A DNA stretch of 64,000 nt from positions 9,457 to 73,456 of the forward strand of contig JACQZY010000028.1 in NCBI GenBank assembly GCA_016213645.1, written 5' to 3'. This stretch comes from Actinomycetota bacterium. Lineage in GTDB: Bacteria; Actinomycetota; Thermoleophilia; Solirubrobacterales; JACPNS01. The notes under the pieces were generated by a model. The model made no database searches and was not told the DNA's origin. It was given only the letters and a program-made list of their open reading frames with translations. Position 1 is the stretch's first letter. The number at the start of each line of letters is the position of its first letter. The translations under genes were made by a program, and so were the position numbers. Positions 1 to 64,000 of this stretch are shown piece after piece.

Positions 1-20
1 CTGCATCGACGCGCGAAGCC

Positions 21-653
21 GTGAACGGCGAGGACGCGCGGCGACTGAATTCCGACGCGCTCGACGGCATCGACCGCGCGTTCGATGCGCTCGACGCGCG
101 ATACAAATCTGGCGATCACAATGCCGCATGGCCGCAAATCGAGCTACCGCTCTCGGAGGCCGCCGACGTGTACCTATGGGGCGTGATGGTCCGCGCGGCC
201 GATGCAGTTCGCTTGGAGGTGGATAAGGATTCGAACGGGATCACTAACGCGATCGCCACGGCCAGCGACGTCAATGTGTGGCTGAGAGACTTTCGCCAGG
301 AGCGCGACTGGGAAGACACCTACGGGGGCGGCGACGTGACGCTCGACGTACCGCCGGAATGCGCCGCGCGTCTCATCGCTTTCTTCCGTTCACATGTTGA
401 GTACGACGGCAGCGATTCGTCACCGGGTTCGCTTGCGAGTGGACTGGTGGAACAGCTGACGGGCGGCACGACGATCACCGCGCCCGTTCGATACCTCGCA
501 GCCCAACTGACGACCGTGATCGGATATGAGTGCGATGAGTGGAGAGAGGAAGGCGGAGGGCGAGACTACGGTCGATTCATGGACCTTTGCGACCGTATGA
601 AAGCTCTCCGCACGATGCTCGCGCAGATTGACGGATCGGAGGCGGTCGCATAA
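21..653 (+). CDS. hypothetical protein, integrative-element associated
   Basis: 210-aa ORF. The frame stays open back to the window edge, so the true start may lie upstream. Its stop overlaps the integrase start (TAATG at 651-655). No family recognised by eye. Confidence 0.5.
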   Translation: MNGEDARRLNSDALDGIDRAFDALDARYKSGDHNAAWPQIELPLSEAADVYLWGVMVRAADAVRLEVDKDSNGITNAIATASDVNVWLRDFRQERDWEDTYGGGDVTLDVPPECAARLIAFFRSHVEYDGSDSSPGSLASGLVEQLTGGTTITAPVRYLAAQLTTVIGYECDEWREEGGGRDYGRFMDLCDRMKALRTMLAQIDGSEAVA

Positions 654-1936
654 TGGCCGCGCCAATGGTCAAAACAGGAGGCCGCAAACCGACCGGCCAG
701 GTTGTCGAAATCGACGGCAAGCGTGGCCGTACGTTCGCAATCCGATTTCGCTCCTACGGCAAGCGTCACTACTTCACCCTCGGCACGGTTGCCGAAGGGT
801 GGAGCCGTGACCGCGCTCAAGCGGAGCTAGACAACGTACTCGCCGACATTCGGCGCGGTATCTGGCGCGAGCCCGACCCGGCGTCGGACCTACAACCGCG
901 TATGCCGATGTTCGGGGACTACGCCGATGCATGGCTTGCGATGCGCGCTCCGGAACTACGAGAAAGCACGATCGAACGCAATCGCTATTCGCTTGTGCAC
1001 CTTCGTCCGACGTTCGGCGATATGCCGCTCGACGCGATCACGGTCGCCGACGTAAACGCATATCGCACGGCCAAGCTTCGCGAAGGGAAACTAGGGGCCG
1101 ACTCAATTAACAAGACGTTGAAGCTGCTGGCGCAAGTCCTCGACTATGCAGTCGAAGACGACGAACTGATCGAACGAAATGTCGCGAAAGGGAAGCGTCG
1201 GCGTCTAAAGGTGGATCGACCGCGCCGTACGTGGCTTGACACCGCCGACCAGGTCGTCGCGCTGATCGACGCGGCGAGCGATTTAAACCGGCGCGTTCGT
1301 CCCGGCCGGGATCGCGCGATGATCGCAACACTGGTATTTAGCGGACTTCGGATCGGCGAACTACTCGACCTTCGACGTGGAGACGTTGATCTTGCATCGG
1401 GGCGAATTCGCGTGAGGTCATCGAAGACCGATGCTGGTGAGCGCGACGTAAATCTACTGCCGGTGTTGCGCGATGAACTCTCCGCGTATCTGGCACGGAC
1501 CGACCTTGCGCCGGATGCATACCTGTTCGGCACTCGCACGGGCGCGCGCGAGAGTGAATCTAACGTCCGGAGTCGTGTTGTCGCCGAATCAGTTAAGGGC
1601 GCGAACGCAATTCTGGCCGCCGACAATCGTGCGCAGATAAACGATCGGATCACGCCTCATTCGCTGCGCCGGACCTTCGCTTCGATCTTGGTGTCGATCG
1701 GAGAGGATCCTGTCTACGTGATGGGGCAACTGGGGCACTCGGACCCGGCGTTCACCCTCCGCGTCTACGCGCAACTAATGAATGATCGCAGCGGCGAGCG
1801 TGACCGCATACGTGCGGTCGTCAATGGCGAGGAATGGGCAGAAATGGGCAGAAATGGCGATTCAGGCCGGTCGGCGGGCGAGGGCAGGTCCGCCGAGAAA
1901 TCCCGCAATCCCGCACTGGAAAAGGCCTGGCGGGAA

Positions 1937-1948
<12 letters not shown>
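653..1948 (+). CDS. tyrosine-type site-specific recombinase / phage integrase
   Basis: 431 aa. The C-terminal catalytic domain carries Arg (GLRIGELLDL), HxxR (HSLRRTFAS) and the Tyr nucleophile context (LRVYAQL). The N-terminal part resembles a SAM-like core-binding region. The 3' end overlaps the tRNA. Confidence 0.9.
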
Positions 1949-2009
<61 letters not shown>

Positions 2010-2070
2010 TTGACTGGTGTGTCGGGTCGCCGCGGACGGGCGAAAAACCGGCCCGCGCGCGACTGCCGAA

Positions 2071-3621
2071 TCAGCCTACCAGCGACTGTATTCCGCCATC
2101 TTCGTCGGATGACGAATCGGCGGATGAGGCTTCGCCGGCGCTGCGAGTACGCCGCCGGCGCTTGGGTGATCCGTCGCGGATCGGCTCCGGGGCGGTCTCG
2201 GTGCTACTGCGGATCGCTATTACCTCGTCGATTGAAGCGAAGAAAACGTCGAGGATGGTGGGGTCGAAATGCGTGCCGTGGCCTTCGGTGAGAATCTCGA
2301 AGGCGGTGTCAAGCGGCATCGCGGGGCGGTATACGCGATCGCTCGTGAGCGCGTCGAAAACGTCGGCAATCGCGGCGATGCGGCCCTCTACCGGGATCTC
2401 TTCGCCGGCCAGGCCGTTGGGGTACCCGGAGCCATTCCACTTCTCGTGATGTGTGAGGGCGATGCGGGCGGCCAGATCCAGCAGGGGACTGTCGGAACCG
2501 GCGAGAATTCGGTGTCCGATCTCGGCATGCTCCTCCATCGCCGAGCGCTCCTCGGCCGAAAGCGCGCCCGGCTTTTGAAGAATGCTGTCGGGAATCGCGA
2601 TCTTGCCTACGTCATGCAGCGGGCTTGCGATCCGGAGCAGGTCGCGGTCGGCATTGCCCCAGCCCATCTTTTCGGCCAGCAGGGCGCAGTAGCGGCCCAT
2701 GCGCTCGATGTGGCTGCCGGTATCGGCGTCGCGACTCTCCACGGCGATCGAGAGACGCAGGATCGTCTCCTCCTGCGAAACGGCAAGCAGCTCCTCGGAG
2801 CGTTCCAGGTCTTCGATTGTGTGGCGCAGGCGCTCCTCGATCTCGGCGCGGCCGCGTAGGTGTTCCTTCAGGTCGCCCGCGTAAACCTGTAGCGCATCGT
2901 TGCGTATCGCCAGTGCGCGCGTGGTGCGGCGCAGGATCGGCAACAGCGCGGCAAAAAGGCCCAGTAGCACGAGCAGCAGTGCGACCGTCAACGGCACGGC
3001 CTGCCTGCGAACCGAGCCGGCGGCGGTCGCGTAGTCGGTATATAGCTCGACGGCCCCGATGGCGCGATTGCTATCTGGATAGCGAACGGGGGAGTAGGAC
3101 TCAAATGATTTGCGGTCCGTACCGCTGCCGCCTTCGTGGTTGACGTTCTTGACGGCGCTTATGGACTTGCCTCCGATCACCTCGCGGAGTTCGTCTGCCT
3201 CTCCAAACGGTTTACCCGTCAGCGTGCCCTGGCTGTCATAAATCGTCAGCCCGTCGGCGTTGTACAGCTTCACGCGTACGACTCCGTCAGTAAGAAGATC
3301 GCGCTTGACGACGGTGTGGAAACGTTTGAGCTCGGGTCCTCTGAGCGTGCTTTCCCAGTCGGAGGTCTTCAGTTCGCCCGGTATCAGCCTCGACGAAATG
3401 AATCGCGTGTGCTCGCTCACCTTCTGCATGCTGTTCTGCTCGACGTTGTGGCGGATCACGAGAACCGCAGCCAGCGATGCGATCAACACGGCGATGGCCG
3501 TGTACACGGCAAAGGTGAAAAGCACACGCGGCGGACGCTGGTCCAGCAGCGCGTCGCCGTCGATTACCGTCCTGTCCCGCCGTGAAGCGGCGAAGTCGCC
3601 TCCCAGCTGTATTCCATGCAT
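2071..3621 (-). CDS. membrane-anchored HD-GYP domain protein (putative c-di-GMP phosphodiesterase / sensor)
   Basis: 516 aa. Two hydrophobic helices flank an extracytoplasmic region of about 170 aa. The C-terminal part has HD (LHDVGK) and the HHEKWNGSGYP signature of HD-GYP domains. Confidence 0.9.
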   Translation of the reverse strand: MHGIQLGGDFAASRRDRTVIDGDALLDQRPPRVLFTFAVYTAIAVLIASLAAVLVIRHNVEQNSMQKVSEHTRFISSRLIPGELKTSDWESTLRGPELKRFHTVVKRDLLTDGVVRVKLYNADGLTIYDSQGTLTGKPFGEADELREVIGGKSISAVKNVNHEGGSGTDRKSFESYSPVRYPDSNRAIGAVELYTDYATAAGSVRRQAVPLTVALLLVLLGLFAALLPILRRTTRALAIRNDALQVYAGDLKEHLRGRAEIEERLRHTIEDLERSEELLAVSQEETILRLSIAVESRDADTGSHIERMGRYCALLAEKMGWGNADRDLLRIASPLHDVGKIAIPDSILQKPGALSAEERSAMEEHAEIGHRILAGSDSPLLDLAARIALTHHEKWNGSGYPNGLAGEEIPVEGRIAAIADVFDALTSDRVYRPAMPLDTAFEILTEGHGTHFDPTILDVFFASIDEVIAIRSSTETAPEPIRDGSPKRRRRTRSAGEASSADSSSDEDGGIQSLVG

Positions 3622-3686
3622 AAAGAGTCCTTCGGGTTCGCGGCGAATCCGCTTTAGCCCGTTGCAGAGATAATTGTCCCAGAACG

Positions 3687-4757
3687 GTGAGCAATCGGCG
3701 GCCTGGCTGCGTCCGGGTACAGTCCACTCCCGTGGATCTCAACGTCGTATTCGCCGGTACCGCCGCTTCCGCACCGACCGCGTCACGCGGCGTCGCGGCT
3801 CTGGTCGTGCGTCGCGGCGGCGACACGCTGTTATTTGACTGCGGTGAAGGCACGCAGCGACAGCTGATCCGGTCGATCGGACTGGCGGATCTGGAACATG
3901 TGTTCATTACGCATTTCCACGCCGATCACATCCTTGGGCTGCCGGGGATGTTTAAGACATTTGCCCTGCGAGGGCGAGATCTGCCGCTGACGGTTTACGG
4001 ACCGCGCGGTTTGGCCGGAATGATGCGGGATCTCGAACCACTCTACGGGCGTCTGCCCTATGAACTGACGATCCGTGAACTAGCCCCGGCGGAGCCCGTC
4101 GCATTCAAGGATTACGAGGTAACACCGTTTTCGGTGGACCACCAAGGCAACTGTTTTGGATATGCGGTCGTGGAAGATGTGCGCCCTGGACGCTTTGACT
4201 TGGACGCGGCGAAGCGCCTGGGCGTTCGCCCGGGGCCGGATTTCAATACGCTTCAGCACGGCGGTAGCGTGACGGCCGCCGATGGCACGACGGTGACGGC
4301 GGATCAAGTATTGGGAGAGGCACGACTGGGCCGCAAAGTCGTCTACAGCGGCGACACCGCGCCTTGCGAGACGCTGAAGATCGCCGCGTATCGCGCGGAT
4401 CTGCTGGTTCACGAATCTAGTTTCGGCGACGAAGAATCTGACCGCGCCGCTGAGACACGCCACAGCACAGCACGCCAGGCCGCGCGGATCGCGCGCGACG
4501 CCGAGGTGATGATGCTTTGCCTAAATCACGTTTCTTCTCGGTACTTTGGGCGTGAACTGCGCGACCAGGCGCGCGAGGTGTTCGAAAACACCGAGATGCC
4601 GCGCGACTTTGACAGCGTGGAGATTCCGTTCCCCGAGCGCGGCGAGCCGCGTTTTGTGAAGTACCGGCGGCCGCAAAACGGGATCGCCGAGGCCGATGGG
4701 CAACCCGCCGGGGGCGACTCGGAGGACACTAATACCGACGCCCAGCCGACCTGTTAG
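3687..4757 (+). CDS. rnz: ribonuclease Z (tRNA 3' endonuclease, metallo-beta-lactamase fold)
   Basis: N-terminus [28 protein letters not shown] and the HFHADH zinc motif. An alternative GTG start at 3732 would remove a non-conserved leader. Confidence 0.85.
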
Positions 4758-4769
4758 TCTGCCGTGAAA

Positions 4770-4804
4770 TCTCCTTTAACCCGGCCCGAGAGGCCAGGAA
4801 GGAC
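4770..4804 (+). promoter_or_regulatory. candidate PyrR-binding RNA hairpin overlapping the pyrR ribosome-binding site
   Basis: tctCCTTTAAcccggCCCGAGAGGCCaggAAGGac resembles the PyrR binding-loop consensus (CCUUUAA..CCAGAGAGGC..AAGG). The AGGAAGGA Shine-Dalgarno (4796-4803) forms the 3' arm, 7 nt before the TTG start. Confidence 0.55.
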
Positions 4805-4810
4805 AAGCGC

Positions 4811-5386
4811 TTGGCCTCAGACGCCGCCGAAAAGGTCGTACTCGACCACGATGATCTGCGCCGCACCTTGGTGCGTATCGCGCATGAGATCGTCGAGCGA
4901 AACGGCGATCGGCCGTTCGCCCTGGTGGGCATTCACCGCCGAGGCGCGCCGGTTGCGCACAGGCTGGCGACGCAGATCGCCGATTTCGACGGTCGCGTCG
5001 TGCCGGTCGGCGAGATCGACATCTCTTTTTACCGTGACGACATCGGCCGTCGCCCGGTGGGTGAGCAACCGGTCGTGCACTCGTCGTCGATCGACTTTGA
5101 TATCGACAGCCACGTGATCGTGCTGGTAGACGACGTGCTTTACACCGGGCGCACCGTGCGCGCGGCGATCGACGCCTTATTCGATTACGGCCGCCCGCCG
5201 TCGGTGCAGCTCGCGGTACTTGCCGATCGCGGTCATCGCGAACTGCCGATCCGCCCCGATTTTGTCGGCAAGAATCTGCCCACCAGCGCAGACGAGCGCG
5301 TCAACGTGCGTATGCAAGAACTCGACGGCGTAGACGAAATCGTGCTCGGTAGCACCGATTCGCCGATGCGTGCCGGGGGGTCCTGA
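4811..5386 (+). CDS. pyrR: bifunctional pyrimidine operon regulator / uracil phosphoribosyltransferase PyrR
   Basis: 191 aa with [11 protein letters not shown] and the PRPP-binding [12 protein letters not shown] motif. First gene of the pyr cluster. Confidence 0.95.
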
Positions 5387-5388
5387 GC

Positions 5389-6351
5389 ATGCGGCACCTA
5401 TTAGGCATTTGCGACCTCTCGCGTGAGCAGATCGAGCGACTGCTCGACCGCGCGGACTCACTGGCGCAGCTCAGCGAGCGCGAAAACAAGAAACTGCCCA
5501 CGCTGACCGGGCGCACGATCGTGAACCTGTTCTTTGAAAACTCCACCCGCACCAGTTCGTCATTTGATCTTGCCGCCAAGCGGTTGAGCGCGGACACCGT
5601 GAACGTGCGCGCGTCTGGATCCAGTGTGGAGAAGGGCGAGTCGCTGCGCGACACAGTTCAGACGCTGTCGGCCTACGGGCCGGCGGCGATCGTCGTGCGA
5701 AGTCCGTTTGTGGGCGCGCCCGGAATGGTGACGCGCTGGACCAGCGCGGCCGTGATCAACGCCGGTGATGGCAAGCACGAGCATCCCACACAGGCGCTGC
5801 TTGACGCATACACCCTGCGCCGCAGGCTTGGCGAACTCGACGGCAAGTCGGTCTGGATCATCGGCGACGTGATGCACAGCCGCGTGGCGCGTTCAAACAT
5901 TCTTGCGCTGACCAAGCTCGGCGCGCGGGTAATCGTGTGCGGTCCTCCCACGCTGATCCCGCGCGAGATCGAGTCGCTGGGCTGCGAGGTGTCTTTCACG
6001 CTCGACGGATCGGAGCGGGCCGATGTGCTCTACGTGCTGCGTATGCAGAACGAGCGCATGCGCGACACCTTCATCCCGTCGCTGCGCGAGTACGCCGCGC
6101 GGTACCAGATTAACGGCGACCGGCTGGGGGCCAAACAGCTATTGATGCACCCGGGCCCGGTCAATCGCGGCATTGAGCTTTCGCCAGACGTGGTCGACGC
6201 GCCGCAGTCGTTGATCACCGAGCAGGTCGCATCCGGTGTGATCGTGCGAATGGCGGTGTTTTACGAACTGCTCGCGGGACGCGGCGAACCGGGGTCGGCG
6301 CGAAAGCGCGCTACCGCCGTGGCGCCCACTCGGGAAGGCGCGCGCGGATGA
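5389..6351 (+). CDS. pyrB: aspartate carbamoyltransferase catalytic subunit
   Basis: FFENSTRT, HEHPTQALLD and HPGPVNRG motifs. Starts 2 nt after the pyrR stop. Confidence 0.95.
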   Translation: MRHLLGICDLSREQIERLLDRADSLAQLSERENKKLPTLTGRTIVNLFFENSTRTSSSFDLAAKRLSADTVNVRASGSSVEKGESLRDTVQTLSAYGPAAIVVRSPFVGAPGMVTRWTSAAVINAGDGKHEHPTQALLDAYTLRRRLGELDGKSVWIIGDVMHSRVARSNILALTKLGARVIVCGPPTLIPREIESLGCEVSFTLDGSERADVLYVLRMQNERMRDTFIPSLREYAARYQINGDRLGAKQLLMHPGPVNRGIELSPDVVDAPQSLITEQVASGVIVRMAVFYELLAGRGEPGSARKRATAVAPTREGARG

Positions 6352-7757
6352 ATGAGAAACCAAAGCTGCGGTTGGCCGAACCCGTCGCGCCGACGCCTCC
6401 GGTCGGCACCTCGGCCGCCGAAGGATTGAGCTTTCGCGGCGGCCGGCCGGCCGATCTGCTGATTCGTGGAGCGCATGTGCTTGATCCGCGCGCCGACGTG
6501 GACGCGGTGCTCGACGTGCTTGTGCGTAGCGGCGAGATCGCCGAGATCGCGGCATCGATCCAACCGCCGGACGGCGCCGAGATCGTGGAAGCGTCCGGAA
6601 AACACCTTTTCCCGGGTTTTGTGGACCCTCATGTGCATCTGCGCACGCCCGGTTTTGAATACAAGGAAGACATCGAGAGCGGCACGCGCGCGGCCGCGGC
6701 CGGTGGATTCTGTTTGATCGTCGCGATGGCCAACACAAACCCGCCGGTTGACAACTCCGGCGTGCTGCAATCGCTGCGAATGCGAGCGGCGGTCGAGGCG
6801 CACGTGCCGGTCGGTTTCTCGGCCAACGTCACGAAGGGAATGGCGGGCGCCGAACTCACCGAGATGGCGGATCTCGCCGAGGCCGGCGCTGTTTGCTTCA
6901 CGGACGACGGCCTGCCGATCGCCGACGCGGGGATCATGCGCCAGGCGCTTCAATACCAGCGCCTCGCCGGTCGCGTGATCGCGCTGCATCAGGAAGATCC
7001 GGCGTTGACCAAAGGCGGTGTGATGCACGAGGGCGCGGTTTCCGCCGCGCTCGGTCTGGCCGGCGTGCCCCCTGTCTCAGAGAGCACGATGATCGCGCGC
7101 GACGCGCTGTTGGCTCATTACGAGGACGCGCGCATTCACGTGCAGCATCTTTCCAGCTCGCAGTCCGTGGAGGCCGTCGCTGCGGCAAAACAGCGTGGCG
7201 TGAAGATCAGCGCGGAAGCCTCGCCGCACCACCTTTCGCTGACCGATGCGGCCGTTGGCGACGGAACCAACGCCAACTTCAAAATGAACCCGCCACTGCG
7301 CACCGAGCCCGACCGCCAGGCTCTGATCGAAGGACTACGTGACGGCACGATCGACTGCATTGCCACCGACCACGCACCGCACGCCGCTCACGAGAAAGAG
7401 GTCCCATTTGAGCAAGCGGCAATGGGCGTGACCGGTCTTGAGACCTCTTTTTCGATCGTTTACAGCGATCTTGTGGTTCCGGGAGTGTTGCCGCTGGCGC
7501 TGGTGATCGAACGCATGACCGCCGGAGCCGCGCCACTGGATCTGCCGACGCCGCTGGTTGCGGTCGGCGAACCGGCGAATCTGGCGCTGGTCGATCTTGA
7601 GGCCAGGTGGACCGTGGGCGAAGAAGGCTATGAAAGCCGCTCTGCCAACTGCTGCTTCGCCGGACGCGAGGTCGGCGGCCGCGTACAGCTGACGGTCGCA
7701 TCCGGCGTGCTTGTTTACCGCGCGCGTAGCTTCGCGATTCAGGAGGTTGGGGCATGA
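6348..7757 (+). CDS. pyrC: dihydroorotase
   Basis: DPHVHLRTPG and ATDHAPH metal-ligand motifs. ATGA overlap with pyrB. The N-terminal 30 or so aa are non-conserved, so the start is uncertain. Confidence 0.9.
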   Translation: MNEKPKLRLAEPVAPTPPVGTSAAEGLSFRGGRPADLLIRGAHVLDPRADVDAVLDVLVRSGEIAEIAASIQPPDGAEIVEASGKHLFPGFVDPHVHLRTPGFEYKEDIESGTRAAAAGGFCLIVAMANTNPPVDNSGVLQSLRMRAAVEAHVPVGFSANVTKGMAGAELTEMADLAEAGAVCFTDDGLPIADAGIMRQALQYQRLAGRVIALHQEDPALTKGGVMHEGAVSAALGLAGVPPVSESTMIARDALLAHYEDARIHVQHLSSSQSVEAVAAAKQRGVKISAEASPHHLSLTDAAVGDGTNANFKMNPPLRTEPDRQALIEGLRDGTIDCIATDHAPHAAHEKEVPFEQAAMGVTGLETSFSIVYSDLVVPGVLPLALVIERMTAGAAPLDLPTPLVAVGEPANLALVDLEARWTVGEEGYESRSANCCFAGREVGGRVQLTVASGVLVYRARSFAIQEVGA

Positions 7758-8887
7758 GCGCCGCGCGTGAGCCCGCATACCTGCTGCTGGAAGACGGTAC
7801 GCGCTTCGACGGCCTGGCCGCCGGTGCGCCCGGGCCTGTAACCGGCGAAGTTGTGTTCAACACGGCGATGACCGGCTATCAGGAGGCACTCACCGACCCC
7901 AGCTACCGCGGTCAGATCATCACCTACACCTACCCGATGGTCGGTAACTACGGCGTGGCCGAGGCGTTTATGGAGTCCGAGCAGCCGCATGCGCGCGCGG
8001 TCGTAATGCGCGAGGTGGCACCTTCCGGCTCGCCCACGGCTCAGGGTGACTGGGAGGCCTGGCTGGCCGAGCAAGGCGTGCCCGGGATCACCGGGGTGGA
8101 CACGCGCGCGCTGGTGCGCCACATTCGCGACAAGGGCGCGATGCGCGGAGGCATTTTCGGCGGCGACGTGCCTCAGCCCGAGGCACGCGAGCGCGTGGAA
8201 GCCGAGCCGTCGATGAGTGGGCAGGATTTGGCCCGTGAAGTAACGCCACAATCGCCGGTGGTATTTGACGAGGGCGACGGCCCGCTTGTAGTGGCGATCG
8301 ACACTGGGATCAAGCGCTCGATTATCGACAACCTGCGAGCGCGCGGCGTCCGGTTGGAGTTACATCCCTGCGGCACGCCCGCCACCGATCTGCTGGCGCG
8401 TGACCCGGACTTTTTCTTTTTGGCAAATGGTCCAGGCGATCCGGCGGCGCTGGATTACGTGGTCGCGAACGTGCGCGAACTAATCGGCAAGAAGCCGGTC
8501 TTCGGCATCTGTCTGGGCCATCAGCTGCTCTGCCGCGCGATCGGCCTTGACACCTACAAGCTTCCGTTCGGGCACCGCGGCGCAAATCATCCCGTGAAGG
8601 ATCTGGCCACCGGCAAAATCGACATCACTGCCCAGAACCACGGCTTCGCCGTGCAGACGCCCGACGGCAGCGGCCGGATCACCGGCGACGAGCCGGTGCG
8701 CTGGCAGACGGATTTCGGCGCGGCCGAGCTTTCGCATGTGAACCTCTACGACTACACGGTCGAGGGTTTGGTGTTGCGCGACGTGCCGGGCGCCACGGTG
8801 CAGTACCACCCAGAGGCCGGTCCCGGACCGCACGACGCGCTCTACCTCTTTGACCGCTTCCTCGATCTCGCCGAAAGGAGCGCCTGA
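7754..8887 (+). CDS. carA: carbamoyl-phosphate synthase small (glutaminase) subunit
   Basis: GICLGHQLL catalytic Cys and YHPE His of a class I amidotransferase. 4-nt overlap with pyrC. Confidence 0.95.
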
Positions 8888-8891
8888 CGCG

Positions 8892-12031
<3,140 letters not shown>

Positions 12032-12035
<4 letters not shown>

Positions 12036-12862
12036 CGCAGGCCTGTGTGACCGCCCCATTTGGCCGCCGTTCGGCGCCGGTGCGGTCGATTGAGCGCAGT
12101 GGTCCTTATACGTTTTTGCGCGCGCTCGACGCCGCGGGTCCAAAGCCGCGGGCCGGCCAGTTCTACATGCTGCAGACAGCGCGAGGCTGGGGTGGAGGCG
12201 ATGACGGCCGCCCGTACCTGCCCAGAGCGCTCTCGTTCGCGCGTGTGGAGCAGGTCAACGGTGGACTGGAGCTGACGTACTTCTTGGAGAGTGTCGGTCC
12301 CGGCACGGCGCGGCTTGCGGCCTGCGCTACGGGCGAGGAACTGCTGATCGCAGGCCCGTTCGGCAATGGATTCGATCTCGACAGGACTCGGCCGCCGGTT
12401 CTTGTGGCGGGCGGAGTGGGCCTGGCCCCGATCGTTGCGCTCGACGACAAAATTCGCAAGACGGACGGCGCGCGCTCGACCGTGCTGGTCGGCATGCGGG
12501 ACGGCGAACGGGCGGCGGCAATCACGAAGTTCGGCGTTGAGTGCGGTATCGCCACGGAAGACGGTTCCGCGGGTCATGCCGGGTACGTCACCGCGCTGCT
12601 TGAGCGCGAGCTTGAAGACGGGCACGATTCGACCGTCTACGCCTGTGGCCCGCCCGCGATGCTGGAGGCCGTGCGTGCCCTCTGCTCCGAGCGCGAGGTG
12701 CCGTGCCAGCTTGCGCTGGAATCCGGAATGGCGTGTGGTTACGGGGCTTGCTACGGCTGTGTCGTACCGACGGTGGACGGCTACGCGCGGCTTTGTGTGG
12801 ACGGTCCGGTCTTGCCCGGAGACAAACTGGAGACGGCGATCGTGAAGGGCGCCGGGCACTGA
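12032..12862 (+). CDS. pyrK: dihydroorotate dehydrogenase (class 1B) electron-transfer subunit
   Basis: Ferredoxin-reductase-like fold with a C-terminal 2Fe-2S cluster motif, [10 protein letters not shown]...C. 4-nt overlap with carB. Confidence 0.9.
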
Positions 12863-13752
12863 TGTACGGCGGTCCGGTGAAGATTTTCGGCGCGGAACTG
12901 GCGCATCCGGTGGTCAACGGTTCCGGCACATTCGACGCGCTGGCCGCACGGCGGGTGTTCGGCGAGCAACTCGACGCGCGATTCCCATTTGCCGCCTACG
13001 TTTCCAAAACGATCACACTGGAGCCGCGGCCGGGTAATCCGCCGCCGCGTCTGTGGGAACTGGGCCAGGGCATGATCAACTCGATCGGCCTGCCGAACAA
13101 GGGGCTGGCGCGATTTATCGAGGAGGACCTTCCTGCCTACGCCATGCTCCCCGCTCCGCTGATCGTCAGCGTGATGGGTTTTTCGGGCGATGAGCTGGCC
13201 GCCGCCGTGGAGGCACTCGGCGAACGGTCCGAGATCCTCGCGTTTGAACTGAACTTCTCTTGTCCGAATGTGGAGACCGGAAACATCGTCGGCTCGTCGC
13301 CCGAAGAGACCGCCGCCATGACCTCTCTGCTTCGCGGACGTACGGAAAAGCCGCTGATCGCCAAGCTCTCGCCTTCATCCGCGCGGCCCGATCAGATCGC
13401 GTTGGCCGCCGAGCAGGCAGGTGCGAACGCCGTTTCGCTAATCAACACGCTGCCCGGAATGGCGGTGGATCCGAGCGGCGGCGGACCGTGGCTGGGTGGC
13501 GGTGGGGGGGGTATGTCGGGTCCGGCGGTTCGGCCGGTGGCGCTGGCGCAGGTGTCGCGCGTGGCCGAGGCGGTCGAGATCCCCGTGATCGGCATGGGCG
13601 GCGTGAGTTGCGGCCGAGACGCGCGTGAGATGCTGGACGCGGGAGCGACGTTGGTGGGTGTGGGGACAGAAAACTTTCGCGATCCGGCGGCCGGAGAACG
13701 AATTCTCGCCGAGCTTCGCGAGTTGAACCAAAGTTCAGTTGAGCGAAAATAG
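12862..13752 (+). CDS. pyrD: dihydroorotate dehydrogenase (class 1B) catalytic subunit
   Basis: N-terminus HPVVNGSGTF, active-site NFSCPNV, IGMGGV. Start taken at ATG 12862 (TGATG overlap with the pyrK stop) rather than the 12703 extension. Confidence 0.9.
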   Translation: MYGGPVKIFGAELAHPVVNGSGTFDALAARRVFGEQLDARFPFAAYVSKTITLEPRPGNPPPRLWELGQGMINSIGLPNKGLARFIEEDLPAYAMLPAPLIVSVMGFSGDELAAAVEALGERSEILAFELNFSCPNVETGNIVGSSPEETAAMTSLLRGRTEKPLIAKLSPSSARPDQIALAAEQAGANAVSLINTLPGMAVDPSGGGPWLGGGGGGMSGPAVRPVALAQVSRVAEAVEIPVIGMGGVSCGRDAREMLDAGATLVGVGTENFRDPAAGERILAELRELNQSSVERK

Positions 13753-13922
13753 ATTCCGCCGATTTCCGACTATTCCGCGACTGAAACGGCCATATATACG
13801 ACCGACCGGCGGAACCACGAGGGCGATGCAACGGTCAATTCGCGTGAACCTCAACCTGAGGTCGAGGCGAATCATGAAATTTCCCCTCACATGCGGGGCA
13901 AAACCTGCCTATCATTCCCGCC

Positions 13923-14324
13923 ATGCCCCAAGCCGTCACCGAGTCCCCGAAATCGAAATCCGCCGAGACGCGAGCGATTTCGGACCTCGAATCCGCTGAG
14001 GCGGCGCTGCTTTCCGCAACGCCTGACCGCTCACCTTCACAGCGCATGGAGGCCCTTCGGCTGGCCAACGCCGTACGCACGGAGCGCGCCTCGCTGAAGC
14101 GCGATCTGAAGGCCGGTCGCCTGCGCATCGAGACCGTGCTGGCCGATCCGCCGGAGTGCGTGCACTCGGCAAAGGTCGCAGACATCATGCTCGCGGTGCC
14201 GCGCTACGGTCGTGTGAAGGTGGCCAAGGTGCTCCAGCGCTGCCGTATTTCGCCGAGCAAGACGGTCGCCGGTCTTTCCGAGCGCCAGCGCGGCGAGTTG
14301 ATCGACGCGCTGCGCCGTCCGTAA
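13923..14324 (+). CDS. mihF: actinobacterial-type integration host factor (mIHF-like)
   Basis: The C-terminal two thirds (RLRIETVLADPPE..AKVADIMLAVPRYGRVKVAKVL..ISPSKTVAGLSERQRGELIDAL) match the mIHF family as I recall it. It sits immediately upstream of gmk-rpoZ, as in Mycobacterium and Streptomyces. Start uncertain. Confidence 0.7.
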   Translation: MPQAVTESPKSKSAETRAISDLESAEAALLSATPDRSPSQRMEALRLANAVRTERASLKRDLKAGRLRIETVLADPPECVHSAKVADIMLAVPRYGRVKVAKVLQRCRISPSKTVAGLSERQRGELIDALRRP

Positions 14325-14360
14325 GCGTTTCGCTCTTTTTCACCGCCGCGCCCGTTTGCG

Positions 14361-15023
14361 TTGATGCTCGAACCCGCTCAGACGCGGTCCCACTCGTCGC
14401 GGCGCGACCGCAATCCGGCGGCGTCTTTAAGCTGCGCAGACGTGACCCACAGCGAAATCGCCGACACCCCGCGTTCGCGTGTCTTTGTAATCACCGGACC
14501 GTCCGGCGTAGGCAAGGGCACGGTGATCACTCGGTTGCGCGAAATGCGCCCGAACCTCGGGCTTTCGGTTTCGGCCACCACGCGAGCGCCTCGCGCCGGA
14601 GAAGTGGACGGCGTGGATTACCACTTCCTCGGTCAGGAGCAATTCGCCGAACACGTGGCAGCCGGCGATTTTGCCGAGCACGCCGAATACAGCGGCAACC
14701 GTTACGGCACGTTGCGTTCGGAACTGGAACGTCACCACGAAACGGGTGGGGTCGTACTGGAGATCGAGCTGCAGGGTGCCCGCCAGATACGCGCGGCGAT
14801 GCCGGAGGCCACGCAGATCTTCATCGCGCCGCCCAGCGCGGAAACGCTGCGCGAACGCCTGACCGGGCGCGGCACGGACTCGGCCGGCGACATCGAGCGC
14901 AGGCTTGCCGTGGCCGAAGGCGAACTTGCCGCGCAGAACGAGTTCGAACACGTTGTGGTGAACGACGATCTGGAACTCGCCGTGCGGCAGCTCGATGCGA
15001 TCGTCGGCGGCCGGGACGGCTAA
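14361..15023 (+). CDS. gmk: guanylate kinase
   Basis: P-loop GPSGVGKGT and SATTRAPRAGEVDGVDYHF. An alternative GTG start at 14442 gives a more typical length. Confidence 0.9.
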   Translation: MMLEPAQTRSHSSRRDRNPAASLSCADVTHSEIADTPRSRVFVITGPSGVGKGTVITRLREMRPNLGLSVSATTRAPRAGEVDGVDYHFLGQEQFAEHVAAGDFAEHAEYSGNRYGTLRSELERHHETGGVVLEIELQGARQIRAAMPEATQIFIAPPSAETLRERLTGRGTDSAGDIERRLAVAEGELAAQNEFEHVVVNDDLELAVRQLDAIVGGRDG

Positions 15024-15095
15024 GCTGTCGTTTACGCCATCGCCGAGGATTGCAGTGGGCAACAGCGGCGGCGAACTACCTCCAAGGAGCAGCAA

Positions 15096-15323
15096 GTGGT
15101 TGAACCGCGCGTAGACAAATTGCTTGAAAAGATCGATTCGCAGTACGCGGCAGTGATCGTCGCCGCCAAGCGCGCGCGCCAGATCAGCTCGTACTACCAC
15201 GGCCTCGGCGAAGGCCACTTCGGCGAATACGTCCCGCCGATGGTTGACACGCGCTCCAAGAACTATCTCACGATCGCCCTCGAAGAAGTCGAGGAAGACA
15301 AGATCAAGTACCAGTACCGCTAG
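15096..15323 (+). CDS. rpoZ: DNA-directed RNA polymerase subunit omega
   Basis: 75 aa with YAAVIVAAKRARQI. Conserved gmk-rpoZ adjacency. Confidence 0.85.
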   Translation: MVEPRVDKLLEKIDSQYAAVIVAAKRARQISSYYHGLGEGHFGEYVPPMVDTRSKNYLTIALEEVEEDKIKYQYR

Positions 15324-15442
15324 CCCTGCGGTATTTGTCGGACGAAGGCGCCGGTGGGCGGACGTCTCGTCCGCGCGTCCCACGCAAGCCGGCTTGCAAG
15401 ATCGGCCGGTGGCGGTCGATAATCAGTCAAGGTGATTGACCG

Positions 15443-16720
15443 ATGGCAAGAATCCTCTTAGGCGTAAGCGGCGGAATCGCCGCGTACAAGTCGGTGGAGT
15501 TCACGCGGCTGGCGATCAAAGCCGGCCACGCTGTGCGCGTGGTGCAGACTCCGGACAGTCTCAACTTCGTGGGTAAGTCCACGTTCGAAGGCATCACCGG
15601 CGCACCGGTCCTTACCGGGCAGTTCGAGCGCGATCCGGCCGGTGGGGCATTTCCGGATCAGCCGCGCCCGGCGCACGACCCGATCGGCCACCTGGAGCTT
15701 GCCGCCAACTGCGACATTTACGTGATCGCTCCGGCGACCGCCAACACGATCGCCAAGCTCGCGGGGGGCTTTGCCGACAACATGCTCACCGCGCTCGCGC
15801 TCTCGTGCCGCAAACCGCTGCTGGTAGCGCCGGCGATGAACAACGAGATGTACGTAAACGCTGCCACGCGCGAAAACATCGAAGCCCTGCGCCGTCGCGG
15901 TCTAACGTTGATTGAGCCGGAAACCGGCGAACTGGCCTCAAAGGGCGAGTACGGCATTGGAAGGTTGCCGGAACCGGCCACGCTGCTTGCCGAGACGGAG
16001 CGACTGCTGGCCGGCGCTCAAGCCGAGTTCGCGCCGCGCTCACTCGACGGTCTGAAGCTGTTGATCAGCGCCGGTGGCACACGCGAGCCAATCGACGAGG
16101 TGCGCTTCGTCGGTAACCGTTCCTCGGGCCGCATGGGATTTGCGATCGCCGACGAGGCCGCCGCACGCGGGGCGGAGGTCACCGTGATCGCCGCAAACGT
16201 GTCGCTCCAGCGCAATGAACGAGTCGAGTATGTGGATGTCGGCACCGCGGCCGAGCTTCAGCGCGAGATCGAAACACGGTTCGATGCCTGCGAAGCGCTG
16301 ATAATGGCCGCCGCCGTGGCCGACTTCAGGCCGGTGGAACCACAGGCGGGCAAAATCAAGAAGCGTGGCCGCGAAAGTCTGGCGATCGAGCTCGAGGCCA
16401 CGCGGGACATTCTCTCGGCGGTCGCCGCGAGAAGGCGCCCCGACCAGGTCGTCGTGGGTTTTGCCGCCGAGGCCGGGCCGGATCTGCTTGCCGAGGCCCA
16501 GCGCAAACTTGAGCAGAAGGGACTGGATCTGGTTGTCGCCAATGACATCGCGGACGCGGCGATCGGCTTTGAATCCACCGAAAACGAGGTCGTGATGATC
16601 GGCGCCGATCTGCGGCCGGAACGTCCTCCGCGTGGCAGCAAAAGGTTGGTCGCGCAGGCGATCCTCGATCGTCTGGAGCGGCTGGCCGGCGAGCGACGCG
16701 AGGCCGGCCAAACCGGCTGA
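15443..16720 (+). CDS. coaBC: bifunctional phosphopantothenoylcysteine decarboxylase / phosphopantothenate-cysteine ligase
   Basis: N-terminal flavoprotein domain (GVSGGIAAYK, PAMNNEM) fused to a CoaB domain (ISAGGTREPIDEVRFVGNRSSGRMG). Confidence 0.95.
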   Translation: MARILLGVSGGIAAYKSVEFTRLAIKAGHAVRVVQTPDSLNFVGKSTFEGITGAPVLTGQFERDPAGGAFPDQPRPAHDPIGHLELAANCDIYVIAPATANTIAKLAGGFADNMLTALALSCRKPLLVAPAMNNEMYVNAATRENIEALRRRGLTLIEPETGELASKGEYGIGRLPEPATLLAETERLLAGAQAEFAPRSLDGLKLLISAGGTREPIDEVRFVGNRSSGRMGFAIADEAAARGAEVTVIAANVSLQRNERVEYVDVGTAAELQREIETRFDACEALIMAAAVADFRPVEPQAGKIKKRGRESLAIELEATRDILSAVAARRRPDQVVVGFAAEAGPDLLAEAQRKLEQKGLDLVVANDIADAAIGFESTENEVVMIGADLRPERPPRGSKRLVAQAILDRLERLAGERREAGQTG

Positions 16721-16769
16721 AGCGCTCGCAACGGCGGCTGCGCGAACGGCCGGCCCGAAAGACCCTGCG

Positions 16770-16854
16770 GTATAATGCTGTTTCAGCAAACCTCCTTTTG
16801 GACGGCCGCGCCAGCCGCAATTGGGAAGTGGGCCTTACGCCCACTTTTTTCTTT
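16770..16854 (+). promoter_or_regulatory. candidate promoter plus terminated leader upstream of rimP-nusA-infB
   Basis: Perfect TATAAT at 16770-16775 (no good -35). About 50 nt downstream lies an intrinsic terminator that ends just before the rimP Shine-Dalgarno GAAGGAGG. Confidence 0.45.
16826..16854 (+). terminator. intrinsic terminator-like hairpin in the rimP leader
   Basis: aaGTGGGC-cttac-GCCCACtt followed by TTTTTTCTTT. This is one of the very few U-tract hairpins in the window. Confidence 0.55.
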
Positions 16855-16871
16855 GAAGGAGGGCATACGGA

Positions 16872-17378
16872 GTGAATATGCCGGCGACAGTGATCGAACA
16901 GCTACAGAGCGACATCGAAAGCAGGCTCGCCGACGCGGAGCCCGGCGTCGAGCTGCTGCTTTGCGAGCTGAACCGCGGCACCCTGCGCCTGTTTATCGAT
17001 CATTCCGACGGCGTGGATCTGGACCTCTGCGAGCGCGTGACGCGCCATCTGCGCGCATTGCGCGAGACCTATTCGATCGAGGTCTCGTCTCCGGGACCCA
17101 AGCGCCCGCTCACCAAGCCCGATCATTTTCGCCGCTTCGTCGGCCGCCGCGCGAAGATTCGTACGCGCAGCGATCACGACGGGCGCCGCAGCTTCACCGG
17201 CGAGCTCATCGCCGCGGACGATTCAGGGGTGACGATCGGTGCGGACGGCACGATCGTCACCGTTACCTACGAAGACATCAGCAAGTCAAATCTCGTACCG
17301 GAGGTCGCCGGACCGGCGGACTCCGACCGACCCGGAGGGCGCGCGAAGGCCGCCAAGCCGGGAAAAACAACTAAATAG
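16872..17378 (+). CDS. rimP: ribosome maturation factor RimP
   Basis: 168 aa with LEVSSPG-like IEVSSPGPKRPL, directly upstream of nusA. The start could be GTG 16872 or ATG 16878. Confidence 0.9.
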   Translation: MNMPATVIEQLQSDIESRLADAEPGVELLLCELNRGTLRLFIDHSDGVDLDLCERVTRHLRALRETYSIEVSSPGPKRPLTKPDHFRRFVGRRAKIRTRSDHDGRRSFTGELIAADDSGVTIGADGTIVTVTYEDISKSNLVPEVAGPADSDRPGGRAKAAKPGKTTK

Positions 17379-17392
17379 GAGTTCCCAGAACA

Positions 17393-19015
17393 ATGTCTCA
17401 GGAAATCGTTGACGCAATCAAGCTGCTGGAACGCGAGAAGGGGATCGACGCGGAAACCCTTATGACCGCGCTCGAAGACGCGATGCTGTCGGCCTACAAA
17501 AAGTCCCCCGGGTCCGCGAAATACGCCCGTGTGGAGCTTGACCGCGAGAGCGCCGATTTCCGCGTGTACGAACTGCTCGTGCCTGAAGACCTGGAGGACG
17601 AACTGCTCGACGAGGTTTACGAGCAGGAGTCCACGATCGACCCCGAGACAGGCGAACGCCGCGTGATCGAGGAGCCCGACATTTCACCGGAAAAACTCGC
17701 CGAACACCGCGACAAGATCCCGGAGCGCGATGTCACGCCCGAGAACTTCGGCCGCATCGCGGCTCAGACCGCCAAGCAGGTGATCTATCAGCGCATACGC
17801 GAGGCCGAGCGCACGATGATGTACGACGAGTACCACGACCGTGTCGGCGAGCTGATCACGGGCATCGTGCAGCAGACGGACCACCGCTACACGCTGGTGC
17901 AGCTACGCGAACGCGTCGAGGCTCTGCTGCCCAAGAGCGAGCAGGTGCCGCGCGAGCGCTACGAGCACGGCGCCCGCATCAAAGCCGTGATCACCGACGT
18001 CTCGGCCGAAAGCAAGGGTCCAAGCATCGTCGTCAGCCGCCGCAACCCGGAGCTGATCCGCAAACTCTTCGAACTGGAAGTACCCGAGGTCGCCGACGGT
18101 CTGGTGGAGATCCAGAACGTCGCACGCGAGCCCGGCTTCCGCAGCAAGATCGCCGTTGTTTCGCACGCTGACGGGGTAGACCCGGTCGGTGCCTGCGTAG
18201 GACCGCGCGGTTCGCGCGTGCGCATGGTCGTCAGCGAACTGCGCGGCGAGAAGATCGACATCATTCCTTACAACGACGAACCCGCCCGCTTTGTCGCCAA
18301 GGCGCTGGCTCCGGCCCGCGTGCGCGAGGTGCTGGTGGACGACGAAAACCAGCAGGCCACGGTGATCGTGCCCGACGACCAGCTTTCGCTGGCGATCGGC
18401 CGCGAGGGACAGAACGCCCGTCTGGCCGCACGCCTGACCGGTTGGCGCATCGACATCCGCTCCGAGAGCGACTTCGCCGACGAGGATGCCGGCGAGATCG
18501 AGGGCGAAGAGGAGGAGTCCGCGGGCCGTTGTCACGCGATTCTCAGCAACGGCCGGCTCTGCCCGAACGCCGCTCTGTCCGGCAGTCGCTTTTGCGGCCT
18601 GCCCGCCCACCAGGAACTCGCCAACACGGGCAGCGACTACGTGGACCCGTCGATGGCCGGTCAGGAAGACATCGCATCCGAAGATGCCGGATCGGAAGCA
18701 CCGGCCATGGAAGCACCGGCCGAGGAAGCGCCCGTCGCCGACGACGACACCGATGTGGTCAGTCCCGACGAAGAGGCCGCCGGCGCCGTGTCCGACGAGA
18801 ACGTGATCGAGCAGGAAGCGATTCAGGAGGCCGTCGAAAACGCTCCGGTCGCGGATGAAGACACCGATCAGTTGGCCGATGCCGAGGCGCAGGCCGAATC
18901 GGCCGTCGCCGTCGCCGACGAAGGCGCCGCGTTCCCGGCCACGGAGGCCGAGGAAACCGAGCTTGAAGCCGCCGAAGATGCCGCCGGGGATGAATTCTCC
19001 GGCGAGGATGAGTAG
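17393..19015 (+). CDS. nusA: transcription termination/antitermination factor NusA with a long acidic C-terminal extension
   Basis: N-terminal domain, S1 and two KH domains ([23 protein letters not shown]). These are followed by a Cys/His motif and an Asp/Glu/Ala-rich tail of about 130 aa. Confidence 0.95.
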
Positions 19016-19031
19016 GGGGCTGCAGCCGCAG

Positions 19032-21746
<2,715 letters not shown>

Positions 21747-21793
21747 TCCCGGCGCCGTCCACCTGATGCAAACCGAACGAGGCAGATTCCAAG

Positions 21794-22177
21794 ATGCAGG
21801 GCGAACGCATGAGGCGTGTCAACGAGGGGGTCCGCGAGATCGTCTCAAGCGCCGTGACTTCGGGTTTAAACGACTCGCGGATCGGTTTCGTGACGGTGAC
21901 CGGGGTGGAGACCAGCCCGGACCTACGACACGCGACGGTCTTCGTGAGCGTGCTCGGCGGTGCGGCCGAGCGCGAGCAGACGCTGGAGGCGCTTGCCGAG
22001 GCGCGCGCCGAGTTGCAACACGAAATAGCCGTGCATTTGCGCATGAAGAACACGCCAAGGCTCAAGTTCAGCTACGACGACAGTGTCGATCGCGGCATGC
22101 GCATTACGGAGATGATCAACGAAGAGGCGCGCGAGCACTACTCGCGGGAGCCCGAAGCGGAGGAATTCGATGAGTGA
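21794..22177 (+). CDS. rbfA: ribosome-binding factor A
   Basis: 127 aa with RRVNEGVREIVS...VTVTGVETSPDLRHATVFVS, downstream of infB. Confidence 0.9.
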   Translation: MQGERMRRVNEGVREIVSSAVTSGLNDSRIGFVTVTGVETSPDLRHATVFVSVLGGAAEREQTLEALAEARAELQHEIAVHLRMKNTPRLKFSYDDSVDRGMRITEMINEEAREHYSREPEAEEFDE

Positions 22178-23177
22178 CCGGGACGCGATCGTCCAGCGTT
22201 TTCGCGACGGCGACAAGTTTCTGCTGACGACGCACGAAAATCCCGACGGCGACGCCCTCGGTTCGCTGGTCAGCATGAACGCCGTGTTGCAGGCGCTGGG
22301 CAAGGACACCGTGATGTTCATGCGCGAGGACGAGTTCCCATTGCCCTACGAATATCGCTACCTGCTCGCCGACGACCAGGCGATTCACTTTGAGCCTGGC
22401 GACCTGCTTGATCGCACGGTGGTGTTTCTGGACTGCGGCCAGTTCGAGCGCATGGACGTGGATTTTCTTCGCAACGATGCGCTGACGCTGATCAACATCG
22501 ACCACCATCACGACAACACGCGGTTCGGCACGCTGAACATGGTGGAGGGCGGTGCCTCATGCACGGCGGAACTCGTTTATTCGCTGATGAAGGAACTCGG
22601 CGTTGAACTCACTCCGTTCATCGCCGACGCGCTGTACGTGGCACTTGTGACCGATACCGGGCGCTTCATGTACAGCAACACGGGCCCCGACGCGCACCGC
22701 ATGGCAGCCGACCTGATCGAATTTGGCGCCGTCGATGTACACGACGTTTACGTACGGCTCTTTGAGGACCAGCCCTACGCGAAAGTGCAGCTGCTGGCGC
22801 GCGCGCTCGCGACACTCAAGCGTTTTGACGGCGGACTCGTGACGGTCTGCAATCTCACGAAGGACGATTTCGACGAAACCGGCTCGGAAGAGACATTCAC
22901 GGAGGGCATCGTGGACTTCGCGCGGTCGGTATCCGGCACCGAAGTGGGAGTGCTCGTACGTGAACTCACCGGCGAGGGCCGCGAGCACCAGTCGAAAATC
23001 AGCCTGCGTTCAAGCGGCGACACCGTAGACGTCTCCGCAATCGCGCGCGGATTCGGCGGCGGCGGCCACCGCCAGGCAGCCGGCGCGACAACGGAAAAAA
23101 CCGTCGAGCAGATCATCAATGAGGTGCGCGACGCCGTGCGAGAACAACTCGCGGGTGACGCGACACCCGCCGCGTAG
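22170..23177 (+). CDS. nrnA: DHH/DHHA1 phosphoesterase (NrnA/CnpB-like nanoRNase / pAp phosphatase)
   Basis: NPDGDALGS, NIDHHHDN and GGGGHRQAAG motifs. Syntenic with the rbfA-adjacent DHH gene of actinobacteria. Confidence 0.85.
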   Translation: MSDRDAIVQRFRDGDKFLLTTHENPDGDALGSLVSMNAVLQALGKDTVMFMREDEFPLPYEYRYLLADDQAIHFEPGDLLDRTVVFLDCGQFERMDVDFLRNDALTLINIDHHHDNTRFGTLNMVEGGASCTAELVYSLMKELGVELTPFIADALYVALVTDTGRFMYSNTGPDAHRMAADLIEFGAVDVHDVYVRLFEDQPYAKVQLLARALATLKRFDGGLVTVCNLTKDDFDETGSEETFTEGIVDFARSVSGTEVGVLVRELTGEGREHQSKISLRSSGDTVDVSAIARGFGGGGHRQAAGATTEKTVEQIINEVRDAVREQLAGDATPAA

Positions 23178-23193
23178 GAGCGCTTTCGCGACC

Positions 23194-24072
23194 ATGGCCT
23201 CCCGCGACTGCGCGATCGCGCTGGTCGACAAGCCCGCCGGCATCACCTCGCACGACGTCGTCTTCCGCGCTCGCGGGCGTCTCAGCGCGCTCGCCTCGGA
23301 CGCCGCCGGGGAGCGAGTGCGCGTGAAGACCGGTCACGCCGGCACGCTCGATCCGTTCGCGACCGGCCTGCTGCTGATACTTACCGGCCGCGCGACGCGC
23401 CTGCAGCGGTATCTCCTCCATCTGCCCAAGACGTATGTGGCAACCGCGCGGCTTGGATGGCGGTCGGACACCGGGGATCGTGACGGCGAACTGACGCGGA
23501 CCGGACTGATTCCGGAGGACCCCGAGCTGCCGGCCGGAAAGTTGCTGTTGCCGGTTCCCGCGCATTCGGCGATCAAGGTGGGGGGTGAGCGGTTGTACGC
23601 AAAGGCTCGGCGCGGCGAAGTGTTTACGCCGCCAGAGCGCGAGATGACCGTCTATCGTGCCGAGCGCATGCAGTCAGACGGCGAACGCGCGACTTTCGAG
23701 ATCGACTGTGCCGGCGGCACCTATGTGCGCAGCGTCGTCGCGACGCTGCACGACGCCTACTGTGAAGAGCTTCGCCGTACTCGAATCGGCGGCATGCGCG
23801 TGGAGGATGCGGTCGTGCCTGACGACCTGTCACTTGAATCGCTGATCGATCCGCTGGTCGCTCTTGCGCACCTGCCCGGCCGCGAACTGGACGAAGCCGA
23901 CGCGATGACGATGATCCACGGGCGAACGCTCGATGCAGGCGAATTCGCCGATGATGACGCGGTAAGTCTGGTGTGTGACGACCGGCTGCTGGGTGTAGGC
24001 AGGGTGCGAGACGGTGCGCTGCGTCCGGAGACGGTTCTGGCTGCGTCGCTGGAGGAGCTTCGCGCGCGATGA
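23194..24072 (+). CDS. truB: tRNA pseudouridine(55) synthase
   Basis: LVDKPAGITSHDVV and the catalytic-Asp motif GHAGTLDP. Start moved to ATG 23194, because the 23119 extension overlaps nrnA. Confidence 0.9.
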   Translation: MASRDCAIALVDKPAGITSHDVVFRARGRLSALASDAAGERVRVKTGHAGTLDPFATGLLLILTGRATRLQRYLLHLPKTYVATARLGWRSDTGDRDGELTRTGLIPEDPELPAGKLLLPVPAHSAIKVGGERLYAKARRGEVFTPPEREMTVYRAERMQSDGERATFEIDCAGGTYVRSVVATLHDAYCEELRRTRIGGMRVEDAVVPDDLSLESLIDPLVALAHLPGRELDEADAMTMIHGRTLDAGEFADDDAVSLVCDDRLLGVGRVRDGALRPETVLAASLEELRAR

Positions 24073-24950
24073 GCATCGAGATTCACAAGCTGTCGGAGGC
24101 CGTGCAGCGGCCTCGCCATGTCGCCATCGGCACGTTCGACGGCGTTCATTTGGGGCATCGACAGGTGATCGACGCCGCCGACACCGTTCTTACCTTCGAT
24201 CCGCATCCGCTGACCGTGATCAATCCCGACGCGGCTCCGAAGCTGCTGACGCACCTGCCGCTGAAGGCGCGCATTCTGGACGGGATCGGCGTTCAGGAGA
24301 TGGTGCTGATCGAGTTCAACGACGAGTTCGCCCACATAGATCCGGAGCATTTCGTACGCCACGTGCTGTTGGAACGGCTGGGCGCCACGAAAGTTTCGGT
24401 GGGAGAGAACTTCCGGTTTGGCTTCAAGGCCACCGGCGACCCGCAGTTTCTGTCTGGTTTCGACGAGTTCGAGACGCGCGTTGTCACCTTGGTTGAACAC
24501 GGCGGCGAGATTGTTTCGTCCACTCAAATTCGCGGCCTCGTGGCCGCCGGCGACGTGCACCGGGCCGACGAACTGCTCGGTTACCCGTTCACGATGGTCG
24601 GCGAGGTCGCTCACGGCGACAAGCGAGGCCGAGAGCTGGGCTTTCCCACGGTCAACCTGATCCCCGGCGAACACGACTGCGTGCCCGGACACGGCGTCTA
24701 CGCGGCGCTCACGAACGGTGTGCCAAGCGCGGTCAACGTGGGCGTCAGGCCGACCTTTGGCACGGGCCGCGCCTTGCTGGTGGAGAGTTATCTGATCGAC
24801 TGGTCCGGGGATCTCTACGGCCAGACCGTGGAGGTGGCGTTCCTGGAACGCATGCGTGGCGAACGGCGGTATGAGTCCGCCGAGGCGCTGACCGTACAAA
24901 TGCAACAGGATGTCTCAAACGCGCGTGAGATCTGCGCCGGGCGAGGCTGA
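24069..24950 (+). CDS. ribF: bifunctional riboflavin kinase / FAD synthetase
   Basis: GTFDGVHLGH nucleotidyltransferase motif and a C-terminal riboflavin kinase (GFPTVN). ATGA overlap with truB. Confidence 0.95.
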   Translation: MSIEIHKLSEAVQRPRHVAIGTFDGVHLGHRQVIDAADTVLTFDPHPLTVINPDAAPKLLTHLPLKARILDGIGVQEMVLIEFNDEFAHIDPEHFVRHVLLERLGATKVSVGENFRFGFKATGDPQFLSGFDEFETRVVTLVEHGGEIVSSTQIRGLVAAGDVHRADELLGYPFTMVGEVAHGDKRGRELGFPTVNLIPGEHDCVPGHGVYAALTNGVPSAVNVGVRPTFGTGRALLVESYLIDWSGDLYGQTVEVAFLERMRGERRYESAEALTVQMQQDVSNAREICAGRG

Positions 24951-25002
24951 AACGCAGGATTGATCGCATCGGCCTTTCGCGGCTGGTACCCTTGCGTGCC
25001 GC

Positions 25003-25272
25003 ATGTCAGAACCAAAAGGACTTAAAGCAGATGTCGTCGGCAAGTTCGGCAAGGACGCGGCCGACACCGGCTCCACTCAGGTGCAGGTCGCGCTGCTGAC
25101 CGAGCGCATCAATCACCTCACCGAGCACCTTCGCGAGCACAAGAAGGATCACCACTCGCGCCGCGGCCTGCTCAAGCTCGTCGGCAAGCGCCGTCGCCTG
25201 CTCGACTACCTGCGCAACCGCGATCTCGACGGTTACCGCAAGCTGATCGCGGATCTGGGTCTCCGCCGCTAG
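25003..25272 (+). CDS. rpsO: 30S ribosomal protein S15
   Basis: 89 aa with [35 protein letters not shown]. Confidence 0.95.
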
Positions 25273-25360
25273 CGCGGCACTGTGTTTCCGCCGCTCACGC
25301 GGCACTGTGTTTCCGCCGCTCACGCGGATCTGGGTCTCCGTCTCCGCCGCTAGCGCGGCA
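25249..25360 (+). repeat. nested direct repeats: duplicated rpsO 3' end flanking a 25-nt tandem unit
   Basis: gcggatctgggtctccgccgctagcgcggca (25249-25279, includes the rpsO stop) recurs at 25324-25360 with a 6-nt tctccg insertion. Between the copies, cgcggcactgtgtttccgccgctca occurs twice in tandem (25273-25297, 25298-25322). Confidence 0.9.
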
Positions 25361-25521
25361 TCGGTTATCACCGTTGTCGGCACGGCTTCTTACCTGCCTT
25401 GACGTGCCCGGAGCAGGAAGTCCGTCGAAACCCGCAAACTGGTAGCTTTAGCGATTAATAGCTGTCATAGAGCAGATGAATCTCACGCCCCATCCGGGGG
25501 CGAGTTAGGAAGAAAAACTTC

Positions 25522-27813
25522 ATGAGTCGTTTTGATGAGCGCCGCGTCGCGGCGCAGGTCGGTGGCAACGAAATCTCGTTCACGACCGGAAAGCTGGCCA
25601 AGCAGGCCGGCGGTTCAGTCCTCGTTCAGTCTGGCGACACCGTGGTCTTGGCGACCGCGACGTGCGGCGCCGACCGCGACGTCGACTTTCTCCCGCTGAC
25701 GGTGGACGTCGAGGAGCGTATGTACGCAACCGGCAAGATCCCCGGAAGCTTCTTCAAGCGCGAGGGTCGCAGTGGCGAAAAGGCCACGCTTGTCGCGCGC
25801 ATGATCGACCGCCCGCTGCGTCCGTTGTTCCCGAAGGGCTGGCACCGCGAGACACAGATCGTCGCGACGCCGCTCTCGGTGGACCACATCAACCCGTATG
25901 ACATTCTCGCGATGAACGGCGCTTCCGCGGCGCTGATGATCAGCGACATTCCGTTCGACACTCCGGTCGGCGCCGTGCGCGTGGGCCTGGTGGGTGGCAA
26001 CTTTGTTGTCAATCCCGAGGAGGAATCGCTGTTGGCCGAAGGCGAGAGCCGTCTCGACCTCGTGGTCGCCGGCACTGAAAAGGCGATCTTGATGGTCGAG
26101 GCCGGAGCCGACGAGGTGACCGAAGCCGAAGTGCTCGACGCGCTCGACATCGCGCACGGCGAGATCAAGAAGATCTGTGCCGCTCAGCGCGAACTGCGTG
26201 AGCTTAAGGGCAAAGAGAAGATCGAGGTCAACCCGCCGAAGCTCGACGAGGCGCTGTTTGCCGAGATTCAAGGCAGCCACGGCCAGGCCATGCGCGAAGC
26301 CGTGACGATCGCCGAGAAGCTTGAGCGCTACGCCAAAATCGACGAGATCAAGGCCGCGATCAAGGAGCAGTACGGTCCCGCCGATGACGCCGACGCCGCC
26401 GTCGCGAGCGCTCGCGCCGCGGACGTCTCGCGTTGTGCCGGCAAGCTCGAGAAGGACATCACGCGTCACATGATCGCCGTCGACAAGAAGCGTCCGGACG
26501 GTCGCGCCAAGGACGAGGTTCGCCCGATCGAGTGCGAGGCCGGCGTGCTGCCGCGTACGCACGGCTCGGGTCTCTTCACGCGTGGCGAGACGCAGATCCT
26601 CTCGCTGGTCGCGCTGGGCACCACCCGCGAGGAGATGCGTCTGGACACGCTGGGACTGGAGACGAGCAAGCGCTACTTCCACCACTACAACTTCCCGCCG
26701 TTTTCGGTGGGCGAGGCCGGCTTTATGCGCGGCCCGAAGCGCCGCGACATCGGCCACGGAGCGCTCGCCGAGCGCGCGCTGGTGCCGGTGATCCCGACCA
26801 GCGACGAATTCCCGTACACAATTCGCGTCGTGTCCGAGACGCTGGAGTCCAACGGCTCCAGCTCGATGGGTTCGGTCTGCGGTTCCACGATGAGCCTGAT
26901 GGATGCCGGTGTGCCGATCGCCAAGCCGGTCAGCGGCATCGCGATGGGCCTGATCATGGAGGGCGATGACTACATCGTGCTTTCCGACATTGCGGGCGTT
27001 GAGGACCACCTCGGCGACATGGACTTCAAGGTCGCCGGCACGCCTGACGGCATCACCGCGCTGCAAATGGACATCAAGATCGACGGCGTCACGCTGGAGA
27101 TCCTGCGTGACGCGCTTGCTCAGGCCAAGGACGGACGCGCGTTCATCCTGGGCAAGATGCAGGAAGCGATCTCCCAGCCGCGCACCGAGATGAGCGTCTG
27201 GGCGCCGCGCATCAGCTCGATCAAGATCGACACCGACAAGATCGGCGTCGTGATCGGCAAGGGCGGCGAGACGATCCGCGCGCTCTGCGAAGAGTTCGAG
27301 GCCGAGATCAACGTTGAAGACGACGGCACCGTTCAGGTTTACAGCGCAAACGGAGAGCTGGGCGAGCGCTTGGTCGACCGCATCCGCTCGATGACCAAGG
27401 AAGTCGAGATCGGCGACGAGTTTGAGGGAACGGTCGTCAAGACGACCACCTTCGGCGCGTTCGTCGAGCTGACCAAGGGCACCGACGGCCTGCTGCACAT
27501 CAGCAACGTTAAGCCCGGCGAGCGCGTTGAGAACGTCGAGGACGTGCTTGAGCGCGGCGAGAAGATCGCCGTGCGCGTGGTTGAGGTAGACGCCGACCGT
27601 GGTCGCATCGGCCTGCGCTTGCAGGATGACCCGGCGATCGCCGGTAAGAGCGTTGAGGAGCTGGCGTCGATCGGCGCCGGTAGCGGTGGCGGCGGAGACC
27701 GTGGCCCACGCCGCGACCGTGACGACCGTGGCGGAAACGGCCGTGGCGGACGTGGTGGCGACCGTGGAGGAGACCGCGGACCGCGCCGGCCTCGCGAGCG
27801 CTCGCGCGACTAA
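25522..27813 (+). CDS. pnp: polyribonucleotide nucleotidyltransferase (PNPase) with an RGG-rich C-terminal tail
   Basis: Two RNase PH domains, then KH and S1 domains, then a Gly/Arg/Asp-rich tail of about 45 aa (GGGGDRGPRRDRDDRGGNGRGGRGGDRGGDRGPRRPRERSRD). Confidence 0.95.
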   Translation: MSRFDERRVAAQVGGNEISFTTGKLAKQAGGSVLVQSGDTVVLATATCGADRDVDFLPLTVDVEERMYATGKIPGSFFKREGRSGEKATLVARMIDRPLRPLFPKGWHRETQIVATPLSVDHINPYDILAMNGASAALMISDIPFDTPVGAVRVGLVGGNFVVNPEEESLLAEGESRLDLVVAGTEKAILMVEAGADEVTEAEVLDALDIAHGEIKKICAAQRELRELKGKEKIEVNPPKLDEALFAEIQGSHGQAMREAVTIAEKLERYAKIDEIKAAIKEQYGPADDADAAVASARAADVSRCAGKLEKDITRHMIAVDKKRPDGRAKDEVRPIECEAGVLPRTHGSGLFTRGETQILSLVALGTTREEMRLDTLGLETSKRYFHHYNFPPFSVGEAGFMRGPKRRDIGHGALAERALVPVIPTSDEFPYTIRVVSETLESNGSSSMGSVCGSTMSLMDAGVPIAKPVSGIAMGLIMEGDDYIVLSDIAGVEDHLGDMDFKVAGTPDGITALQMDIKIDGVTLEILRDALAQAKDGRAFILGKMQEAISQPRTEMSVWAPRISSIKIDTDKIGVVIGKGGETIRALCEEFEAEINVEDDGTVQVYSANGELGERLVDRIRSMTKEVEIGDEFEGTVVKTTTFGAFVELTKGTDGLLHISNVKPGERVENVEDVLERGEKIAVRVVEVDADRGRIGLRLQDDPAIAGKSVEELASIGAGSGGGGDRGPRRDRDDRGGNGRGGRGGDRGGDRGPRRPRERSRD

Positions 27814-27844
27814 CGCCGTCAGGCCGCAATTCTCATCGCACCGT

Positions 27845-27872
27845 CCCGCGGGCCGTACGTTCGGCCCGCGGG
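27845..27872 (+). terminator. GC-rich hairpin downstream of pnp (terminator-like, no U tract)
   Basis: Perfect 11-bp stem cccgcgggccg / cggcccgcggg with a 6-nt loop, 32 nt after the pnp stop. Confidence 0.45.
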
Positions 27873-28124
27873 CGGGCGCGATACAGATCCTTGTTTTGGT
27901 CGGCGCACCGCGCGGCGAAAATCGTTAGATTCGGCATACGCTGTTTGTAGCACTCTGATTCGCCTGGTGAAATTCACCGCGTGAGTCTGAGACCGGTCGG
28001 TAGCGCTCGGCAGTGCCCGGCCTCAAATCAAATGAACACACAGAGCGTCGAATCCGGTGCGTCTGGTTAGGTCTGCGCGCCTACCGGCTCGTTTGCTCGG
28101 AAATCGGAAAGGTTCCAACTGCTT

Positions 28125-29558
28125 ATGGACCTTAAACACTCATGCGTGCTCGCCAAACCGCGACGCGCTTCACAAATGCTCTGGGCGCTGGTTTTTGCAA
28201 CCGTCGCCCTCGCCGCGGTATTTACAACATCAGCGGCGGCCGCTCCCGGTGAGGTCGTGATTCTTGACTCCACGGTGAGCGGTGGGGCCGGCAGCACTCT
28301 GGCGTCGAAGTTCACCCTCGCCGGCAAAACACCCGTAATCAAGAACGGAACGGAGTGGGCCGCTATGTCTGCTTCGGATTTCGATGCGTATGACGCGGTG
28401 GTGCTCGGCGATCCGACATGCTCCAACACGCCGCCCGCGGCGGCGGCCGCCAACGCCGCGACGTGGTCGTCGGTGGTAGACGGAAATGTCGTCGTCATCG
28501 GTACAGATGAGACGTATCACCAGGGACAAGGCGGCGATCAATTGATGGAAAAGGCGGCAGCGTTCACGGTCGCCAAAGCCGGTAAGACCGGTGCCTATGT
28601 TTCCTTGAGTTGCTACTACCACGGAGCGGATCCGCTTACACCCGTACCGATGCTCTCGGGCTTTGGCACGTTCACCGTGACCGGTGTCGGCTGTTACAAC
28701 GACTCACACATCGTTGCAACGCACCCGGCATTGACGGGATTGACTGACGGAACCCTTTCGAACTGGTCGTGCTCGGTTCACGAGGCGTTTGACAGCTTTC
28801 CGCTGTCGTTCGAAGTGCTGGCGATAGCCGAAAACATCGGAGATACGTTCACGGCGCCCGATGGGACCACCGGCACGCCGTACATACTCGCGCGCGGTGT
28901 TGAGGTGATCTCCGACATCAAGCTGACCCCACCCGAAGCGACAAATGTCATCGGCAGCCCGCACACGGTGACAGCGACCGTAGTCCGTCAACCGGAGATT
29001 TCAGCGGATGAACCGGCAGTGGGCGTGACGGTCACTTTCAAGGTGATCGACGGCCCGAATACCGGTGTGACAGGGACGGCCGTAACCGATTCGTCCGGCG
29101 TCGCGACGTTCACATACACGAGTTCAGTCACCGGAGTTGACACGATCGAGGCAACGTTCATGGATCAGCACGAGCGCACGCAGCGATCGAACCGCGTGAC
29201 GAAGACGTGGGTGAATCCGCCACCGGTCGAGCCGGCGCCCGTCAGCGCCCTTTCGACGCCGACGGTTGGCCTTGCAGCTTACGCTCGCTGCTCTAGCCGG
29301 GCGCTGCGCGTACGACCGCAGTACTCGGGCGGAACACCGGACAGCGCTTCGTTGTACGTGGACAGCAAGCTCGTCAAAAAGGTGCTCTCTTCGAAGCCGA
29401 CATTCGTAATCAACACGAAACGCTACAAGTCGGGAACGCACCGACTTCGCGTTGACGTTTCGTATCCGACCGGCCAGAAGGCGACCACCCGTGGAAGCTT
29501 CCAAAAGTGCCGCGCCCGTACGGCGCAACGAAAGGTTTCGCCGCAATTCACCGGATGA
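28125..29558 (+). CDS. secreted protein with a bacterial Ig-like (Big) domain; function unknown
   Basis: Signal-peptide-like N-terminus (..MLWALVFATVALAAVFTTSAAAAPGE; alternative start ATG 28176). Unrecognised N-terminal domain of about 250 aa. Ig-like segment SPHTVTATVV..VGVTVTFKVIDGPNTGVTGTAVTDSSGVATFTYTSSVTGVDTIEATF. Basic C-terminus. Confidence 0.7.
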   Translation: MDLKHSCVLAKPRRASQMLWALVFATVALAAVFTTSAAAAPGEVVILDSTVSGGAGSTLASKFTLAGKTPVIKNGTEWAAMSASDFDAYDAVVLGDPTCSNTPPAAAAANAATWSSVVDGNVVVIGTDETYHQGQGGDQLMEKAAAFTVAKAGKTGAYVSLSCYYHGADPLTPVPMLSGFGTFTVTGVGCYNDSHIVATHPALTGLTDGTLSNWSCSVHEAFDSFPLSFEVLAIAENIGDTFTAPDGTTGTPYILARGVEVISDIKLTPPEATNVIGSPHTVTATVVRQPEISADEPAVGVTVTFKVIDGPNTGVTGTAVTDSSGVATFTYTSSVTGVDTIEATFMDQHERTQRSNRVTKTWVNPPPVEPAPVSALSTPTVGLAAYARCSSRALRVRPQYSGGTPDSASLYVDSKLVKKVLSSKPTFVINTKRYKSGTHRLRVDVSYPTGQKATTRGSFQKCRARTAQRKVSPQFTG

Positions 29559-29691
29559 CGCTGGATTGATCGAAGGGCCGGTCGCTCACCGAGCACCGGC
29601 CCTTCAAATCCGCGTTGCCCAACGCCAAAAACGATCGCACCACGCAACGTCCGGCCGCGATAGCCCTCGACTCTGCGAGAATTGCCTCGCT

Positions 29692-30984
29692 TTGAGCGAG
29701 CCCACACATCAAGTCACGACGCTGGACAACGGCCTGCGCGTCGTAACAGAGAATTTTCCACGCGTGCGCTCGATCGCGTTGTCGGTGATGATGGGAGTCG
29801 GTTCCCGCAACGAGACGCGCGATCAGTCCGGTCTTTCGCACTTTCTGGAGCACCTGCTGTTCAAGGGCACGGACCGCTTCAGCTCGCTGGAGATCGACGA
29901 GCTTTTCGACGGCATCGGCGCCGAGATCAACGCCTCCACCGACAAAGAGGCCACCACGGTCTACGCACGGTTTTTAGACCGTCACCTCGGCGGTGCGTTT
30001 GACGTAATCAGCGACATGGTGATGCGCTCAACGTTTCCGGACATCGACAGCGAGCGTCAAGTGGTGATCGAAGAGATCGCAATGTACGAGGACGAACCAT
30101 CCGACAAGGTTCACGACATTCTCGGTACGACCGTCTTCGGCGACACGCCGCTGGGACGGCCGATCATCGGCCGTGCCGACGTGGTCGGCACCGTCAGCGT
30201 GCCGGAAATCGCCGCCTATCGCGACGCTCAGTACCTGCCCGAGAACATCGTTATCGCAGCCGCCGGAGCCGTCGATCACGACGACGTCGTTGCGCTGGCT
30301 CGCGATGGCGGATTTGAACGCGCTGGCGACGTGCCGGCACGCGTACCCGCGATGCCCGCGCCCATTCCGTCCCTGAACTTTTTCGAGAAGGACACCGAGC
30401 AGGTCCATGTGGCGCTCGGTGCCTCGGGCTTGACGCGAGGCGACGACCGCCGATTCGCGATGAGCGTCTTGAACACGATATTCGGCAGCTCCAGCAGCTC
30501 GCGGTTGTTTCAGGAGGTGCGAGAAAAACGTGGACTGGCGTATGCCGTCTACAGCTACAGCGGCTACTACCGCGACAGCGGCCAGATCGGTATGTACGTG
30601 GGCACGCGCCCGGACCGCGTGGCCGAAGCCATGCAGGTTTTTGGCGACGAGCTGCGTCGGCTTGTTGAGGATCCCGCAAGTCCGGACGAACTGGCCCGCG
30701 CCAAGGAGAATGTGAAGGGGCGTACCGCCCTTGCGATGGAATCGCCGATGGGACGCATGAGCCAGATCGGCGCGAACACGCTTTTTGAAACGCCGATCTA
30801 CACGCTCGAGGAGATCGAACGGCGCGTCGACGCGCTGACGATCGACGATCTACGAGCGCTGGTCGACGAGTTCTACCGGCCCGAGCGATTCAGCGTGGCG
30901 GCCGTAGGCCCGTCCGAAGAGGCGTTCAGACCCGCGTTGACCGCCATTAATGCCGAACTCACAGAACTCTCGCCGACCGTCTGA
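29692..30984 (+). CDS. M16 family zinc metallopeptidase (pitrilysin-like)
   Basis: Inverted zinc motif HFLEHLLFKGT. Conserved family N-terminus TTLDNGLRVVTE. Start set at TTG 29692, because the 29452 extension overlaps the upstream gene and is Arg-rich junk. Syntenic with the actinobacterial pnp-adjacent M16 peptidase. Confidence 0.85.
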   Translation: MSEPTHQVTTLDNGLRVVTENFPRVRSIALSVMMGVGSRNETRDQSGLSHFLEHLLFKGTDRFSSLEIDELFDGIGAEINASTDKEATTVYARFLDRHLGGAFDVISDMVMRSTFPDIDSERQVVIEEIAMYEDEPSDKVHDILGTTVFGDTPLGRPIIGRADVVGTVSVPEIAAYRDAQYLPENIVIAAAGAVDHDDVVALARDGGFERAGDVPARVPAMPAPIPSLNFFEKDTEQVHVALGASGLTRGDDRRFAMSVLNTIFGSSSSSRLFQEVREKRGLAYAVYSYSGYYRDSGQIGMYVGTRPDRVAEAMQVFGDELRRLVEDPASPDELARAKENVKGRTALAMESPMGRMSQIGANTLFETPIYTLEEIERRVDALTIDDLRALVDEFYRPERFSVAAVGPSEEAFRPALTAINAELTELSPTV

Positions 30985-31018
30985 GTCGGCTGCCTGAACG
31001 CGTGCCAGAATCCCGGTC

Positions 31019-31693
31019 ATGAGTGCCGAGCAGATCAGGGTCGCGGTTTCGGGCGCCGCCGGCAAAATGGGCGCAAACGTCTGCTCCGCGGTTGAGGGCG
31101 CTGATGATCTGACGCTCACCGGGCGCGCCGATCCATCGCTTGGCACATCGCTTGACGACGTGCTTGCCGATGCCGATGTTGTCGTTGATTTCACACGGCC
31201 GGACACGGCTATTGACAACGCCCGCCGGATCGTCGAAGCGGGAGTGCATTGCGTGACCGGCACCACCGGCGTCGACTACGCGGAACTCGGCGGCGCGAGC
31301 GGTGACGGCAAGCTGTTCTTCGCGCCGAACTTCGCGATTGGCGCGGTGCTGTTGATGGAGATGTCCAAGCTTGCTGCGCCGCACATGCCGGAGTGCGAGA
31401 TCGTGGAGTTGCATCACCCCGCCAAGCTCGATGCGCCAAGCGGCACCGCCGTGCGTACGCGCGAGTTGATCGAAGGGGCGGGTGGCCGTGTGCACGACCC
31501 GATCCATTCGATTCGCCTGCCCGGCGTGATCGCCAGCCAGGAGGTCGTCTTCGGCCAGACCGGCCAGACCCTGAGCGTGCGCCACGAAACCTATTCGCGC
31601 GAATCGTTCATGCCCGGGGTGCTGTTGGCGGTGCGACGAGTCGCCGGTCTTGAGCAGCGCATCACGGTGGGGCTTGAGAAGCTGTTGTTTTAG
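31019..31693 (+). CDS. dapB: 4-hydroxy-tetrahydrodipicolinate reductase
   Basis: VAVSGAAGKMG nucleotide-binding N-terminus and ELHHPAKLDAPSGTA catalytic motif. Confidence 0.9.
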   Translation: MSAEQIRVAVSGAAGKMGANVCSAVEGADDLTLTGRADPSLGTSLDDVLADADVVVDFTRPDTAIDNARRIVEAGVHCVTGTTGVDYAELGGASGDGKLFFAPNFAIGAVLLMEMSKLAAPHMPECEIVELHHPAKLDAPSGTAVRTRELIEGAGGRVHDPIHSIRLPGVIASQEVVFGQTGQTLSVRHETYSRESFMPGVLLAVRRVAGLEQRITVGLEKLLF

Positions 31694-31699
31694 GGTGTT

Positions 31700-31729
31700 C
31701 CCGGCGCCCGGCGCCCGGCGCCCGGCGCC
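31700..31729. repeat. heptamer tandem repeat (cccggcg) x4 between convergent genes
   Basis: cccggcgcccggcgcccggcgcccggcgcc read directly. The minus strand reads GGG-CGCC-GGG-CGCC-GGG-CGCC-GGG. Confidence 0.9.
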
Positions 31730-31759
31730 AATAGCGACGGTGGCCTGTGTTGACGCCGC

Positions 31760-32212
31760 TCAGTCCTTAACGCGCAGCGTCGCCTTCATGCCGCGCGCGC
31801 GATGATCGTCGATCGTGCACCAAAGCGAGTACGTGCCTCTGCTCAATTTGCGCGTCAGCCGTCTGCGTTCACCTGGATTTGCGACGCCCGTGTTGTAGGT
31901 GGTTGACGACCCTTTGCGCCTGATCGCTAAATCGTGATCGTCCTCGCCGTAATTGACGAGTTCAAAGGTGACATTTCCCCGTTTGACGCTCGTGCGCGAG
32001 AGTCCGAAGTAGTACTCCCGCGCCGACACCTGGACAAACGCGCGCGCCATACGGGCGTCCGGGCGATCCGAAGACGGATTCTCCGACCGGGCCGCCGCGG
32101 GCCCCGAAAGCACGACCCCCGATAGCGCGGCTCCGACGGACAGCGCGACGACTGCGGCAAGGGACAATCGCGACGAGCACCGCTTCAAGACCAGAGAAAT
32201 CGTTGAATTCAT
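31760..32212 (-). CDS. secreted cupredoxin-domain (type 1 copper-like) protein
   Basis: 150 aa with a signal-peptide-like N-terminus. Candidate copper ligands are His in GEDDHDLAI and C-x4-H-x4-M in LWCTIDDHRARGM. Confidence 0.7.
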   Translation of the reverse strand: MNSTISLVLKRCSSRLSLAAVVALSVGAALSGVVLSGPAAARSENPSSDRPDARMARAFVQVSAREYYFGLSRTSVKRGNVTFELVNYGEDDHDLAIRRKGSSTTYNTGVANPGERRRLTRKLSRGTYSLWCTIDDHRARGMKATLRVKD

Positions 32213-32223
32213 CGAATCACCGT

Positions 32224-33627
32224 TCAGTTAAGTATGGCCGGTAGGTTGTAGCTTCGCACCTTCGGAATCACTCGCGCGGCGTCGAAGTTGAACCACTGAT
32301 CGAGAATTGCCCCATGCAGTGCGCGGAAGTCCATGCTGGGGCGCATGTTGTCGTCCTCGTCGAGCACGTCCACGCCCGTGAATTCGCCGAGTAGCTGACG
32401 GCGAACGCGACTGCCCATCACCATCGCCATGCCGGCGGCGCCGTGGTCGCAGCCGTTGGAGCCGTTCTCCTCGGGACGGCGGCCGAATTCGCTCCAGATG
32501 TGTACAAGCACACGATCGGCCAGTCCGCGGGCCTCAAGGTCTCGCTGAAAAGCCAGCAGGCAATCGGCGGCCGACTTGAGATCTTTGTCGAAGCTTTCTC
32601 GCTGTTGGTCGTGGGTGTCGTAGCCGCCCGCCGCGCGAATCGCGACGCAGCGCAAAGGCAACCCGATCGCGAGCATCGCGGCAACGAACTGCAACTGTTC
32701 GCCGAAGTCCTCGTCCTTGGGATAGGTCACGGGCGACGCAATACCCGGCGGCGCATTGTCCTCTTCGGTGGCAAACGGCAGAAGTTGGCGACGCAGCTTC
32801 ATCGACTGTGCCGAGGCGTCGGCCGCAGTGCGCAGTCCGTTGTCGCGACTGCCCTGTGATGCCTGCCCCATGCGCTCGATCGCGTCGATCATCGCTTCGT
32901 CCACCTCGCCCCAGACGTTGCGGTGGCCAAAGCGGTACGAGCGTGGGTTCGCCAGTGCGGCCACTGGAACCTTTGACGGCGCCAATGCTGGGGAGAGGCT
33001 GTAGTCCACCGATAATCCCTGCAATGGGTTGTCGGGCGCCCCGACGGCGTCGAGGTAACGTCCCAGCCAGCCGGTTTGCAGGCGAGGATCGGTGTCGCCG
33101 ACCTCCCAATAGTGGCGCGACGTGAAGTGCGACTGGTCGGCCGGTGTGTATCCGATCGAGGGCGCCACCGCGAGCTTGCCCTCTTCGTGCAGGATTCGCA
33201 AGCCGTCAGCGGCAGGGTTCCAGCGCAGACGGGTGTCGTCGCCAAACGGCGTTCCGATGTCCGGTGAAAGCGCGAGCGTGGGACGTAGCCTGCGGTAAGT
33301 GGCGTCCTCGACCGGCGCAAGCACGGACAGCGAATCCGCGCCGCCGTCCAAAAACACCGACACGAGCACCGGGTCGGGCGGTCCGGCCGCGGCCTGCGCG
33401 ATCGCGTCGCTCAGGCGAAGCGGGTTGTAGTTGAGTGCCCCGTAGAGCGTGAGCATGAACGCTCCGCCGCGCAGCAAAAACGAACGTCTCGACAGACCGC
33501 TGCCAGCGGGAAGGGGCATCCCGGGCTCGATCAGCGGCAGGCCGTTGCCCGCGCGGGCGGCGGCTTCGCGCAGCACTTGCGCACGAGTGAACTCTCGACA
33601 TGCCCGTGTGTGTATTTGTTCGCTCAT
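32224..33627 (-). CDS. DUF1501 family protein (Tat-exported, sulfatase/alkaline-phosphatase-like fold)
   Basis: Twin-arginine motif SRRSFLLRGG. Family-typical segments LDGGADSLSVLAP, GGYDTHDQQ and WSEFGRRPEENGSNGCDHG. Confidence 0.85.
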   Translation of the reverse strand: MSEQIHTRACREFTRAQVLREAAARAGNGLPLIEPGMPLPAGSGLSRRSFLLRGGAFMLTLYGALNYNPLRLSDAIAQAAAGPPDPVLVSVFLDGGADSLSVLAPVEDATYRRLRPTLALSPDIGTPFGDDTRLRWNPAADGLRILHEEGKLAVAPSIGYTPADQSHFTSRHYWEVGDTDPRLQTGWLGRYLDAVGAPDNPLQGLSVDYSLSPALAPSKVPVAALANPRSYRFGHRNVWGEVDEAMIDAIERMGQASQGSRDNGLRTAADASAQSMKLRRQLLPFATEEDNAPPGIASPVTYPKDEDFGEQLQFVAAMLAIGLPLRCVAIRAAGGYDTHDQQRESFDKDLKSAADCLLAFQRDLEARGLADRVLVHIWSEFGRRPEENGSNGCDHGAAGMAMVMGSRVRRQLLGEFTGVDVLDEDDNMRPSMDFRALHGAILDQWFNFDAARVIPKVRSYNLPAILN

Positions 33628-33648
33628 CCGGTCTTGTCCGATCTCGTC

Positions 33649-35049
33649 TCAGCAGGTCTGCATGTCCGGGCAGGCGGCGATCAAGCTGCGCAGGGCGTTC
33701 TGTCGCATCACCCGATAGGGAGCCTTTTTCCAATCGCGGTCGGCTTCGCTGTCGCAGCGCTGCGCGAATTCGTTCAACACGTTCAGCGTCGTCTTGCCGA
33801 TCGTCGGATTGCCCCAAAAGGCAAGTGCTGCCGCAACCGCGGCGTCGGGCGCTTCCGCGTTTTCGTAACGCGCAAGCGTGGGATCGTCGCCGGGATCGAG
33901 GATGTCCGGCTCCCAAGACTCGCGCGCCGCCAGCCAGCGGGCTCGGAAGGTGCCGGTGTCCAACCACGCGTCGTCGTCCCAACCTGCGACGTTTGGCGGA
34001 AAGAACAGCCGCTGACCCGTCAGCTCCGAGATCCACGTCCACGACTGCGTGGCGATACCGACCCCGCGCATTCGCAGCAAACCTGCGGAATGCACGATCG
34101 GAGGCTTGACCATGCGCGGACCCTGGTACATCGCGGGGTGCATCAAAATCGCCTGGATCACCGGTCCGCTTTTGAATCCGCTCTTGACGTAGAGGCGCTT
34201 GAGTCCTGACAGCGTGCGGCCCGAAACCGGTGTGGGGATGAAGTAACTCCACAGTTTCTTCACAAAGAAGTTGGGATGATCGCGGTGGTGTACGCACAGC
34301 CGACAGGTGTCGCGCCAGTCAAATCTGCCGCTCTGTTTAAAGATCCGCTTGCGGCCGTTGTCGTGCAACTTCGGATCGAAATGGAAGTTCTCGTAACCTT
34401 GATCGCCCCAACCGTTGGTCCAGCCGGTCAGCGCACGAGCCTGTTCGCGAACGTCGTGTTCGGTGTAGTGGGCACCGGCGCCGAGCGTAAACAGTTCCAT
34501 CACTTCGCGGCCGTAGTTCTCGTTTGGCGCGTCCTTGGTGTTTTCGTTGCCCGAAAGCCAGACGAGCGTGGCTGGATTGTGTGTGACTTCAAGAAGTAGT
34601 GACAAGAACGATCCGGTGGCAAGACGGCGAAACAACGCGTTCTGCTGGAGCATCAGCCGCTGGCTTCCAACGCCGTCATTCGAAGTGGCAAACCAGTCGT
34701 GCCAAACCAGCGTCATGCGTTCCTGCAAAGGATTGGTGGTGCGAACCATGCGGTCAAACCACCAGAGGTGATCGTGTCCCCACTGGTCATACGGCGTCAA
34801 CGGAGTGTTGTCTTCAAGCACCGGCGCGGGACCGACCAGCCGGGACTTGCCGCGCGGCTTCATCATCTGCCGCACGGCGCGTTTCAGGCCCATGCGCGCG
34901 AGCTTGTCGGCCTCGCCGGGGCGCGGGCCAAAGCCGGCGCGCCAGAGCAGTCGCTCGGCTTGAGCGTTGCCGAAATGACCACGGTATGTGGGAAGCGGAG
35001 AACTGCGGCGCGCCATCGTTTCCTCTGAGCTGCTGACGGACGGGGCCAC
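33649..35049 (-). CDS. DUF1800 family protein
   Basis: LLWRAGFGPRPGE, MTLVWHDWFATS and WLSGNENTKDAPNENYGREVMELFTLG are typical of DUF1800. It has the usual pairing, directly upstream of a DUF1501 gene (21-nt gap). Confidence 0.85.
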   Translation of the reverse strand: MAPSVSSSEETMARRSSPLPTYRGHFGNAQAERLLWRAGFGPRPGEADKLARMGLKRAVRQMMKPRGKSRLVGPAPVLEDNTPLTPYDQWGHDHLWWFDRMVRTTNPLQERMTLVWHDWFATSNDGVGSQRLMLQQNALFRRLATGSFLSLLLEVTHNPATLVWLSGNENTKDAPNENYGREVMELFTLGAGAHYTEHDVREQARALTGWTNGWGDQGYENFHFDPKLHDNGRKRIFKQSGRFDWRDTCRLCVHHRDHPNFFVKKLWSYFIPTPVSGRTLSGLKRLYVKSGFKSGPVIQAILMHPAMYQGPRMVKPPIVHSAGLLRMRGVGIATQSWTWISELTGQRLFFPPNVAGWDDDAWLDTGTFRARWLAARESWEPDILDPGDDPTLARYENAEAPDAAVAAALAFWGNPTIGKTTLNVLNEFAQRCDSEADRDWKKAPYRVMRQNALRSLIAACPDMQTC

Positions 35050-35120
35050 TCAATTAAACATCGAATACACGACGGCCGGAGCCCGAGCTGGACGTATGAC
35101 CGGGCCGCGGGCCCGAGATG

Positions 35121-35489
35121 TCAGTCGGCGGTCTTGAAACGGATCGCTTGGCGGCGATCGTCGATCGAACATTCTTCGTCGGGCGCCAGTCCGTAGCGGG
35201 CCGCTACGGGGATCAGATCTTTGCGGCTGATGTGGCGCGGGTCCGGAGGCTTCCAGGTAACCAGCCAGATCACGCCGTCGTCCACGACCTGAGCGCGCAC
35301 TCGACCGAGAAACTCGTCGGCTTCGTCGATGCTCCGAACGAGCCGGACGATCATGTCCAGATCGCCCGAGCGCAACAGACTTCCGGCGATCAACGCCTTG
35401 GCCGCGCTTTTGAACTCCGCGCCGACGTCACCGGTCATACGCACGCGCATCCCGTGCCGTAGGCCAAGTTTTTCGATCGTCGCTCGCAC
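35121..35489 (-). CDS. DUF3052-like small protein
   Basis: 122 aa. The pattern KLGL..G..V......G...........D.IV.........L......DGVIWLVTWK matches what I recall of DUF3052. Confidence 0.6.
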   Translation of the reverse strand: MRATIEKLGLRHGMRVRMTGDVGAEFKSAAKALIAGSLLRSGDLDMIVRLVRSIDEADEFLGRVRAQVVDDGVIWLVTWKPPDPRHISRKDLIPVAARYGLAPDEECSIDDRRQAIRFKTAD

Positions 35490-35550
35490 TGTCGTGTTGA
35501 TACTAGGCGGCGCGGCGTGTTCCTACCCGCCGATGCGTATCCTCTCTGGC

Positions 35551-36411
35551 ATGACCGACCTGGGAGCGATACTTACCGCGATCATCACGCCGTTCGACGC
35601 GGACGGCCGCGTGAGCGAAGACGCGTTTGTGCGGATCCTTCATCACCTCGCCGAAAACGGCAGCGACGGGGCGGTCGTTGCCGGGACCACCGGCGAAGCG
35701 GCAACTCTTACCGACGAAGAACACCTCGCCCTGATCGGATTGGCCGTGCGCGAGGCGCCGGACGATTTCACGATCGTCGGAGGCACCGGTTCGAACGACA
35801 CTCGTCACGCGGTCCACCTGACCGAGCGTGCCACGGAACTCGGCGTGGACGCCACACTCTCGGTGACGCCCTATTACAACCGGCCAAACCGCCGCGGAAT
35901 CATCGCCCATTTCGGCGAGGTCGCGCGCGCAACCGACAAGCCGATCGTTCTCTACAACATTCCCGGCCGAACCGGCGTTGACATGCCCAATGATTTGCTC
36001 GCGGAGTTGGCGCAACTACCGAACGTGGAGGCCGTCAAGCAGGCTAATCCTGAGAATCTCGCGCTCGTTGACGGGCTGCAGCTTTATGCCGGCGACGATC
36101 CGTTGCTGCGCGACACGCTCGCGCTTGGCGGCGCGGGCGGCGTGACCGTGGCCAGTCATGTGGTCGGCCCGCAGATGAAGGCCATGTGCGAGCAGCCGGA
36201 CCGCCGCGATGCCATTCACGACGAACTTTCCGACGTCTTCGAGGCGCTGTCCGTGACCGTTAATCCGATCCCGGTCAAGACGGCTATGAACATGCTCGGA
36301 TTTGACGCCGGCGGATTTCGCCTGCCACTCGTCGAGGCTTCCGAGGATGAAGCGGCGGCGGTGCGCGGCATGCTTGAGCGTCACAACCTTTTGACGACGG
36401 CGGCGAGTTGA
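35551..36411 (+). CDS. dapA: 4-hydroxy-tetrahydrodipicolinate synthase
   Basis: ITPF, VAGTTGEAATL, TPYYNRP, YNIPGRTG and the Schiff-base Lys context VEAVKQA. Start ATG 35551 (or ATG 35533). The 35329 extension overlaps the divergent gene. Confidence 0.9.
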   Translation: MTDLGAILTAIITPFDADGRVSEDAFVRILHHLAENGSDGAVVAGTTGEAATLTDEEHLALIGLAVREAPDDFTIVGGTGSNDTRHAVHLTERATELGVDATLSVTPYYNRPNRRGIIAHFGEVARATDKPIVLYNIPGRTGVDMPNDLLAELAQLPNVEAVKQANPENLALVDGLQLYAGDDPLLRDTLALGGAGGVTVASHVVGPQMKAMCEQPDRRDAIHDELSDVFEALSVTVNPIPVKTAMNMLGFDAGGFRLPLVEASEDEAAAVRGMLERHNLLTTAAS

Positions 36412-38099
36412 GCGCTGCGGCCGCTGAAAAGCTGTCGGTTCTGCCGCTCGGCGGCCTGGGCGAGATCGGCAAGAACATGACCGTCGTCGAGTACGACGGC
36501 CGAATCGTGATCGTCGACACCGGTCTGATGTTCCCGACGGCCGAGATGCTCGGCATCGATCTCGTGCTGCCGGACTTCGACTACCTGCGCGACCGCGCGG
36601 ATGACGTTGACGCGATCGTGATCACGCACGGCCATGAGGACCACATCGGCGCGCTGCCCTACGTTGTGCGCGAGCTGTTTCCCGACGATCCGCCACCGGT
36701 TTACGGCGCGCCGCTGACTGCGGAGATGGCGCGCTCCAAGCTGGAGGAACACAAGCTCGACGTGGTTGAGGTTGTTGACGTCGAGACGGGCGAGGAATTC
36801 GCCGCCGGGCCGTTTGATCTTGAGTTGCTGCACGTTTCTCACTCGATCCCCGACGCCTGCGCGGTGATCGTCGGCACACCGCTCGGCAAGGTGCTGTTGA
36901 CCGGCGATTACAAATTCGACCAGACGCCGGTTGATGGCACACCTACGGACACCTCGCGCCTGGCGGAACTTGGCCAGGAGGGGTTGTTGCTGTTGTGCGG
37001 CGACTCCACCAACGCCGACCGCGCCGGAATCGCGCCCAGCGAGTCCTCCGTAGGGCCGCATCTTGAGGAAGCTTTTGAACGTTGCAGCGGGCGGATCCTT
37101 GTGACCAGCTTCGCCAGCAACATCCACCGCGTGCAGCAGGTCGTGGACGCCGCCGCGGCGACCGACCGCAAGGTCGCGCTGGTTGGCCGCTCGATGCGCC
37201 GCAACTTCGCGATCGGCCGCAAGCTCGGCCACATTTACGCCCCGGAGGGTATGACGATCAGCCCTAAGGAAATCGACGATTATCCGGACGACAAGGTCAC
37301 AGTGATTTGCACCGGCAGCCAGGGCGAGCCGCTCTCGGCGCTGCGCCGGATGGCGCATAACGATCATCCCCAGATTCAGCTTCATGGCGGCGACACTGTG
37401 ATGTTCTCCGCCTCGCCCGTGCCCGGCAACGAGCGTGCCGTCAACGAGACGATCGACCGTCTGTTCCACATCGGCGCCACCGTGATCACCGCTCAGGACG
37501 CGCCGATCCATGCTTCCGGACACGGCTACGCCGAAGAGCTGAAGCTGATGATCAATCTCACGAAGCCGCGCTACGTGATGCCGATCCACGGAGACTTCAA
37601 GCGGCTCCGGCTTCACGCCGAGCTGGCAGAGGCCGTCGGCATTGATCGCGACGACATATTTCAGATGGAGAACGGACTTCCACTCGAAATCGATGCGACA
37701 GGCGCCCGCTTGGGCGAACGAGTTAAGAGCGGCATGATCTTTGTGGACGGTCTGGAAGTCGGTGACGTGGAGGACGTCGCATTGCGCGACCGCCGCATGC
37801 TTTCCAACGACGGCGTATTTATCGTTGTTGCCACGGTCTCCGAGGTCGACGGCACGACGATCTCGGAGCCGGAGGTGATCTTCCGCGGCGTGCCGTTTAT
37901 GGACGAGGCGGACGAGATGATCGAAGACCTTCGCGACGTCGTGGAGCGAACGGTCTCGGCCGAGGCCGAGAAGTCTGTGAACGGCGGCGGTGTGGACGAG
38001 GCGGAACTTCGCCAAAAGCTGCACGACGACATCGCGCGCTTTGTTTATGAACGCACGAAGCGCCGGCCGATGGTGCTGCCGGTCGTCGTCGAGGTCTGA
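36408..38099 (+). CDS. rnj: ribonuclease J
   Basis: 563 aa. Metallo-beta-lactamase/beta-CASP fold with the ITHGHEDHIGALP motif. 4-nt overlap with dapA, the conserved dapA-rnj pairing. Confidence 0.95.
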   Translation: MSAAAAEKLSVLPLGGLGEIGKNMTVVEYDGRIVIVDTGLMFPTAEMLGIDLVLPDFDYLRDRADDVDAIVITHGHEDHIGALPYVVRELFPDDPPPVYGAPLTAEMARSKLEEHKLDVVEVVDVETGEEFAAGPFDLELLHVSHSIPDACAVIVGTPLGKVLLTGDYKFDQTPVDGTPTDTSRLAELGQEGLLLLCGDSTNADRAGIAPSESSVGPHLEEAFERCSGRILVTSFASNIHRVQQVVDAAAATDRKVALVGRSMRRNFAIGRKLGHIYAPEGMTISPKEIDDYPDDKVTVICTGSQGEPLSALRRMAHNDHPQIQLHGGDTVMFSASPVPGNERAVNETIDRLFHIGATVITAQDAPIHASGHGYAEELKLMINLTKPRYVMPIHGDFKRLRLHAELAEAVGIDRDDIFQMENGLPLEIDATGARLGERVKSGMIFVDGLEVGDVEDVALRDRRMLSNDGVFIVVATVSEVDGTTISEPEVIFRGVPFMDEADEMIEDLRDVVERTVSAEAEKSVNGGGVDEAELRQKLHDDIARFVYERTKRRPMVLPVVVEV

Positions 38100-38114
38100 A
38101 ACGCGGTTCGGCGC

Positions 38115-38918
38115 TCAGGCGGTGCCGGTGCGCCCGCCATCAACGGGGATGATCGTGCCGCTCAGGTAAGCGCCGGCGCGGGAAGATAGAAAGATCGCGG
38201 TGCCCGCGACATCGTCGGGACGTCCGATGCGGCCCAGCGGGATCGATTGTTCAACCTGCGCTCGCGCATTCGGATCGGCCAGCACAAACTCCATCATCTT
38301 CGATTCAAATGGACCCGGCGCGATTGCGTTGACGGTCACGCGCTCGCCGGCCAGGCGTTTTGCGAGGTGCTTGGTCAGCTGGTGCACGGCGGCCTTGCTG
38401 GCGCTGTAGGCATAGTTCTCCACGATCGGCGCGCTGATCCCGTCGATCGAACCGATGTTGATCACGCGGGCCGGATCGTCGTCGGAAGCGGCGGCGCGCA
38501 GCAGTGGCAGCAGCTTGGTCGTGAGGTAAAAGACGCCCTTGACGTTTGTGTCGAGCACCTTCTCAAAGCCCTGCTTGGGGTAGTCCTCGACCGGCGCTCC
38601 CCAGGTGGCACCGGCGTTGTTGACGAGTACGTGCACGCGATCGGTCCATGAGCCGACGGCGTCTGCCAGGGCGGTGGTGCCGGCGTCGATCGAAAGATCG
38701 GCCACGACGGCTTGGCAAGATCCGAATGCTGAAAGTTCTTCCTGCGCGGCTCGGAGTTGATCTTCCTTGCGAGCAGAGATCAGAACGTGCGCTCCGGCGT
38801 TGAGGAAACCGCGGGCGATCATCGCGCCGATGCCGCGCGACCCACCGGTGATGACGACGTTTTTATCCCGCACGTCGAAAAGTTGGTCGGCGGGGCTGTT
38901 TTCGGTCGTCGGTCGCAT
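38115..38918 (-). CDS. SDR family oxidoreductase
   Basis: TGGSRGIG cofactor motif and catalytic YSASK. Confidence 0.9.
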   Translation of the reverse strand: MRPTTENSPADQLFDVRDKNVVITGGSRGIGAMIARGFLNAGAHVLISARKEDQLRAAQEELSAFGSCQAVVADLSIDAGTTALADAVGSWTDRVHVLVNNAGATWGAPVEDYPKQGFEKVLDTNVKGVFYLTTKLLPLLRAAASDDDPARVINIGSIDGISAPIVENYAYSASKAAVHQLTKHLAKRLAGERVTVNAIAPGPFESKMMEFVLADPNARAQVEQSIPLGRIGRPDDVAGTAIFLSSRAGAYLSGTIIPVDGGRTGTA

Positions 38919-39035
38919 GCGATTCTCCCTGTTTATCGCGCGGCGCCCGGCGCGCCGGCGAGTGCGGCGATATTAGCCCCGGGGCGGGCAGGCATCGGGC
39001 GCAAAGCGTGGAAAACCGGCTTTGAATCGAAGCAG

Positions 39036-41537
39036 ATGGCGACCAAGGTCAAATCCAAAACCGCTGCCACTAAGCAGCGCGCGCCCGCGCGCAAGCCGCG
39101 AGCGGCGGCGAAACCGGCCGCAAAGTCCGGGAAGGCGAAGCCACGCACGCGCGGGGGGACCGCCGCGACCCGGCGCAACTCCACCCACACTTCTTTGACA
39201 AACCAGCAGCGACGCGACGCGATCGGGCTTGGCTTGCTTGCCTCGGCGGCGTTTTTCGGCTTCGTCTTCTATCTCGGCTGGCAGGGGGGCAGGCTCGGCG
39301 GCGCGATCGTGGACGGTCTCACTGCTCTGGCCGGGCGCGGCGCGTATTTGGTGCCGGTGGCCTTGGCGATCGCCGGAACGGTCGCGATCCTGCGCCCGAC
39401 GCTGCCCGCGCTCGCGTTCCGAAAGCCCGCCTTTTTTATGCTTGCCACCGGATTGTTGCTGGCCTTTTCCGCGGGCACCTTTGGCCTTGGCGCGGCGACG
39501 CCGGCGCATCACGAGATTTTTAACCCGGTCTATTACCGTGGCCACGGCGGCCTGACCGGAGAATCGGCCTTTTGGATCGTCACGAAGCTGTTTGGCATCG
39601 TCGGCGCGCACGTTGCCGCCATCGGCCTTGTGCTGACCGGTCTCGTGCAGTTGACCGGGGTGACGCTTGTTTCGATGGCCGGCGGTGCGCGCGCGTTGCT
39701 GCTGCGCCTGCGTGAAGGGCGGCCCAACGAACGGGCCGAAACGGCGGCCGGACGGTCGGCCCGAATCTCTCCGATGCCTGCGCCTCGCTCAGAAGACCTG
39801 CTGCCGCCTGAACCGCCTGGAGTGGAGCCGGTAGTGCGTGCCACGCACGTTGAGGCTCCGGCGCTTGACGATGATCCAGACGCGGGGGCCGCCGGGGAGC
39901 CGGAGGTCGAAGTAAGCCTTGTCGTCCCCGATGTTGAACCGGACCCGGTCATCGCCGAGTCCGACGCTTCGGACGCCGAGGAAGGAGCGGAGCTGAACGT
40001 CACAGAGTCGGACGGCGTTGCGTACCGCCTGCCCGACAGCAAGCTTCTCGAACGCTCGAAGGATCGCCCAAAGGGCGAGGACCACGCCGCGCAAGAGAAG
40101 GTCGCGCGGCAGCTGACCGAGGCATTGGGTCACTTTGGCGTGGAATCGAAGCTCGTCGGCACCGTTGCGGGACCACACGTCACTCGTTTCGAGCTTCGGC
40201 TGGCGCCCGGTACCAAGATGAACAAGGTCGCCCAGCTAAAGGACGATCTGGCATACGCGCTGGCCAGCACGGATATCCGCATCCTCGCACCGATTCCGGG
40301 CAAGCAGGCCGTGGGCGTAGAAGTGCCAAACGCGCTGCGGAGGATCGTGCGATTGGGAGACATCTTTCAGCCGCTGCCGCGTGACTGGTCTCCGGTCTCG
40401 GTGTGGCTGGGTAAGGACATCGCGGGAAAGGCGATCGGGACCGACATCGCGAAGATGCCACACATGCTGGTGGCGGGCACGACCGGCGCCGGAAAATCCG
40501 GATGCATCAACACGCTTCTGTGCTCGATTCTGCTGGGCGCCACACCCAACGACGTCAAGCTCGTACTTGTCGATCCCAAACAGGTCGAACTGAATCTGTA
40601 CGAAGGGATTCCGCACCTGCTGACCCCGGTAGTGACGAGTCCGCGAATGGCCGCAAACGTACTCAGCAACCTGATCCGCGAGATGGAACAGCGATACACG
40701 CTGATGAGCGCGTACCGGTGCCGCAACATCGTGGAGCTAAACGCGCGACGCTTAAAGGAAGGCGAGGCCAAACTTCCCTACATCCTCTGCGTGATCGACG
40801 AACTCGCGGATCTGATGATGGTGGCGCCCGGCGAGGTGGAGGACGCAATCATCAGGCTGGCGCAGAAGGCCCGTGCGATCGGCATACACCTGCTGCTGGC
40901 GACGCAGCGGCCGAGCGCGGACATCATCACCGGCATGATCAAGGCGAACGTGCCATCGCGCATCGCCTTCGCAGTCAGTTCGCAGACGGATTCGCGCGTG
41001 ATACTCGATCAGAACGGCGCGGAGTCGTTGCTGGGGCAGGGCGACATGTTGTTCAGCCCGATCGGCAGCTCAAGATTGCAGCGCATCCAGGGCGCATATG
41101 TCACCGAAGAAGAGATCATCGAACTGACCGACTTCTGGCGCGAACAGGGCGAGCCGGAGTTTCAGACCGAGCTGCTGGAGGCTTCGGAGGAAGAATCCGG
41201 CGACGATCGGGATGGCATGGACCCGGACCAGGACGACCTGCTGCCCGAGGCGATCCAGACCGTCGTGCAGATGGGCACGGCGTCCACCTCAATGCTTCAG
41301 CGGCGCCTGCGCGTGGGATACACGCGCGCGGGCCGCCTGATCGACATGATGGAGCGGCGCGGCGTGATCAGCGGATACGAAGGTTCCAAGGCCCGCCAGG
41401 TGCTCGTGAGCGAAGCCGAAGTGCCGCGCATCTTGGAGCTGCTTAAGGGCGGTGGCAATGAAGCAAACCAGCTCGCTCAGGCCACCGCCGAGCGCACGTT
41501 GGAGCAGCCGGCGCTGGATCACGAGACCGAGGAATAA
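39036..41537 (+). CDS. ftsK: DNA translocase FtsK
   Basis: Lys/Ala/Pro-rich N-terminus, 4 or so TM helices, a linker, Walker A GTTGAGKS, Walker B VIDELADL and a gamma winged-helix (MLQRRLRVGYTRAGRLIDMME). Start ATG 39036. The 38757 extension overlaps the SDR gene. Confidence 0.95.
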   Translation: MATKVKSKTAATKQRAPARKPRAAAKPAAKSGKAKPRTRGGTAATRRNSTHTSLTNQQRRDAIGLGLLASAAFFGFVFYLGWQGGRLGGAIVDGLTALAGRGAYLVPVALAIAGTVAILRPTLPALAFRKPAFFMLATGLLLAFSAGTFGLGAATPAHHEIFNPVYYRGHGGLTGESAFWIVTKLFGIVGAHVAAIGLVLTGLVQLTGVTLVSMAGGARALLLRLREGRPNERAETAAGRSARISPMPAPRSEDLLPPEPPGVEPVVRATHVEAPALDDDPDAGAAGEPEVEVSLVVPDVEPDPVIAESDASDAEEGAELNVTESDGVAYRLPDSKLLERSKDRPKGEDHAAQEKVARQLTEALGHFGVESKLVGTVAGPHVTRFELRLAPGTKMNKVAQLKDDLAYALASTDIRILAPIPGKQAVGVEVPNALRRIVRLGDIFQPLPRDWSPVSVWLGKDIAGKAIGTDIAKMPHMLVAGTTGAGKSGCINTLLCSILLGATPNDVKLVLVDPKQVELNLYEGIPHLLTPVVTSPRMAANVLSNLIREMEQRYTLMSAYRCRNIVELNARRLKEGEAKLPYILCVIDELADLMMVAPGEVEDAIIRLAQKARAIGIHLLLATQRPSADIITGMIKANVPSRIAFAVSSQTDSRVILDQNGAESLLGQGDMLFSPIGSSRLQRIQGAYVTEEEIIELTDFWREQGEPEFQTELLEASEEESGDDRDGMDPDQDDLLPEAIQTVVQMGTASTSMLQRRLRVGYTRAGRLIDMMERRGVISGYEGSKARQVLVSEAEVPRILELLKGGGNEANQLAQATAERTLEQPALDHETEE

Positions 41538-41583
41538 CGCATTCGAGCCCGAGTCTTTGGCCGGGTACGTTTTAATACCAAAT

Positions 41584-41985
41584 ATGACCGAGATCGGTGA
41601 CGCACTCCGCGAGCGTCGAATGGCGCTGAAGATAGACGTGCACGAGGTCGAGGAATCGACCAAGATTCGCGCGAAGTACCTGCGTGCGCTTGAGAACGAG
41701 GAGTACAACCTGCTCCCCGGTCAGGCATACGTGAAGAGCTTTCTGCGCACCTATGCGGATTACCTTGGGCTTGACAGTCGAGGCCTGATCGACCTGTACA
41801 AGCAGAGCGGCGATGGACGCGAGGAAGAGCACTCGCCGTTCGGCGTCCGCGTTGACCAGCGCGGATCATCCGCAGGAGCAGGCGCCAAGCGTCGCTGGAT
41901 CGCCCTCGCGATCGTCGTGCTTTGTGTCGTACTGGTGCTGTTCTTGATCGGCACCTTCGGAGGCGGAGGGGGCGGCGGTGCGTAA
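41584..41985 (+). CDS. helix-turn-helix (RodZ N-terminal-like) membrane protein
   Basis: MTEIGDALRERRMALKIDVHEVEESTKIRAKYLRALENEEYNLLPGQAYVKSFLRTYADYLGLD, then one TM helix and a poly-Gly end. Start ATG 41584. Confidence 0.7.
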   Translation: MTEIGDALRERRMALKIDVHEVEESTKIRAKYLRALENEEYNLLPGQAYVKSFLRTYADYLGLDSRGLIDLYKQSGDGREEEHSPFGVRVDQRGSSAGAGAKRRWIALAIVVLCVVLVLFLIGTFGGGGGGGA

Positions 41986-42003
41986 GCGGGCCGCGTTTCA
42001 CGC

Positions 42004-43278
42004 ATGAGCGGGGCCACCGCCGGCATCGTGATCACCGGCACGGAAGTCCTGACCGGTCGCATCGCCGACCGCAACGGACCGTGGCTCACCGAGCAGCTAC
42101 GCATTCAGGGTTTTGAGGTGCGTCACATAACGATCTGCCGCGACCGCGAAGAGGACGTTCTTACGCAGCTCGACTTCATGCACCGCGAAGGCATGGATCT
42201 GATCTGCACGACGGGCGGTCTGGGTCCGACCGCCGACGACATGACCACAGCCCTCGTGGCGAGATTCTGCGAACGCGAGATGTTCCTGGACGAGCCGTTG
42301 CTCGAGCGAATTCGCGCGATCGTGCGCCCATATGCAGAGCGATTTGGCTGGGAGTTGTCCGCGATCGACGAAGGCGCGGTCAAGCAGGCACACGTGCCGC
42401 GCGAGGCTGCCGTGCTGGGTCCGGCGGGCACCGCGCCCGGTCTGGTCGTTACGCCGGCCGAAGGGCTGAACAAGCCGACGGTGGTCGTTCTGCCGGGGCC
42501 GCCCGGCGAATTGCATTCGATATGGACGGAGGCCATTGAGACTCCGGAGTTCAGGCGCGTGGCCGCGACCGGGAGCGTGCCGGAGGAGCAGATGCTGCGC
42601 ATGATCGGAGTGCCGGAGCCCGACATCGCGCGCACTTTGCGCGAATTCGACGCCGACCAAGGTCTCGGCGAATTGGAGGTAACAACTTGCCTGCGCGGCG
42701 GCGAAATGGAGATCTTGATCAGTCATCAGCCGGCCGAACGCGCGCGCAGAGAGGCGCTGGTTCGCGCGTTCGAGGAGTCCTACGGAGGGGCGATCTTTTC
42801 ACGCGACGGTGAGACCGTCGATCAGCAGGTCGTACGGCTGCTGGCCGGCCGAGGGCTGGCGCTTGCCGAGTCCTGCACCGGTGGATTGCTGGCGAAACGA
42901 CTGACCGACGCGGACGGCGCCTCGGCGTTCTTTCTTGGGGCGGCGGTTGTGTATTCGAACCATGCCAAGGAACGGCTGCTGGGCGTTTCGCACGATCTGA
43001 TTGAGGAGCACGGAGCGGTCTCCGCCGAGGTCGCGGCCGAGATGGCTGAAGGCGCGTTGGAGCGCTTCGGAGCCGATTTCGCGGTGTCGACCACCGGTAT
43101 CGCGGGGCCCGCGGGCGGCAGCGAAGAAAAACCCGTTGGCACGCTCTTCGTACACGTTGCCGCGCGCGAAGGGCAATCGAATTCTCTACACATCGTTTTG
43201 CCCGGTAGACGCGAAGACGTCCGGCAACGGGCGGCCATGGTGGCGCTTCATCTGCTGCGGACGCTGCTGTTGGACTGA
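42004..43278 (+). CDS. cinA: competence/damage-inducible protein CinA (MoCF-like domain + nicotinamide-nucleotide amidase domain)
   Basis: N-terminus GTEVLTGRIADRNGPWL and C-terminus AESCTGGLLA..STTGIAGPAGG. Upstream of recA, as in many Gram-positive bacteria. Confidence 0.9.
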   Translation: MSGATAGIVITGTEVLTGRIADRNGPWLTEQLRIQGFEVRHITICRDREEDVLTQLDFMHREGMDLICTTGGLGPTADDMTTALVARFCEREMFLDEPLLERIRAIVRPYAERFGWELSAIDEGAVKQAHVPREAAVLGPAGTAPGLVVTPAEGLNKPTVVVLPGPPGELHSIWTEAIETPEFRRVAATGSVPEEQMLRMIGVPEPDIARTLREFDADQGLGELEVTTCLRGGEMEILISHQPAERARREALVRAFEESYGGAIFSRDGETVDQQVVRLLAGRGLALAESCTGGLLAKRLTDADGASAFFLGAAVVYSNHAKERLLGVSHDLIEEHGAVSAEVAAEMAEGALERFGADFAVSTTGIAGPAGGSEEKPVGTLFVHVAAREGQSNSLHIVLPGRREDVRQRAAMVALHLLRTLLLD

Positions 43279-43302
43279 CCGGCGCGACGCGATGCCATCC
43301 CG

Positions 43303-43320
43303 CACGAACCTATGTTCGTG
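43303..43320 (+). promoter_or_regulatory. LexA (SOS) box candidate upstream of recA
   Basis: Perfect palindrome caCGAACctatGTTCGtg, matching the Gram-positive/actinobacterial CGAAC-N4-GTTCG SOS box. It lies 245 nt upstream of the recA start. Confidence 0.7.
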
Positions 43321-43564
43321 TTTTTCCGTCCGACGCGATTGGCAGTATCTGGCATATCGAAATCCGGACGCCCTGACGGCGCCTTGCTGCGGCTCCCAGG
43401 GGTGGCGATATTCGCCGAATTGACTGAATTGTTCCGGTTTCGTCGCGAAGTTTTTACAAATCACAGGTCAAATGTCACAGGCGCTCCGGTTGAATGGTTC
43501 GGGCCGGCGTTTTCAGCGCGGAGAGATCAAACAAACCGGAATTGAAGTGAGTTAGGAGACTGAC

Positions 43565-44689
43565 GTGGAGAAGACAGACCTCAACGAAAAGCAGAAGTCC
43601 GCCGCGCTAGACGGCGCCTTGACGCAGATCGAACGGCAGTTCGGCAAGGGAACGATCATGCGCATGGGCGACGACGACGCCCGCCAGAAGATGGGCGCGA
43701 TTCCCACCGGCGTGCTGCCGCTGGACCTAGCCCTCGGCATCGGCGGCGTGCCACAGGGCCGCATCGTCGAGATCTACGGTCCTGAGTCCTCCGGAAAGAC
43801 CACGCTGGTCTACGAGATCATCGCCCAGGCTCAGAAGATGGGTGGTACCTGCGCCTTCATCGACGCCGAGCACGCGATGGACCCCGAGTACGCGGCGCGG
43901 ATCGGCGTGAACATCGACGACCTGCTGGTTTCCCAGCCCGATTACGGTGAGCAGGCGCTGGAGGTTGCGGACATGCTCGTGCGCTCGGGCGCGATGTCGG
44001 TGGTCGCGATCGACTCGGTCGCCGCGCTTACGCCGAAGACGGAGCTGGAGGGCGCGATGGGCGACCAGACCGTCGGCCTGCAGGCGCGCATGATGAGCCA
44101 GGCGATGCGCAAGATCGCCGGAAATCTAAACCGCACCAACACCACCTGCGTGTTTATCAACCAGATCCGCGAGAAGGTCGGCGTGATGTTCGGATCGCCG
44201 GAGACCCAGCCAGGTGGCCGTGCGCTGAAGTTCTTCAGCTCGCAGCGGCTCGACATCCGTCGCATCGAGTCGATCAAGGAGGGCACCGAGGTGGTCGGAA
44301 ACCGCGTGCGCGTGAAGGTCGTCAAGAACAAGTGCGCGCCGCCGTTCCGCCAGGCCGAGTTCGACATCGAGTTCGGCCAGGGCATCAGCAGCGAAGGCGC
44401 GCTGATCGACCTCGGCATCGAACACGGCGTGCTAACCAAGTCCGGCTCGTTCTTCTCCTACGGCGACGAAAAGCTCGGCCAGGGCCGCAACAACGTAAAG
44501 CAGTTCTTCAAAGACAACCGCGACATCATGCTCGAAGTCGAAGACAAGGTGTACGCCGCCCTCGGCATTGGCCGCAACGGAGTGGCGGTGCCGGAAACTG
44601 CCGACGAGGCTGACGTCGCGGCGACCGAGGCCGACGTGGAGCCGGCCGTCAAGGCAAGCAAGCCGGTCGCGGTGCCGGACGCGGCGTAG
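43565..44689 (+). CDS. recA: recombinase RecA
   Basis: GPESSGKTT Walker A, FIDAEHA and VVIDSVAAL-like [12 protein letters not shown] start. No intein. About 25 extra acidic C-terminal residues. Confidence 0.97.
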
Positions 44690-44706
44690 GCGGCGTATCG
44701 GATGGG

Positions 44707-44729
44707 GCCGACCGCTGACGGCGGTCGGC
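44707..44729 (+). terminator. GC hairpin after recA (terminator-like, no U tract)
   Basis: 9-bp perfect stem gccgaccgc / gcggtcggc with a 5-nt loop, 18 nt after the recA stop. Confidence 0.4.
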
Positions 44730-44745
44730 AACTACCCTGAACGGC

Positions 44746-46068
44746 ATGCCCAAGTACCACGTCACAACCTTCGGCTGTCAGATGAACGAGCACGATTCCG
44801 AGCGGATGAAGGGCATGCTCGAATCGCTGGGATACGCCGAGGCGGCCGAGCAGGACGATGCGGATCTGATCCTTTTCAACACTTGCTCGATCCGCGAGAC
44901 GGCAGACAGCAAGTTTGTTGGGCATCTCGGGCACGCGAAGCGGCTCAAGAACGAGGACCCCTCGCGGGTCGTGGGCGTGGGCGGGTGCTGGGCGCAGTCG
45001 GTGAAGGACGAGGTTTTTGAACAGTTTCCGTTTGTCGACGTGGCGTTTGGGCCGGGTCAGGTTCACAAGCTCGCCGAGTTTCTGAACAGCGACAGTCTCA
45101 CCGCGCAGGGCTATTTCGAGTTTGAAGGTTTTACCGGCGACCTGCCGGCCCACCGGGAGCGCGAGTTTCAGGGCTGGGTGCAGATATCCGTCGGATGCAA
45201 CTGCGTCTGCTCTTATTGCATCGTTCCCTCGACGCGCGGGCGCGAGGTCAGTCGCGACCCGGACGACTTGATCCGCGAGATCGCGACGATGGCCGGTGAT
45301 GGCGTGCGCGAGGTCACACTGCTTGGCCAGAACGTCAACTCCTACGGGCGTGACTTGGAAAAGTCGAGGCGCATCAGCTTCGCCGAACTACTGCGAGAGA
45401 TCGACGCGATCGACGGGGTGGACAGAATCCGTTACACAAGTCCGCACCCCAAGGACATGCGTGAGGACGTGCTGCGCGCGCACGCGGAACTGCCGGCGCT
45501 TTGCGAGCACATTCATCTGCCGCTGCAGTCCGGCAGCAGCGCAGTTCTGAAGGCGATGAAACGCACCTACGACCGTGAACGCTTCGAGGACCGTGTGCGC
45601 CTGATTCGTGAGTTCGTGCCGGACTGCGCGCTCTCGACCGACATCATCGTCGGATTTCCGGGCGAGACCGACGCCGATTTTGAGCAAACGCTTGAGGTGG
45701 TGGAGGCGACCTCCTTCGATTCCGCGTTCACGTTCGTCTACTCGCCACGACGGGGCACGGTCGCCGCCGAATTGCCGGATCAGGTGCCGCACGAAGTCAA
45801 GCGCGAGCGCATGGCGCGACTGGTAGGGCTTGTACAACAACACGCCCTTCAGCGGGCACATCGTTTTGTCGGGCGCGACATCGAGGTGCTTGTGGAAGGA
45901 GCCTCGCGTACCGACGCTGCCAAGCTGCGCGGTCGCAGCCGCCACAACAAGGTCGTGAACTTCGGTGGACTGGCGGGCGCGGGTGAACTCACCACGGTGA
46001 CGGTTGAAAGCGCCACCTCGCAGACGCTCGCCGGCACGGAGTCCCTGACCGCGCGCGCGGTCGCCTGA
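44746..46068 (+). CDS. miaB: tRNA (N6-isopentenyl adenosine(37)-C2)-methylthiotransferase
   Basis: N-terminal UPF0004 cysteines (FGCQMN, NTCSIRE, GGCWAQ), radical-SAM motif CNCVCSYC and a TRAM C-terminus. Confidence 0.95.
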   Translation: MPKYHVTTFGCQMNEHDSERMKGMLESLGYAEAAEQDDADLILFNTCSIRETADSKFVGHLGHAKRLKNEDPSRVVGVGGCWAQSVKDEVFEQFPFVDVAFGPGQVHKLAEFLNSDSLTAQGYFEFEGFTGDLPAHREREFQGWVQISVGCNCVCSYCIVPSTRGREVSRDPDDLIREIATMAGDGVREVTLLGQNVNSYGRDLEKSRRISFAELLREIDAIDGVDRIRYTSPHPKDMREDVLRAHAELPALCEHIHLPLQSGSSAVLKAMKRTYDRERFEDRVRLIREFVPDCALSTDIIVGFPGETDADFEQTLEVVEATSFDSAFTFVYSPRRGTVAAELPDQVPHEVKRERMARLVGLVQQHALQRAHRFVGRDIEVLVEGASRTDAAKLRGRSRHNKVVNFGGLAGAGELTTVTVESATSQTLAGTESLTARAVA

Positions 46069-46082
46069 TCGCCGGAGGACTG

Positions 46083-47069
46083 ATGGCCGAGCCGGTCATC
46101 GCCATATTCGGTCCGACGGGCATCGGCAAGACGTCGGTGGCGATCGAACTGGCAGGACTGTTGCGCAATCGCGGAGAGGACCCGATTGCCATATCCGTCG
46201 ATTCAATGCAGGTCTACCGAGAGTTGCCGATCATCACCGGCGCACCAACGGCACTGGAGCAAACGCGTCTGGAACACCGGCTGGTCGGAAGCATTTCGGT
46301 TGCCGATTCCTATGACGTGGCCACTCACGCGGCCGCCTGTCACGTGGAGATCGACGGCGCATTGAGCGAGGGGCGACGGCCGCTGGTCGTGGGGGGAACG
46401 GGGTTGTATCTTCGCGCCGCTCTGACGGATCTCGATTTCGTGCCGCCACCGGATCCGTCGGTCCGTGAGCGTTTGATGACCGAACTCGCTCAAGACGGCT
46501 TGGAGCAGCTTTATGCACGTCTGGCCGACGAGGAACCGGACGTGGCCGCGACGATCAATTCCGGCGACGCGCGCCGCGTCGTCCGTGCTTTGGAGGCGAT
46601 TGAGCAGGGTCGTTCCACGGCCGACCGCGAAAGAAACCGTCTTTGGACCGGCGACGTGCGGCGGCCGACGCGGCTTTTTGCTCTGGTGGTGGATCGGGAG
46701 ATCTTGTACGAGCGCATCGAGGCGCGCGTTGACGAAATGATCGAGCTGGGGGCGATCTACGAGGTCGAATCCGCCGCGCAAATCGCGGGACGCACGGCCG
46801 CCCAGGCCTTGGGCTTTGACGAGTTGCTCGCCGGTGACATCGAGTCGCTGAAGATGAACACGCGGCGATACGCCAAACGCCAGCTGACGTGGCTGCGAAA
46901 GCTTGCCGGCGCCGAACTGGTTGACGTCACCGACCTGTCCGCCGCGGAAACTGCCGCACGAATACTGGCCGCGTTGGATACCGACGGACCCGCGGCCGAC
47001 GAATCCGGTTCAGAGCGTCGGCACGGCCTCGAACACGGGGGCGGCCTCGGCGCATCGTTCACCGGTTAG
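46083..47069 (+). CDS. miaA: tRNA dimethylallyltransferase
   Basis: P-loop GPTGIGKTS, MQVYRELPIITGAP and GGTGLYLRA. Confidence 0.9.
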   Translation: MAEPVIAIFGPTGIGKTSVAIELAGLLRNRGEDPIAISVDSMQVYRELPIITGAPTALEQTRLEHRLVGSISVADSYDVATHAAACHVEIDGALSEGRRPLVVGGTGLYLRAALTDLDFVPPPDPSVRERLMTELAQDGLEQLYARLADEEPDVAATINSGDARRVVRALEAIEQGRSTADRERNRLWTGDVRRPTRLFALVVDREILYERIEARVDEMIELGAIYEVESAAQIAGRTAAQALGFDELLAGDIESLKMNTRRYAKRQLTWLRKLAGAELVDVTDLSAAETAARILAALDTDGPAADESGSERRHGLEHGGGLGASFTG

Positions 47070-47081
47070 AATCGCGCGCCG

Positions 47082-47933
47082 ATGCGGTTCGAAAAATGGC
47101 AGGCGCTTGGCAATGACTACATGATCGTCGAACCCGACGATCTGCCGTTCGAGCTGACCGCCAAACGCATCGAAAAGATCTGCCGGTACCACTTCGGCGC
47201 GGGCGCCGACGGCATACTGCTGATCGAGCGCAGCGACGACGCGGAAATCGTCGCGAACGTACGCATTTTCAATCCGGACGGTTCCGAGGCCGAGCTTTCC
47301 GGCAACGGAATCCGCGAAGCGATCATGTACCTGAGACGCACCGGGCGCGCCGACGGTGACGAGTTCGCCGTGAGCACGGCCGCCGGCGTGATCCGTCCCA
47401 AAATCGTCTCTGGTACCGAGTGCGAGGTTGACATGGGGGCCGCGTCGGTCACGTCGAAGGATTTTCCTGACGGCCCTCCGGACGGCCGTGCGCACATAGT
47501 CGTCGGCTTTACAGAGCTTGAGTTTCAGCATGTTTCGATCGGCAACCCGCAGTGCGCGATCGAAATTCCCGGCGATCCGCGCGACCTGGAGGCGTTGAAC
47601 CTCGGTCGTATTGGTCCGGGGCTGGAGACCGACCATCGCTTTCCCAATCGCACGAACGTCTCGTTCTGGCAGCGCACCGGCGAGCAAAGCATCACGGCGC
47701 GGATATTTGAGCGCGGAGTGGGGGAAACCCTGTCCTCCGGCACCGGGGCCACGGGCGCCGCTGTCGCCGCGTTCGTGCGCGGCATGAAGAGTCCGGTCAC
47801 CGTCACGCTCGACGGAGGCGAACTGCTCGTGGAAATCGACGAAGACCTGAACATCAAACTTACGGGCTGGGCGAAGCCGGTTTTCACCGGCGAACTGGCC
47901 CCGGAATTCATCACCGAACTGGAGAACACCTAG
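47082..47933 (+). CDS. dapF: diaminopimelate epimerase homologue with both catalytic Cys replaced by Ser
   Basis: Full-length DapF-like sequence (ALGNDYMIV, IFNPDGSE, GNPQCAI, FPNRTNVSF, ERGVGET) in the miaA-dapF-hflX syntenic slot. The catalytic positions read AELSGNG (Ser73, TCC 47298-47300) and ETLSSGTG (Ser219, TCC 47736-47738). Confidence 0.85.
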   Translation: MRFEKWQALGNDYMIVEPDDLPFELTAKRIEKICRYHFGAGADGILLIERSDDAEIVANVRIFNPDGSEAELSGNGIREAIMYLRRTGRADGDEFAVSTAAGVIRPKIVSGTECEVDMGAASVTSKDFPDGPPDGRAHIVVGFTELEFQHVSIGNPQCAIEIPGDPRDLEALNLGRIGPGLETDHRFPNRTNVSFWQRTGEQSITARIFERGVGETLSSGTGATGAAVAAFVRGMKSPVTVTLDGGELLVEIDEDLNIKLTGWAKPVFTGELAPEFITELENT

Positions 47934-49103
47934 ATGCAGCCCAGCAAGCGCCTTGAGCGCATTCCGCCCTACCTTTTCGCCGAGCTCGAAAAGAAGATCG
48001 CCGACAAAAAGGCGGCGGGCATCGACGTCATCTCGCTTGGCATCGGCGACCCGGACACGCCTACTCCGGCCAACGTGGTTGAGGCCGGGCAGCGAGCGCT
48101 TGCCGACCCCGGCACCCACCAATACCCATCAAACCGCGGCCGCGAAGAATTTCGCCGCGCGATCGCCGATTTCTACGCCCGGCGCTTCGGCGTCTCGCTC
48201 GACCCCGAGACCGAAGTGATGCCCGCGATCGGCGCCAAGGAATGCATCTTCAATCTCAACCTTGCCTTTCTCGACCCGGGCGACGTGGCTCTGGCTTCGG
48301 ACCCCGGTTACCCCGTTTACACCGGCGGACCGTTGCTTGTCGGTGCCGAGCCGGTGTTGCTGCCACTCCTGCCCGAACGCCAATTCACGCCGGACCTCGG
48401 CGCGATTCCGGCCGACAAACTGGCGAAGGCGAAGTTGACCTTTCTCAACTATCCGAACAACCCGACGGGGGCGATCGTGCCGGACGGCTTTTTCGCGGAA
48501 GTCGTTGAGTTCGCCAAGGCCAACGATCTGCTTGTCGTTCACGACGCGTCTTACACGGAGACCGCGTACGACGGTTACCGTCCGCCGAGCTTTTTGGAGA
48601 CCCCGGGCGCGAAGGACGTGGGCGTAGAGGTGTTTTCGCTCAGCAAGGGTTACAACATGACCGGTTGGCGCGCCGCCGCGATCGTCGGCAACGCCGAGGC
48701 CATTGCCACATACTGGCGACTGAAGACGAACATCGACTCAGGCAACTTCGAGGCCGTGCAGTTGGCCGCGGTGGAGGCGCTCAGCCCTGCTACCGACGCC
48801 GCCGTCGAGCAGATGAACGCGATCTACCAGCGACGGCGCGATCTCGTGTGTGACGCGCTCGCTGAAATAGGCGTGAACGTTTCGCGACCGAAGGCGACGA
48901 TCTACATCTGGGCGCCAGTGCCCGCCGGCTTTGAAAGCGCGGCGGCGTACTGCGCGCACGTGCTTGAGGAGTCGGCGGTGGTGATTTCGCCAGGCGGCGC
49001 TTACGGCGCAAGCGGCGAAGGCTTTTTCCGCATATCGCTGACCACGCCGGACGAACGGCTGACCGAGGCCGTCGATCGGCTGCGCTCCACGCTCGCGAAG
49101 TAA
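47934..49103 (+). CDS. dapL: LL-diaminopimelate aminotransferase-like class I/II aminotransferase
   Basis: N-terminus RLERIPPYLFAELEKKIADKKAAGIDVISLGIGDPDTPTP and PLP-lysine motif FSLSKGYNMTGWR. Starts immediately after the dapF stop. Confidence 0.75.
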   Translation: MQPSKRLERIPPYLFAELEKKIADKKAAGIDVISLGIGDPDTPTPANVVEAGQRALADPGTHQYPSNRGREEFRRAIADFYARRFGVSLDPETEVMPAIGAKECIFNLNLAFLDPGDVALASDPGYPVYTGGPLLVGAEPVLLPLLPERQFTPDLGAIPADKLAKAKLTFLNYPNNPTGAIVPDGFFAEVVEFAKANDLLVVHDASYTETAYDGYRPPSFLETPGAKDVGVEVFSLSKGYNMTGWRAAAIVGNAEAIATYWRLKTNIDSGNFEAVQLAAVEALSPATDAAVEQMNAIYQRRRDLVCDALAEIGVNVSRPKATIYIWAPVPAGFESAAAYCAHVLEESAVVISPGGAYGASGEGFFRISLTTPDERLTEAVDRLRSTLAK

Positions 49104-49159
49104 CGCGAACGCAAAATAGTTCGGCCCGCGTGGCTTATCTCGCCGTTAGTCTGTAAGTA

Positions 49160-50494
49160 GTGCAACGCGATCAAAGGGACGACCGCCCGGGCGGCAAAGG
49201 AAAGCCGCAGCGCGAGAGCCGCTACGGCGAGGGAATTCGCAATCCGCGGGCACGTCAGCGCGCGCTTTGCATCGCCTCCGGTCGCGACGAAGTGGACTTG
49301 GCCGAGTTGCGCGAGCTGTTGCGTACAGCCGGGGTCGCGGTAGCGGGGGAGATGATCCAGGCGCGCGACGCACCCGACGCCAACAGCTACTTCGGCAGCG
49401 GCAAGCTGGAAGAGCTTAAGCAAGAGGCGAAACGATGCAATGCCAACGTGATTGCTTGCGACGACGAGCTGACACCGCGACAGGAGCGAAATCTTGAACA
49501 AGCGGTCGGCATGTCGGTGGTAGACCGAACCGAAATCATTCTCGACATCTTCGCCGGCCACGCTCGCAGCGCCGAGGGCAAGTTGCAGGTCGAGCTCGCA
49601 CAGCTTGAGTACAACCTGTCGCGCATGCGCGGCCTCTGGACCCACCTCGAACGCCTCGGTGCCGGGATCGGTACGCGTGGGCCGGGCGAGTCGCAGATCG
49701 AGACCGACCGTCGCCTCGCGCGCGACCGCATCACCGCGCTTCGCCGCCGGCTTGCCGGCGTGCGCAATTCCCGCGAAACGCAGCGGCGCGAACGCGAGCG
49801 CAAAAGCATTGCCACCGCCGCGCTGGCCGGCTACACAAACGCCGGAAAGTCCAGCTTGCTCAATGCAATGACCGGCTCCGAGGTAACCGTGCGCGACCGG
49901 CTTTTCGAAACGCTTGACCCGACTACACGCACGATGGAAGTGGACGGGCGAGACGTACTGGTCACGGACACCGTCGGTTTCATCCGCAAGCTTCCTCACC
50001 AACTGGTAGACGCGTTCGCCTCCACACTTGAAGAGGCTTTGTCCGCCGAGCTGGTACTGCACGTCGTTGACGCTTCGATGGAAGAGGACGACCTCGGCGA
50101 GATGATTACCGCAGTCGATGACGTGCTCGCCGAGGTCGGCGTGGTCGAGCAGGACTCCCAGCTCGTGCTCAACAAGATTGACCTTGTTGATGCGGAGCGA
50201 CTTCAGGAATTGCGTTACCGCCATCCGGAGGCGTTGCTCGTATCGGCGGTCACGGGTGAAGGGCTGGACGAACTACGCGCCACGATCGCGCAAAGGCTTG
50301 CCGCGCGCCTGGTCCCGGTGAGCCTGCTCGTGCCGTACTCCCGCGGTGAACTTCTTGACACGCTCCACCGGCAGGCCGCCGAGCTGACTCGCGAGGACCG
50401 GCCCGACGGGGTGCTTGTGAGCGCGAAGCTGCGACGACCGCTGGCCGAGCGGCTCAGTGAGTTTGCCGTCGACGGCGCGACGGCCACGGTGTAG
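49160..50494 (+). CDS. hflX: GTPase HflX
   Basis: HflX N-domain (YFGSGKLEELK), coiled linker and G-domain motifs GYTNAGKSSL, DTVGF and NKID. The GTG start is uncertain. Confidence 0.9.
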   Translation: MQRDQRDDRPGGKGKPQRESRYGEGIRNPRARQRALCIASGRDEVDLAELRELLRTAGVAVAGEMIQARDAPDANSYFGSGKLEELKQEAKRCNANVIACDDELTPRQERNLEQAVGMSVVDRTEIILDIFAGHARSAEGKLQVELAQLEYNLSRMRGLWTHLERLGAGIGTRGPGESQIETDRRLARDRITALRRRLAGVRNSRETQRRERERKSIATAALAGYTNAGKSSLLNAMTGSEVTVRDRLFETLDPTTRTMEVDGRDVLVTDTVGFIRKLPHQLVDAFASTLEEALSAELVLHVVDASMEEDDLGEMITAVDDVLAEVGVVEQDSQLVLNKIDLVDAERLQELRYRHPEALLVSAVTGEGLDELRATIAQRLAARLVPVSLLVPYSRGELLDTLHRQAAELTREDRPDGVLVSAKLRRPLAERLSEFAVDGATATV

Positions 50495-50530
50495 GCGGAG
50501 CCACCGAACGGCGGCGTAGAATGCCGCCTC

Positions 50531-50998
50531 ATGGAAGCGCACGCAATCACCCGTCCGGAAGTCGAATCAACTTTGCGCTTCAAAAAGCTCCACCCCGACG
50601 CGGTCGTACCCACGCGGGCTCATGACGGCGACGCCGGCTGCGACATCTACGCTCGCGAATCGCTGACCCTCCGCCCGGGGGAGCGCGGGCGTGTGGGAAC
50701 CGGCATTGCCGTGGCGATTCCGGAAGGTCATGCGGGCATGGTTCTGCCACGCTCCGGACTGGCCCATAAACACGGCGTCACACTGACGAACTCACCCGGT
50801 CTGATCGACGCCGGTTACCGCGGAGAGCTGATGGTGCTGCTGGTAAACACGGACCGTGACGATGCGTACACGGTGAACCCGGGCGATCGCATCGCACAGC
50901 TCGTGCTGGTGCCGTTCAGTGCGCCGAACTGGACAGAGGTTGAAGACTTCGAAGACACAACCCGGGGCGAAGGCGGCTTCGGGTCAAGCGGTTTTTAG
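50531..50998 (+). CDS. dut: dUTP diphosphatase
   Basis: DAGCDIYA, PRSGLA, GLIDAGYRGEL and a C-terminal RGEGGFGSSG motif. Confidence 0.9.
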   Translation: MEAHAITRPEVESTLRFKKLHPDAVVPTRAHDGDAGCDIYARESLTLRPGERGRVGTGIAVAIPEGHAGMVLPRSGLAHKHGVTLTNSPGLIDAGYRGELMVLLVNTDRDDAYTVNPGDRIAQLVLVPFSAPNWTEVEDFEDTTRGEGGFGSSGF

Positions 50999-51003
50999 GA
51001 CCC

Positions 51004-51074
51004 GGCCCAGCGTCCGGCCCAGCGTCCGGCCCAGCGTCCGACCCAGCGTCCGACCCAGCGTCCGGCCCAGCGCC
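51004..51074. repeat. 12-nt tandem repeat (about 6 copies) between convergent genes
   Basis: ggcccagcgtcc x3, gacccagcgtcc x2 and ggcccagcgcc, read directly. It fills nearly the whole dut-antiporter spacer. Confidence 0.9.
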
Positions 51075-51080
51075 GGTGGA

Positions 51081-52259
51081 TCACCTGCGTCGCCGCGCCG
51101 CCGATTTGAGCATGTAGGGAGCGATCAGCGTGGTCAAAACAGCCATGCCCACGACTACGGCAAATAGCTCATCGCGAATCACGCCCTCCGAAAAGCCGAT
51201 TCCTGCGACGATGATGCCAACCTCGCCGCGCGGCACCATTCCCGCCGCCACGATTGCGCGATCCCGACGGTCCAGCCCGATCGACCCGATCCAGGCGCCG
51301 GCGTACTTCGTGACCACGGCGAGCAGCGTTACACCACCCAGCAGCAACAGCGTGTCTCCGTCGGTAAAGCTCGAAATGTCAACCTGCACGCCGATCGCGG
51401 TGAAGAAAAACGGCGCAAAAAAAGCGTAAATCGGGGCGACCTCTGATTCGATCGAGTTGTGGTCGCGGGTCTCGGCGATCACCATGCCGGCGAGAAACGC
51501 ACCGATCACGGCGGCCAGACCGATTTCCGCCGACAGCACCGCAAGACCAAGGCAGATGATCACCGCCGGCATCAACGGCGAATCCGCAAAGCGCGGAACT
51601 TCGAGCAACTTTGGCCACCGGCGAAAGACGCGCGATCCGCCAAGGGAGACGAAGACCAGAAACGGCACGGCCAGAGCAAAAAGTATTCCGACGTCGCCCA
51701 GATCCACCGACCCGCCCGTCGCGATCCCCGTCGCCATCGCCAGCACGATCAGCGCGAGAATGTCGTCGATCACCGCGGCGCCAAGGATCGTGCGCGCGGC
51801 GCGGCCGCTCTGAAGTTTGAGATCCATCAGCAGGGCGGACGTGATGCCTACGCTCGTTGCGGCGAGTGCCGCGCCGATGAAAACGGCCGTGGCGGTGGAT
51901 GCGCCAAAAACCAGCGCCAGCAGCACGCCCGAGCCGGCCGGCAGCACCACTCCCACCACGCCCACAAGTGCCGCCGAACGCCCGACCGATGCGATCTGGC
52001 TGATTTTCGTCTCCAGTCCAACCCAGAACAACAAGAAGATCACGCCCAGTTCCGCGAACACCTCAACGACGTTGTTCAGCTCAACCAGTCCCAGCACCGA
52101 CGGACCAACGATCACGCCGGCAAGGATCTCACCCGCTACGACCGGCTGGTGCAAATGGCGGCAGATTTCTTCGCCGATTTTCGCCGCAAGCAGGAGCAAA
52201 AACAACGCCGTCAGATAACCGGACAGATCGCCATGCACGGCGGCAAAGGGGATGCTCAT
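51081..52259 (-). CDS. cation:proton antiporter (CPA family, Na+/H+ exchanger-like)
   Basis: 392 aa, about 11-12 hydrophobic helices, with a family-typical N-terminus (LLLLAAKIGEEICRHLHQPVVAGEILAGVIVGPSVLG). Confidence 0.85.
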   Translation of the reverse strand: MSIPFAAVHGDLSGYLTALFLLLLAAKIGEEICRHLHQPVVAGEILAGVIVGPSVLGLVELNNVVEVFAELGVIFLLFWVGLETKISQIASVGRSAALVGVVGVVLPAGSGVLLALVFGASTATAVFIGAALAATSVGITSALLMDLKLQSGRAARTILGAAVIDDILALIVLAMATGIATGGSVDLGDVGILFALAVPFLVFVSLGGSRVFRRWPKLLEVPRFADSPLMPAVIICLGLAVLSAEIGLAAVIGAFLAGMVIAETRDHNSIESEVAPIYAFFAPFFFTAIGVQVDISSFTDGDTLLLLGGVTLLAVVTKYAGAWIGSIGLDRRDRAIVAAGMVPRGEVGIIVAGIGFSEGVIRDELFAVVVGMAVLTTLIAPYMLKSAARRRR

Positions 52260-53011
52260 CGCCGGCTCCGTCGCCCCGCATCTAGCGCGCAGCGATGCGC
52301 GGCGTCTTCGAGCACGTCGTCAAGCGGTTTGAGTTCCACAGGCGTGCCGTCGCGAGCCAGCGCCAGCGCGGTCAAGTAATCGGCGAACCAGGCGTTCTTG
52401 GGCAGCAGCGGACCGTGCAGATAGGTGCCAAACACGTTCTTGTGACGGACGCCCTCGAAGTGGTCGGATCCATTGTTGCCGAACCCGGAGATCACGCTGC
52501 CAAGCGGGCTTTCGCCTTCGCCGAGGTAGGTTCGTCCGCCGTGATTTTCGAAACCGGCGAGGCGCTGCGGCTTGCCCTCGATCTCGAGTTCGATCACGAC
52601 GTTTCCGATTAGGCGCGGTCCGGGCTCGCGTACGGTCTTCAGCGAAACGATCGACAGCCCCTCGATTACTTGGTCGGCAAGCTCGTAGGACTCGCCCAGC
52701 AGTTGATATCCGCCGCAGACGGCGAGCATCACTTTCCCGTCCTCCGCCGCTCGCGCCAATGCGTCGCGCTTCGTGCGCAGCATGTCCTGGGCGATCTGGA
52801 CCTGATCGCGATCCTGACCGCCGCCGATGTAAAAGAGGTCGAACGCCCCGGGATCGATCGAATCGCCATGCTCCGCCGCCGAAAGTTCAAAACCGATGCC
52901 GCGCGCCGCGCAGCGGCGTTCGAGCAGGATCATATTTCCGCGGTCGGCGTAGATGTTCATCCGCGAGGGGTAAAGCGCGCAGACGCGCAGAATGTCGCCC
53001 ATGCCGCTCAC
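52256..53011 (-). CDS. gatD: lipid II isoglutaminyl synthase glutaminase subunit GatD (CobB/CobQ-like amidotransferase)
   Basis: LYPSRMNIYADRGN, catalytic AVCGGYQLLG and YLHGP. GTGA overlap with murT. Confidence 0.85.
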   Translation of the reverse strand: MSGMGDILRVCALYPSRMNIYADRGNMILLERRCAARGIGFELSAAEHGDSIDPGAFDLFYIGGGQDRDQVQIAQDMLRTKRDALARAAEDGKVMLAVCGGYQLLGESYELADQVIEGLSIVSLKTVREPGPRLIGNVVIELEIEGKPQRLAGFENHGGRTYLGEGESPLGSVISGFGNNGSDHFEGVRHKNVFGTYLHGPLLPKNAWFADYLTALALARDGTPVELKPLDDVLEDAAHRCALDAGRRSRR

Positions 53012-54393
53012 TTGCTCCAGTATGCGGGTGCTTCGCCGCGCTTGGCGATTGCGGTGCGCAAGTCAAGCAGCGAGGTGTAGGTGGGCAGGGCGAAGACCGG
53101 GTTGCCGTCAGCGGCGGCCGCCGCGACGGCGGAGTCAAACGACTGCTCGATGCGGTCGTCCACGACGATGTCGTGCCGGTCCACTCCGGCGTAGGCAAGC
53201 CGCAGGGCCATCTCCGGCGCGCGGGTACCCGAGCAGGTAACCCGGTTCACTCGTCCCGCCAGCTCCTCGAAGTCCGCGTCCCACACCCACGAAACGTCGC
53301 GTCCGTCGGCGATCTTGTCGTTGAGCGCGATCCACAGATCGAATCGCTCGTCCTGAGCAGCGATCGTGCGCAGAACCTCATTTGCGCCGGTCGGGTTTTT
53401 GATCAGCAGTAGAGCCACTTCATGTCCGCTCACGCTGATCGACTCGACGCGGCCGAAAACGGCGCGAGCCTCCCGAAGACCGCCGGAGATCGCCGTCTTC
53501 GGCAGTTCCAGCGCGCAGGCCGCCGCGGTCGCGGCAACCGCGTTGTAAACGTTGTAAAGACCGGGAATCGGCAGTTCGATCGCGATACTTCCACCCGGTG
53601 AGTCAATCGTGATCGCCGAGCCCGACATGCCGTTCATTTGAATGTTCGACGCATAGACGCTGGGACGCGGGCGTTGCGCTCCGCAGCTCACGCATTGGTA
53701 GTGACCGAGATGCCCAAGCAGAACGGCGTCATAGCTGAGCGGAGCGCCGCACTGGCGGCAGAATTTGGAGTCGGCGGCATGGCGGGGGGAGGATTCGGCG
53801 TAGGCGCGGTCCTCGATGCCGAAGTAGATGACGTTTTGGCGATCTCCGGCGAGCTGCGCGAGCAATGGGTCGTCGGCGTTGAGAACCACGGTCGTCGCGG
53901 CAGGCAGGGAGGCGATCATGCCTGCCCAAGAATCTGCGAGCGTTTCCAGCTCGCCGTAGCGGTCGAGCTGGTCGCGAAAAAGATTCGCCAGCATGATTAC
54001 CCGCGGCTGCAACCTGCCGACCAAATCCGCCACCCAGGCCTCGTCCACTTCAAACAGACCGATGTCGCCGGTCAGCGTGCCATGTCGCGTCGCCGAGAGC
54101 AACGAACTGGCGATGCCGCCGGGCATATTGGCACCGGCGTGGTTGTGAACCGGTTCCAGATCCGCTTCGCGAAGGATGCTCGAAAGCAGCGAAGCGGTGG
54201 TCGTTTTGCCGTTGGTCGCGGAGATTACGACCGTGCCATTTTCCAGCGGAGACACCAGCCGCTCGATCGCGTCGTCCTGCATCGAGAGCAGGAGCTTGCC
54301 CGGCAGCGAGGTGCCACCGCCGCGGCCCGCCGCTCGAATCAGCGATCCGGCGCCGCGCGCAACCGCGAGTTTGAGAGGTGAGACCTGTGACAT
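53008..54393 (-). CDS. murT: lipid II isoglutaminyl synthase ligase subunit MurT (Mur ligase family + DUF1727)
   Basis: ATNGKTTT P-loop, Cys4 ribbon CRQCGAPL...YQCVSCG and a C-terminal DUF1727-like region. Confidence 0.9.
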   Translation of the reverse strand: MSQVSPLKLAVARGAGSLIRAAGRGGGTSLPGKLLLSMQDDAIERLVSPLENGTVVISATNGKTTTASLLSSILREADLEPVHNHAGANMPGGIASSLLSATRHGTLTGDIGLFEVDEAWVADLVGRLQPRVIMLANLFRDQLDRYGELETLADSWAGMIASLPAATTVVLNADDPLLAQLAGDRQNVIYFGIEDRAYAESSPRHAADSKFCRQCGAPLSYDAVLLGHLGHYQCVSCGAQRPRPSVYASNIQMNGMSGSAITIDSPGGSIAIELPIPGLYNVYNAVAATAAACALELPKTAISGGLREARAVFGRVESISVSGHEVALLLIKNPTGANEVLRTIAAQDERFDLWIALNDKIADGRDVSWVWDADFEELAGRVNRVTCSGTRAPEMALRLAYAGVDRHDIVVDDRIEQSFDSAVAAAAADGNPVFALPTYTSLLDLRTAIAKRGEAPAYWSK

Positions 54394-54404
54394 CCGTAGA
54401 CGGA

Positions 54405-55037
54405 TTATCGCTTGGCGCCCACGTAGAACTCGCCTGGAGGGGCAGATCCGGCAGCGACGGTGGAGACTCCGTACCTGCGAAACCCGCGTGCAAGACGCTG
54501 TTCGCCGCTGTAGAAAGCGGTCGAGGAACCCCGCGAGGCCGCGATCACAACCGTTCCGCCGGGCGTGAGCAGTCGCTCTATCTCGTCAAAGGCGGGTGGC
54601 GCGTTCAGAAGCACAACGAGATCCACGGACTCGTCGTCCAGGTCGACATCCTGTAGACGACCGACCGTGAATCTTGCGGACGAGCCGGCCGACGCTCCGT
54701 TGCGCGTGGCCGCGGCGATCATCTCCGGGCTTGAGTCCACGCCCGTAACCCATGCTCGCGGATAGCGTTCGGCCAGCATCCGCGTTCCGGCGCCGGTTCC
54801 GCAACCCAGGTCGACGACGCGCGAAGGGCTCGCGTCACGCGCGTCCACGGCGTCGAGCCCCGCGTTAAGGGCCGCCAGCCGGTCCACGCCATGCCCTTCG
54901 GTGTGTGCGTCCCAGCCGGCCGCCCATGAGTTGAAGAGGCGCAGCATCAGGCGGTCGCATAGCGGCCGCAGGGGTTTGGCGTTCAGCCAGACCAGGTAAA
55001 GCAGTCGCATCGCTCGTTCGCGTGTTGTATTCGGCAT
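54405..55037 (-). CDS. class I SAM-dependent methyltransferase
   Basis: Motif [13 protein letters not shown], and a post-I acidic residue in GVDSSPEMI. Confidence 0.8.
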
Positions 55038-55088
55038 CCGGCGAGATTATGCCCGGGCGGCGGGCGGCCGTGGCCGTCTTTGTCGCGT

Positions 55089-55961
55089 TCAGCGCTGGGC
55101 TGGGGTCTCACTGCGCCCCGGCGCGGCGACCGAGTGTCCGTTTCGTCCGGCGCGCAGGCCGGTCTGTTTGGCGGCGCGTCTCGCTGCAAAGGCACCGCGC
55201 TCAACCCCACTTAGCGACGGATCGGGCTCCAAGGGCTCGATGCGCGCGGTCTCAAGCAACATGTCGCCGAGCAGGCGCTCGGCGAAGGGTTCCTCGGGGC
55301 TTTCGGGGTCGAGGGTCAGGAGTACGTCCTGCTGAACGCGATGCCACCGCTCTTTGGTCAGCGGTTCGCTGGCGACCATCGACATGCCGCGTCGGGTGCT
55401 CCAGTGGAGTTCAAATACGCCCAGCCGGTACGCGTACAGCTTGAATCCGTCACTGAACAAGAAGTTCAAACCGGAAAAGGTCGTTGACGCCACCACCGTG
55501 GCAACAACGCCGCGTAGCGAGCGCACCGGATCTTCGGGATCGAGCTCGTTCATGAGTCGTGTGAAGAAACACTCGGAGTCGGTCTCTCCGGCCGGTTCGG
55601 CCATGTCACGGCGCAGCAGGGAGCGGTAGTCGAGGATTGTGCCGTTGTGCGAAAAGGTGTAAGGCCCAAAGTCGAACGGATGGGTGTTCTCGATCGAAAG
55701 GCCGCCGAGCGTGGCGCGACGTACGTGGGCGTTGAAGATGCGGCCTTGGAGTTCGGTTGCCGCCGCGAAGCGGTTGTCGCTGTGAGCGGCCGCCGGAAAG
55801 CGCTCGATTGCGGGAGACTCGTCGCCGATTTCGCGGTATGCGGCAATGCCCCAGCCGGAATCGTGCGTTTCCGACTGCCCGATCAGAGGGTTGTCGGCTT
55901 CAAGTAATTCATAACGGACCGAGACCGGAGTCGCGGTTACTGCTCCAAACACACGACACAT
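55089..55961 (-). CDS. class II (Ntn) glutamine amidotransferase domain protein (YafJ-like)
   Basis: N-terminal nucleophile MCRVFG, plus SGWGIAAY and HVRRATLGGLSIENTHPF. Confidence 0.8.
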   Translation of the reverse strand: MCRVFGAVTATPVSVRYELLEADNPLIGQSETHDSGWGIAAYREIGDESPAIERFPAAAHSDNRFAAATELQGRIFNAHVRRATLGGLSIENTHPFDFGPYTFSHNGTILDYRSLLRRDMAEPAGETDSECFFTRLMNELDPEDPVRSLRGVVATVVASTTFSGLNFLFSDGFKLYAYRLGVFELHWSTRRGMSMVASEPLTKERWHRVQQDVLLTLDPESPEEPFAERLLGDMLLETARIEPLEPDPSLSGVERGAFAARRAAKQTGLRAGRNGHSVAAPGRSETPAQR

Positions 55962-56083
55962 AACCTCAGGTTACAGATCAAATCGTGATCGCGCCCGCAC
56001 TGCGCCGGTGCCGCGCCAGAACCGCCACTAGACTGCGCATCCGCAGCTTTGTTTATGTACAAAACCTGGATGGGGGCCGTTCG

Positions 56084-56782
56084 ATGAATCAGAAACTCTT
56101 CAACCGCATCGCGATCGTCGCGCTGACTATCGCGCTCGCGCTGTTTGCCGGCGCCTGTGGCGACAAAAAGAAGAGTGAGTCAGGGAAGACGTCGTCCGAC
56201 GTTAATTCCGAAGGACTCGACATCAACGGCTGCAAGCCGGCCGAGCAGCCCGCGGAGAAGCAGGTCAAGCTCGCCAAGCCCACGAAGAAGCTCGACCGAT
56301 CAAGCACGTACCTGGCAACCTTCAAGACCAACTGCGGAGACTTCACGATCAAGCTTGACGTCAAGAAGAATCCGAAAACCGCGGCGTCGTTTGCTTACAT
56401 GGTCGAGAAGGGCGTTTACGACAAAACTTGGTTCCATCGCATCATCACCGACTTCGTGGTGCAGGGTGGAGACCCGCTGGGCCAAGGCACGGGCGACGCC
56501 GGCTTCAAAGTCACCGAGAAGCCGAAGGGCAAGTATGAGCTGAATACCGTCGCAATGGCGAAGGGCGGGGACGAGCCGGCCGGCTCGTCCGGCAGCCAGT
56601 TTTACATCGTGATCGGCCAGCAGGGCACGGCGCTTCCGCCCGATTACGCAATCGCGGGAAAGGTGGTCGAGGGCGAGGACACGGTGCAGCGCATCGCCGG
56701 ATACGCGGCTTCCTCGGCTGATCAATCCGGCACCCCCACCGGCGTGGCCGTAGTCAGCCAAGCGACGCTGAAAACCGAATAA
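56084..56782 (+). CDS. lipoprotein peptidyl-prolyl cis-trans isomerase (cyclophilin type)
   Basis: Lipobox LFAGAC after a signal sequence. Cyclophilin motifs FHRIITDFVVQGGDP and GSQFYIV. Start ATG 56084. Confidence 0.9.
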   Translation: MNQKLFNRIAIVALTIALALFAGACGDKKKSESGKTSSDVNSEGLDINGCKPAEQPAEKQVKLAKPTKKLDRSSTYLATFKTNCGDFTIKLDVKKNPKTAASFAYMVEKGVYDKTWFHRIITDFVVQGGDPLGQGTGDAGFKVTEKPKGKYELNTVAMAKGGDEPAGSSGSQFYIVIGQQGTALPPDYAIAGKVVEGEDTVQRIAGYAASSADQSGTPTGVAVVSQATLKTE

Positions 56783-56908
56783 CGCTCTAATGTCATATGT
56801 GACGTTCTCCGCGCAGGTAAAACGCCCGCAGCGTTGAACAGTTTCAAATAAGCCGTAGGCGGTTACCCGCCGCCGCGGCTTTTGCATTCGCCGATTCGGC
56901 GGTCACGT

Positions 56909-57631
56909 ATGAGAGAAAGCTTTCAAAACGACCTCGACTGGCTCGTCCAGCGCACCGAAGAATCTCTTGGGCTGGTGCGCGACGCCGTTGAGCGGACGGT
57001 CGAGGCGATCGTCGAGCGCGACGCCGCGCTTGCCGACGAAATCATCGCCGGTGATGACCAGATCGACGCGATCTACCAGACGATCCATTCCGAGATGCTC
57101 GGCGTAATCGCTCGGCAGGCACCGGTTGCCAGCGACCTTCGTCTCTTGACCGGCCTTGGTTACATGGCGATTCACATCGAACGCATGGGCGACGGCTGCG
57201 TGAACATCGCGAAGCTCGTAAAGCTCGCGGGTACGCAGGTTTATCCGACCGATCTAACCACGCGCATCGCGACGATGGGCAAGGACCTGATCACGATGAT
57301 CGACCAGGCCGGTCGCGCGTTTCGCGAGCGCAACGTTGAATTGGCGCTCGACCTCGTGCGACTGGACGACGCCGTGGACGAAGGCAACCGTCGCGTATTC
57401 AACATCGCCGTAGGCCCTCAGCTGCCGGCCGAGATTCGCCAGTGGGCCGGCTACATGCTGCTGATCGGTCGAGCGATGGAACGGATCGGCGATCACGCGG
57501 TCGATCTGGGCGAGCAGATCGCGTTCATCGTCACCGGAGAGTTTCGGGAGTTCACCGACGCCTCGCACGAAGACAGTCTGGAACAGCTCGCCGAGGTGCA
57601 TCAGGCCGTTACGCAGTTGCGCCGAGTCTGA
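56909..57631 (+). CDS. phoU: phosphate signalling complex protein PhoU
   Basis: Two PhoU repeats (RDAALADEIIAGDDQIDAIY and ERNVELALDLVRLDDAVDEGN; ERIGDHA). Start ATG 56909. Confidence 0.9.
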   Translation: MRESFQNDLDWLVQRTEESLGLVRDAVERTVEAIVERDAALADEIIAGDDQIDAIYQTIHSEMLGVIARQAPVASDLRLLTGLGYMAIHIERMGDGCVNIAKLVKLAGTQVYPTDLTTRIATMGKDLITMIDQAGRAFRERNVELALDLVRLDDAVDEGNRRVFNIAVGPQLPAEIRQWAGYMLLIGRAMERIGDHAVDLGEQIAFIVTGEFREFTDASHEDSLEQLAEVHQAVTQLRRV

Positions 57632-57668
57632 TCCCGGCGAAACGCGCAGAGGCGCACGGCTTTGGATC

Positions 57669-59255
57669 TCAAGTAGGAAACGGCCGATCCGTGTCCGCCA
57701 ACCCGGCGGCCTGCGGAGCAGCGTCGCGCATCAAAGATTCGATCTCATCGCGGCGGCGATTTTGCGGCACTCCCCAGTCGGCCTGGTAGTCGAACACCTC
57801 CGCCAGTGAGCGGGCGCCGAAACGCCCGTCCACCAGTTCCAGCTGACCGGCGCCGACAAGCGCCGGATGAACCTGACCGCAGGTTCGAGACAGTGCGAGC
57901 AACTCGCCGCGCAGCGTTGAGATGTAGTTGGCCGTGCGTACGCCTTTGGAGGACGGGTCCAGGCCCGCCGTTCGCCAGCGCTTGTGCGTGGTCACACCGG
58001 TGGGGCAGTTGCCGGTGTGACAGCGTTGCGATTGGATGCAGCCCACCGCCAGCATCGCCTCGCGTCCTACGTTGACCATGTCGGCGCCAAGCGAGAACGA
58101 CATCAGCGCGGCTTCCGGCAGACCGGCCTTTCCAGAGACGATGAAAACGACGCGATCGTCCAGCGAGCGCTCGGCGAAGGTCGAAAACACGCGAGTCAAT
58201 CCAATTTTCAGCGGCAGCGACACGTGGTCGGTGAACGCGAGCGGTGCGGCCCCGGTGCCTCCTTCGCCGCCGTCGATCACGATGTAGTCGACGCCGCGAG
58301 GACCATCGGACATCAGATCCGCCAAGTCCCGCCAAAAACTCAGCTTGCCGACGGCGGACTTGATGCCGACGGGCAAACCGGTGCGCTCGCCGATCGCCTC
58401 TATGAAGTCAAGCAACTCGTCGGCGCTGCGAAAAGCGGAGTGTCCGGGCGGGCTAATGCAGTCCTGCCCCTGGGGCACGCCACGAATCCGCGCGATTTCC
58501 GCGTTTACCTTCACCCCCGGCAGAATTCCGCCGAGTCCCGGTTTGGCGCCCTGGCTGAGCTTGATTTCAATCGCCTTGACGGGCGCGTGTTCGATCGTTT
58601 CGGCGAGGCGGTCCAAGCTGAACCGTCCAGCACGGTCGCGGCAACCAAAATATCCGGTTCCGATCTGAAACACGAGATCGCCGCCGTTCAGGTGATAGGG
58701 CGAGATTCCGCCTTCGCCCGTCGTCTGCATGCAGCCGGAAAGCCGGGCGCCGCGATTCAGAGCCTCCACCGCACGGCCACTGAGCGCGCCAAAACTCATG
58801 CCGGAGATGTTGACCACGGATTCCGGTCTGAACGCGTGGCGGCGACCCCGCGCCAATCCCATGATTTTTGCCGCCGGCAGCAGAAATGGATCGTGACCGC
58901 GGTCGTTTTCGATGCTGTGCTTGGGGTCGATCAGCGGCGGAAAGGCATCGTGCTTGATAATCAGGTAGTTGGACGACCGCTCCATTTCGTTGTCGCTGCC
59001 GAACCCGAAACGGTTGTTCTGCCGTTTGGCGGAGGCGTACACCCAGCGACGCTGGTCGCGAGTGAACGGGCGCTCCTCATCGTTGTCGGTGACGATGTAC
59101 TGCCGCAGCTCGGGCCCGATGCGCTCGAGGATGTAGCGAAAGTGACCGATGATCGGGAAGTTGTGAAGGATCGTGTGCGTGCGCTGCGTGACGTCGAACA
59201 CGACGACAAGCAGCATCAGAACGGCGATCCCGCTGCCCAGGTAGGCCCAGAACAT
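57669..59255 (-). CDS. FMN-binding glutamate synthase family protein (GltB domain-2-like, membrane-anchored)
   Basis: N-terminal TM helix. Conserved ISPPGHSAF, DGGEGGTGAAP and CHTGNCPTGV segments. Confidence 0.85.
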   Translation of the reverse strand: MFWAYLGSGIAVLMLLVVVFDVTQRTHTILHNFPIIGHFRYILERIGPELRQYIVTDNDEERPFTRDQRRWVYASAKRQNNRFGFGSDNEMERSSNYLIIKHDAFPPLIDPKHSIENDRGHDPFLLPAAKIMGLARGRRHAFRPESVVNISGMSFGALSGRAVEALNRGARLSGCMQTTGEGGISPYHLNGGDLVFQIGTGYFGCRDRAGRFSLDRLAETIEHAPVKAIEIKLSQGAKPGLGGILPGVKVNAEIARIRGVPQGQDCISPPGHSAFRSADELLDFIEAIGERTGLPVGIKSAVGKLSFWRDLADLMSDGPRGVDYIVIDGGEGGTGAAPLAFTDHVSLPLKIGLTRVFSTFAERSLDDRVVFIVSGKAGLPEAALMSFSLGADMVNVGREAMLAVGCIQSQRCHTGNCPTGVTTHKRWRTAGLDPSSKGVRTANYISTLRGELLALSRTCGQVHPALVGAGQLELVDGRFGARSLAEVFDYQADWGVPQNRRRDEIESLMRDAAPQAAGLADTDRPFPT

Positions 59256-59363
59256 GATTCAACTATCCCGGCGCGGGCGGACGCGAATCTGTTTCCGGTG
59301 GCGAACGCGGCGCGGACCTGCGGAGCCCGACGCGGAGGAAGGGCGCGTCGCGCGAAACTCCGT

Positions 59364-60866
59364 CTAACGGAGGTACGGCGGCTGCCAGCCGCCAAACGCG
59401 CGTTCAAGCGCGGTCGCCACGGCGATCGAAACGTGATCGCGGTCAAGTCCCGCGACCACCTGCACGCCAAGTGGCAATCCCTCCTTGTTCAACCCGAGTG
59501 GCGTCTGCGTGACCGGCGAACCCGTGAGGTTGAACATCGCCGTTGGCGCCACCGACCACGGTCGCGGCACGGTCGTGCCGTGACGAGGCGCCACTCTCGA
59601 GTGAGGCGGATGCAGAAGCACGCCGTCTCCGAGGAAATCGTTGAACTCGCGCGCGAGCGATCGTCCGGCGGCAAGCTGTTTGCGCGTAAGGCGGTCGGAT
59701 CCTTGACCCAGCACGGACTCCCCGATCATCAGGAAGACCGTCGGCCAGGTGTGCAGTGCACGACGGTTGCGCAGCACCTCGCGCAAGGTCACCTGCGTTC
59801 CACCTTCCGGAGTGAGCATGTCGCTGAGCGTGTCCCCGCCGCCGTTGACGAGCGCCACAAGCAGCAGACCCAAGGCGCGACGAAGATCCTTCAGTTCGAC
59901 ATCGTGGACGCGCGCGCCCATTGCCTCCAGCGCACCGGCGGCGCGTTCGCGCGCGTCAAGCAACTGGCGGCTTGGCCCGAAATACCAGGCGTCTCGCGAG
60001 ATCATCACGTCAAGTCCTTCGATCGAGACATCCGCCGGATCGCCCAGCGCGATCTCTCTGACCATCTCGTCCTCGCCGTCGGGTCCGGCAACGATCTTTA
60101 GAACCGGCATCAAGTCCTCCGCCCGCCGCGCCAGCGGACCGGTCACAAGCAACTCCGCGGCGGAACCGTCGGCATGGGGCCACTGACCGCTGTTTGGCAC
60201 TGCGCCCATCGAAGGCTTGTGTCCAAATATCCCGTTGAAGAAGGCAGGCACGCGGATCGATCCCGCGATGTCGGTGCCGAGCCCAAACGGCGCTCCGCCA
60301 CTGCCGATCGCCGCTCCTTCACCGCCGCTTGAACCTCCTGCCGTGCGCGAATGGTCGTAGGCGTTGTTGGCCCGTCCGTACACGCGATTGTCCGATTCGA
60401 TCCAAAGCGTAAGCTCGGAAATGTTCGTCACGCCGAGCGGAATCGCTCCCGCGTCGATCACTCGCTGCACCGGGGGAGCGTTAGTGGTTGAGCGAATGTC
60501 GCGGCGATGCACTACACCAACGCTGTTGGGCATGCCTTCGAAAGAAAACGATTCCTTGATCGTGCATGGAACGCCGAGCAGAGGGGGGAGGGAGGCGTTG
60601 TCGCCGTCGGCGGCCCGAACCTGCGAGTCGGCGGCGTCCGCCGCGTCAAGAGCTTTGTCGAAGCGGTCGTACACGATCGCGTTGAGTTGCGGTTCGACCG
60701 TGCGTAGGCGATCGATATGTGCCTGAACCACTTCGCGCGAACTGATCTGACCGTCGCGGATGGCGGCCGCCAAGGAGATCGCCGAACATTCCGTCAAGGC
60801 TTTTTCGGCGGACAGGTTAAGGCCGACGGTACTCACGGACGAGAGATTACGCGTCGCCACGTACAC
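59364..60866 (-). CDS. amidase signature family amidase
   Basis: GGSSGGEGAAIGSGGAPFGLGTDIAGSIRVPA signature with the catalytic Lys context PCTIKES. Confidence 0.9.
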   Translation of the reverse strand: MYVATRNLSSVSTVGLNLSAEKALTECSAISLAAAIRDGQISSREVVQAHIDRLRTVEPQLNAIVYDRFDKALDAADAADSQVRAADGDNASLPPLLGVPCTIKESFSFEGMPNSVGVVHRRDIRSTTNAPPVQRVIDAGAIPLGVTNISELTLWIESDNRVYGRANNAYDHSRTAGGSSGGEGAAIGSGGAPFGLGTDIAGSIRVPAFFNGIFGHKPSMGAVPNSGQWPHADGSAAELLVTGPLARRAEDLMPVLKIVAGPDGEDEMVREIALGDPADVSIEGLDVMISRDAWYFGPSRQLLDARERAAGALEAMGARVHDVELKDLRRALGLLLVALVNGGGDTLSDMLTPEGGTQVTLREVLRNRRALHTWPTVFLMIGESVLGQGSDRLTRKQLAAGRSLAREFNDFLGDGVLLHPPHSRVAPRHGTTVPRPWSVAPTAMFNLTGSPVTQTPLGLNKEGLPLGVQVVAGLDRDHVSIAVATALERAFGGWQPPYLR

Positions 60867-60937
60867 CCTGGATGCATTGGCCGGGAATTACTCAGGACTG
60901 GCCGCAAATGCTAAGCAAATATTGGTAGTGTCGAGGG

Positions 60938-62206
60938 ATGTTTAACGGAACGCCTTTCTCCACTCGCGCCGCCGCTCTGACGACGACCATCGCCGCCGCG
61001 CTCTGCTTGCTCATCCTGCTCATCACCACCGACATCGGCACGTCTCAGGCTGCCGGCTCGCATGCGTCGTCAGGTGCGGTCCCACAGCCTTCCGCCGCCG
61101 TCGGGTACCAGCGCGCCAAATCGATCCTGCTGAAAAAAGTGATCAAACCAAAGTCGCTGGCGGCGGGTGATGACCTGATCGCGTTCCGCATGAAGCGTCC
61201 TCTTGCGGCCAAGACCAAGATCCACGTGCACGAGGACCGCGAAGCAGTGATCACAGTGCGTGAGCGCTCGTGGTTCTTCTGGGTGGACGACGATCCGAAG
61301 GCACAGTTTGAGCACGCCACGCGCTATGTGCTGATCAGCCAGCGCACCGGCAAGGTGAAAACCGTTACGCGCAACTGGTGGCCGGAGATCAAGGGCAAGG
61401 CTCCGTGGTTCGAGTACGCCGCGTACTGGAAGAAGTCGAACTGGGCGTACAGCACATTGACGCCACCGGCGACCACGTCGCGCGCGCCCAATATCCGGAC
61501 CGCCAAGGCCTCGATAACGCGCGACACTGCACTCAGGATCGCGGCGTCCACCACCGAATGCGCTGTCTTGATCGACGGGTCTGGAGACAAGAAGGCCGGC
61601 TTCCCGGACGACGTAGATGGCATGGAAAAGGTGATGGGCACGACCTTCGGCTACACCACGAAGAAGCTGACGCCGCCGAACAACAAGAAGGCCGACTTCG
61701 AAAAGGCGGTCAACGACCTGATCGCCGACGGATGCAAGGACGTACTTTTGTTCATCTCCGGCCATGGTTCGAAGGAGTCGGTGGAGATGGGCGAGGGGGC
61801 TACCTACTCGCCGAAGGAGTTGAAGGACCTGATCGACAAAAACCCAACCGTGGGTTTCAAGGTCGTGGTGCAGTCCTGCAAGTCCGGAAGCTGGATCACG
61901 CCGCTCGGCGAAGGTCCCTTGATCACGATCACTTCGACCGACAGCGACAAACCCAGCTACTCGGCAGACCCCGACGGCAAGGACGATCCAAACCCGGGCG
62001 ACACGGGCAGTGAGTTCACAAGTGGATTGATCGAGGATCTCGCCGCGATCCCGGGCGACCCGGCGCTGCTGCAACGCGTTCAGAACTGCGTGCTCGCCGG
62101 AAAATCAATCCTCGTTTGCAAACTTCAAATAGCGTGGGAGAGCGCGCTGGCCAAGGACGAAGACGCCAAAGCCGGCAACGAAAACCCGCAGAAGAAGGAG
62201 AAGTAG
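60938..62206 (+). CDS. secreted legumain-like (clan CD, family C13-like) cysteine peptidase candidate
   Basis: Signal-peptide-like N-terminus. The C-terminal half has CAVLIDGSG, then VLLFISGHG (His after a beta-strand) and, 38 residues later, FKVVVQSCKSGSW (Cys after a beta-strand). That order and spacing match the legumain His-Cys dyad. The protein is Lys-rich, unlike its neighbours. Confidence 0.6.
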   Translation: MFNGTPFSTRAAALTTTIAAALCLLILLITTDIGTSQAAGSHASSGAVPQPSAAVGYQRAKSILLKKVIKPKSLAAGDDLIAFRMKRPLAAKTKIHVHEDREAVITVRERSWFFWVDDDPKAQFEHATRYVLISQRTGKVKTVTRNWWPEIKGKAPWFEYAAYWKKSNWAYSTLTPPATTSRAPNIRTAKASITRDTALRIAASTTECAVLIDGSGDKKAGFPDDVDGMEKVMGTTFGYTTKKLTPPNNKKADFEKAVNDLIADGCKDVLLFISGHGSKESVEMGEGATYSPKELKDLIDKNPTVGFKVVVQSCKSGSWITPLGEGPLITITSTDSDKPSYSADPDGKDDPNPGDTGSEFTSGLIEDLAAIPGDPALLQRVQNCVLAGKSILVCKLQIAWESALAKDEDAKAGNENPQKKEK

Positions 62207-62306
62207 AAGAGGGCCGATGGCGCTCCCTTCGGTTTGGGCAAGGGAGGATCTTCGATTGTTTGTGCCGCTTGCCAGTCCGGAAATTCGCGATAGATCAGCG
62301 CAGACG

Positions 62307-62453
62307 TCAGCGTAAAGACGCATAAGCGCTTATCGGGATCACGACGAGATACACCAGCACCACAGCACAAACAAGCACAAATTTCAGCGCACGCTCATTG
62401 ATCCTCGTCGAAACGCCGTTGAGGGCGTGAGCGCCCAACACCATCGAATTCAT
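62307..62453 (-). CDS. possible 48-aa single-pass membrane peptide (below the ORF-track length cut-off)
   Basis: My own translation: MNSMVLGAHALNGVSTRINERALKFVLVCAVVLVYLVVIPISAYASLR. AAGGGA lies about 8 nt upstream of the ATG. No homology evidence. Confidence 0.25.
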   Translation of the reverse strand: MNSMVLGAHALNGVSTRINERALKFVLVCAVVLVYLVVIPISAYASLR

Positions 62454-62688
62454 ATTCAGTTGTCCCTTGAATCTTGATCAATTGCAATTCCGCAACACGC
62501 CAACATCCCGGCCCGGCGGGTCGCTTTCACCCGAGATCGACGCGACCGGGACCAACCATTACCCGGACCGGCCGAATGATTAGTACAAATGTTGTGATCG
62601 CGCGACGCTGCGGCCACCGGTAACCGCGAAAGATCCGCTGGCACATCGAAATACGCGGCGATTTCAACGCCGGGTCTGGCCCAAAAAC

Positions 62689-62727
62689 TTGACATCTGAT
62701 GCGAATTCCGATAACATCATCGCATCA
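62689..62727 (+). promoter_or_regulatory. candidate vapBC promoter with an overlapping inverted-repeat operator
   Basis: TTGACA (62689-62694), a 17-nt spacer, then TAACAT (62712-62717). The 8-bp inverted repeat tgatgcga / tcgcatca (62697-62704 and 62720-62727) brackets the -10 element. Confidence 0.45.
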
Positions 62728-62730
62728 CTC

Positions 62731-62964
62731 ATGCCCAGAACAACGCTCGACATAGACAAAACGGTTCTCCTGGAGCTCAAACAAAGACAACAGCGCGAGC
62801 ACAAGTCCTTGGGCAAGCTCGCGTCTGAACTGTTGGCGTCGGCAATGGCGAATGAGCGGGCACAAGCGGATCAACCGGAGTTCGAGTGGAAAACCGCACC
62901 GATGAACGCAATCGTTGACATCGCGGACAAAGAAGCGCTCTTCGCGGCGCTCGACGGCGAGTGA
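62731..62964 (+). CDS. vapB: type II antitoxin (VapB-like)
   Basis: 77 aa from ATG 62731, beginning MPRTTLDIDKTVLLELKQRQQREHKSLGKLASELL. 4-nt overlap with the PIN toxin gene. Confidence 0.75.
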   Translation: MPRTTLDIDKTVLLELKQRQQREHKSLGKLASELLASAMANERAQADQPEFEWKTAPMNAIVDIADKEALFAALDGE

Positions 62965-63395
62965 GCGCCGCCCTCGATGCGAATGTTTTGCTCTACGCGT
63001 CCGACGCGTCGAGTGAATTTCATGAGCGAGCACTGAAAACCCTGCACGAATTAGCCGAGGGGCGGGAACTGCTGTATTTGTTTTGGCCGATGTTGATGGC
63101 CTACCTGCGAATCTCGACCCATCCCTCGATTTTCGCCAACCCGCTGTCGTCAGAAGACGCGATCGCGAATATCTCGCAGTTGACCGAGCGCGCGAATGTG
63201 CGCACGCCGGGCGAGGCCGAAGACTTCCTGCAAATATTCAACGAGTCGACCGCCGACCTGACCATCCGCGGCAATCTCGTTCCGGACGCGCACGTCGTAG
63301 CCCTGATGCGCCAGTACGACGTGAAAACGATCATCAGCCACGATCGAGATTTCAGAAAGTTCGACGGAATCAAAGTCGCGGATCCATTTAAATGA
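62961..63395 (+). CDS. vapC: PIN-domain ribonuclease toxin VapC
   Basis: 144 aa. Acidic PIN residues occur in LDANVLLYA, in the mid-protein E/D positions and in ISHDRDF. Confidence 0.85.
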   Translation: MSAALDANVLLYASDASSEFHERALKTLHELAEGRELLYLFWPMLMAYLRISTHPSIFANPLSSEDAIANISQLTERANVRTPGEAEDFLQIFNESTADLTIRGNLVPDAHVVALMRQYDVKTIISHDRDFRKFDGIKVADPFK

Positions 63396-63593
63396 CCGGC
63401 TGATCGCCTCGCGTCCCTAGCTCGGGTTGTCGTCGGTTCGGTGATTGACATCGATCGGTCGAGTGTCAGGTTTCACGAAACTGGGCATTACGGTTTTCAC
63501 GCATTCGCGAGTGAAAAATGAGCTTGGCGCGGCGAGTTCTTGCCGCCGCCGCGAACGCGGCGACGGTTGGCTGGGCTTCGAATCGCGCAGCGG

Positions 63594-64000
63594 CTAGCTG
63601 CTGACCGCGTAATTCAGGTAGACGGCGCCGCTCGGAAACAAGCGTTCATCAATCAATTGCAAATCGATTTGCCGTCCGGTCGGCAGCGCCGGTTTTCCGC
63701 CACCGACGGCGACCGGCAAAAACATCAGCCCGATCTCGTCGACGAGTCCCGCCGTGAACGCGGCAGCGGCAAGGCCGGGGCCGCCGATCACGAGGTCCTC
63801 GTCTCCGGCCTTGAGCTCACGGATCTGGTCTGGGTCGAACGCCCGTTCCAACGTGGTGCGCGCAGTTGAGACGGCCTCAAGCGTTTTCGAATAGACAAGC
63901 TTGTCGCGACCCCGCCAGATCTCAGCGAACTCACGTATCACCGCGGGCTCATCGTCGACGGGCATCGTTTCCCAGGCGGCCATCGTCTCGTACAGGCGCC
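63594..64000 (-). CDS. dihydrofolate reductase-like (RibD C-terminal domain) family protein, 5'-truncated by the window edge
   Basis: LVIGGPGLAAAAFTAGLVDEIGLMFLPVAVGGGKPAL is typical of RibD_C. The frame stays open upstream of Met63983 (..RLYETMAAW..) to the window end. Confidence 0.7.
   Translation of the reverse strand, partial: RLYETMAAWETMPVDDEPAVIREFAEIWRGRDKLVYSKTLEAVSTARTTLERAFDPDQIRELKAGDEDLVIGGPGLAAAAFTAGLVDEIGLMFLPVAVGGGKPALPTGRQIDLQLIDERLFPSGAVYLNYAVSS

Follow-up and report, generated by a model that had tools for sequence, protein, structure and literature searches.

The window, a 64-kb stretch of Solirubrobacterales DNA, encodes a counterpart of diaminopimelate epimerase (DapF) in which both catalytic cysteines are replaced by serine. 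The gene (47082..47933, + strand) specifies a 283-aa Ser/Ser/Gln variant that lacks the Cys73/Cys217 thiol/thiolate couple and carries Ser73 and Ser219 instead. Because both cysteines are serine, the thiol/thiolate mechanism cannot apply to this protein. From sequence comparison we lean towards reading it as a working LL-DAP epimerase that uses a pair of serine hydroxyls. We are evenly divided on a broader proposition, that native Ser/Ser DapFs would be fully functional, thiol-free, cofactor-independent epimerases and that their oxygen-based two-base mechanism would have evolved repeatedly, both in Thermoleophilia (via a Ser/Cys stage) and in Chloroflexota and the Planctomycetota-Verrucomicrobiota group.

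Among racemases that need no cofactor, DapF is the textbook example; its weak thiolate base takes an alpha-proton with a pKa of ~29. The cysteine pair is treated as indispensable in reviews and recent structural papers, and DapF inhibitors (aziridino-DAP and other Cys-alkylating compounds) are aimed at it (PMC8142540; PMC12039745). Full-text literature searching turned up no description of a native Ser/Ser DapF, subscription-only papers (e.g., on C73S/C217S kinetics) being outside its reach. The literature likewise yielded no documented case of a two-base enzyme with both cysteines changed to serine.

Family Assignment, Fold, and Genomic Context

The product of the open reading frame scored 197.7 bits with the DapF profile TIGR00652, whose curated cutoff is 114.65. 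Residues 1–272 aligned to profile positions 1–268 of 270, as in a full-length DapF family protein. PF01678 matched twice, once per domain (141.8 bits, cutoff 34.7). An AlphaFold2 model (pLDDT 90.1, pTM 0.87) placed helices at residues 74–86 and 220–232, directly preceded by Ser73 and Ser219. Foldseek searching against the PDB returned DapF or the DapF-like O-ureidoserine racemase as its best 26 matches, with TM scores up to 0.86. The model lets us predict with confidence the DapF fold, in which each of the two domains has a central helix directed at the active site. The bifunctional chlamydial DapF/glutamate racemase was rejected as an assignment (NF038284, 63.1 bits, below the 350-bit cutoff).

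The protein can be compared with canonical DapF (EC 5.1.1.7; H. influenzae 1gqz/2gke, A. thaliana 3ejx, and Anabaena 9mro). Both have the same length and the same pseudo-symmetric two-domain fold (TM ~0.85), the DAP contacts, the Glu of the ERG motif, and catalytic residues at two helix N-termini. Both genes also lie in a DAP/lysine pathway context. The window protein differs in the Ser/Ser replacement of the Cys pair, in Gln for the GNPH His, and in Ser for the active-site-facing Glu194, with further changes of Gly8 to Ala and Phe13 to Tyr.

Upstream of dapF lies miaA (46083..47069, +; TIGR00174, 177.5 bits, cutoff 148.65), the neighbor by which the conserved slot is recognized. The stop codon of dapF, TAG, abuts the ATG at 47934 of a dapL-type LL-diaminopimelate aminotransferase gene (47934..49103, +; NF006756, 543.8 bits, cutoff 507), as read at the junction, and hflX follows dapL (49160..50494, +; TIGR03156, 426 bits, cutoff 216.75). 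The profile matches and the junction bear out the preliminary description, which had placed dapF in the miaA-dapF-hflX slot with dapL directly after it. Two genes for earlier pathway enzymes are also present. They are dapB, for 4-hydroxy-tetrahydrodipicolinate reductase (31019..31693, +; TIGR00036, 173.7 bits, cutoff 122), and dapA, for 4-hydroxy-tetrahydrodipicolinate synthase (35329..36411, +; TIGR00674, 267.5 bits, cutoff 206.15). The dapA reading frame as listed has ~80 surplus N-terminal residues, and its profile match spans residues 81–350.

An inactive protein would call for another source of meso-DAP. On such a reading, which we consider unlikely, the protein would be a pseudoenzyme or DAP sensor that binds LL- or meso-DAP without epimerizing it, in a regulatory or scaffolding role, and meso-DAP would be made elsewhere in the genome by a second dapF, Ddh, or a PLP-dependent racemase. 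The search for a second epimerase route covered the 64-kb window plus flanks of up to 10 kb. In the window, tblastn with the protein returned only itself (next match E = 0.46). Among ~45 of the larger ORFs, in all but the last 1.8 kb of the window, NCBIfam and Pfam searches for ddh or further DAP-route genes gave dapA, dapB, and dapL only. A window with dapA, dapB, and dapL that holds no second dapF and no ddh speaks against the pseudoenzyme.

Active-Site Residues

Both catalytic positions were located by aligning the protein, with phmmer, to five experimentally solved structures of DapF (A. thaliana 3ejx, A. baumannii 5ha4, cyanobacterial 9mro, B. anthracis 2otn, and H. influenzae 2q9j); the alignments were ungapped around both catalytic motifs. 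Ser73 (..DGSEAELSGNG.., codon TCC, 47298..47300, +) aligned with the first catalytic cysteine, Cys73 of the H. influenzae and E. coli enzymes. Ser219 (..ERGVGETLSSGTG.., codon TCC, 47736..47738, +) aligned with the second, Cys217 of H. influenzae DapF. The ungapped alignments, together with the TIGR00652 score, support the original claim of a full-length DapF with serine at both catalytic sites, and the two TCC codons named there were confirmed in the sequence. The protein has three cysteines, C34, C114, and C158. The preliminary description was right that there are three, none of them at the catalytic positions, and right about C158, while its C33 and C113 are in fact C34 and C114.

That description had also listed the catalytic changes incompletely, overlooking Gln157 (codon CAG, 47550..47552, +), which replaces the conserved GNPH-motif His (His159 in H. 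influenzae) so that the motif reads GNPQC. Glu210 of the ERG motif is retained, and with Gln157 in place of the His the His + Glu combination is incomplete. The GNPH His is described, with Glu208, as essential to epimerase activity (PMC5885031). Position 13, in the GNDY motif, was read as Tyr (codon TAC, 47118..47120, +), and Ser194 (RTNVSF, 47661..47663, +) occupies a position that is mostly Glu in Cys/Cys DapF.

The substrate-binding residues are unaltered. From H. influenzae structures, we take the DAP contacts to be N11, N64, G74, N75, N157, N190, E208, R209, G218, and S/T219. The list also draws on PMC5885031. Every equivalent is present in the window protein (N11, N64, G74, N75, N155, N192, E210, R211, G220, and T221), and these residues and G44 are 100% conserved in all three sets scored, namely 119 sequences of the window protein's own clade, here clade (a), 111 of a second Ser/Ser clade, clade (b), and 120 Cys/Cys sequences. 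The contact positions had been described as intact, and they are so throughout the clade.

These residues can be read in two ways. Of the four residues counted as catalytic, three are altered (Cys73, Cys217, and His159), and a DAP sensor would need fully conserved binding residues just as an enzyme would. Published accounts describe engineered single Cys-to-Ser substitutions in DapF and related racemases as hindering or slowing catalysis and use them to trap the open form (PMC12039745; PMC11602996). Together with the loss of the GNPH His in clade (a), this counts against an active epimerase and favors the pseudoenzyme. There is also a precedent in the non-catalytic partner role of E. coli DapF with RppH (PDB 6d13). 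Since E. coli DapF activates RppH non-catalytically, a non-enzymatic role could in principle retain the gene.

Conservation of the Ser/Ser Form

The distribution of the serines in relatives weighs on the other side. Ser/Ser was found in 120/120 of the closest database homologues (best 120, 62–100% identity), all with an invariant DGSEAELSGNG motif, and Solirubrobacterales and Thermoleophilaceae together contribute at least 589 species genomes with the Ser/Ser gene. Closed MAG chromosomes also came up in this census (OY969702.1, OY969103.1, OY969802.1, and OY969817.1). The preliminary description had suggested checking whether Ser/Ser is lineage-wide, and it is. Across both sites, 78 species-level loci used the serine codons TCG, TCC, TCA, TCT, AGC, and AGT, and their Gln157 codon was CAG or CAA. 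One base separates a serine from a cysteine codon at each site, so TGC misread twice as TCC, or a misalignment hiding true cysteines, had been named as a refutation. This artefact now has next to no chance of being the explanation, given the homologues and genomes just counted, six serine codons, and ungapped structure alignments.

Ser73 and Ser219 were invariant both in clade (a) (119/119) and in clade (b) (111/111). Position 157 was Gln in 119/119 clade (a) sequences and His in clade (b) and all Cys/Cys sets. Position 194 was Ser in 100% of clade (a) and Gln in 100% of clade (b); it was Glu in 100% of Cys/Cys Thermoleophilia and 87% of other Cys/Cys representatives. Tyr13 was fixed in both large Ser/Ser clades, the same position being F, H, or Y in Cys/Cys DapF.

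Purifying selection acts on the Ser/Ser gene. dN/dS was below 1 in every pair (median 0.28, range 0.10–0.50, n = 89 pairs). Identity to 80 relatives was 59.9% for DapF compared with 48.8% for MiaA, 62.2% for HflX, and 59.2% for Dut, which places DapF within the range of neighboring housekeeping genes. Of the 80 species genomes that were studied, most retained the order miaA-dapF(Ser/Ser)-dapL-hflX. In these 80 genomes, the gene stands ahead of dapL in the ancestral dapF slot, its presence in 80/80 following by construction, since the loci were retrieved by the motifs of the Ser/Ser dapF itself.

Neither relaxed catalytic positions or active site nor erratic gene retention, the signature of a pseudoenzyme, appeared in the sequences and loci sampled. 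Serine is strictly kept at both sites in several deep clades and is never Ala, Gly, or Thr, which is unlike the expectation for a mere DAP binder. The preliminary description had offered three readings: a pseudoenzyme, altered chemistry, or epimerization elsewhere. Its factual core stands, and the comparative evidence weighs against a simple loss of function. The pseudoenzyme and epimerization-elsewhere readings appear weakened by these comparisons.

Cys/Cys Counterparts and the Lineage Boundary

Other Thermoleophilia carry a Cys/Cys DapF (P0266, P0481, and P0539, from MAGs GCA_020636905.1, GCA_034663595.1, and GCA_050246675.1). Their genes (loci L003, L006, and L007) occupy the same slot, recA-miaB-miaA-dapF-(dapL)-dut...GatD-MurT. 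As in the window, recA-miaB-miaA-dapF is followed by an aminotransferase gene and then by dut, GatD, and MurT. The aminotransferase of L006 and L007 is DapL-like and 64–65% identical to the window DapL, and dapF of L003 adjoins dapD, dapC, and dapE, not dapL. Unlike the window protein, these DapFs are Cys/Cys/His with Glu194, and they are 35–42% identical to it. Their neighbors are 57–67% identical to those of the window, except MiaA (38%). Because the three Cys/Cys genes whose context was read lie in the miaA slot, they are counterparts in other lineages and not extra copies.

A search seeded with P0266 gave Cys/Cys proteins for all of the best 120 matches, and among these the named ones were labeled Thermoleophilia, Thermoleophilales, Miltoncostaeaceae, or Actinomycetota, never Solirubrobacterales. 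As an argument against a second dapF in Solirubrobacterales, this is suggestive only, and it tells weakly against the pseudoenzyme. A relative from Gaiellales has the Ser/Cys form, within dapE-dapF-dapL-hflX (L005).

When Ser/Ser lineages are compared with Cys/Cys ones, identity is 42% for DapF and 65% for DapL, 64% for MiaB, and 67% for RecA. Adaptive remodeling would account for this extra divergence of DapF, but so would a new function or the acquisition of a foreign gene in its place. One candidate for a new function is altered chemistry or substrate, the protein either catalyzing a different reaction of DAP or of a similar compound, or converting LL- to meso-DAP in one direction. Single Cys replacements in related superfamilies change the type or direction of the reaction, and the Thr/Cys aspartate/glutamate racemase of E. 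coli, EcL-DER, is irreversible, from L to D (PMC8142540). The clade-specific invariant residues C114 and H150 point the same way as the extra divergence. We nevertheless regard altered chemistry as quite improbable, because the proximal and distal DAP-recognition residues are unchanged and a dehydratase-type reaction needs a beta leaving group, which DAP lacks. Moreover, the operon partner DapL makes the substrate of ordinary epimerization, and LysA, a fusion partner in other Ser/Ser proteins, uses its product.

A Second Ser/Ser Clade and the Origins of Ser/Ser

Clade (b), the second large Ser/Ser group, comes from Chloroflexota, Verrucomicrobiota, and Planctomycetota. Like the window protein, its members have Ser/Ser, Tyr13, no Glu194, all DAP contacts, and a TIGR00652 score above the cutoff (motifs AEKSGNGLR...ASGSS...GNPH). 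Unlike it, they keep the GNPH His and have Lys72 and Tyr215 beside the two serines. Clade (b) is ~37% identical to clade (a), no nearer than Cys/Cys DapF. Cluster look-ups for the two clades returned MAG labels and one Prosthecobacter sp. RefSeq entry; Prosthecobacter WP_322282702.1 is a clade (b) protein. For V. spinosum, whose dapF is VspiD_010100011375, DapL is reported to be the sole route, the genome having yielded neither acyl-pathway nor ddh counterparts, and the methods of that study include a Ddh assay with crude extract (PMC3390587).

In some clade (b) proteins, the Ser/Ser DapF domain is fused to LysA (TIGR01048, 409.8 and 360.3 bits, cutoff 297.9). These fusions belong to clusters less than 50% identical to one another and were confirmed on DNA. 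As LysA is a consumer of meso-DAP, they tie Ser/Ser DapF to the use of meso-DAP, which is at odds with the pseudoenzyme. Other clade (b) proteins are fused to GGACT and GNAT domains, which points to some diversity of function and favors altered chemistry.

Clade (b) also bears on whether another residue has taken over catalysis, with Cys114, His150, or Tyr13 transferring the proton while the serines merely hydrogen-bond the substrate. In clade (a), neither C114 nor H150 ever varies, and elsewhere these positions are Val and Ala/Glu/Cys, respectively; the fixation of Tyr13 in both large clades would suit such a role. Yet clade (b) is Ser/Ser with V114 and A150, a small Ser/Ser group (c) has Phe13, and position 114 is not listed as lining the active site (PMC5885031). 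A relocated catalytic residue therefore seems very improbable.

The same positions have changed in clades (a) and (b), E194 having become S or Q, G8 having become A, and F13 having become Y, which favors a working serine pair. In a bootstrapped neighbor-joining tree with the catalytic and co-varying columns masked, all Ser/Ser sequences formed a single group in 3/100 replicates, and clades (a), Gaiellales, and (b) came together in 4/100. The deep nodes are weakly supported, so that separate Ser/Ser origins are likely but unproven.

Proposed Mechanism and Relation to Known Systems

All Solirubrobacterales have meso-DAP as the diagnostic diamino acid of their peptidoglycan (PMC3035278; PMC10722151). 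We propose that the Ser/Ser gene is the lineage's own dapF and would serve the step from LL-DAP to meso-DAP between DapL and MurE/LysA. Two serine hydroxyls would take the place of the thiol/thiolate pair, and the two-base 1,1-proton transfer of DapF would be kept. One serine would act as an alkoxide base and the other as a hydroxyl acid. The dipoles of the helices, together with main-chain NH groups at Gly74/Asn75 and Gly220/Thr221, would stabilize the oxyanion. The pocket would have been retuned around the serines by the changes of Glu194 to Ser, His157 to Gln, Gly8 to Ala, and Phe/His13 to Tyr. At neutral pH, an alkoxide would be rarer than a thiolate and a much stronger base, closer to the pKa of the alpha-C–H. 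The rate may be modest, and a modest rate should suffice, since M. tuberculosis DapF has a kcat of ~0.15 per second (PMC8142540). A possible benefit, which is speculative, would be escape from two hazards of Cys/Cys DapF, namely inactivation through oxidative disulfide formation and alkylation of its thiols. A thiol-free enzyme might, equally speculatively, suit dry, UV-exposed soils.

Partial precedents exist for a working serine pair. Among proline-racemase members, Ser- or Thr-containing ones have one catalytic Cys replaced by a hydroxyl residue, and they belong to different subfamilies. EcL-DER is likewise a cofactor-independent two-base racemase with a hydroxyl residue for one Cys, and its Thr/Cys pair shows that a hydroxyl residue already works (PMC8142540). 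It differs from the window protein in its fold, in having one Cys replaced, and in its altered direction. The H. influenzae C73S and C217S proteins (PDB 2q9h and 2q9j) have serine at a catalytic site in an otherwise intact DapF and were among the sequence and structure matches. They are single laboratory changes in a pocket tuned for thiols, whereas in the window protein both substitutions are natural, are accompanied by co-varying changes in the pocket, and are maintained by selection.

If the serine pair is active, naturally selected Ser/Ser DapF would be a ready system for asking whether hydroxyls can do epimerase chemistry. It would bear on which second-shell changes enable the serines and on their selective advantage, for which redox robustness is the obvious hypothesis. 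The DAP pathway of widespread soil and sediment bacteria would then resist oxidation and cysteine-directed DapF inhibitors. An inactive protein would instead mean that an entire order of bacteria with meso-DAP reaches it by an unrecognized route, which would matter for pathway reconstruction as well. In the database source names, the Ser/Ser proteins are all called diaminopimelate epimerase, with the missing active-site residues unflagged.

Results and Discussion

The open reading frame at 47082-47933 (+) was confirmed to encode the claimed 283-aa product, which matched TIGR00652, the NCBIfam equivalog for diaminopimelate epimerase, with 197.7 bits (cutoff 114.65). The match is end to end, pairing protein residues 1-272 with positions 1-268 of the 270-position profile. 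A profile search located two PF01678 half-domains. The preliminary description had placed serine at both catalytic Cys positions. This was borne out by phmmer alignments, gap-free around the two active-site motifs, with the solved DapF structures of A. thaliana, A. baumannii, a cyanobacterium, B. anthracis, and H. influenzae. Ser73 (DGSEAELSGNG) aligned with the first catalytic Cys and Ser219 (ERGVGETLSSGTG) with the second, and both codons read TCC as described (47298-47300 and 47736-47738). Of the three cysteines listed for the protein, C158 was correct, but those given as C33 and C113 are C34 and C114. A further change, absent from that description, affects the His of the GNPH motif (H. influenzae His159), which is commonly counted among the catalytic residues and is Gln157 here. 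This His and Glu208 are described as essential for epimerase activity (PMC5885031); the Glu208 equivalent is kept as Glu210.

Ser/Ser (residues at the first/second catalytic position) proved lineage-wide, a point the preliminary description had left to be checked. The best 120 homologues in a 5.8-billion-protein collection were all Ser/Ser (62-100% identity), carried an invariant DGSEAELSGNG, and were labeled as Solirubrobacterales, Thermoleophilaceae, or Actinobacteria MAGs. Scanning one genome per GTDB species for NPDGSEAE plus GET[LM]SSGTG found both motifs in at least 589 genomes, and the 80 kept belonged to Solirubrobacterales, Solirubrobacteraceae, Conexibacter, Solirubrobacter, Capillimicrobium, and Thermoleophilaceae MAGs. 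Across related loci, the two Ser sites use TCG, TCC, TCA, TCT, AGC, and AGT, while the Gln157 position uses CAG or CAA. These six synonymous Ser codons at two sites rule out sequencing error and indicate that Ser itself is under selection. Pairwise dN/dS of dapF was 0.10-0.50 (median 0.28, 89 pairs). The mean identity of relatives to the window DapF, 59.9%, falls within the range of neighboring housekeeping genes (MiaA 48.8%, Dut 59.2%, HflX 62.2%).

The active site was compared in a joint alignment of 119 clade (a) sequences (the Solirubrobacterales/Thermoleophilaceae group, Ser/Ser/Gln with the GNPH position as third symbol), 111 clade (b) sequences (Ser/Ser DapF of Chloroflexota/Verrucomicrobiota/Planctomycetota), 120 Cys/Cys Thermoleophilia sequences, and 32 other Cys/Cys representatives. 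The DAP-contact positions of the solved enzymes (N11, N64, G74, N75, N155, N192, E210, R211, G220, and T/S221 in window numbering) were 100% conserved in all four sets. Only a few pocket positions change alongside Ser/Ser. Position 194 is Glu in the Cys/Cys sets (100% and 87%), Ser in clade (a) (100%), and Gln in clade (b) (100%). Position 8 shifts from Gly (100% and 84%) to Ala (100% in clade (a), 85% in clade (b)), and position 13 from Phe, His, or Tyr to Tyr (100% and 99%, respectively). Clade (b) fixes Lys72 and Tyr215. Clade (a) also fixes Gln157, Cys114 (47421-47423), and His150 (47529-47531); at these last two positions, the other DapF sets compared all carry Val and Ala/Glu/Cys, respectively. 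Judged from these alignments, the Ser/Ser active site appears remodeled without decay. A confident AlphaFold2 model of the window protein (pLDDT 90.1, pTM 0.87) had DapF crystal structures as its best structural matches (TM 0.80-0.87). It places Ser73 right before helix 74-86 and Ser219 right before helix 220-232, just as the catalytic residues are arranged in DapF. Relocation of catalysis to another residue seems very improbable; altered chemistry is somewhat less so, yet still quite unlikely.

We lean toward the window protein being an active Ser/Ser epimerase, based on homology, fold, the intact DAP pocket, and the invariant Ser pair at helix N-termini, together with the co-varying pocket changes, selection, and pathway context. 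Ser73 and Ser219 would form the acid/base pair, one of them acting as an alkoxide, with the helix dipole and the amides of the backbone stabilizing it. Loss of the nearby Glu194 carboxylate, plus His157 in clade (a), may adjust the electrostatics, and the higher basicity of the alkoxide could offset its low abundance. E. coli dapF mutants stay viable. They accumulate LL-DAP (PMC6254735), and DapF turnover differs between species by orders of magnitude, with a kcat of 0.1465 per second in M. tuberculosis (PMC8142540). This low kcat and the E. coli phenotype suggest that a slow DapF can suffice. A hydroxyl precedent at a single site is EcL-DER, a two-base racemase with Thr/Cys (PMC8142540), and engineered single Cys-to-Ser mutants of DapF, HisR, and CntK are described only as slowed. 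The literature searched full-text yielded no precedent for natural double Cys-to-Ser replacement in two-base racemases. Cys/Cys DapF can be inactivated by a disulfide linking the catalytic Cys, as in oxidized C. glutamicum DapF (PDB 5h2g, a structural match). Escape from this inactivation is a speculative selective advantage; it would fit desert and high-UV soils, where Solirubrobacter is abundant (PMC10722151).

Pathway context bears on whether the protein is instead a pseudoenzyme. meso-DAP is the diagnostic position-3 peptidoglycan amino acid of all Solirubrobacterales (C. woesei genome paper, PMC3035278) and was found again in Solirubrobacter (PMC10722151). A dapL-type LL-DAP aminotransferase gene (47934-49103 (+); NF006756 543.8 bits, cutoff 507) begins its ATG directly after the dapF stop codon TAG, and the order miaA-dapF-dapL-hflX is conserved in most of 80 related genomes. 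Since DapL yields LL-DAP, conversion of LL- to meso-DAP is required. A pseudoenzyme would leave this step to another gene of the genome, such as a further dapF copy, a ddh, or one for some other racemase; within the window there was no second DapF-like sequence, and no Ddh among the ~45 ORFs scanned. We consider this alternative unlikely, though less so than altered chemistry.

Ser/Ser DapF extends beyond this lineage. Among the best 150 representatives of 50%-identity clusters, 64 were Ser/Ser and 35 Cys/Cys, the remainder being mostly fragments or frameshifted calls. Clade (b), the second large group (AEKSGNGLR...ASGSS...GNPH), carries labels of Chloroflexota, Anaerolineae, Prosthecobacter, Opitutus, and Planctomycetota. 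Its 119 sequences had Ser at every catalytic motif located (both motifs in 88, one in 31). A third, small group includes Acidobacteriota. The groups share 36-40% identity and are equally far from Cys/Cys DapF. Bootstrapped neighbor-joining with catalytic and co-varying columns masked did not bring all Ser/Ser sequences together with any support (3/100 bootstraps), and Ser/Ser likely arose independently in separate groups. In clade (b), the Ser/Ser domain also occurs at the C-terminus of a genuine LysA, in fusion clusters sharing <50% identity (LysA part: TIGR01048 409.8 and 360.3 bits, cutoff 297.9). DNA of an ENA contig and of an NCBI MAG confirmed that these fusions are single genes. LysA is the consumer of meso-DAP, and its fusion to this domain fits poorly with a role outside meso-DAP supply. 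Other clade (b) Ser/Ser domains (P0200, P0336, and P0404, one labeled Planctomycetota) are fused to GGACT (gamma-glutamyl cyclotransferase-like) or GNAT acetyltransferase domains.

Source annotations call all Ser/Ser proteins diaminopimelate epimerase, and literature found by full-text search treats the catalytic Cys pair as universal. The Ser/Ser form therefore stays within a known family yet departs, naturally and in many lineages, from the feature that defines that family's mechanism.

Related forms within Thermoleophilia were sought among 50%-identity cluster representatives. The nearest Cys/Cys ones include P0266, labeled Thermoleophilia, whose best 120 relatives were all Cys/Cys/His. P0266, P0481, and P0539, all Cys/Cys, occupy the same slot as the window dapF (ftsK-cinA-recA-miaB-miaA-dapF). 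Gaiellales protein P0212 is Ser/Cys, and further Gaiellales proteins are Ser/Ser with the GNPH His kept. One class thus holds Cys/Cys/His, Ser/Cys/His, Ser/Ser/His, and Ser/Ser/Gln forms in one chromosomal slot, an apparent replacement series. Across the Ser/Ser versus Cys/Cys boundary, identity was 42% for DapF and 65%, 64%, 67%, and 57% for DapL, MiaB, RecA, and Dut. The greater divergence of DapF fits a burst of remodeling; exchange of the resident dapF for a foreign one would fit as well.

The DAP route itself varies within Thermoleophilia. In Cys/Cys MAGs, dapF is followed by dapD, dapC, and dapE of the succinylase route (locus L003, 10872-14297) or by an aminotransferase with 64-65% identity to the window DapL (L006 and L007; dut, GatD, and MurT come next in L007). 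The Ser/Ser lineage has the dapL-type gene, and the Gaiellales Ser/Cys locus has both dapE and the aminotransferase (dapE-dapF-dapL-hflX).

The window is a housekeeping region, ordered pyr genes, coaBC, nusA-infB, truB, ribF, pnp, dapB, dapA, rnj, ftsK, cinA, recA, miaB, miaA, dapF, dapL, hflX, and dut, followed on the opposite strand by GatD and MurT. The dapB ORF (31019-31693) is short (224 aa) and its TIGR00036 match begins only at profile position 71, indicating a compressed or divergent N-terminal nucleotide-binding part. In the dapA ORF (35329-36411), ~80 residues precede the TIGR00674-matching region, and the real start is probably internal. Two paired genes for a DUF1501 protein (467 aa) and a DUF1800 protein (466 aa) lie between them on the opposite strand (32224-35049 (-)). 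The GatD/MurT pair (lipid II isoglutaminyl synthase, 52256-54393 (-)) scored 183 bits (NF045636) and 275 bits (NF045635), both below the equivalog cutoffs. It lies near DAP genes and is also syntenic in Cys/Cys loci L003 and L007, which suggests amidated stem peptides in Thermoleophilia. The stretch from the dut end (50998) to the 3' end of a CPA2 antiporter gene (51081, minus strand) is taken up by a 12-bp tandem repeat (51002-51076; consensus CCGGCCCAGCGT, 6.3 copies, 95% matches), one reading frame of which yields the (RPSV)n ORF at 50919-51167. At the left edge, a phage-integrase-family gene (653-1948 (+); PF00589, E = 3.5e-21), preceded by a 210-aa ORF without family match, may mark the border of an integrated element. 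AT skew reaches 0.20 at 16001-20000 (nusA/infB region) and is mostly ≤0.12 in the rest of the window.

Follow-up and report, generated by a model that had tools for sequence, protein, structure and literature searches.

The ORF at positions 60938..62206 (+ strand) of the window, that is, of the whole 64,000-nt stretch of DNA analyzed, very probably encodes an exported clan CD cysteine endopeptidase that is nearest to family C13, has a substrate pocket different from that of legumain, carries a partner domain at its N-terminus and is the product of a vertically inherited gene. The gene is complete, stop codon included (422 aa, ATG start, TAG stop), and its ATG is the first possible start past an upstream stop. 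The N-terminal sequence MFNGTPF is common to this C13-like protein and its closest homologues in the alignment, and the product is identical to the NCBI MAG entry "hypothetical protein HY827_10580 [Actinobacteria bacterium]". As stated in the first-pass annotation of this DNA, the protein is rich in Lys (9.5% of residues) and ends with KKEK. No paralogue of it was found within the window.

Residues 203–422 (61544..62203, + strand; pI 4.6) form a catalytic domain of clan CD (caspase/legumain fold) for which C13 is the nearest family, according to Pfam, Foldseek, profile and hhalign analyses. The search with the Pfam HMM for Peptidase_C13 was positive (PF01650, E 4e-7; 30.3 bits, above the GA cutoff of 22.8), the match being limited to profile positions 74–190 of 258. 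Comparison of the family profile with PDB sequences retrieved only legumains (E 4e-6), plant AEPs and GPI8 (E 0.025), and the resulting alignment placed HG on legumain His148, C-x-S-G-S on Cys189 and Asp355 on Asp231. In addition, hhalign in local mode aligned a profile of 157 sequences with residues 23–289 of human legumain (96% probability, E 6e-9). A single-sequence search of PDB sequences yielded only noise (antibody chains, E > 0.3). NCBIfam contained no usable model for the C13-like protein or 10 of its relatives, giving only weak matches to caspase_w_EACC1.

Modeling of the full chain in AF2 (pLDDT 83, pTM 0.78) gave the order beta-alpha-beta-alpha-beta-alpha-beta-alpha-beta for residues 207–332, and the predicted fold is caspase-like: caspase-8, legumain and PIGK were found by Foldseek at a probability of 1.00 and E ~1e-6. 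The identification of a legumain-like clan CD peptidase, made earlier from the sequence, is thus confirmed by the Pfam, profile, hhalign and Foldseek results. The protein belongs to a divergent prokaryotic branch and is not a legumain orthologue.

The best Foldseek match is caspase-8, with a score indistinguishable from that of legumain, which raises the question of whether the catalytic domain is by descent of the orthocaspase/metacaspase type (C14), the C13 label being a profile artefact. Caspases, metacaspases and orthocaspases have the same Foldseek scores and share the Q-x-C motif, which in the C13-like protein resembles caspase QACxG; the weak caspase_w_EACC1 matches point the same way. 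Among 73 diverse relatives, 10 pass E 1e-3 for Peptidase_C14, and the relative P0027 matches C14 only. However, Peptidase_C13 is matched by 42 of the 73, with better E-values, and the alignment with legumain spans the whole domain. The C13-like protein itself has no match to the Peptidase_C14 profile even at E up to 10, and the family profile retrieves no caspase or metacaspase chain from the PDB up to the same E-value. Unlike the cytoplasmic C14 enzymes, the protein is predicted to be exported, and it lacks the Arg residues responsible for binding P1 Asp. Descent from C14 is improbable in view of these data. A role as a defence caspase-like protein was also considered and dropped, because PADLOC has no defence-system model for the C13-like protein and the protein is predicted to be exported.

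Three motifs were located in the C13-like domain, namely, CAVLIDGSG (residues 208–216), VLLFISGHG (residues 269–277, with His276) and FKVVVQSCKSGSW (residues 306–319, with Cys314). The first of them corresponds to an upstream strand that had been compared with legumain, and the correspondence holds. The codon of the putative catalytic His276 (CAT, 61763..61765, + strand) is followed by that of Gly277, and the codon of the putative catalytic Cys314 (TGC, 61877..61879, + strand) lies in the motif Q-S-C-K-S-G-S-W; the two residues align with legumain His148 and Cys189, respectively. The spacing between them is 38 residues, compared with 41 in legumain. In all clan CD enzymes, the catalytic His and Cys each lie just past a beta strand (PMC4357240, PMC4850288). 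The same arrangement is seen in the model, where His276-Gly277 directly follows strand 268–274 and Cys314 directly follows strand 306–312. Catalysis would thus be carried out by His276 and Cys314, located where two neighbouring strands of an alpha/beta sandwich of the caspase type have their C-terminal ends.

The proposed His-Gly/Cys dyad is conserved in homologues, as had been expected: His276 is invariant (172 of 172 relatives), Gly277 is found in 162 of 172 and Cys314 in 160 of 172. It might be supposed that the protein is a catalytically dead pseudo-peptidase with a binding or structural role only, considering that 12 of 172 relatives are without the Cys and that peptidase activity is a prediction from sequence. 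Against this, His276, Gly277, Cys314 and Gly317 are all present here and kept in 93–100% of relatives, and such a loss of activity is extremely unlikely.

The legumain/AEP group (MEROPS C13, PF01650; human legumain, plant AEPs, butelase) is the best match of the C13-like protein by sequence, profile and fold. Both have the same alpha/beta sandwich with His-Gly ... Cys-x-Ser-Gly-Ser, both are secretory, and counterparts of legumain Ser215/216 and Asp231 are kept (Ser340 in 115 of 165 relatives, Asp355 in 146 of 153). The identity is, however, ~17%, and the pocket differs. In legumain, the S1 residues are Arg44, His45, Ser216 and Asp231, of which Arg44 and His45 build the zwitterionic Asn pocket (PMC4357240), while Asn42 is the third catalytic residue and Glu190 and Asp147 are regulatory (PMC9604545). 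According to the hhalign alignment, Pro223 and a gap stand opposite Arg44/His45, and Gly221 stands opposite Asn42, the absence of an Arg44/His45 counterpart being read from the alignment only, in a segment of low confidence. Glu190 is replaced by Lys315 (Y/K/H/F in the family) and Asp147 by Gly275. The C13-like protein therefore has only the Ser340 and Asp355 counterparts of the zwitterionic S1 set. Within clan CD, the residue Asn42 is variable.

Analysis of the pocket positions suggests an acidic S1 site instead. Asp225 (codon 61610..61612, + strand), at the N-terminus of alpha1 (helix 222–236), is a candidate S1-lining residue according to its conservation (Asp in 117 of 165 relatives) and its position, which in legumain is the region of Arg44/His45 and in gingipain R that of Asp163. 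The gingipain residue, likewise located on alpha1, binds Arg at P1 (PMC4357240), and Asp at position Cys-2 is an S1 determinant of the Arg/Lys-specific PmC11, clostripain and MALT1 (PMC4850288). In the family, the Cys-2 position is occupied by D79/Q53/E17/N11, with Gln312 in the C13-like protein. An acidic loop, D344-x-D346-x3-D350-P-N352-P-x-D355-x-G357-x-E359-F360 (61967..62017, + strand), is conserved in 132–153 of ~155 relatives and modeled with a lower pLDDT of 62–71; it includes Asp355, which aligns with the legumain S1 residue Asp231. The S1 site would be composed of Asp225, Gln312 (Asp in most relatives), Ser340 and Asp355, beside this conserved loop, which might, as a speculation, bind a metal. 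With such an acidic site, the enzyme would favour residues other than Asn at P1, most likely basic ones (Arg/Lys), and it may work at a near-neutral extracellular pH, possibly with a bound cation.

The specificity for Asn/Asp proposed in the first-pass annotation is thus unlikely, since counterparts of Arg44/His45 are missing and acidic residues occupy the pocket positions. A true functional legumain, i.e., an asparaginyl endopeptidase or an AEP-type peptide ligase acting after Asn/Asp, could be argued for from the best sequence and profile matches, which are legumains and plant AEPs/ligases, and from the retained Ser340 and Asp355. In addition to the replacements described above, which include those of Asn42, Glu190 and Asp147, most of the family has Asp at Cys-2, a feature of Arg/Lys-specific enzymes, and the C-terminal prodomain is missing: legumain has a C-terminal activation peptide and LSAM, whereas the C13-like protein ends a few residues past the last helices of the catalytic domain (residue 422) and has a conserved N-terminal domain instead. 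Because of these pocket, brake and prodomain differences, neither Asn specificity nor acid activation is expected here, and a legumain-type function is considered unlikely.

Gingipain R (C25) and clostripain/PmC11 (C11) are the closest analogy for how the C13-like protein with its putative acidic pocket may work. They, too, are clan CD peptidases that bacteria secrete, and they combine an acidic S1 site with Arg/Lys specificity. In gingipain, an N-terminal prodomain of ~200 residues inhibits the enzyme until it is cut after Arg. There is, however, no detectable sequence relationship beyond the clan level, PmC11 and clostripain have Asp at Cys-2 where the C13-like protein has Gln, and the N-terminal domain described below has no fold match in the PDB, which includes structures of the gingipain prodomain.

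As for the N-terminal part, residues 56–180 (61103..61477, + strand) constitute a conserved alpha+beta domain of unrecognised fold, delimited from the AF2 model (pLDDT 89.5, pTM 0.84 for the domain) and conservation. Its signature is WFFWxDDxPxAxFxHxxRxV ... WWP ... G ... W ... YW ... W. The earlier remark that this region resembles nothing recognised is supported: the domain has no Pfam match, and the fold search found no match in the PDB (best E 0.5) and no viral match in BFVD (best E 0.22). Residues 47–182 show no sequence or fold similarity to the gingipain prodomain, PepSY or cystatin-like families; a PepSY- or cystatin-like organization (a helix, then strands ending ...VFIDaxTGkV) was considered and received no support from Foldseek. 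A marginal sequence match to echicetin B (C-type lectin-like) was not backed by the fold search either. The protein-index search with the alignment of the domain returned two fragments only.

In distant relatives, the identity is 33% for the N-terminal domain versus 31% for the C-terminal one, and the two domains occur as a unit in 127 of 175 relatives tabulated. Elsewhere, the N-terminal domain is found in four tandem copies without any peptidase. The full-chain pTM of 0.78, higher than the ~0.52 possible from a well-placed 220-residue domain alone, points to a fixed arrangement of the domains, in which the N-terminal domain would be held against the catalytic domain. Its net charge is ~+14 in the close clade, and it is acidic in 93% of distant relatives; electrostatic docking of a basic N-terminal domain on the acidic catalytic domain was therefore rejected as a family-wide feature, a basic N-terminal domain being confined to the close clade. 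The two domains are connected by a disordered basic linker (residues 181–202; 61478..61543, + strand; pLDDT < 50 and alignment). A basic residue located 7–8 residues before Cys208 (Arg200 here) is kept in the close clade only and not in the deep family, which led to the rejection of the linker Arg as a universal autoprocessing site.

The N-terminal domain is most likely a built-in partner of the enzyme, i.e., a folding or regulatory cap or an exosite that binds substrate or envelope, and not a disposable propeptide. A role as a pro-domain or inhibitor, suggested earlier, is possible. A further-reaching reading is that the module is a new fold acting as a co-evolved regulator or substrate-recognition unit, and that this prokaryotic legumain-like branch has a specificity or chemistry unlike that of the C13 enzymes of eukaryotes, such as an ability to cleave or ligate at basic residues when the pH is neutral; taken as a whole, it is proposed only tentatively, as somewhat doubtful.

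The protein is probably exported by the Sec pathway. Residues 1–38 (60938..61051, + strand) are predicted to be a Sec-type signal peptide from hydropathy, the heuristic -3/-1 rule and low pLDDT; this region contains one Arg (Arg10), a hydrophobic core of ~20 residues (11–30) and an A-x-A-like site, SQA|AG. It may alternatively function as an uncleaved signal anchor. The following residues 39–55 (61052..61102, + strand) are a low-complexity, variable Ala/Ser/Pro-rich segment according to the alignment, with pLDDT < 50 for residues 28–46. The claim of secretion in the first-pass annotation is supported by signal-peptide-like N-termini in 23 of 24 close and 71 of 83 distant homologues and by the accessory domains of relatives, all of extracellular types (dockerin, cohesin, PKD, Big, VWA, LTD, etc.). 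The co-occurrence of Cys208 with Cys266 (57 relatives with both, 74 with neither, 18 mixed) and of Cys384 with Cys394 (29, 79 and 3, respectively) suggests that the protein is probably stabilised by two corresponding disulfides.

The gene is a stand-alone unit that diverges from the amidase gene, as had been noted. The amidase neighbour (Amidase PF01425, E 2e-81; - strand) is separated from it by a 71-bp intergenic region (60867..60937), in which GAGGG immediately precedes the peptidase ATG and no sigma-70-like consensus was found; no convincing promoter was detected around the gene, and no terminator-like site was detected 3' of its stop codon. Downstream lies a 482-bp spacer (62207..62688) with a lower GC of 0.56, outside the peptidase gene, where synteny with relatives stops; it has no Rfam match, and no RNA family match was found around the gene. 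The spacer separates the gene from a functionally unrelated vapBC-type module (62731..63395, + strand), the presence of which had been correctly predicted. The vapC gene (62961–63395) matches PIN (E 9e-7) and TIGR00028 (E 2.5e-32; 112 bits, above the cutoff of 73.6) and overlaps by 4 nt (GTGA) the putative antitoxin gene (62731–62964, MPRTTLDIDK...; the mechanical ORF begins at 62689). A PIN-domain VapC with a small overlapping ORF upstream is the organization that defines VapBC, although the putative antitoxin itself had no match in the profile searches that identified vapC.

No conserved operon partner was found in the loci of relatives, and gene contexts vary among the more distant ones. 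This bears on GPI8/PIGK, the catalytic subunit of GPI transamidase and also a C13 member, which shows the same family-level profile and fold match and acts on exported proteins. By analogy, the C13-like protein could remove a C-terminal signal from exported proteins and attach these to an acceptor in the envelope; the N-terminal domain would then bind the acceptor or the substrate. Such a transamidase would agree with the predicted extracytoplasmic location and with a co-directional membrane protein of 579–598 aa encoded 3' of the peptidase gene in two relatives. However, the match to GPI8 is much weaker (E 0.025 vs. 4e-6 for legumain), and the protein is prokaryotic, soluble or signal-anchored and without partner subunits or conserved neighbours. 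Neither the window, which contains no remnants of the 579-aa gene, nor the related locus L001 encodes the membrane protein, and no recognisable substrates with sorting signals were found. A transamidase of this type is very unlikely.

Within this actinobacterial lineage, the peptidase gene belongs to the vertically inherited backbone; the spacer downstream and vapBC alone are variable and of lower GC. The block GATase-PPIase-PhoU-Glu_synthase-Amidase-C13 is syntenic in three relatives (61–81% protein identity), and DNA collinearity with L001 (80.6%) stops exactly at the peptidase stop codon. The gene had earlier been assigned to a lower-GC islet and taken to be horizontally acquired. Its GC of 0.607 is indeed low (6th percentile of the window, the mean of which is 0.637), but its GC3 of 0.806 is the highest in the neighbourhood (neighbours 0.74–0.78); the dip therefore reflects the Lys/Thr-rich composition and not foreign codon usage. 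Within 60938–63400, the truly lower-GC stretch is 62207–63395 (0.55–0.56), so the islet stands for the spacer and vapBC but not for the gene, and its horizontal acquisition is not borne out. The view that a low-GC islet acquired horizontally brought in the gene along with vapBC would be in line with its low GC percentile, with these flanking values and with one distant homologue that adjoins a phage integrase. It conflicts with the GC3, with the left-flank synteny up to the stop codon and with the presence of vapC itself in the relative L003 (72% DNA identity), and is highly improbable.

A search for relatives of the C13-like protein found 26 close and 2,595 distant ones (representatives of clusters at 50% identity); these numbers and the Pfam match go well beyond a coincidental resemblance. 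Among reference genomes, the family is represented by MAGs only, and it is widespread in uncultured Chloroflexota, Actinomycetota, Myxococcota and many archaea. Contrary to what had been assumed, bacterial C13-like enzymes are thus not rare: this subfamily alone comprises 2,595 cluster representatives, and PMC4357240 already lists C13 for Bacteria and Archaea. The description of them as mostly uncharacterised holds, since literature searches on legumain or C13 enzymes of prokaryotes, both bacterial and archaeal, gave nothing relevant; no published biochemistry or structure for the prokaryotic C13-like group was found in the literature searched. To our knowledge, all studied enzymes of family C13 are eukaryotic, namely, legumain, plant peptide ligases and GPI transamidase.

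No accepted idea is overturned by these data, and the catalytic half would already receive a correct label from databases. Within a large sister group of prokaryotic proteins, the C13-like protein is a compact and minimal representative, with a putatively altered pocket and an unclassified partner domain. Its characterisation would reveal what prokaryotic C13-like enzymes do and may provide a neutral-pH protease or ligase scaffold for a tool set now dominated by plant AEPs. In addition, a function could be assigned to a domain conserved in thousands of environmental proteins.

The peptidase gene occupies positions 60938–62206 of the window on the forward strand, with an ATG start and a TAG stop codon, and encodes a protein of 422 aa. 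These coordinates and all of the motifs quoted in the first-pass annotation were found as described, namely, CAVLIDGSG (residues 208–216), VLLFISGHG, which holds His276, and FKVVVQSCKSGSW, which holds Cys314, 38 residues after the histidine. The protein ends in KKEK and has an overall lysine content of 9.5%. Its sequence is identical to that of the NCBI MAG entry “hypothetical protein HY827_10580 [Actinobacteria bacterium]”, which is its sole annotation. An antisense ORF of 334 aa (61070–62074, reverse strand), rich in Arg, Gly and Val, overlaps the gene; it was rejected as the usual spurious high-GC ORF with no supporting evidence, and the forward frame has a GC3 of 0.806, a Pfam match and homologues.

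The sole Pfam match of the protein was Peptidase_C13 (E = 4e-7; 30.3 bits, gathering score 22.8), spanning positions 74–190 of the 258 in the profile. A search of 5.8 billion proteins yielded 26 close relatives with 46–100% identity, nearly all of them with a precomputed C13 match; His276, Gly277, Cys314 and Gly317 are invariant in their alignment. More distant relatives came from searching 1.84 billion cluster representatives exhaustively with a profile (2,595 at E ≤ 1e-3, 846 at 1e-10 and 131 at 1e-30), and among the best of them His276 is present in 172/172 and Cys314 in 160/172 sequences. When all PDB sequences were searched, the family profile matched only legumains (E = 4e-6), plant asparaginyl endopeptidases/ligases and GPI8, with the family HG placed on legumain His148, C-x-S-G-S on Cys189 and Asp355 on Asp231. 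A 157-sequence profile aligned with residues 23–289 of human legumain (96% probability, E = 6e-9), the central part of the legumain sequence used being confirmed by the PDB alignment. The AlphaFold2 model of the whole chain (pLDDT 83.1, pTM 0.78) shows strands and helices alternating as in the caspase fold, His and Cys both lying directly after a strand, and Foldseek matched it with caspase-8, legumain and PIGK (E ~1e-6). Among 73 diverse relatives, 42 match Peptidase_C13 and 10 match Peptidase_C14. The catalytic half is a clan CD peptidase with C13 as the nearest family. The C13-like identity proposed in the first-pass annotation is thus borne out by the profile matches, among them that to Peptidase_C13 itself, by the caspase-like predicted fold and by the conservation of His and Cys in homologues; the findings that would speak against it, such as a non-caspase fold, were not obtained.

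The specificity of legumain for Asn depends on a zwitterionic S1 pocket formed by Arg44 and His45 of helix α1 and by Ser216 and Asp231 of loop L5 (PMC4357240), and Asn42, Glu190, Ser215 and Asp147 modulate its activity (PMC9604545). The counterpart of Ser215/216 is Ser340 (115/165 in the family) and that of Asp231 is Asp355 (146/153). In the β1–α1 region, where the alignment with legumain is of low confidence, Pro223 and a gap correspond to Arg44/His45, and where α1 starts, the residue that is conserved is Asp225 (117/165). Asn42, Glu190 and Asp147 correspond to Gly221, Lys315 (Tyr, Lys, His or Phe in the family) and Gly275, respectively. Two residues before the catalytic Cys, 172 family members contain mostly Asp (79) or Gln (53, including the peptidase studied here), followed by Glu (17) and Asn (11). 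Asp at this position is the primary S1 determinant of the Arg/Lys-specific PmC11, clostripain and MALT1 (PMC4850288), from which the present protein differs in its Gln; in gingipain R, P1 Arg is bound by an Asp on α1 (PMC4357240). Further downstream, an acidic loop, D344-x-D346-x3-D350-P-N-P-x-D355-x-G-x-E-F, is very strongly conserved, and 97% of family members have an acidic catalytic domain. Because of these pocket counterparts, the residues at Cys-2, the acidic loop and the acidic catalytic domain, we tentatively suggest that the S1 site could be acidic and that P1 residues other than Asn, most likely basic ones, could be preferred at near-neutral pH. Unlike legumain, the peptidase has no C-terminal LSAM prodomain and, judging by its sequence, is not simply a legumain.

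The N-terminal domain (residues ~56–180), modelled alone, gave a pLDDT of 89.5 and a pTM of 0.84; the model has one helix and then seven or eight strands. It had no Pfam match at E values up to 10 and no NCBIfam match, and its profile found a single marginal PDB match, echicetin B (E = 0.047). Other proteins have this domain too: it is joined to the catalytic domain in 127 of 175 tabulated relatives, and its signature WFFWxDDxPxAxFxHxxRxV...WWP...YW...W is conserved at 80–97%. By sequence identity to the query in distant relatives (33% and 31%, respectively), it is conserved to the same degree as the catalytic domain. The whole-chain pTM of 0.78 exceeds the ~0.52 attainable from one well-placed 220-residue domain, which would imply a fixed inter-domain arrangement. 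In some relatives the two domains lie ~300 residues apart, and P0114, a related NCBI MAG protein (457 aa), has a signal anchor followed by the N-domain core (WFFxIDD...VRYVFI...WWP) repeated four times in tandem, and lacks a peptidase domain, so that the module can function on its own. Both observations disfavour a simple throw-away propeptide. The domain would rather be a built-in partner of the peptidase, acting as a regulatory cap or as an exosite for binding, for which the nearest working analogy is the gingipain-type inhibitory prodomain. All 25 close actinobacterial relatives have a net charge of ~+14 in this domain, versus ~-13 in 96 distant relatives; the basic character is therefore specific to the close clade, and it accounts for the earlier description of the protein as Lys-rich. 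The positive charge might serve to bind an anionic envelope.

At the N-terminus of the peptidase, a basic residue precedes a ~20-residue hydrophobic core and an A-x-A-like site, a signal-peptide-like pattern found in 23/24 close and 71/83 distant relatives. The two residues of each Cys pair (208/266 and 384/394) come and go jointly among family members, as would be expected of disulfides, and longer relatives carry dockerin, cohesin, PKD, Big, VWA, LTD or CarboxypepD_reg domains. Taken together, these features point to a predicted extracytoplasmic enzyme.

The gene had been placed in a lower-GC, horizontally acquired islet. Its GC content is 0.607 (window, 0.637), but this reading fails for the peptidase gene, since its GC3 (0.806) is above that of the Glu_synthase-like (0.775) and amidase (0.737) genes, relatives with 61–81% identical peptidases share the gene block GATase–PPIase–PhoU–Glu_synthase–Amidase–(divergent) C13, and DNA collinearity with the related locus L001 (80.6% over 6.9 kb) stops at 62205, the gene end. 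The variable side is downstream, with a 482-bp spacer and a vapBC pair here and a 148-aa protein or a 579–598-aa membrane protein elsewhere. The spacer (62207–62688, GC 0.56) looks non-coding; it matched nothing in Rfam, and no terminator-like site follows the peptidase stop codon. Synteny with relatives ends precisely at this spacer, which resembles a hot spot of local rearrangement. In the vapBC-type module (62731–63395), vapC (62961–63395) matches TIGR00028 (E = 2.5e-32) and is overlapped by GTGA by an upstream 77-aa ORF (MPRTTLDIDK...) for which neither Pfam nor NCBIfam gave an antitoxin match. Just upstream (62689–62717) is a sigma-70-like site, TTGACA-17-TAACAT. In the related locus L003, vapC recurs 3 kb further downstream (72% DNA identity). 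At the window edge, a RibD_C (dihydrofolate reductase-like) ORF (63594–63983, reverse strand; E = 3e-8) has returned to the backbone GC level (0.63).

In L003 (7330–9069) and L008 (7202–8998), also a relative's locus, the predicted membrane protein is encoded 3' of the peptidase gene and co-directionally. The two copies are 67% identical, and that of L008 overlaps the peptidase gene end; no Pfam family was matched, and tblastn found no remnant in the window. A lineage-specific role as partner or substrate is possible for this protein. More distant homologues have unrelated contexts and no shared partner gene. One of their genes (L004 7630–8826; relative of the protein P0022) adjoins a phage-type integrase and what appears to be an integrated element (HTH_17, AAA_25), with a 1.2-kb stretch without a called gene upstream of the peptidase. 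The peptidase gene is a stand-alone unit in an ordinary chromosomal location.

A scan of GTDB species representatives with two conserved peptide patterns found relatives in MAGs only, namely, in Actinomycetota, Chloroflexota, Nannocystaceae and Bryobacter, as well as in many archaeal groups (Thermoplasmata, Thermococci, Theionarchaea, Methanosarcinales, Halobacteria and DPANN lineages). All source names seen were “hypothetical protein”, except for one misnamed solute-binding fusion. Bacterial C13-like enzymes had been called rare and mostly uncharacterised; C13 is given as present in Bacteria and Archaea in a clan CD review (PMC4357240), so “rare” is wrong, and “uncharacterised” holds as far as the literature was searched, with no paper on bacterial or archaeal legumain/C13 enzymes found by full-text search. 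The peptidase belongs, with good support, to a known clan and family, as a genuine but divergent member that is distinct in its domain architecture and probably in its specificity.
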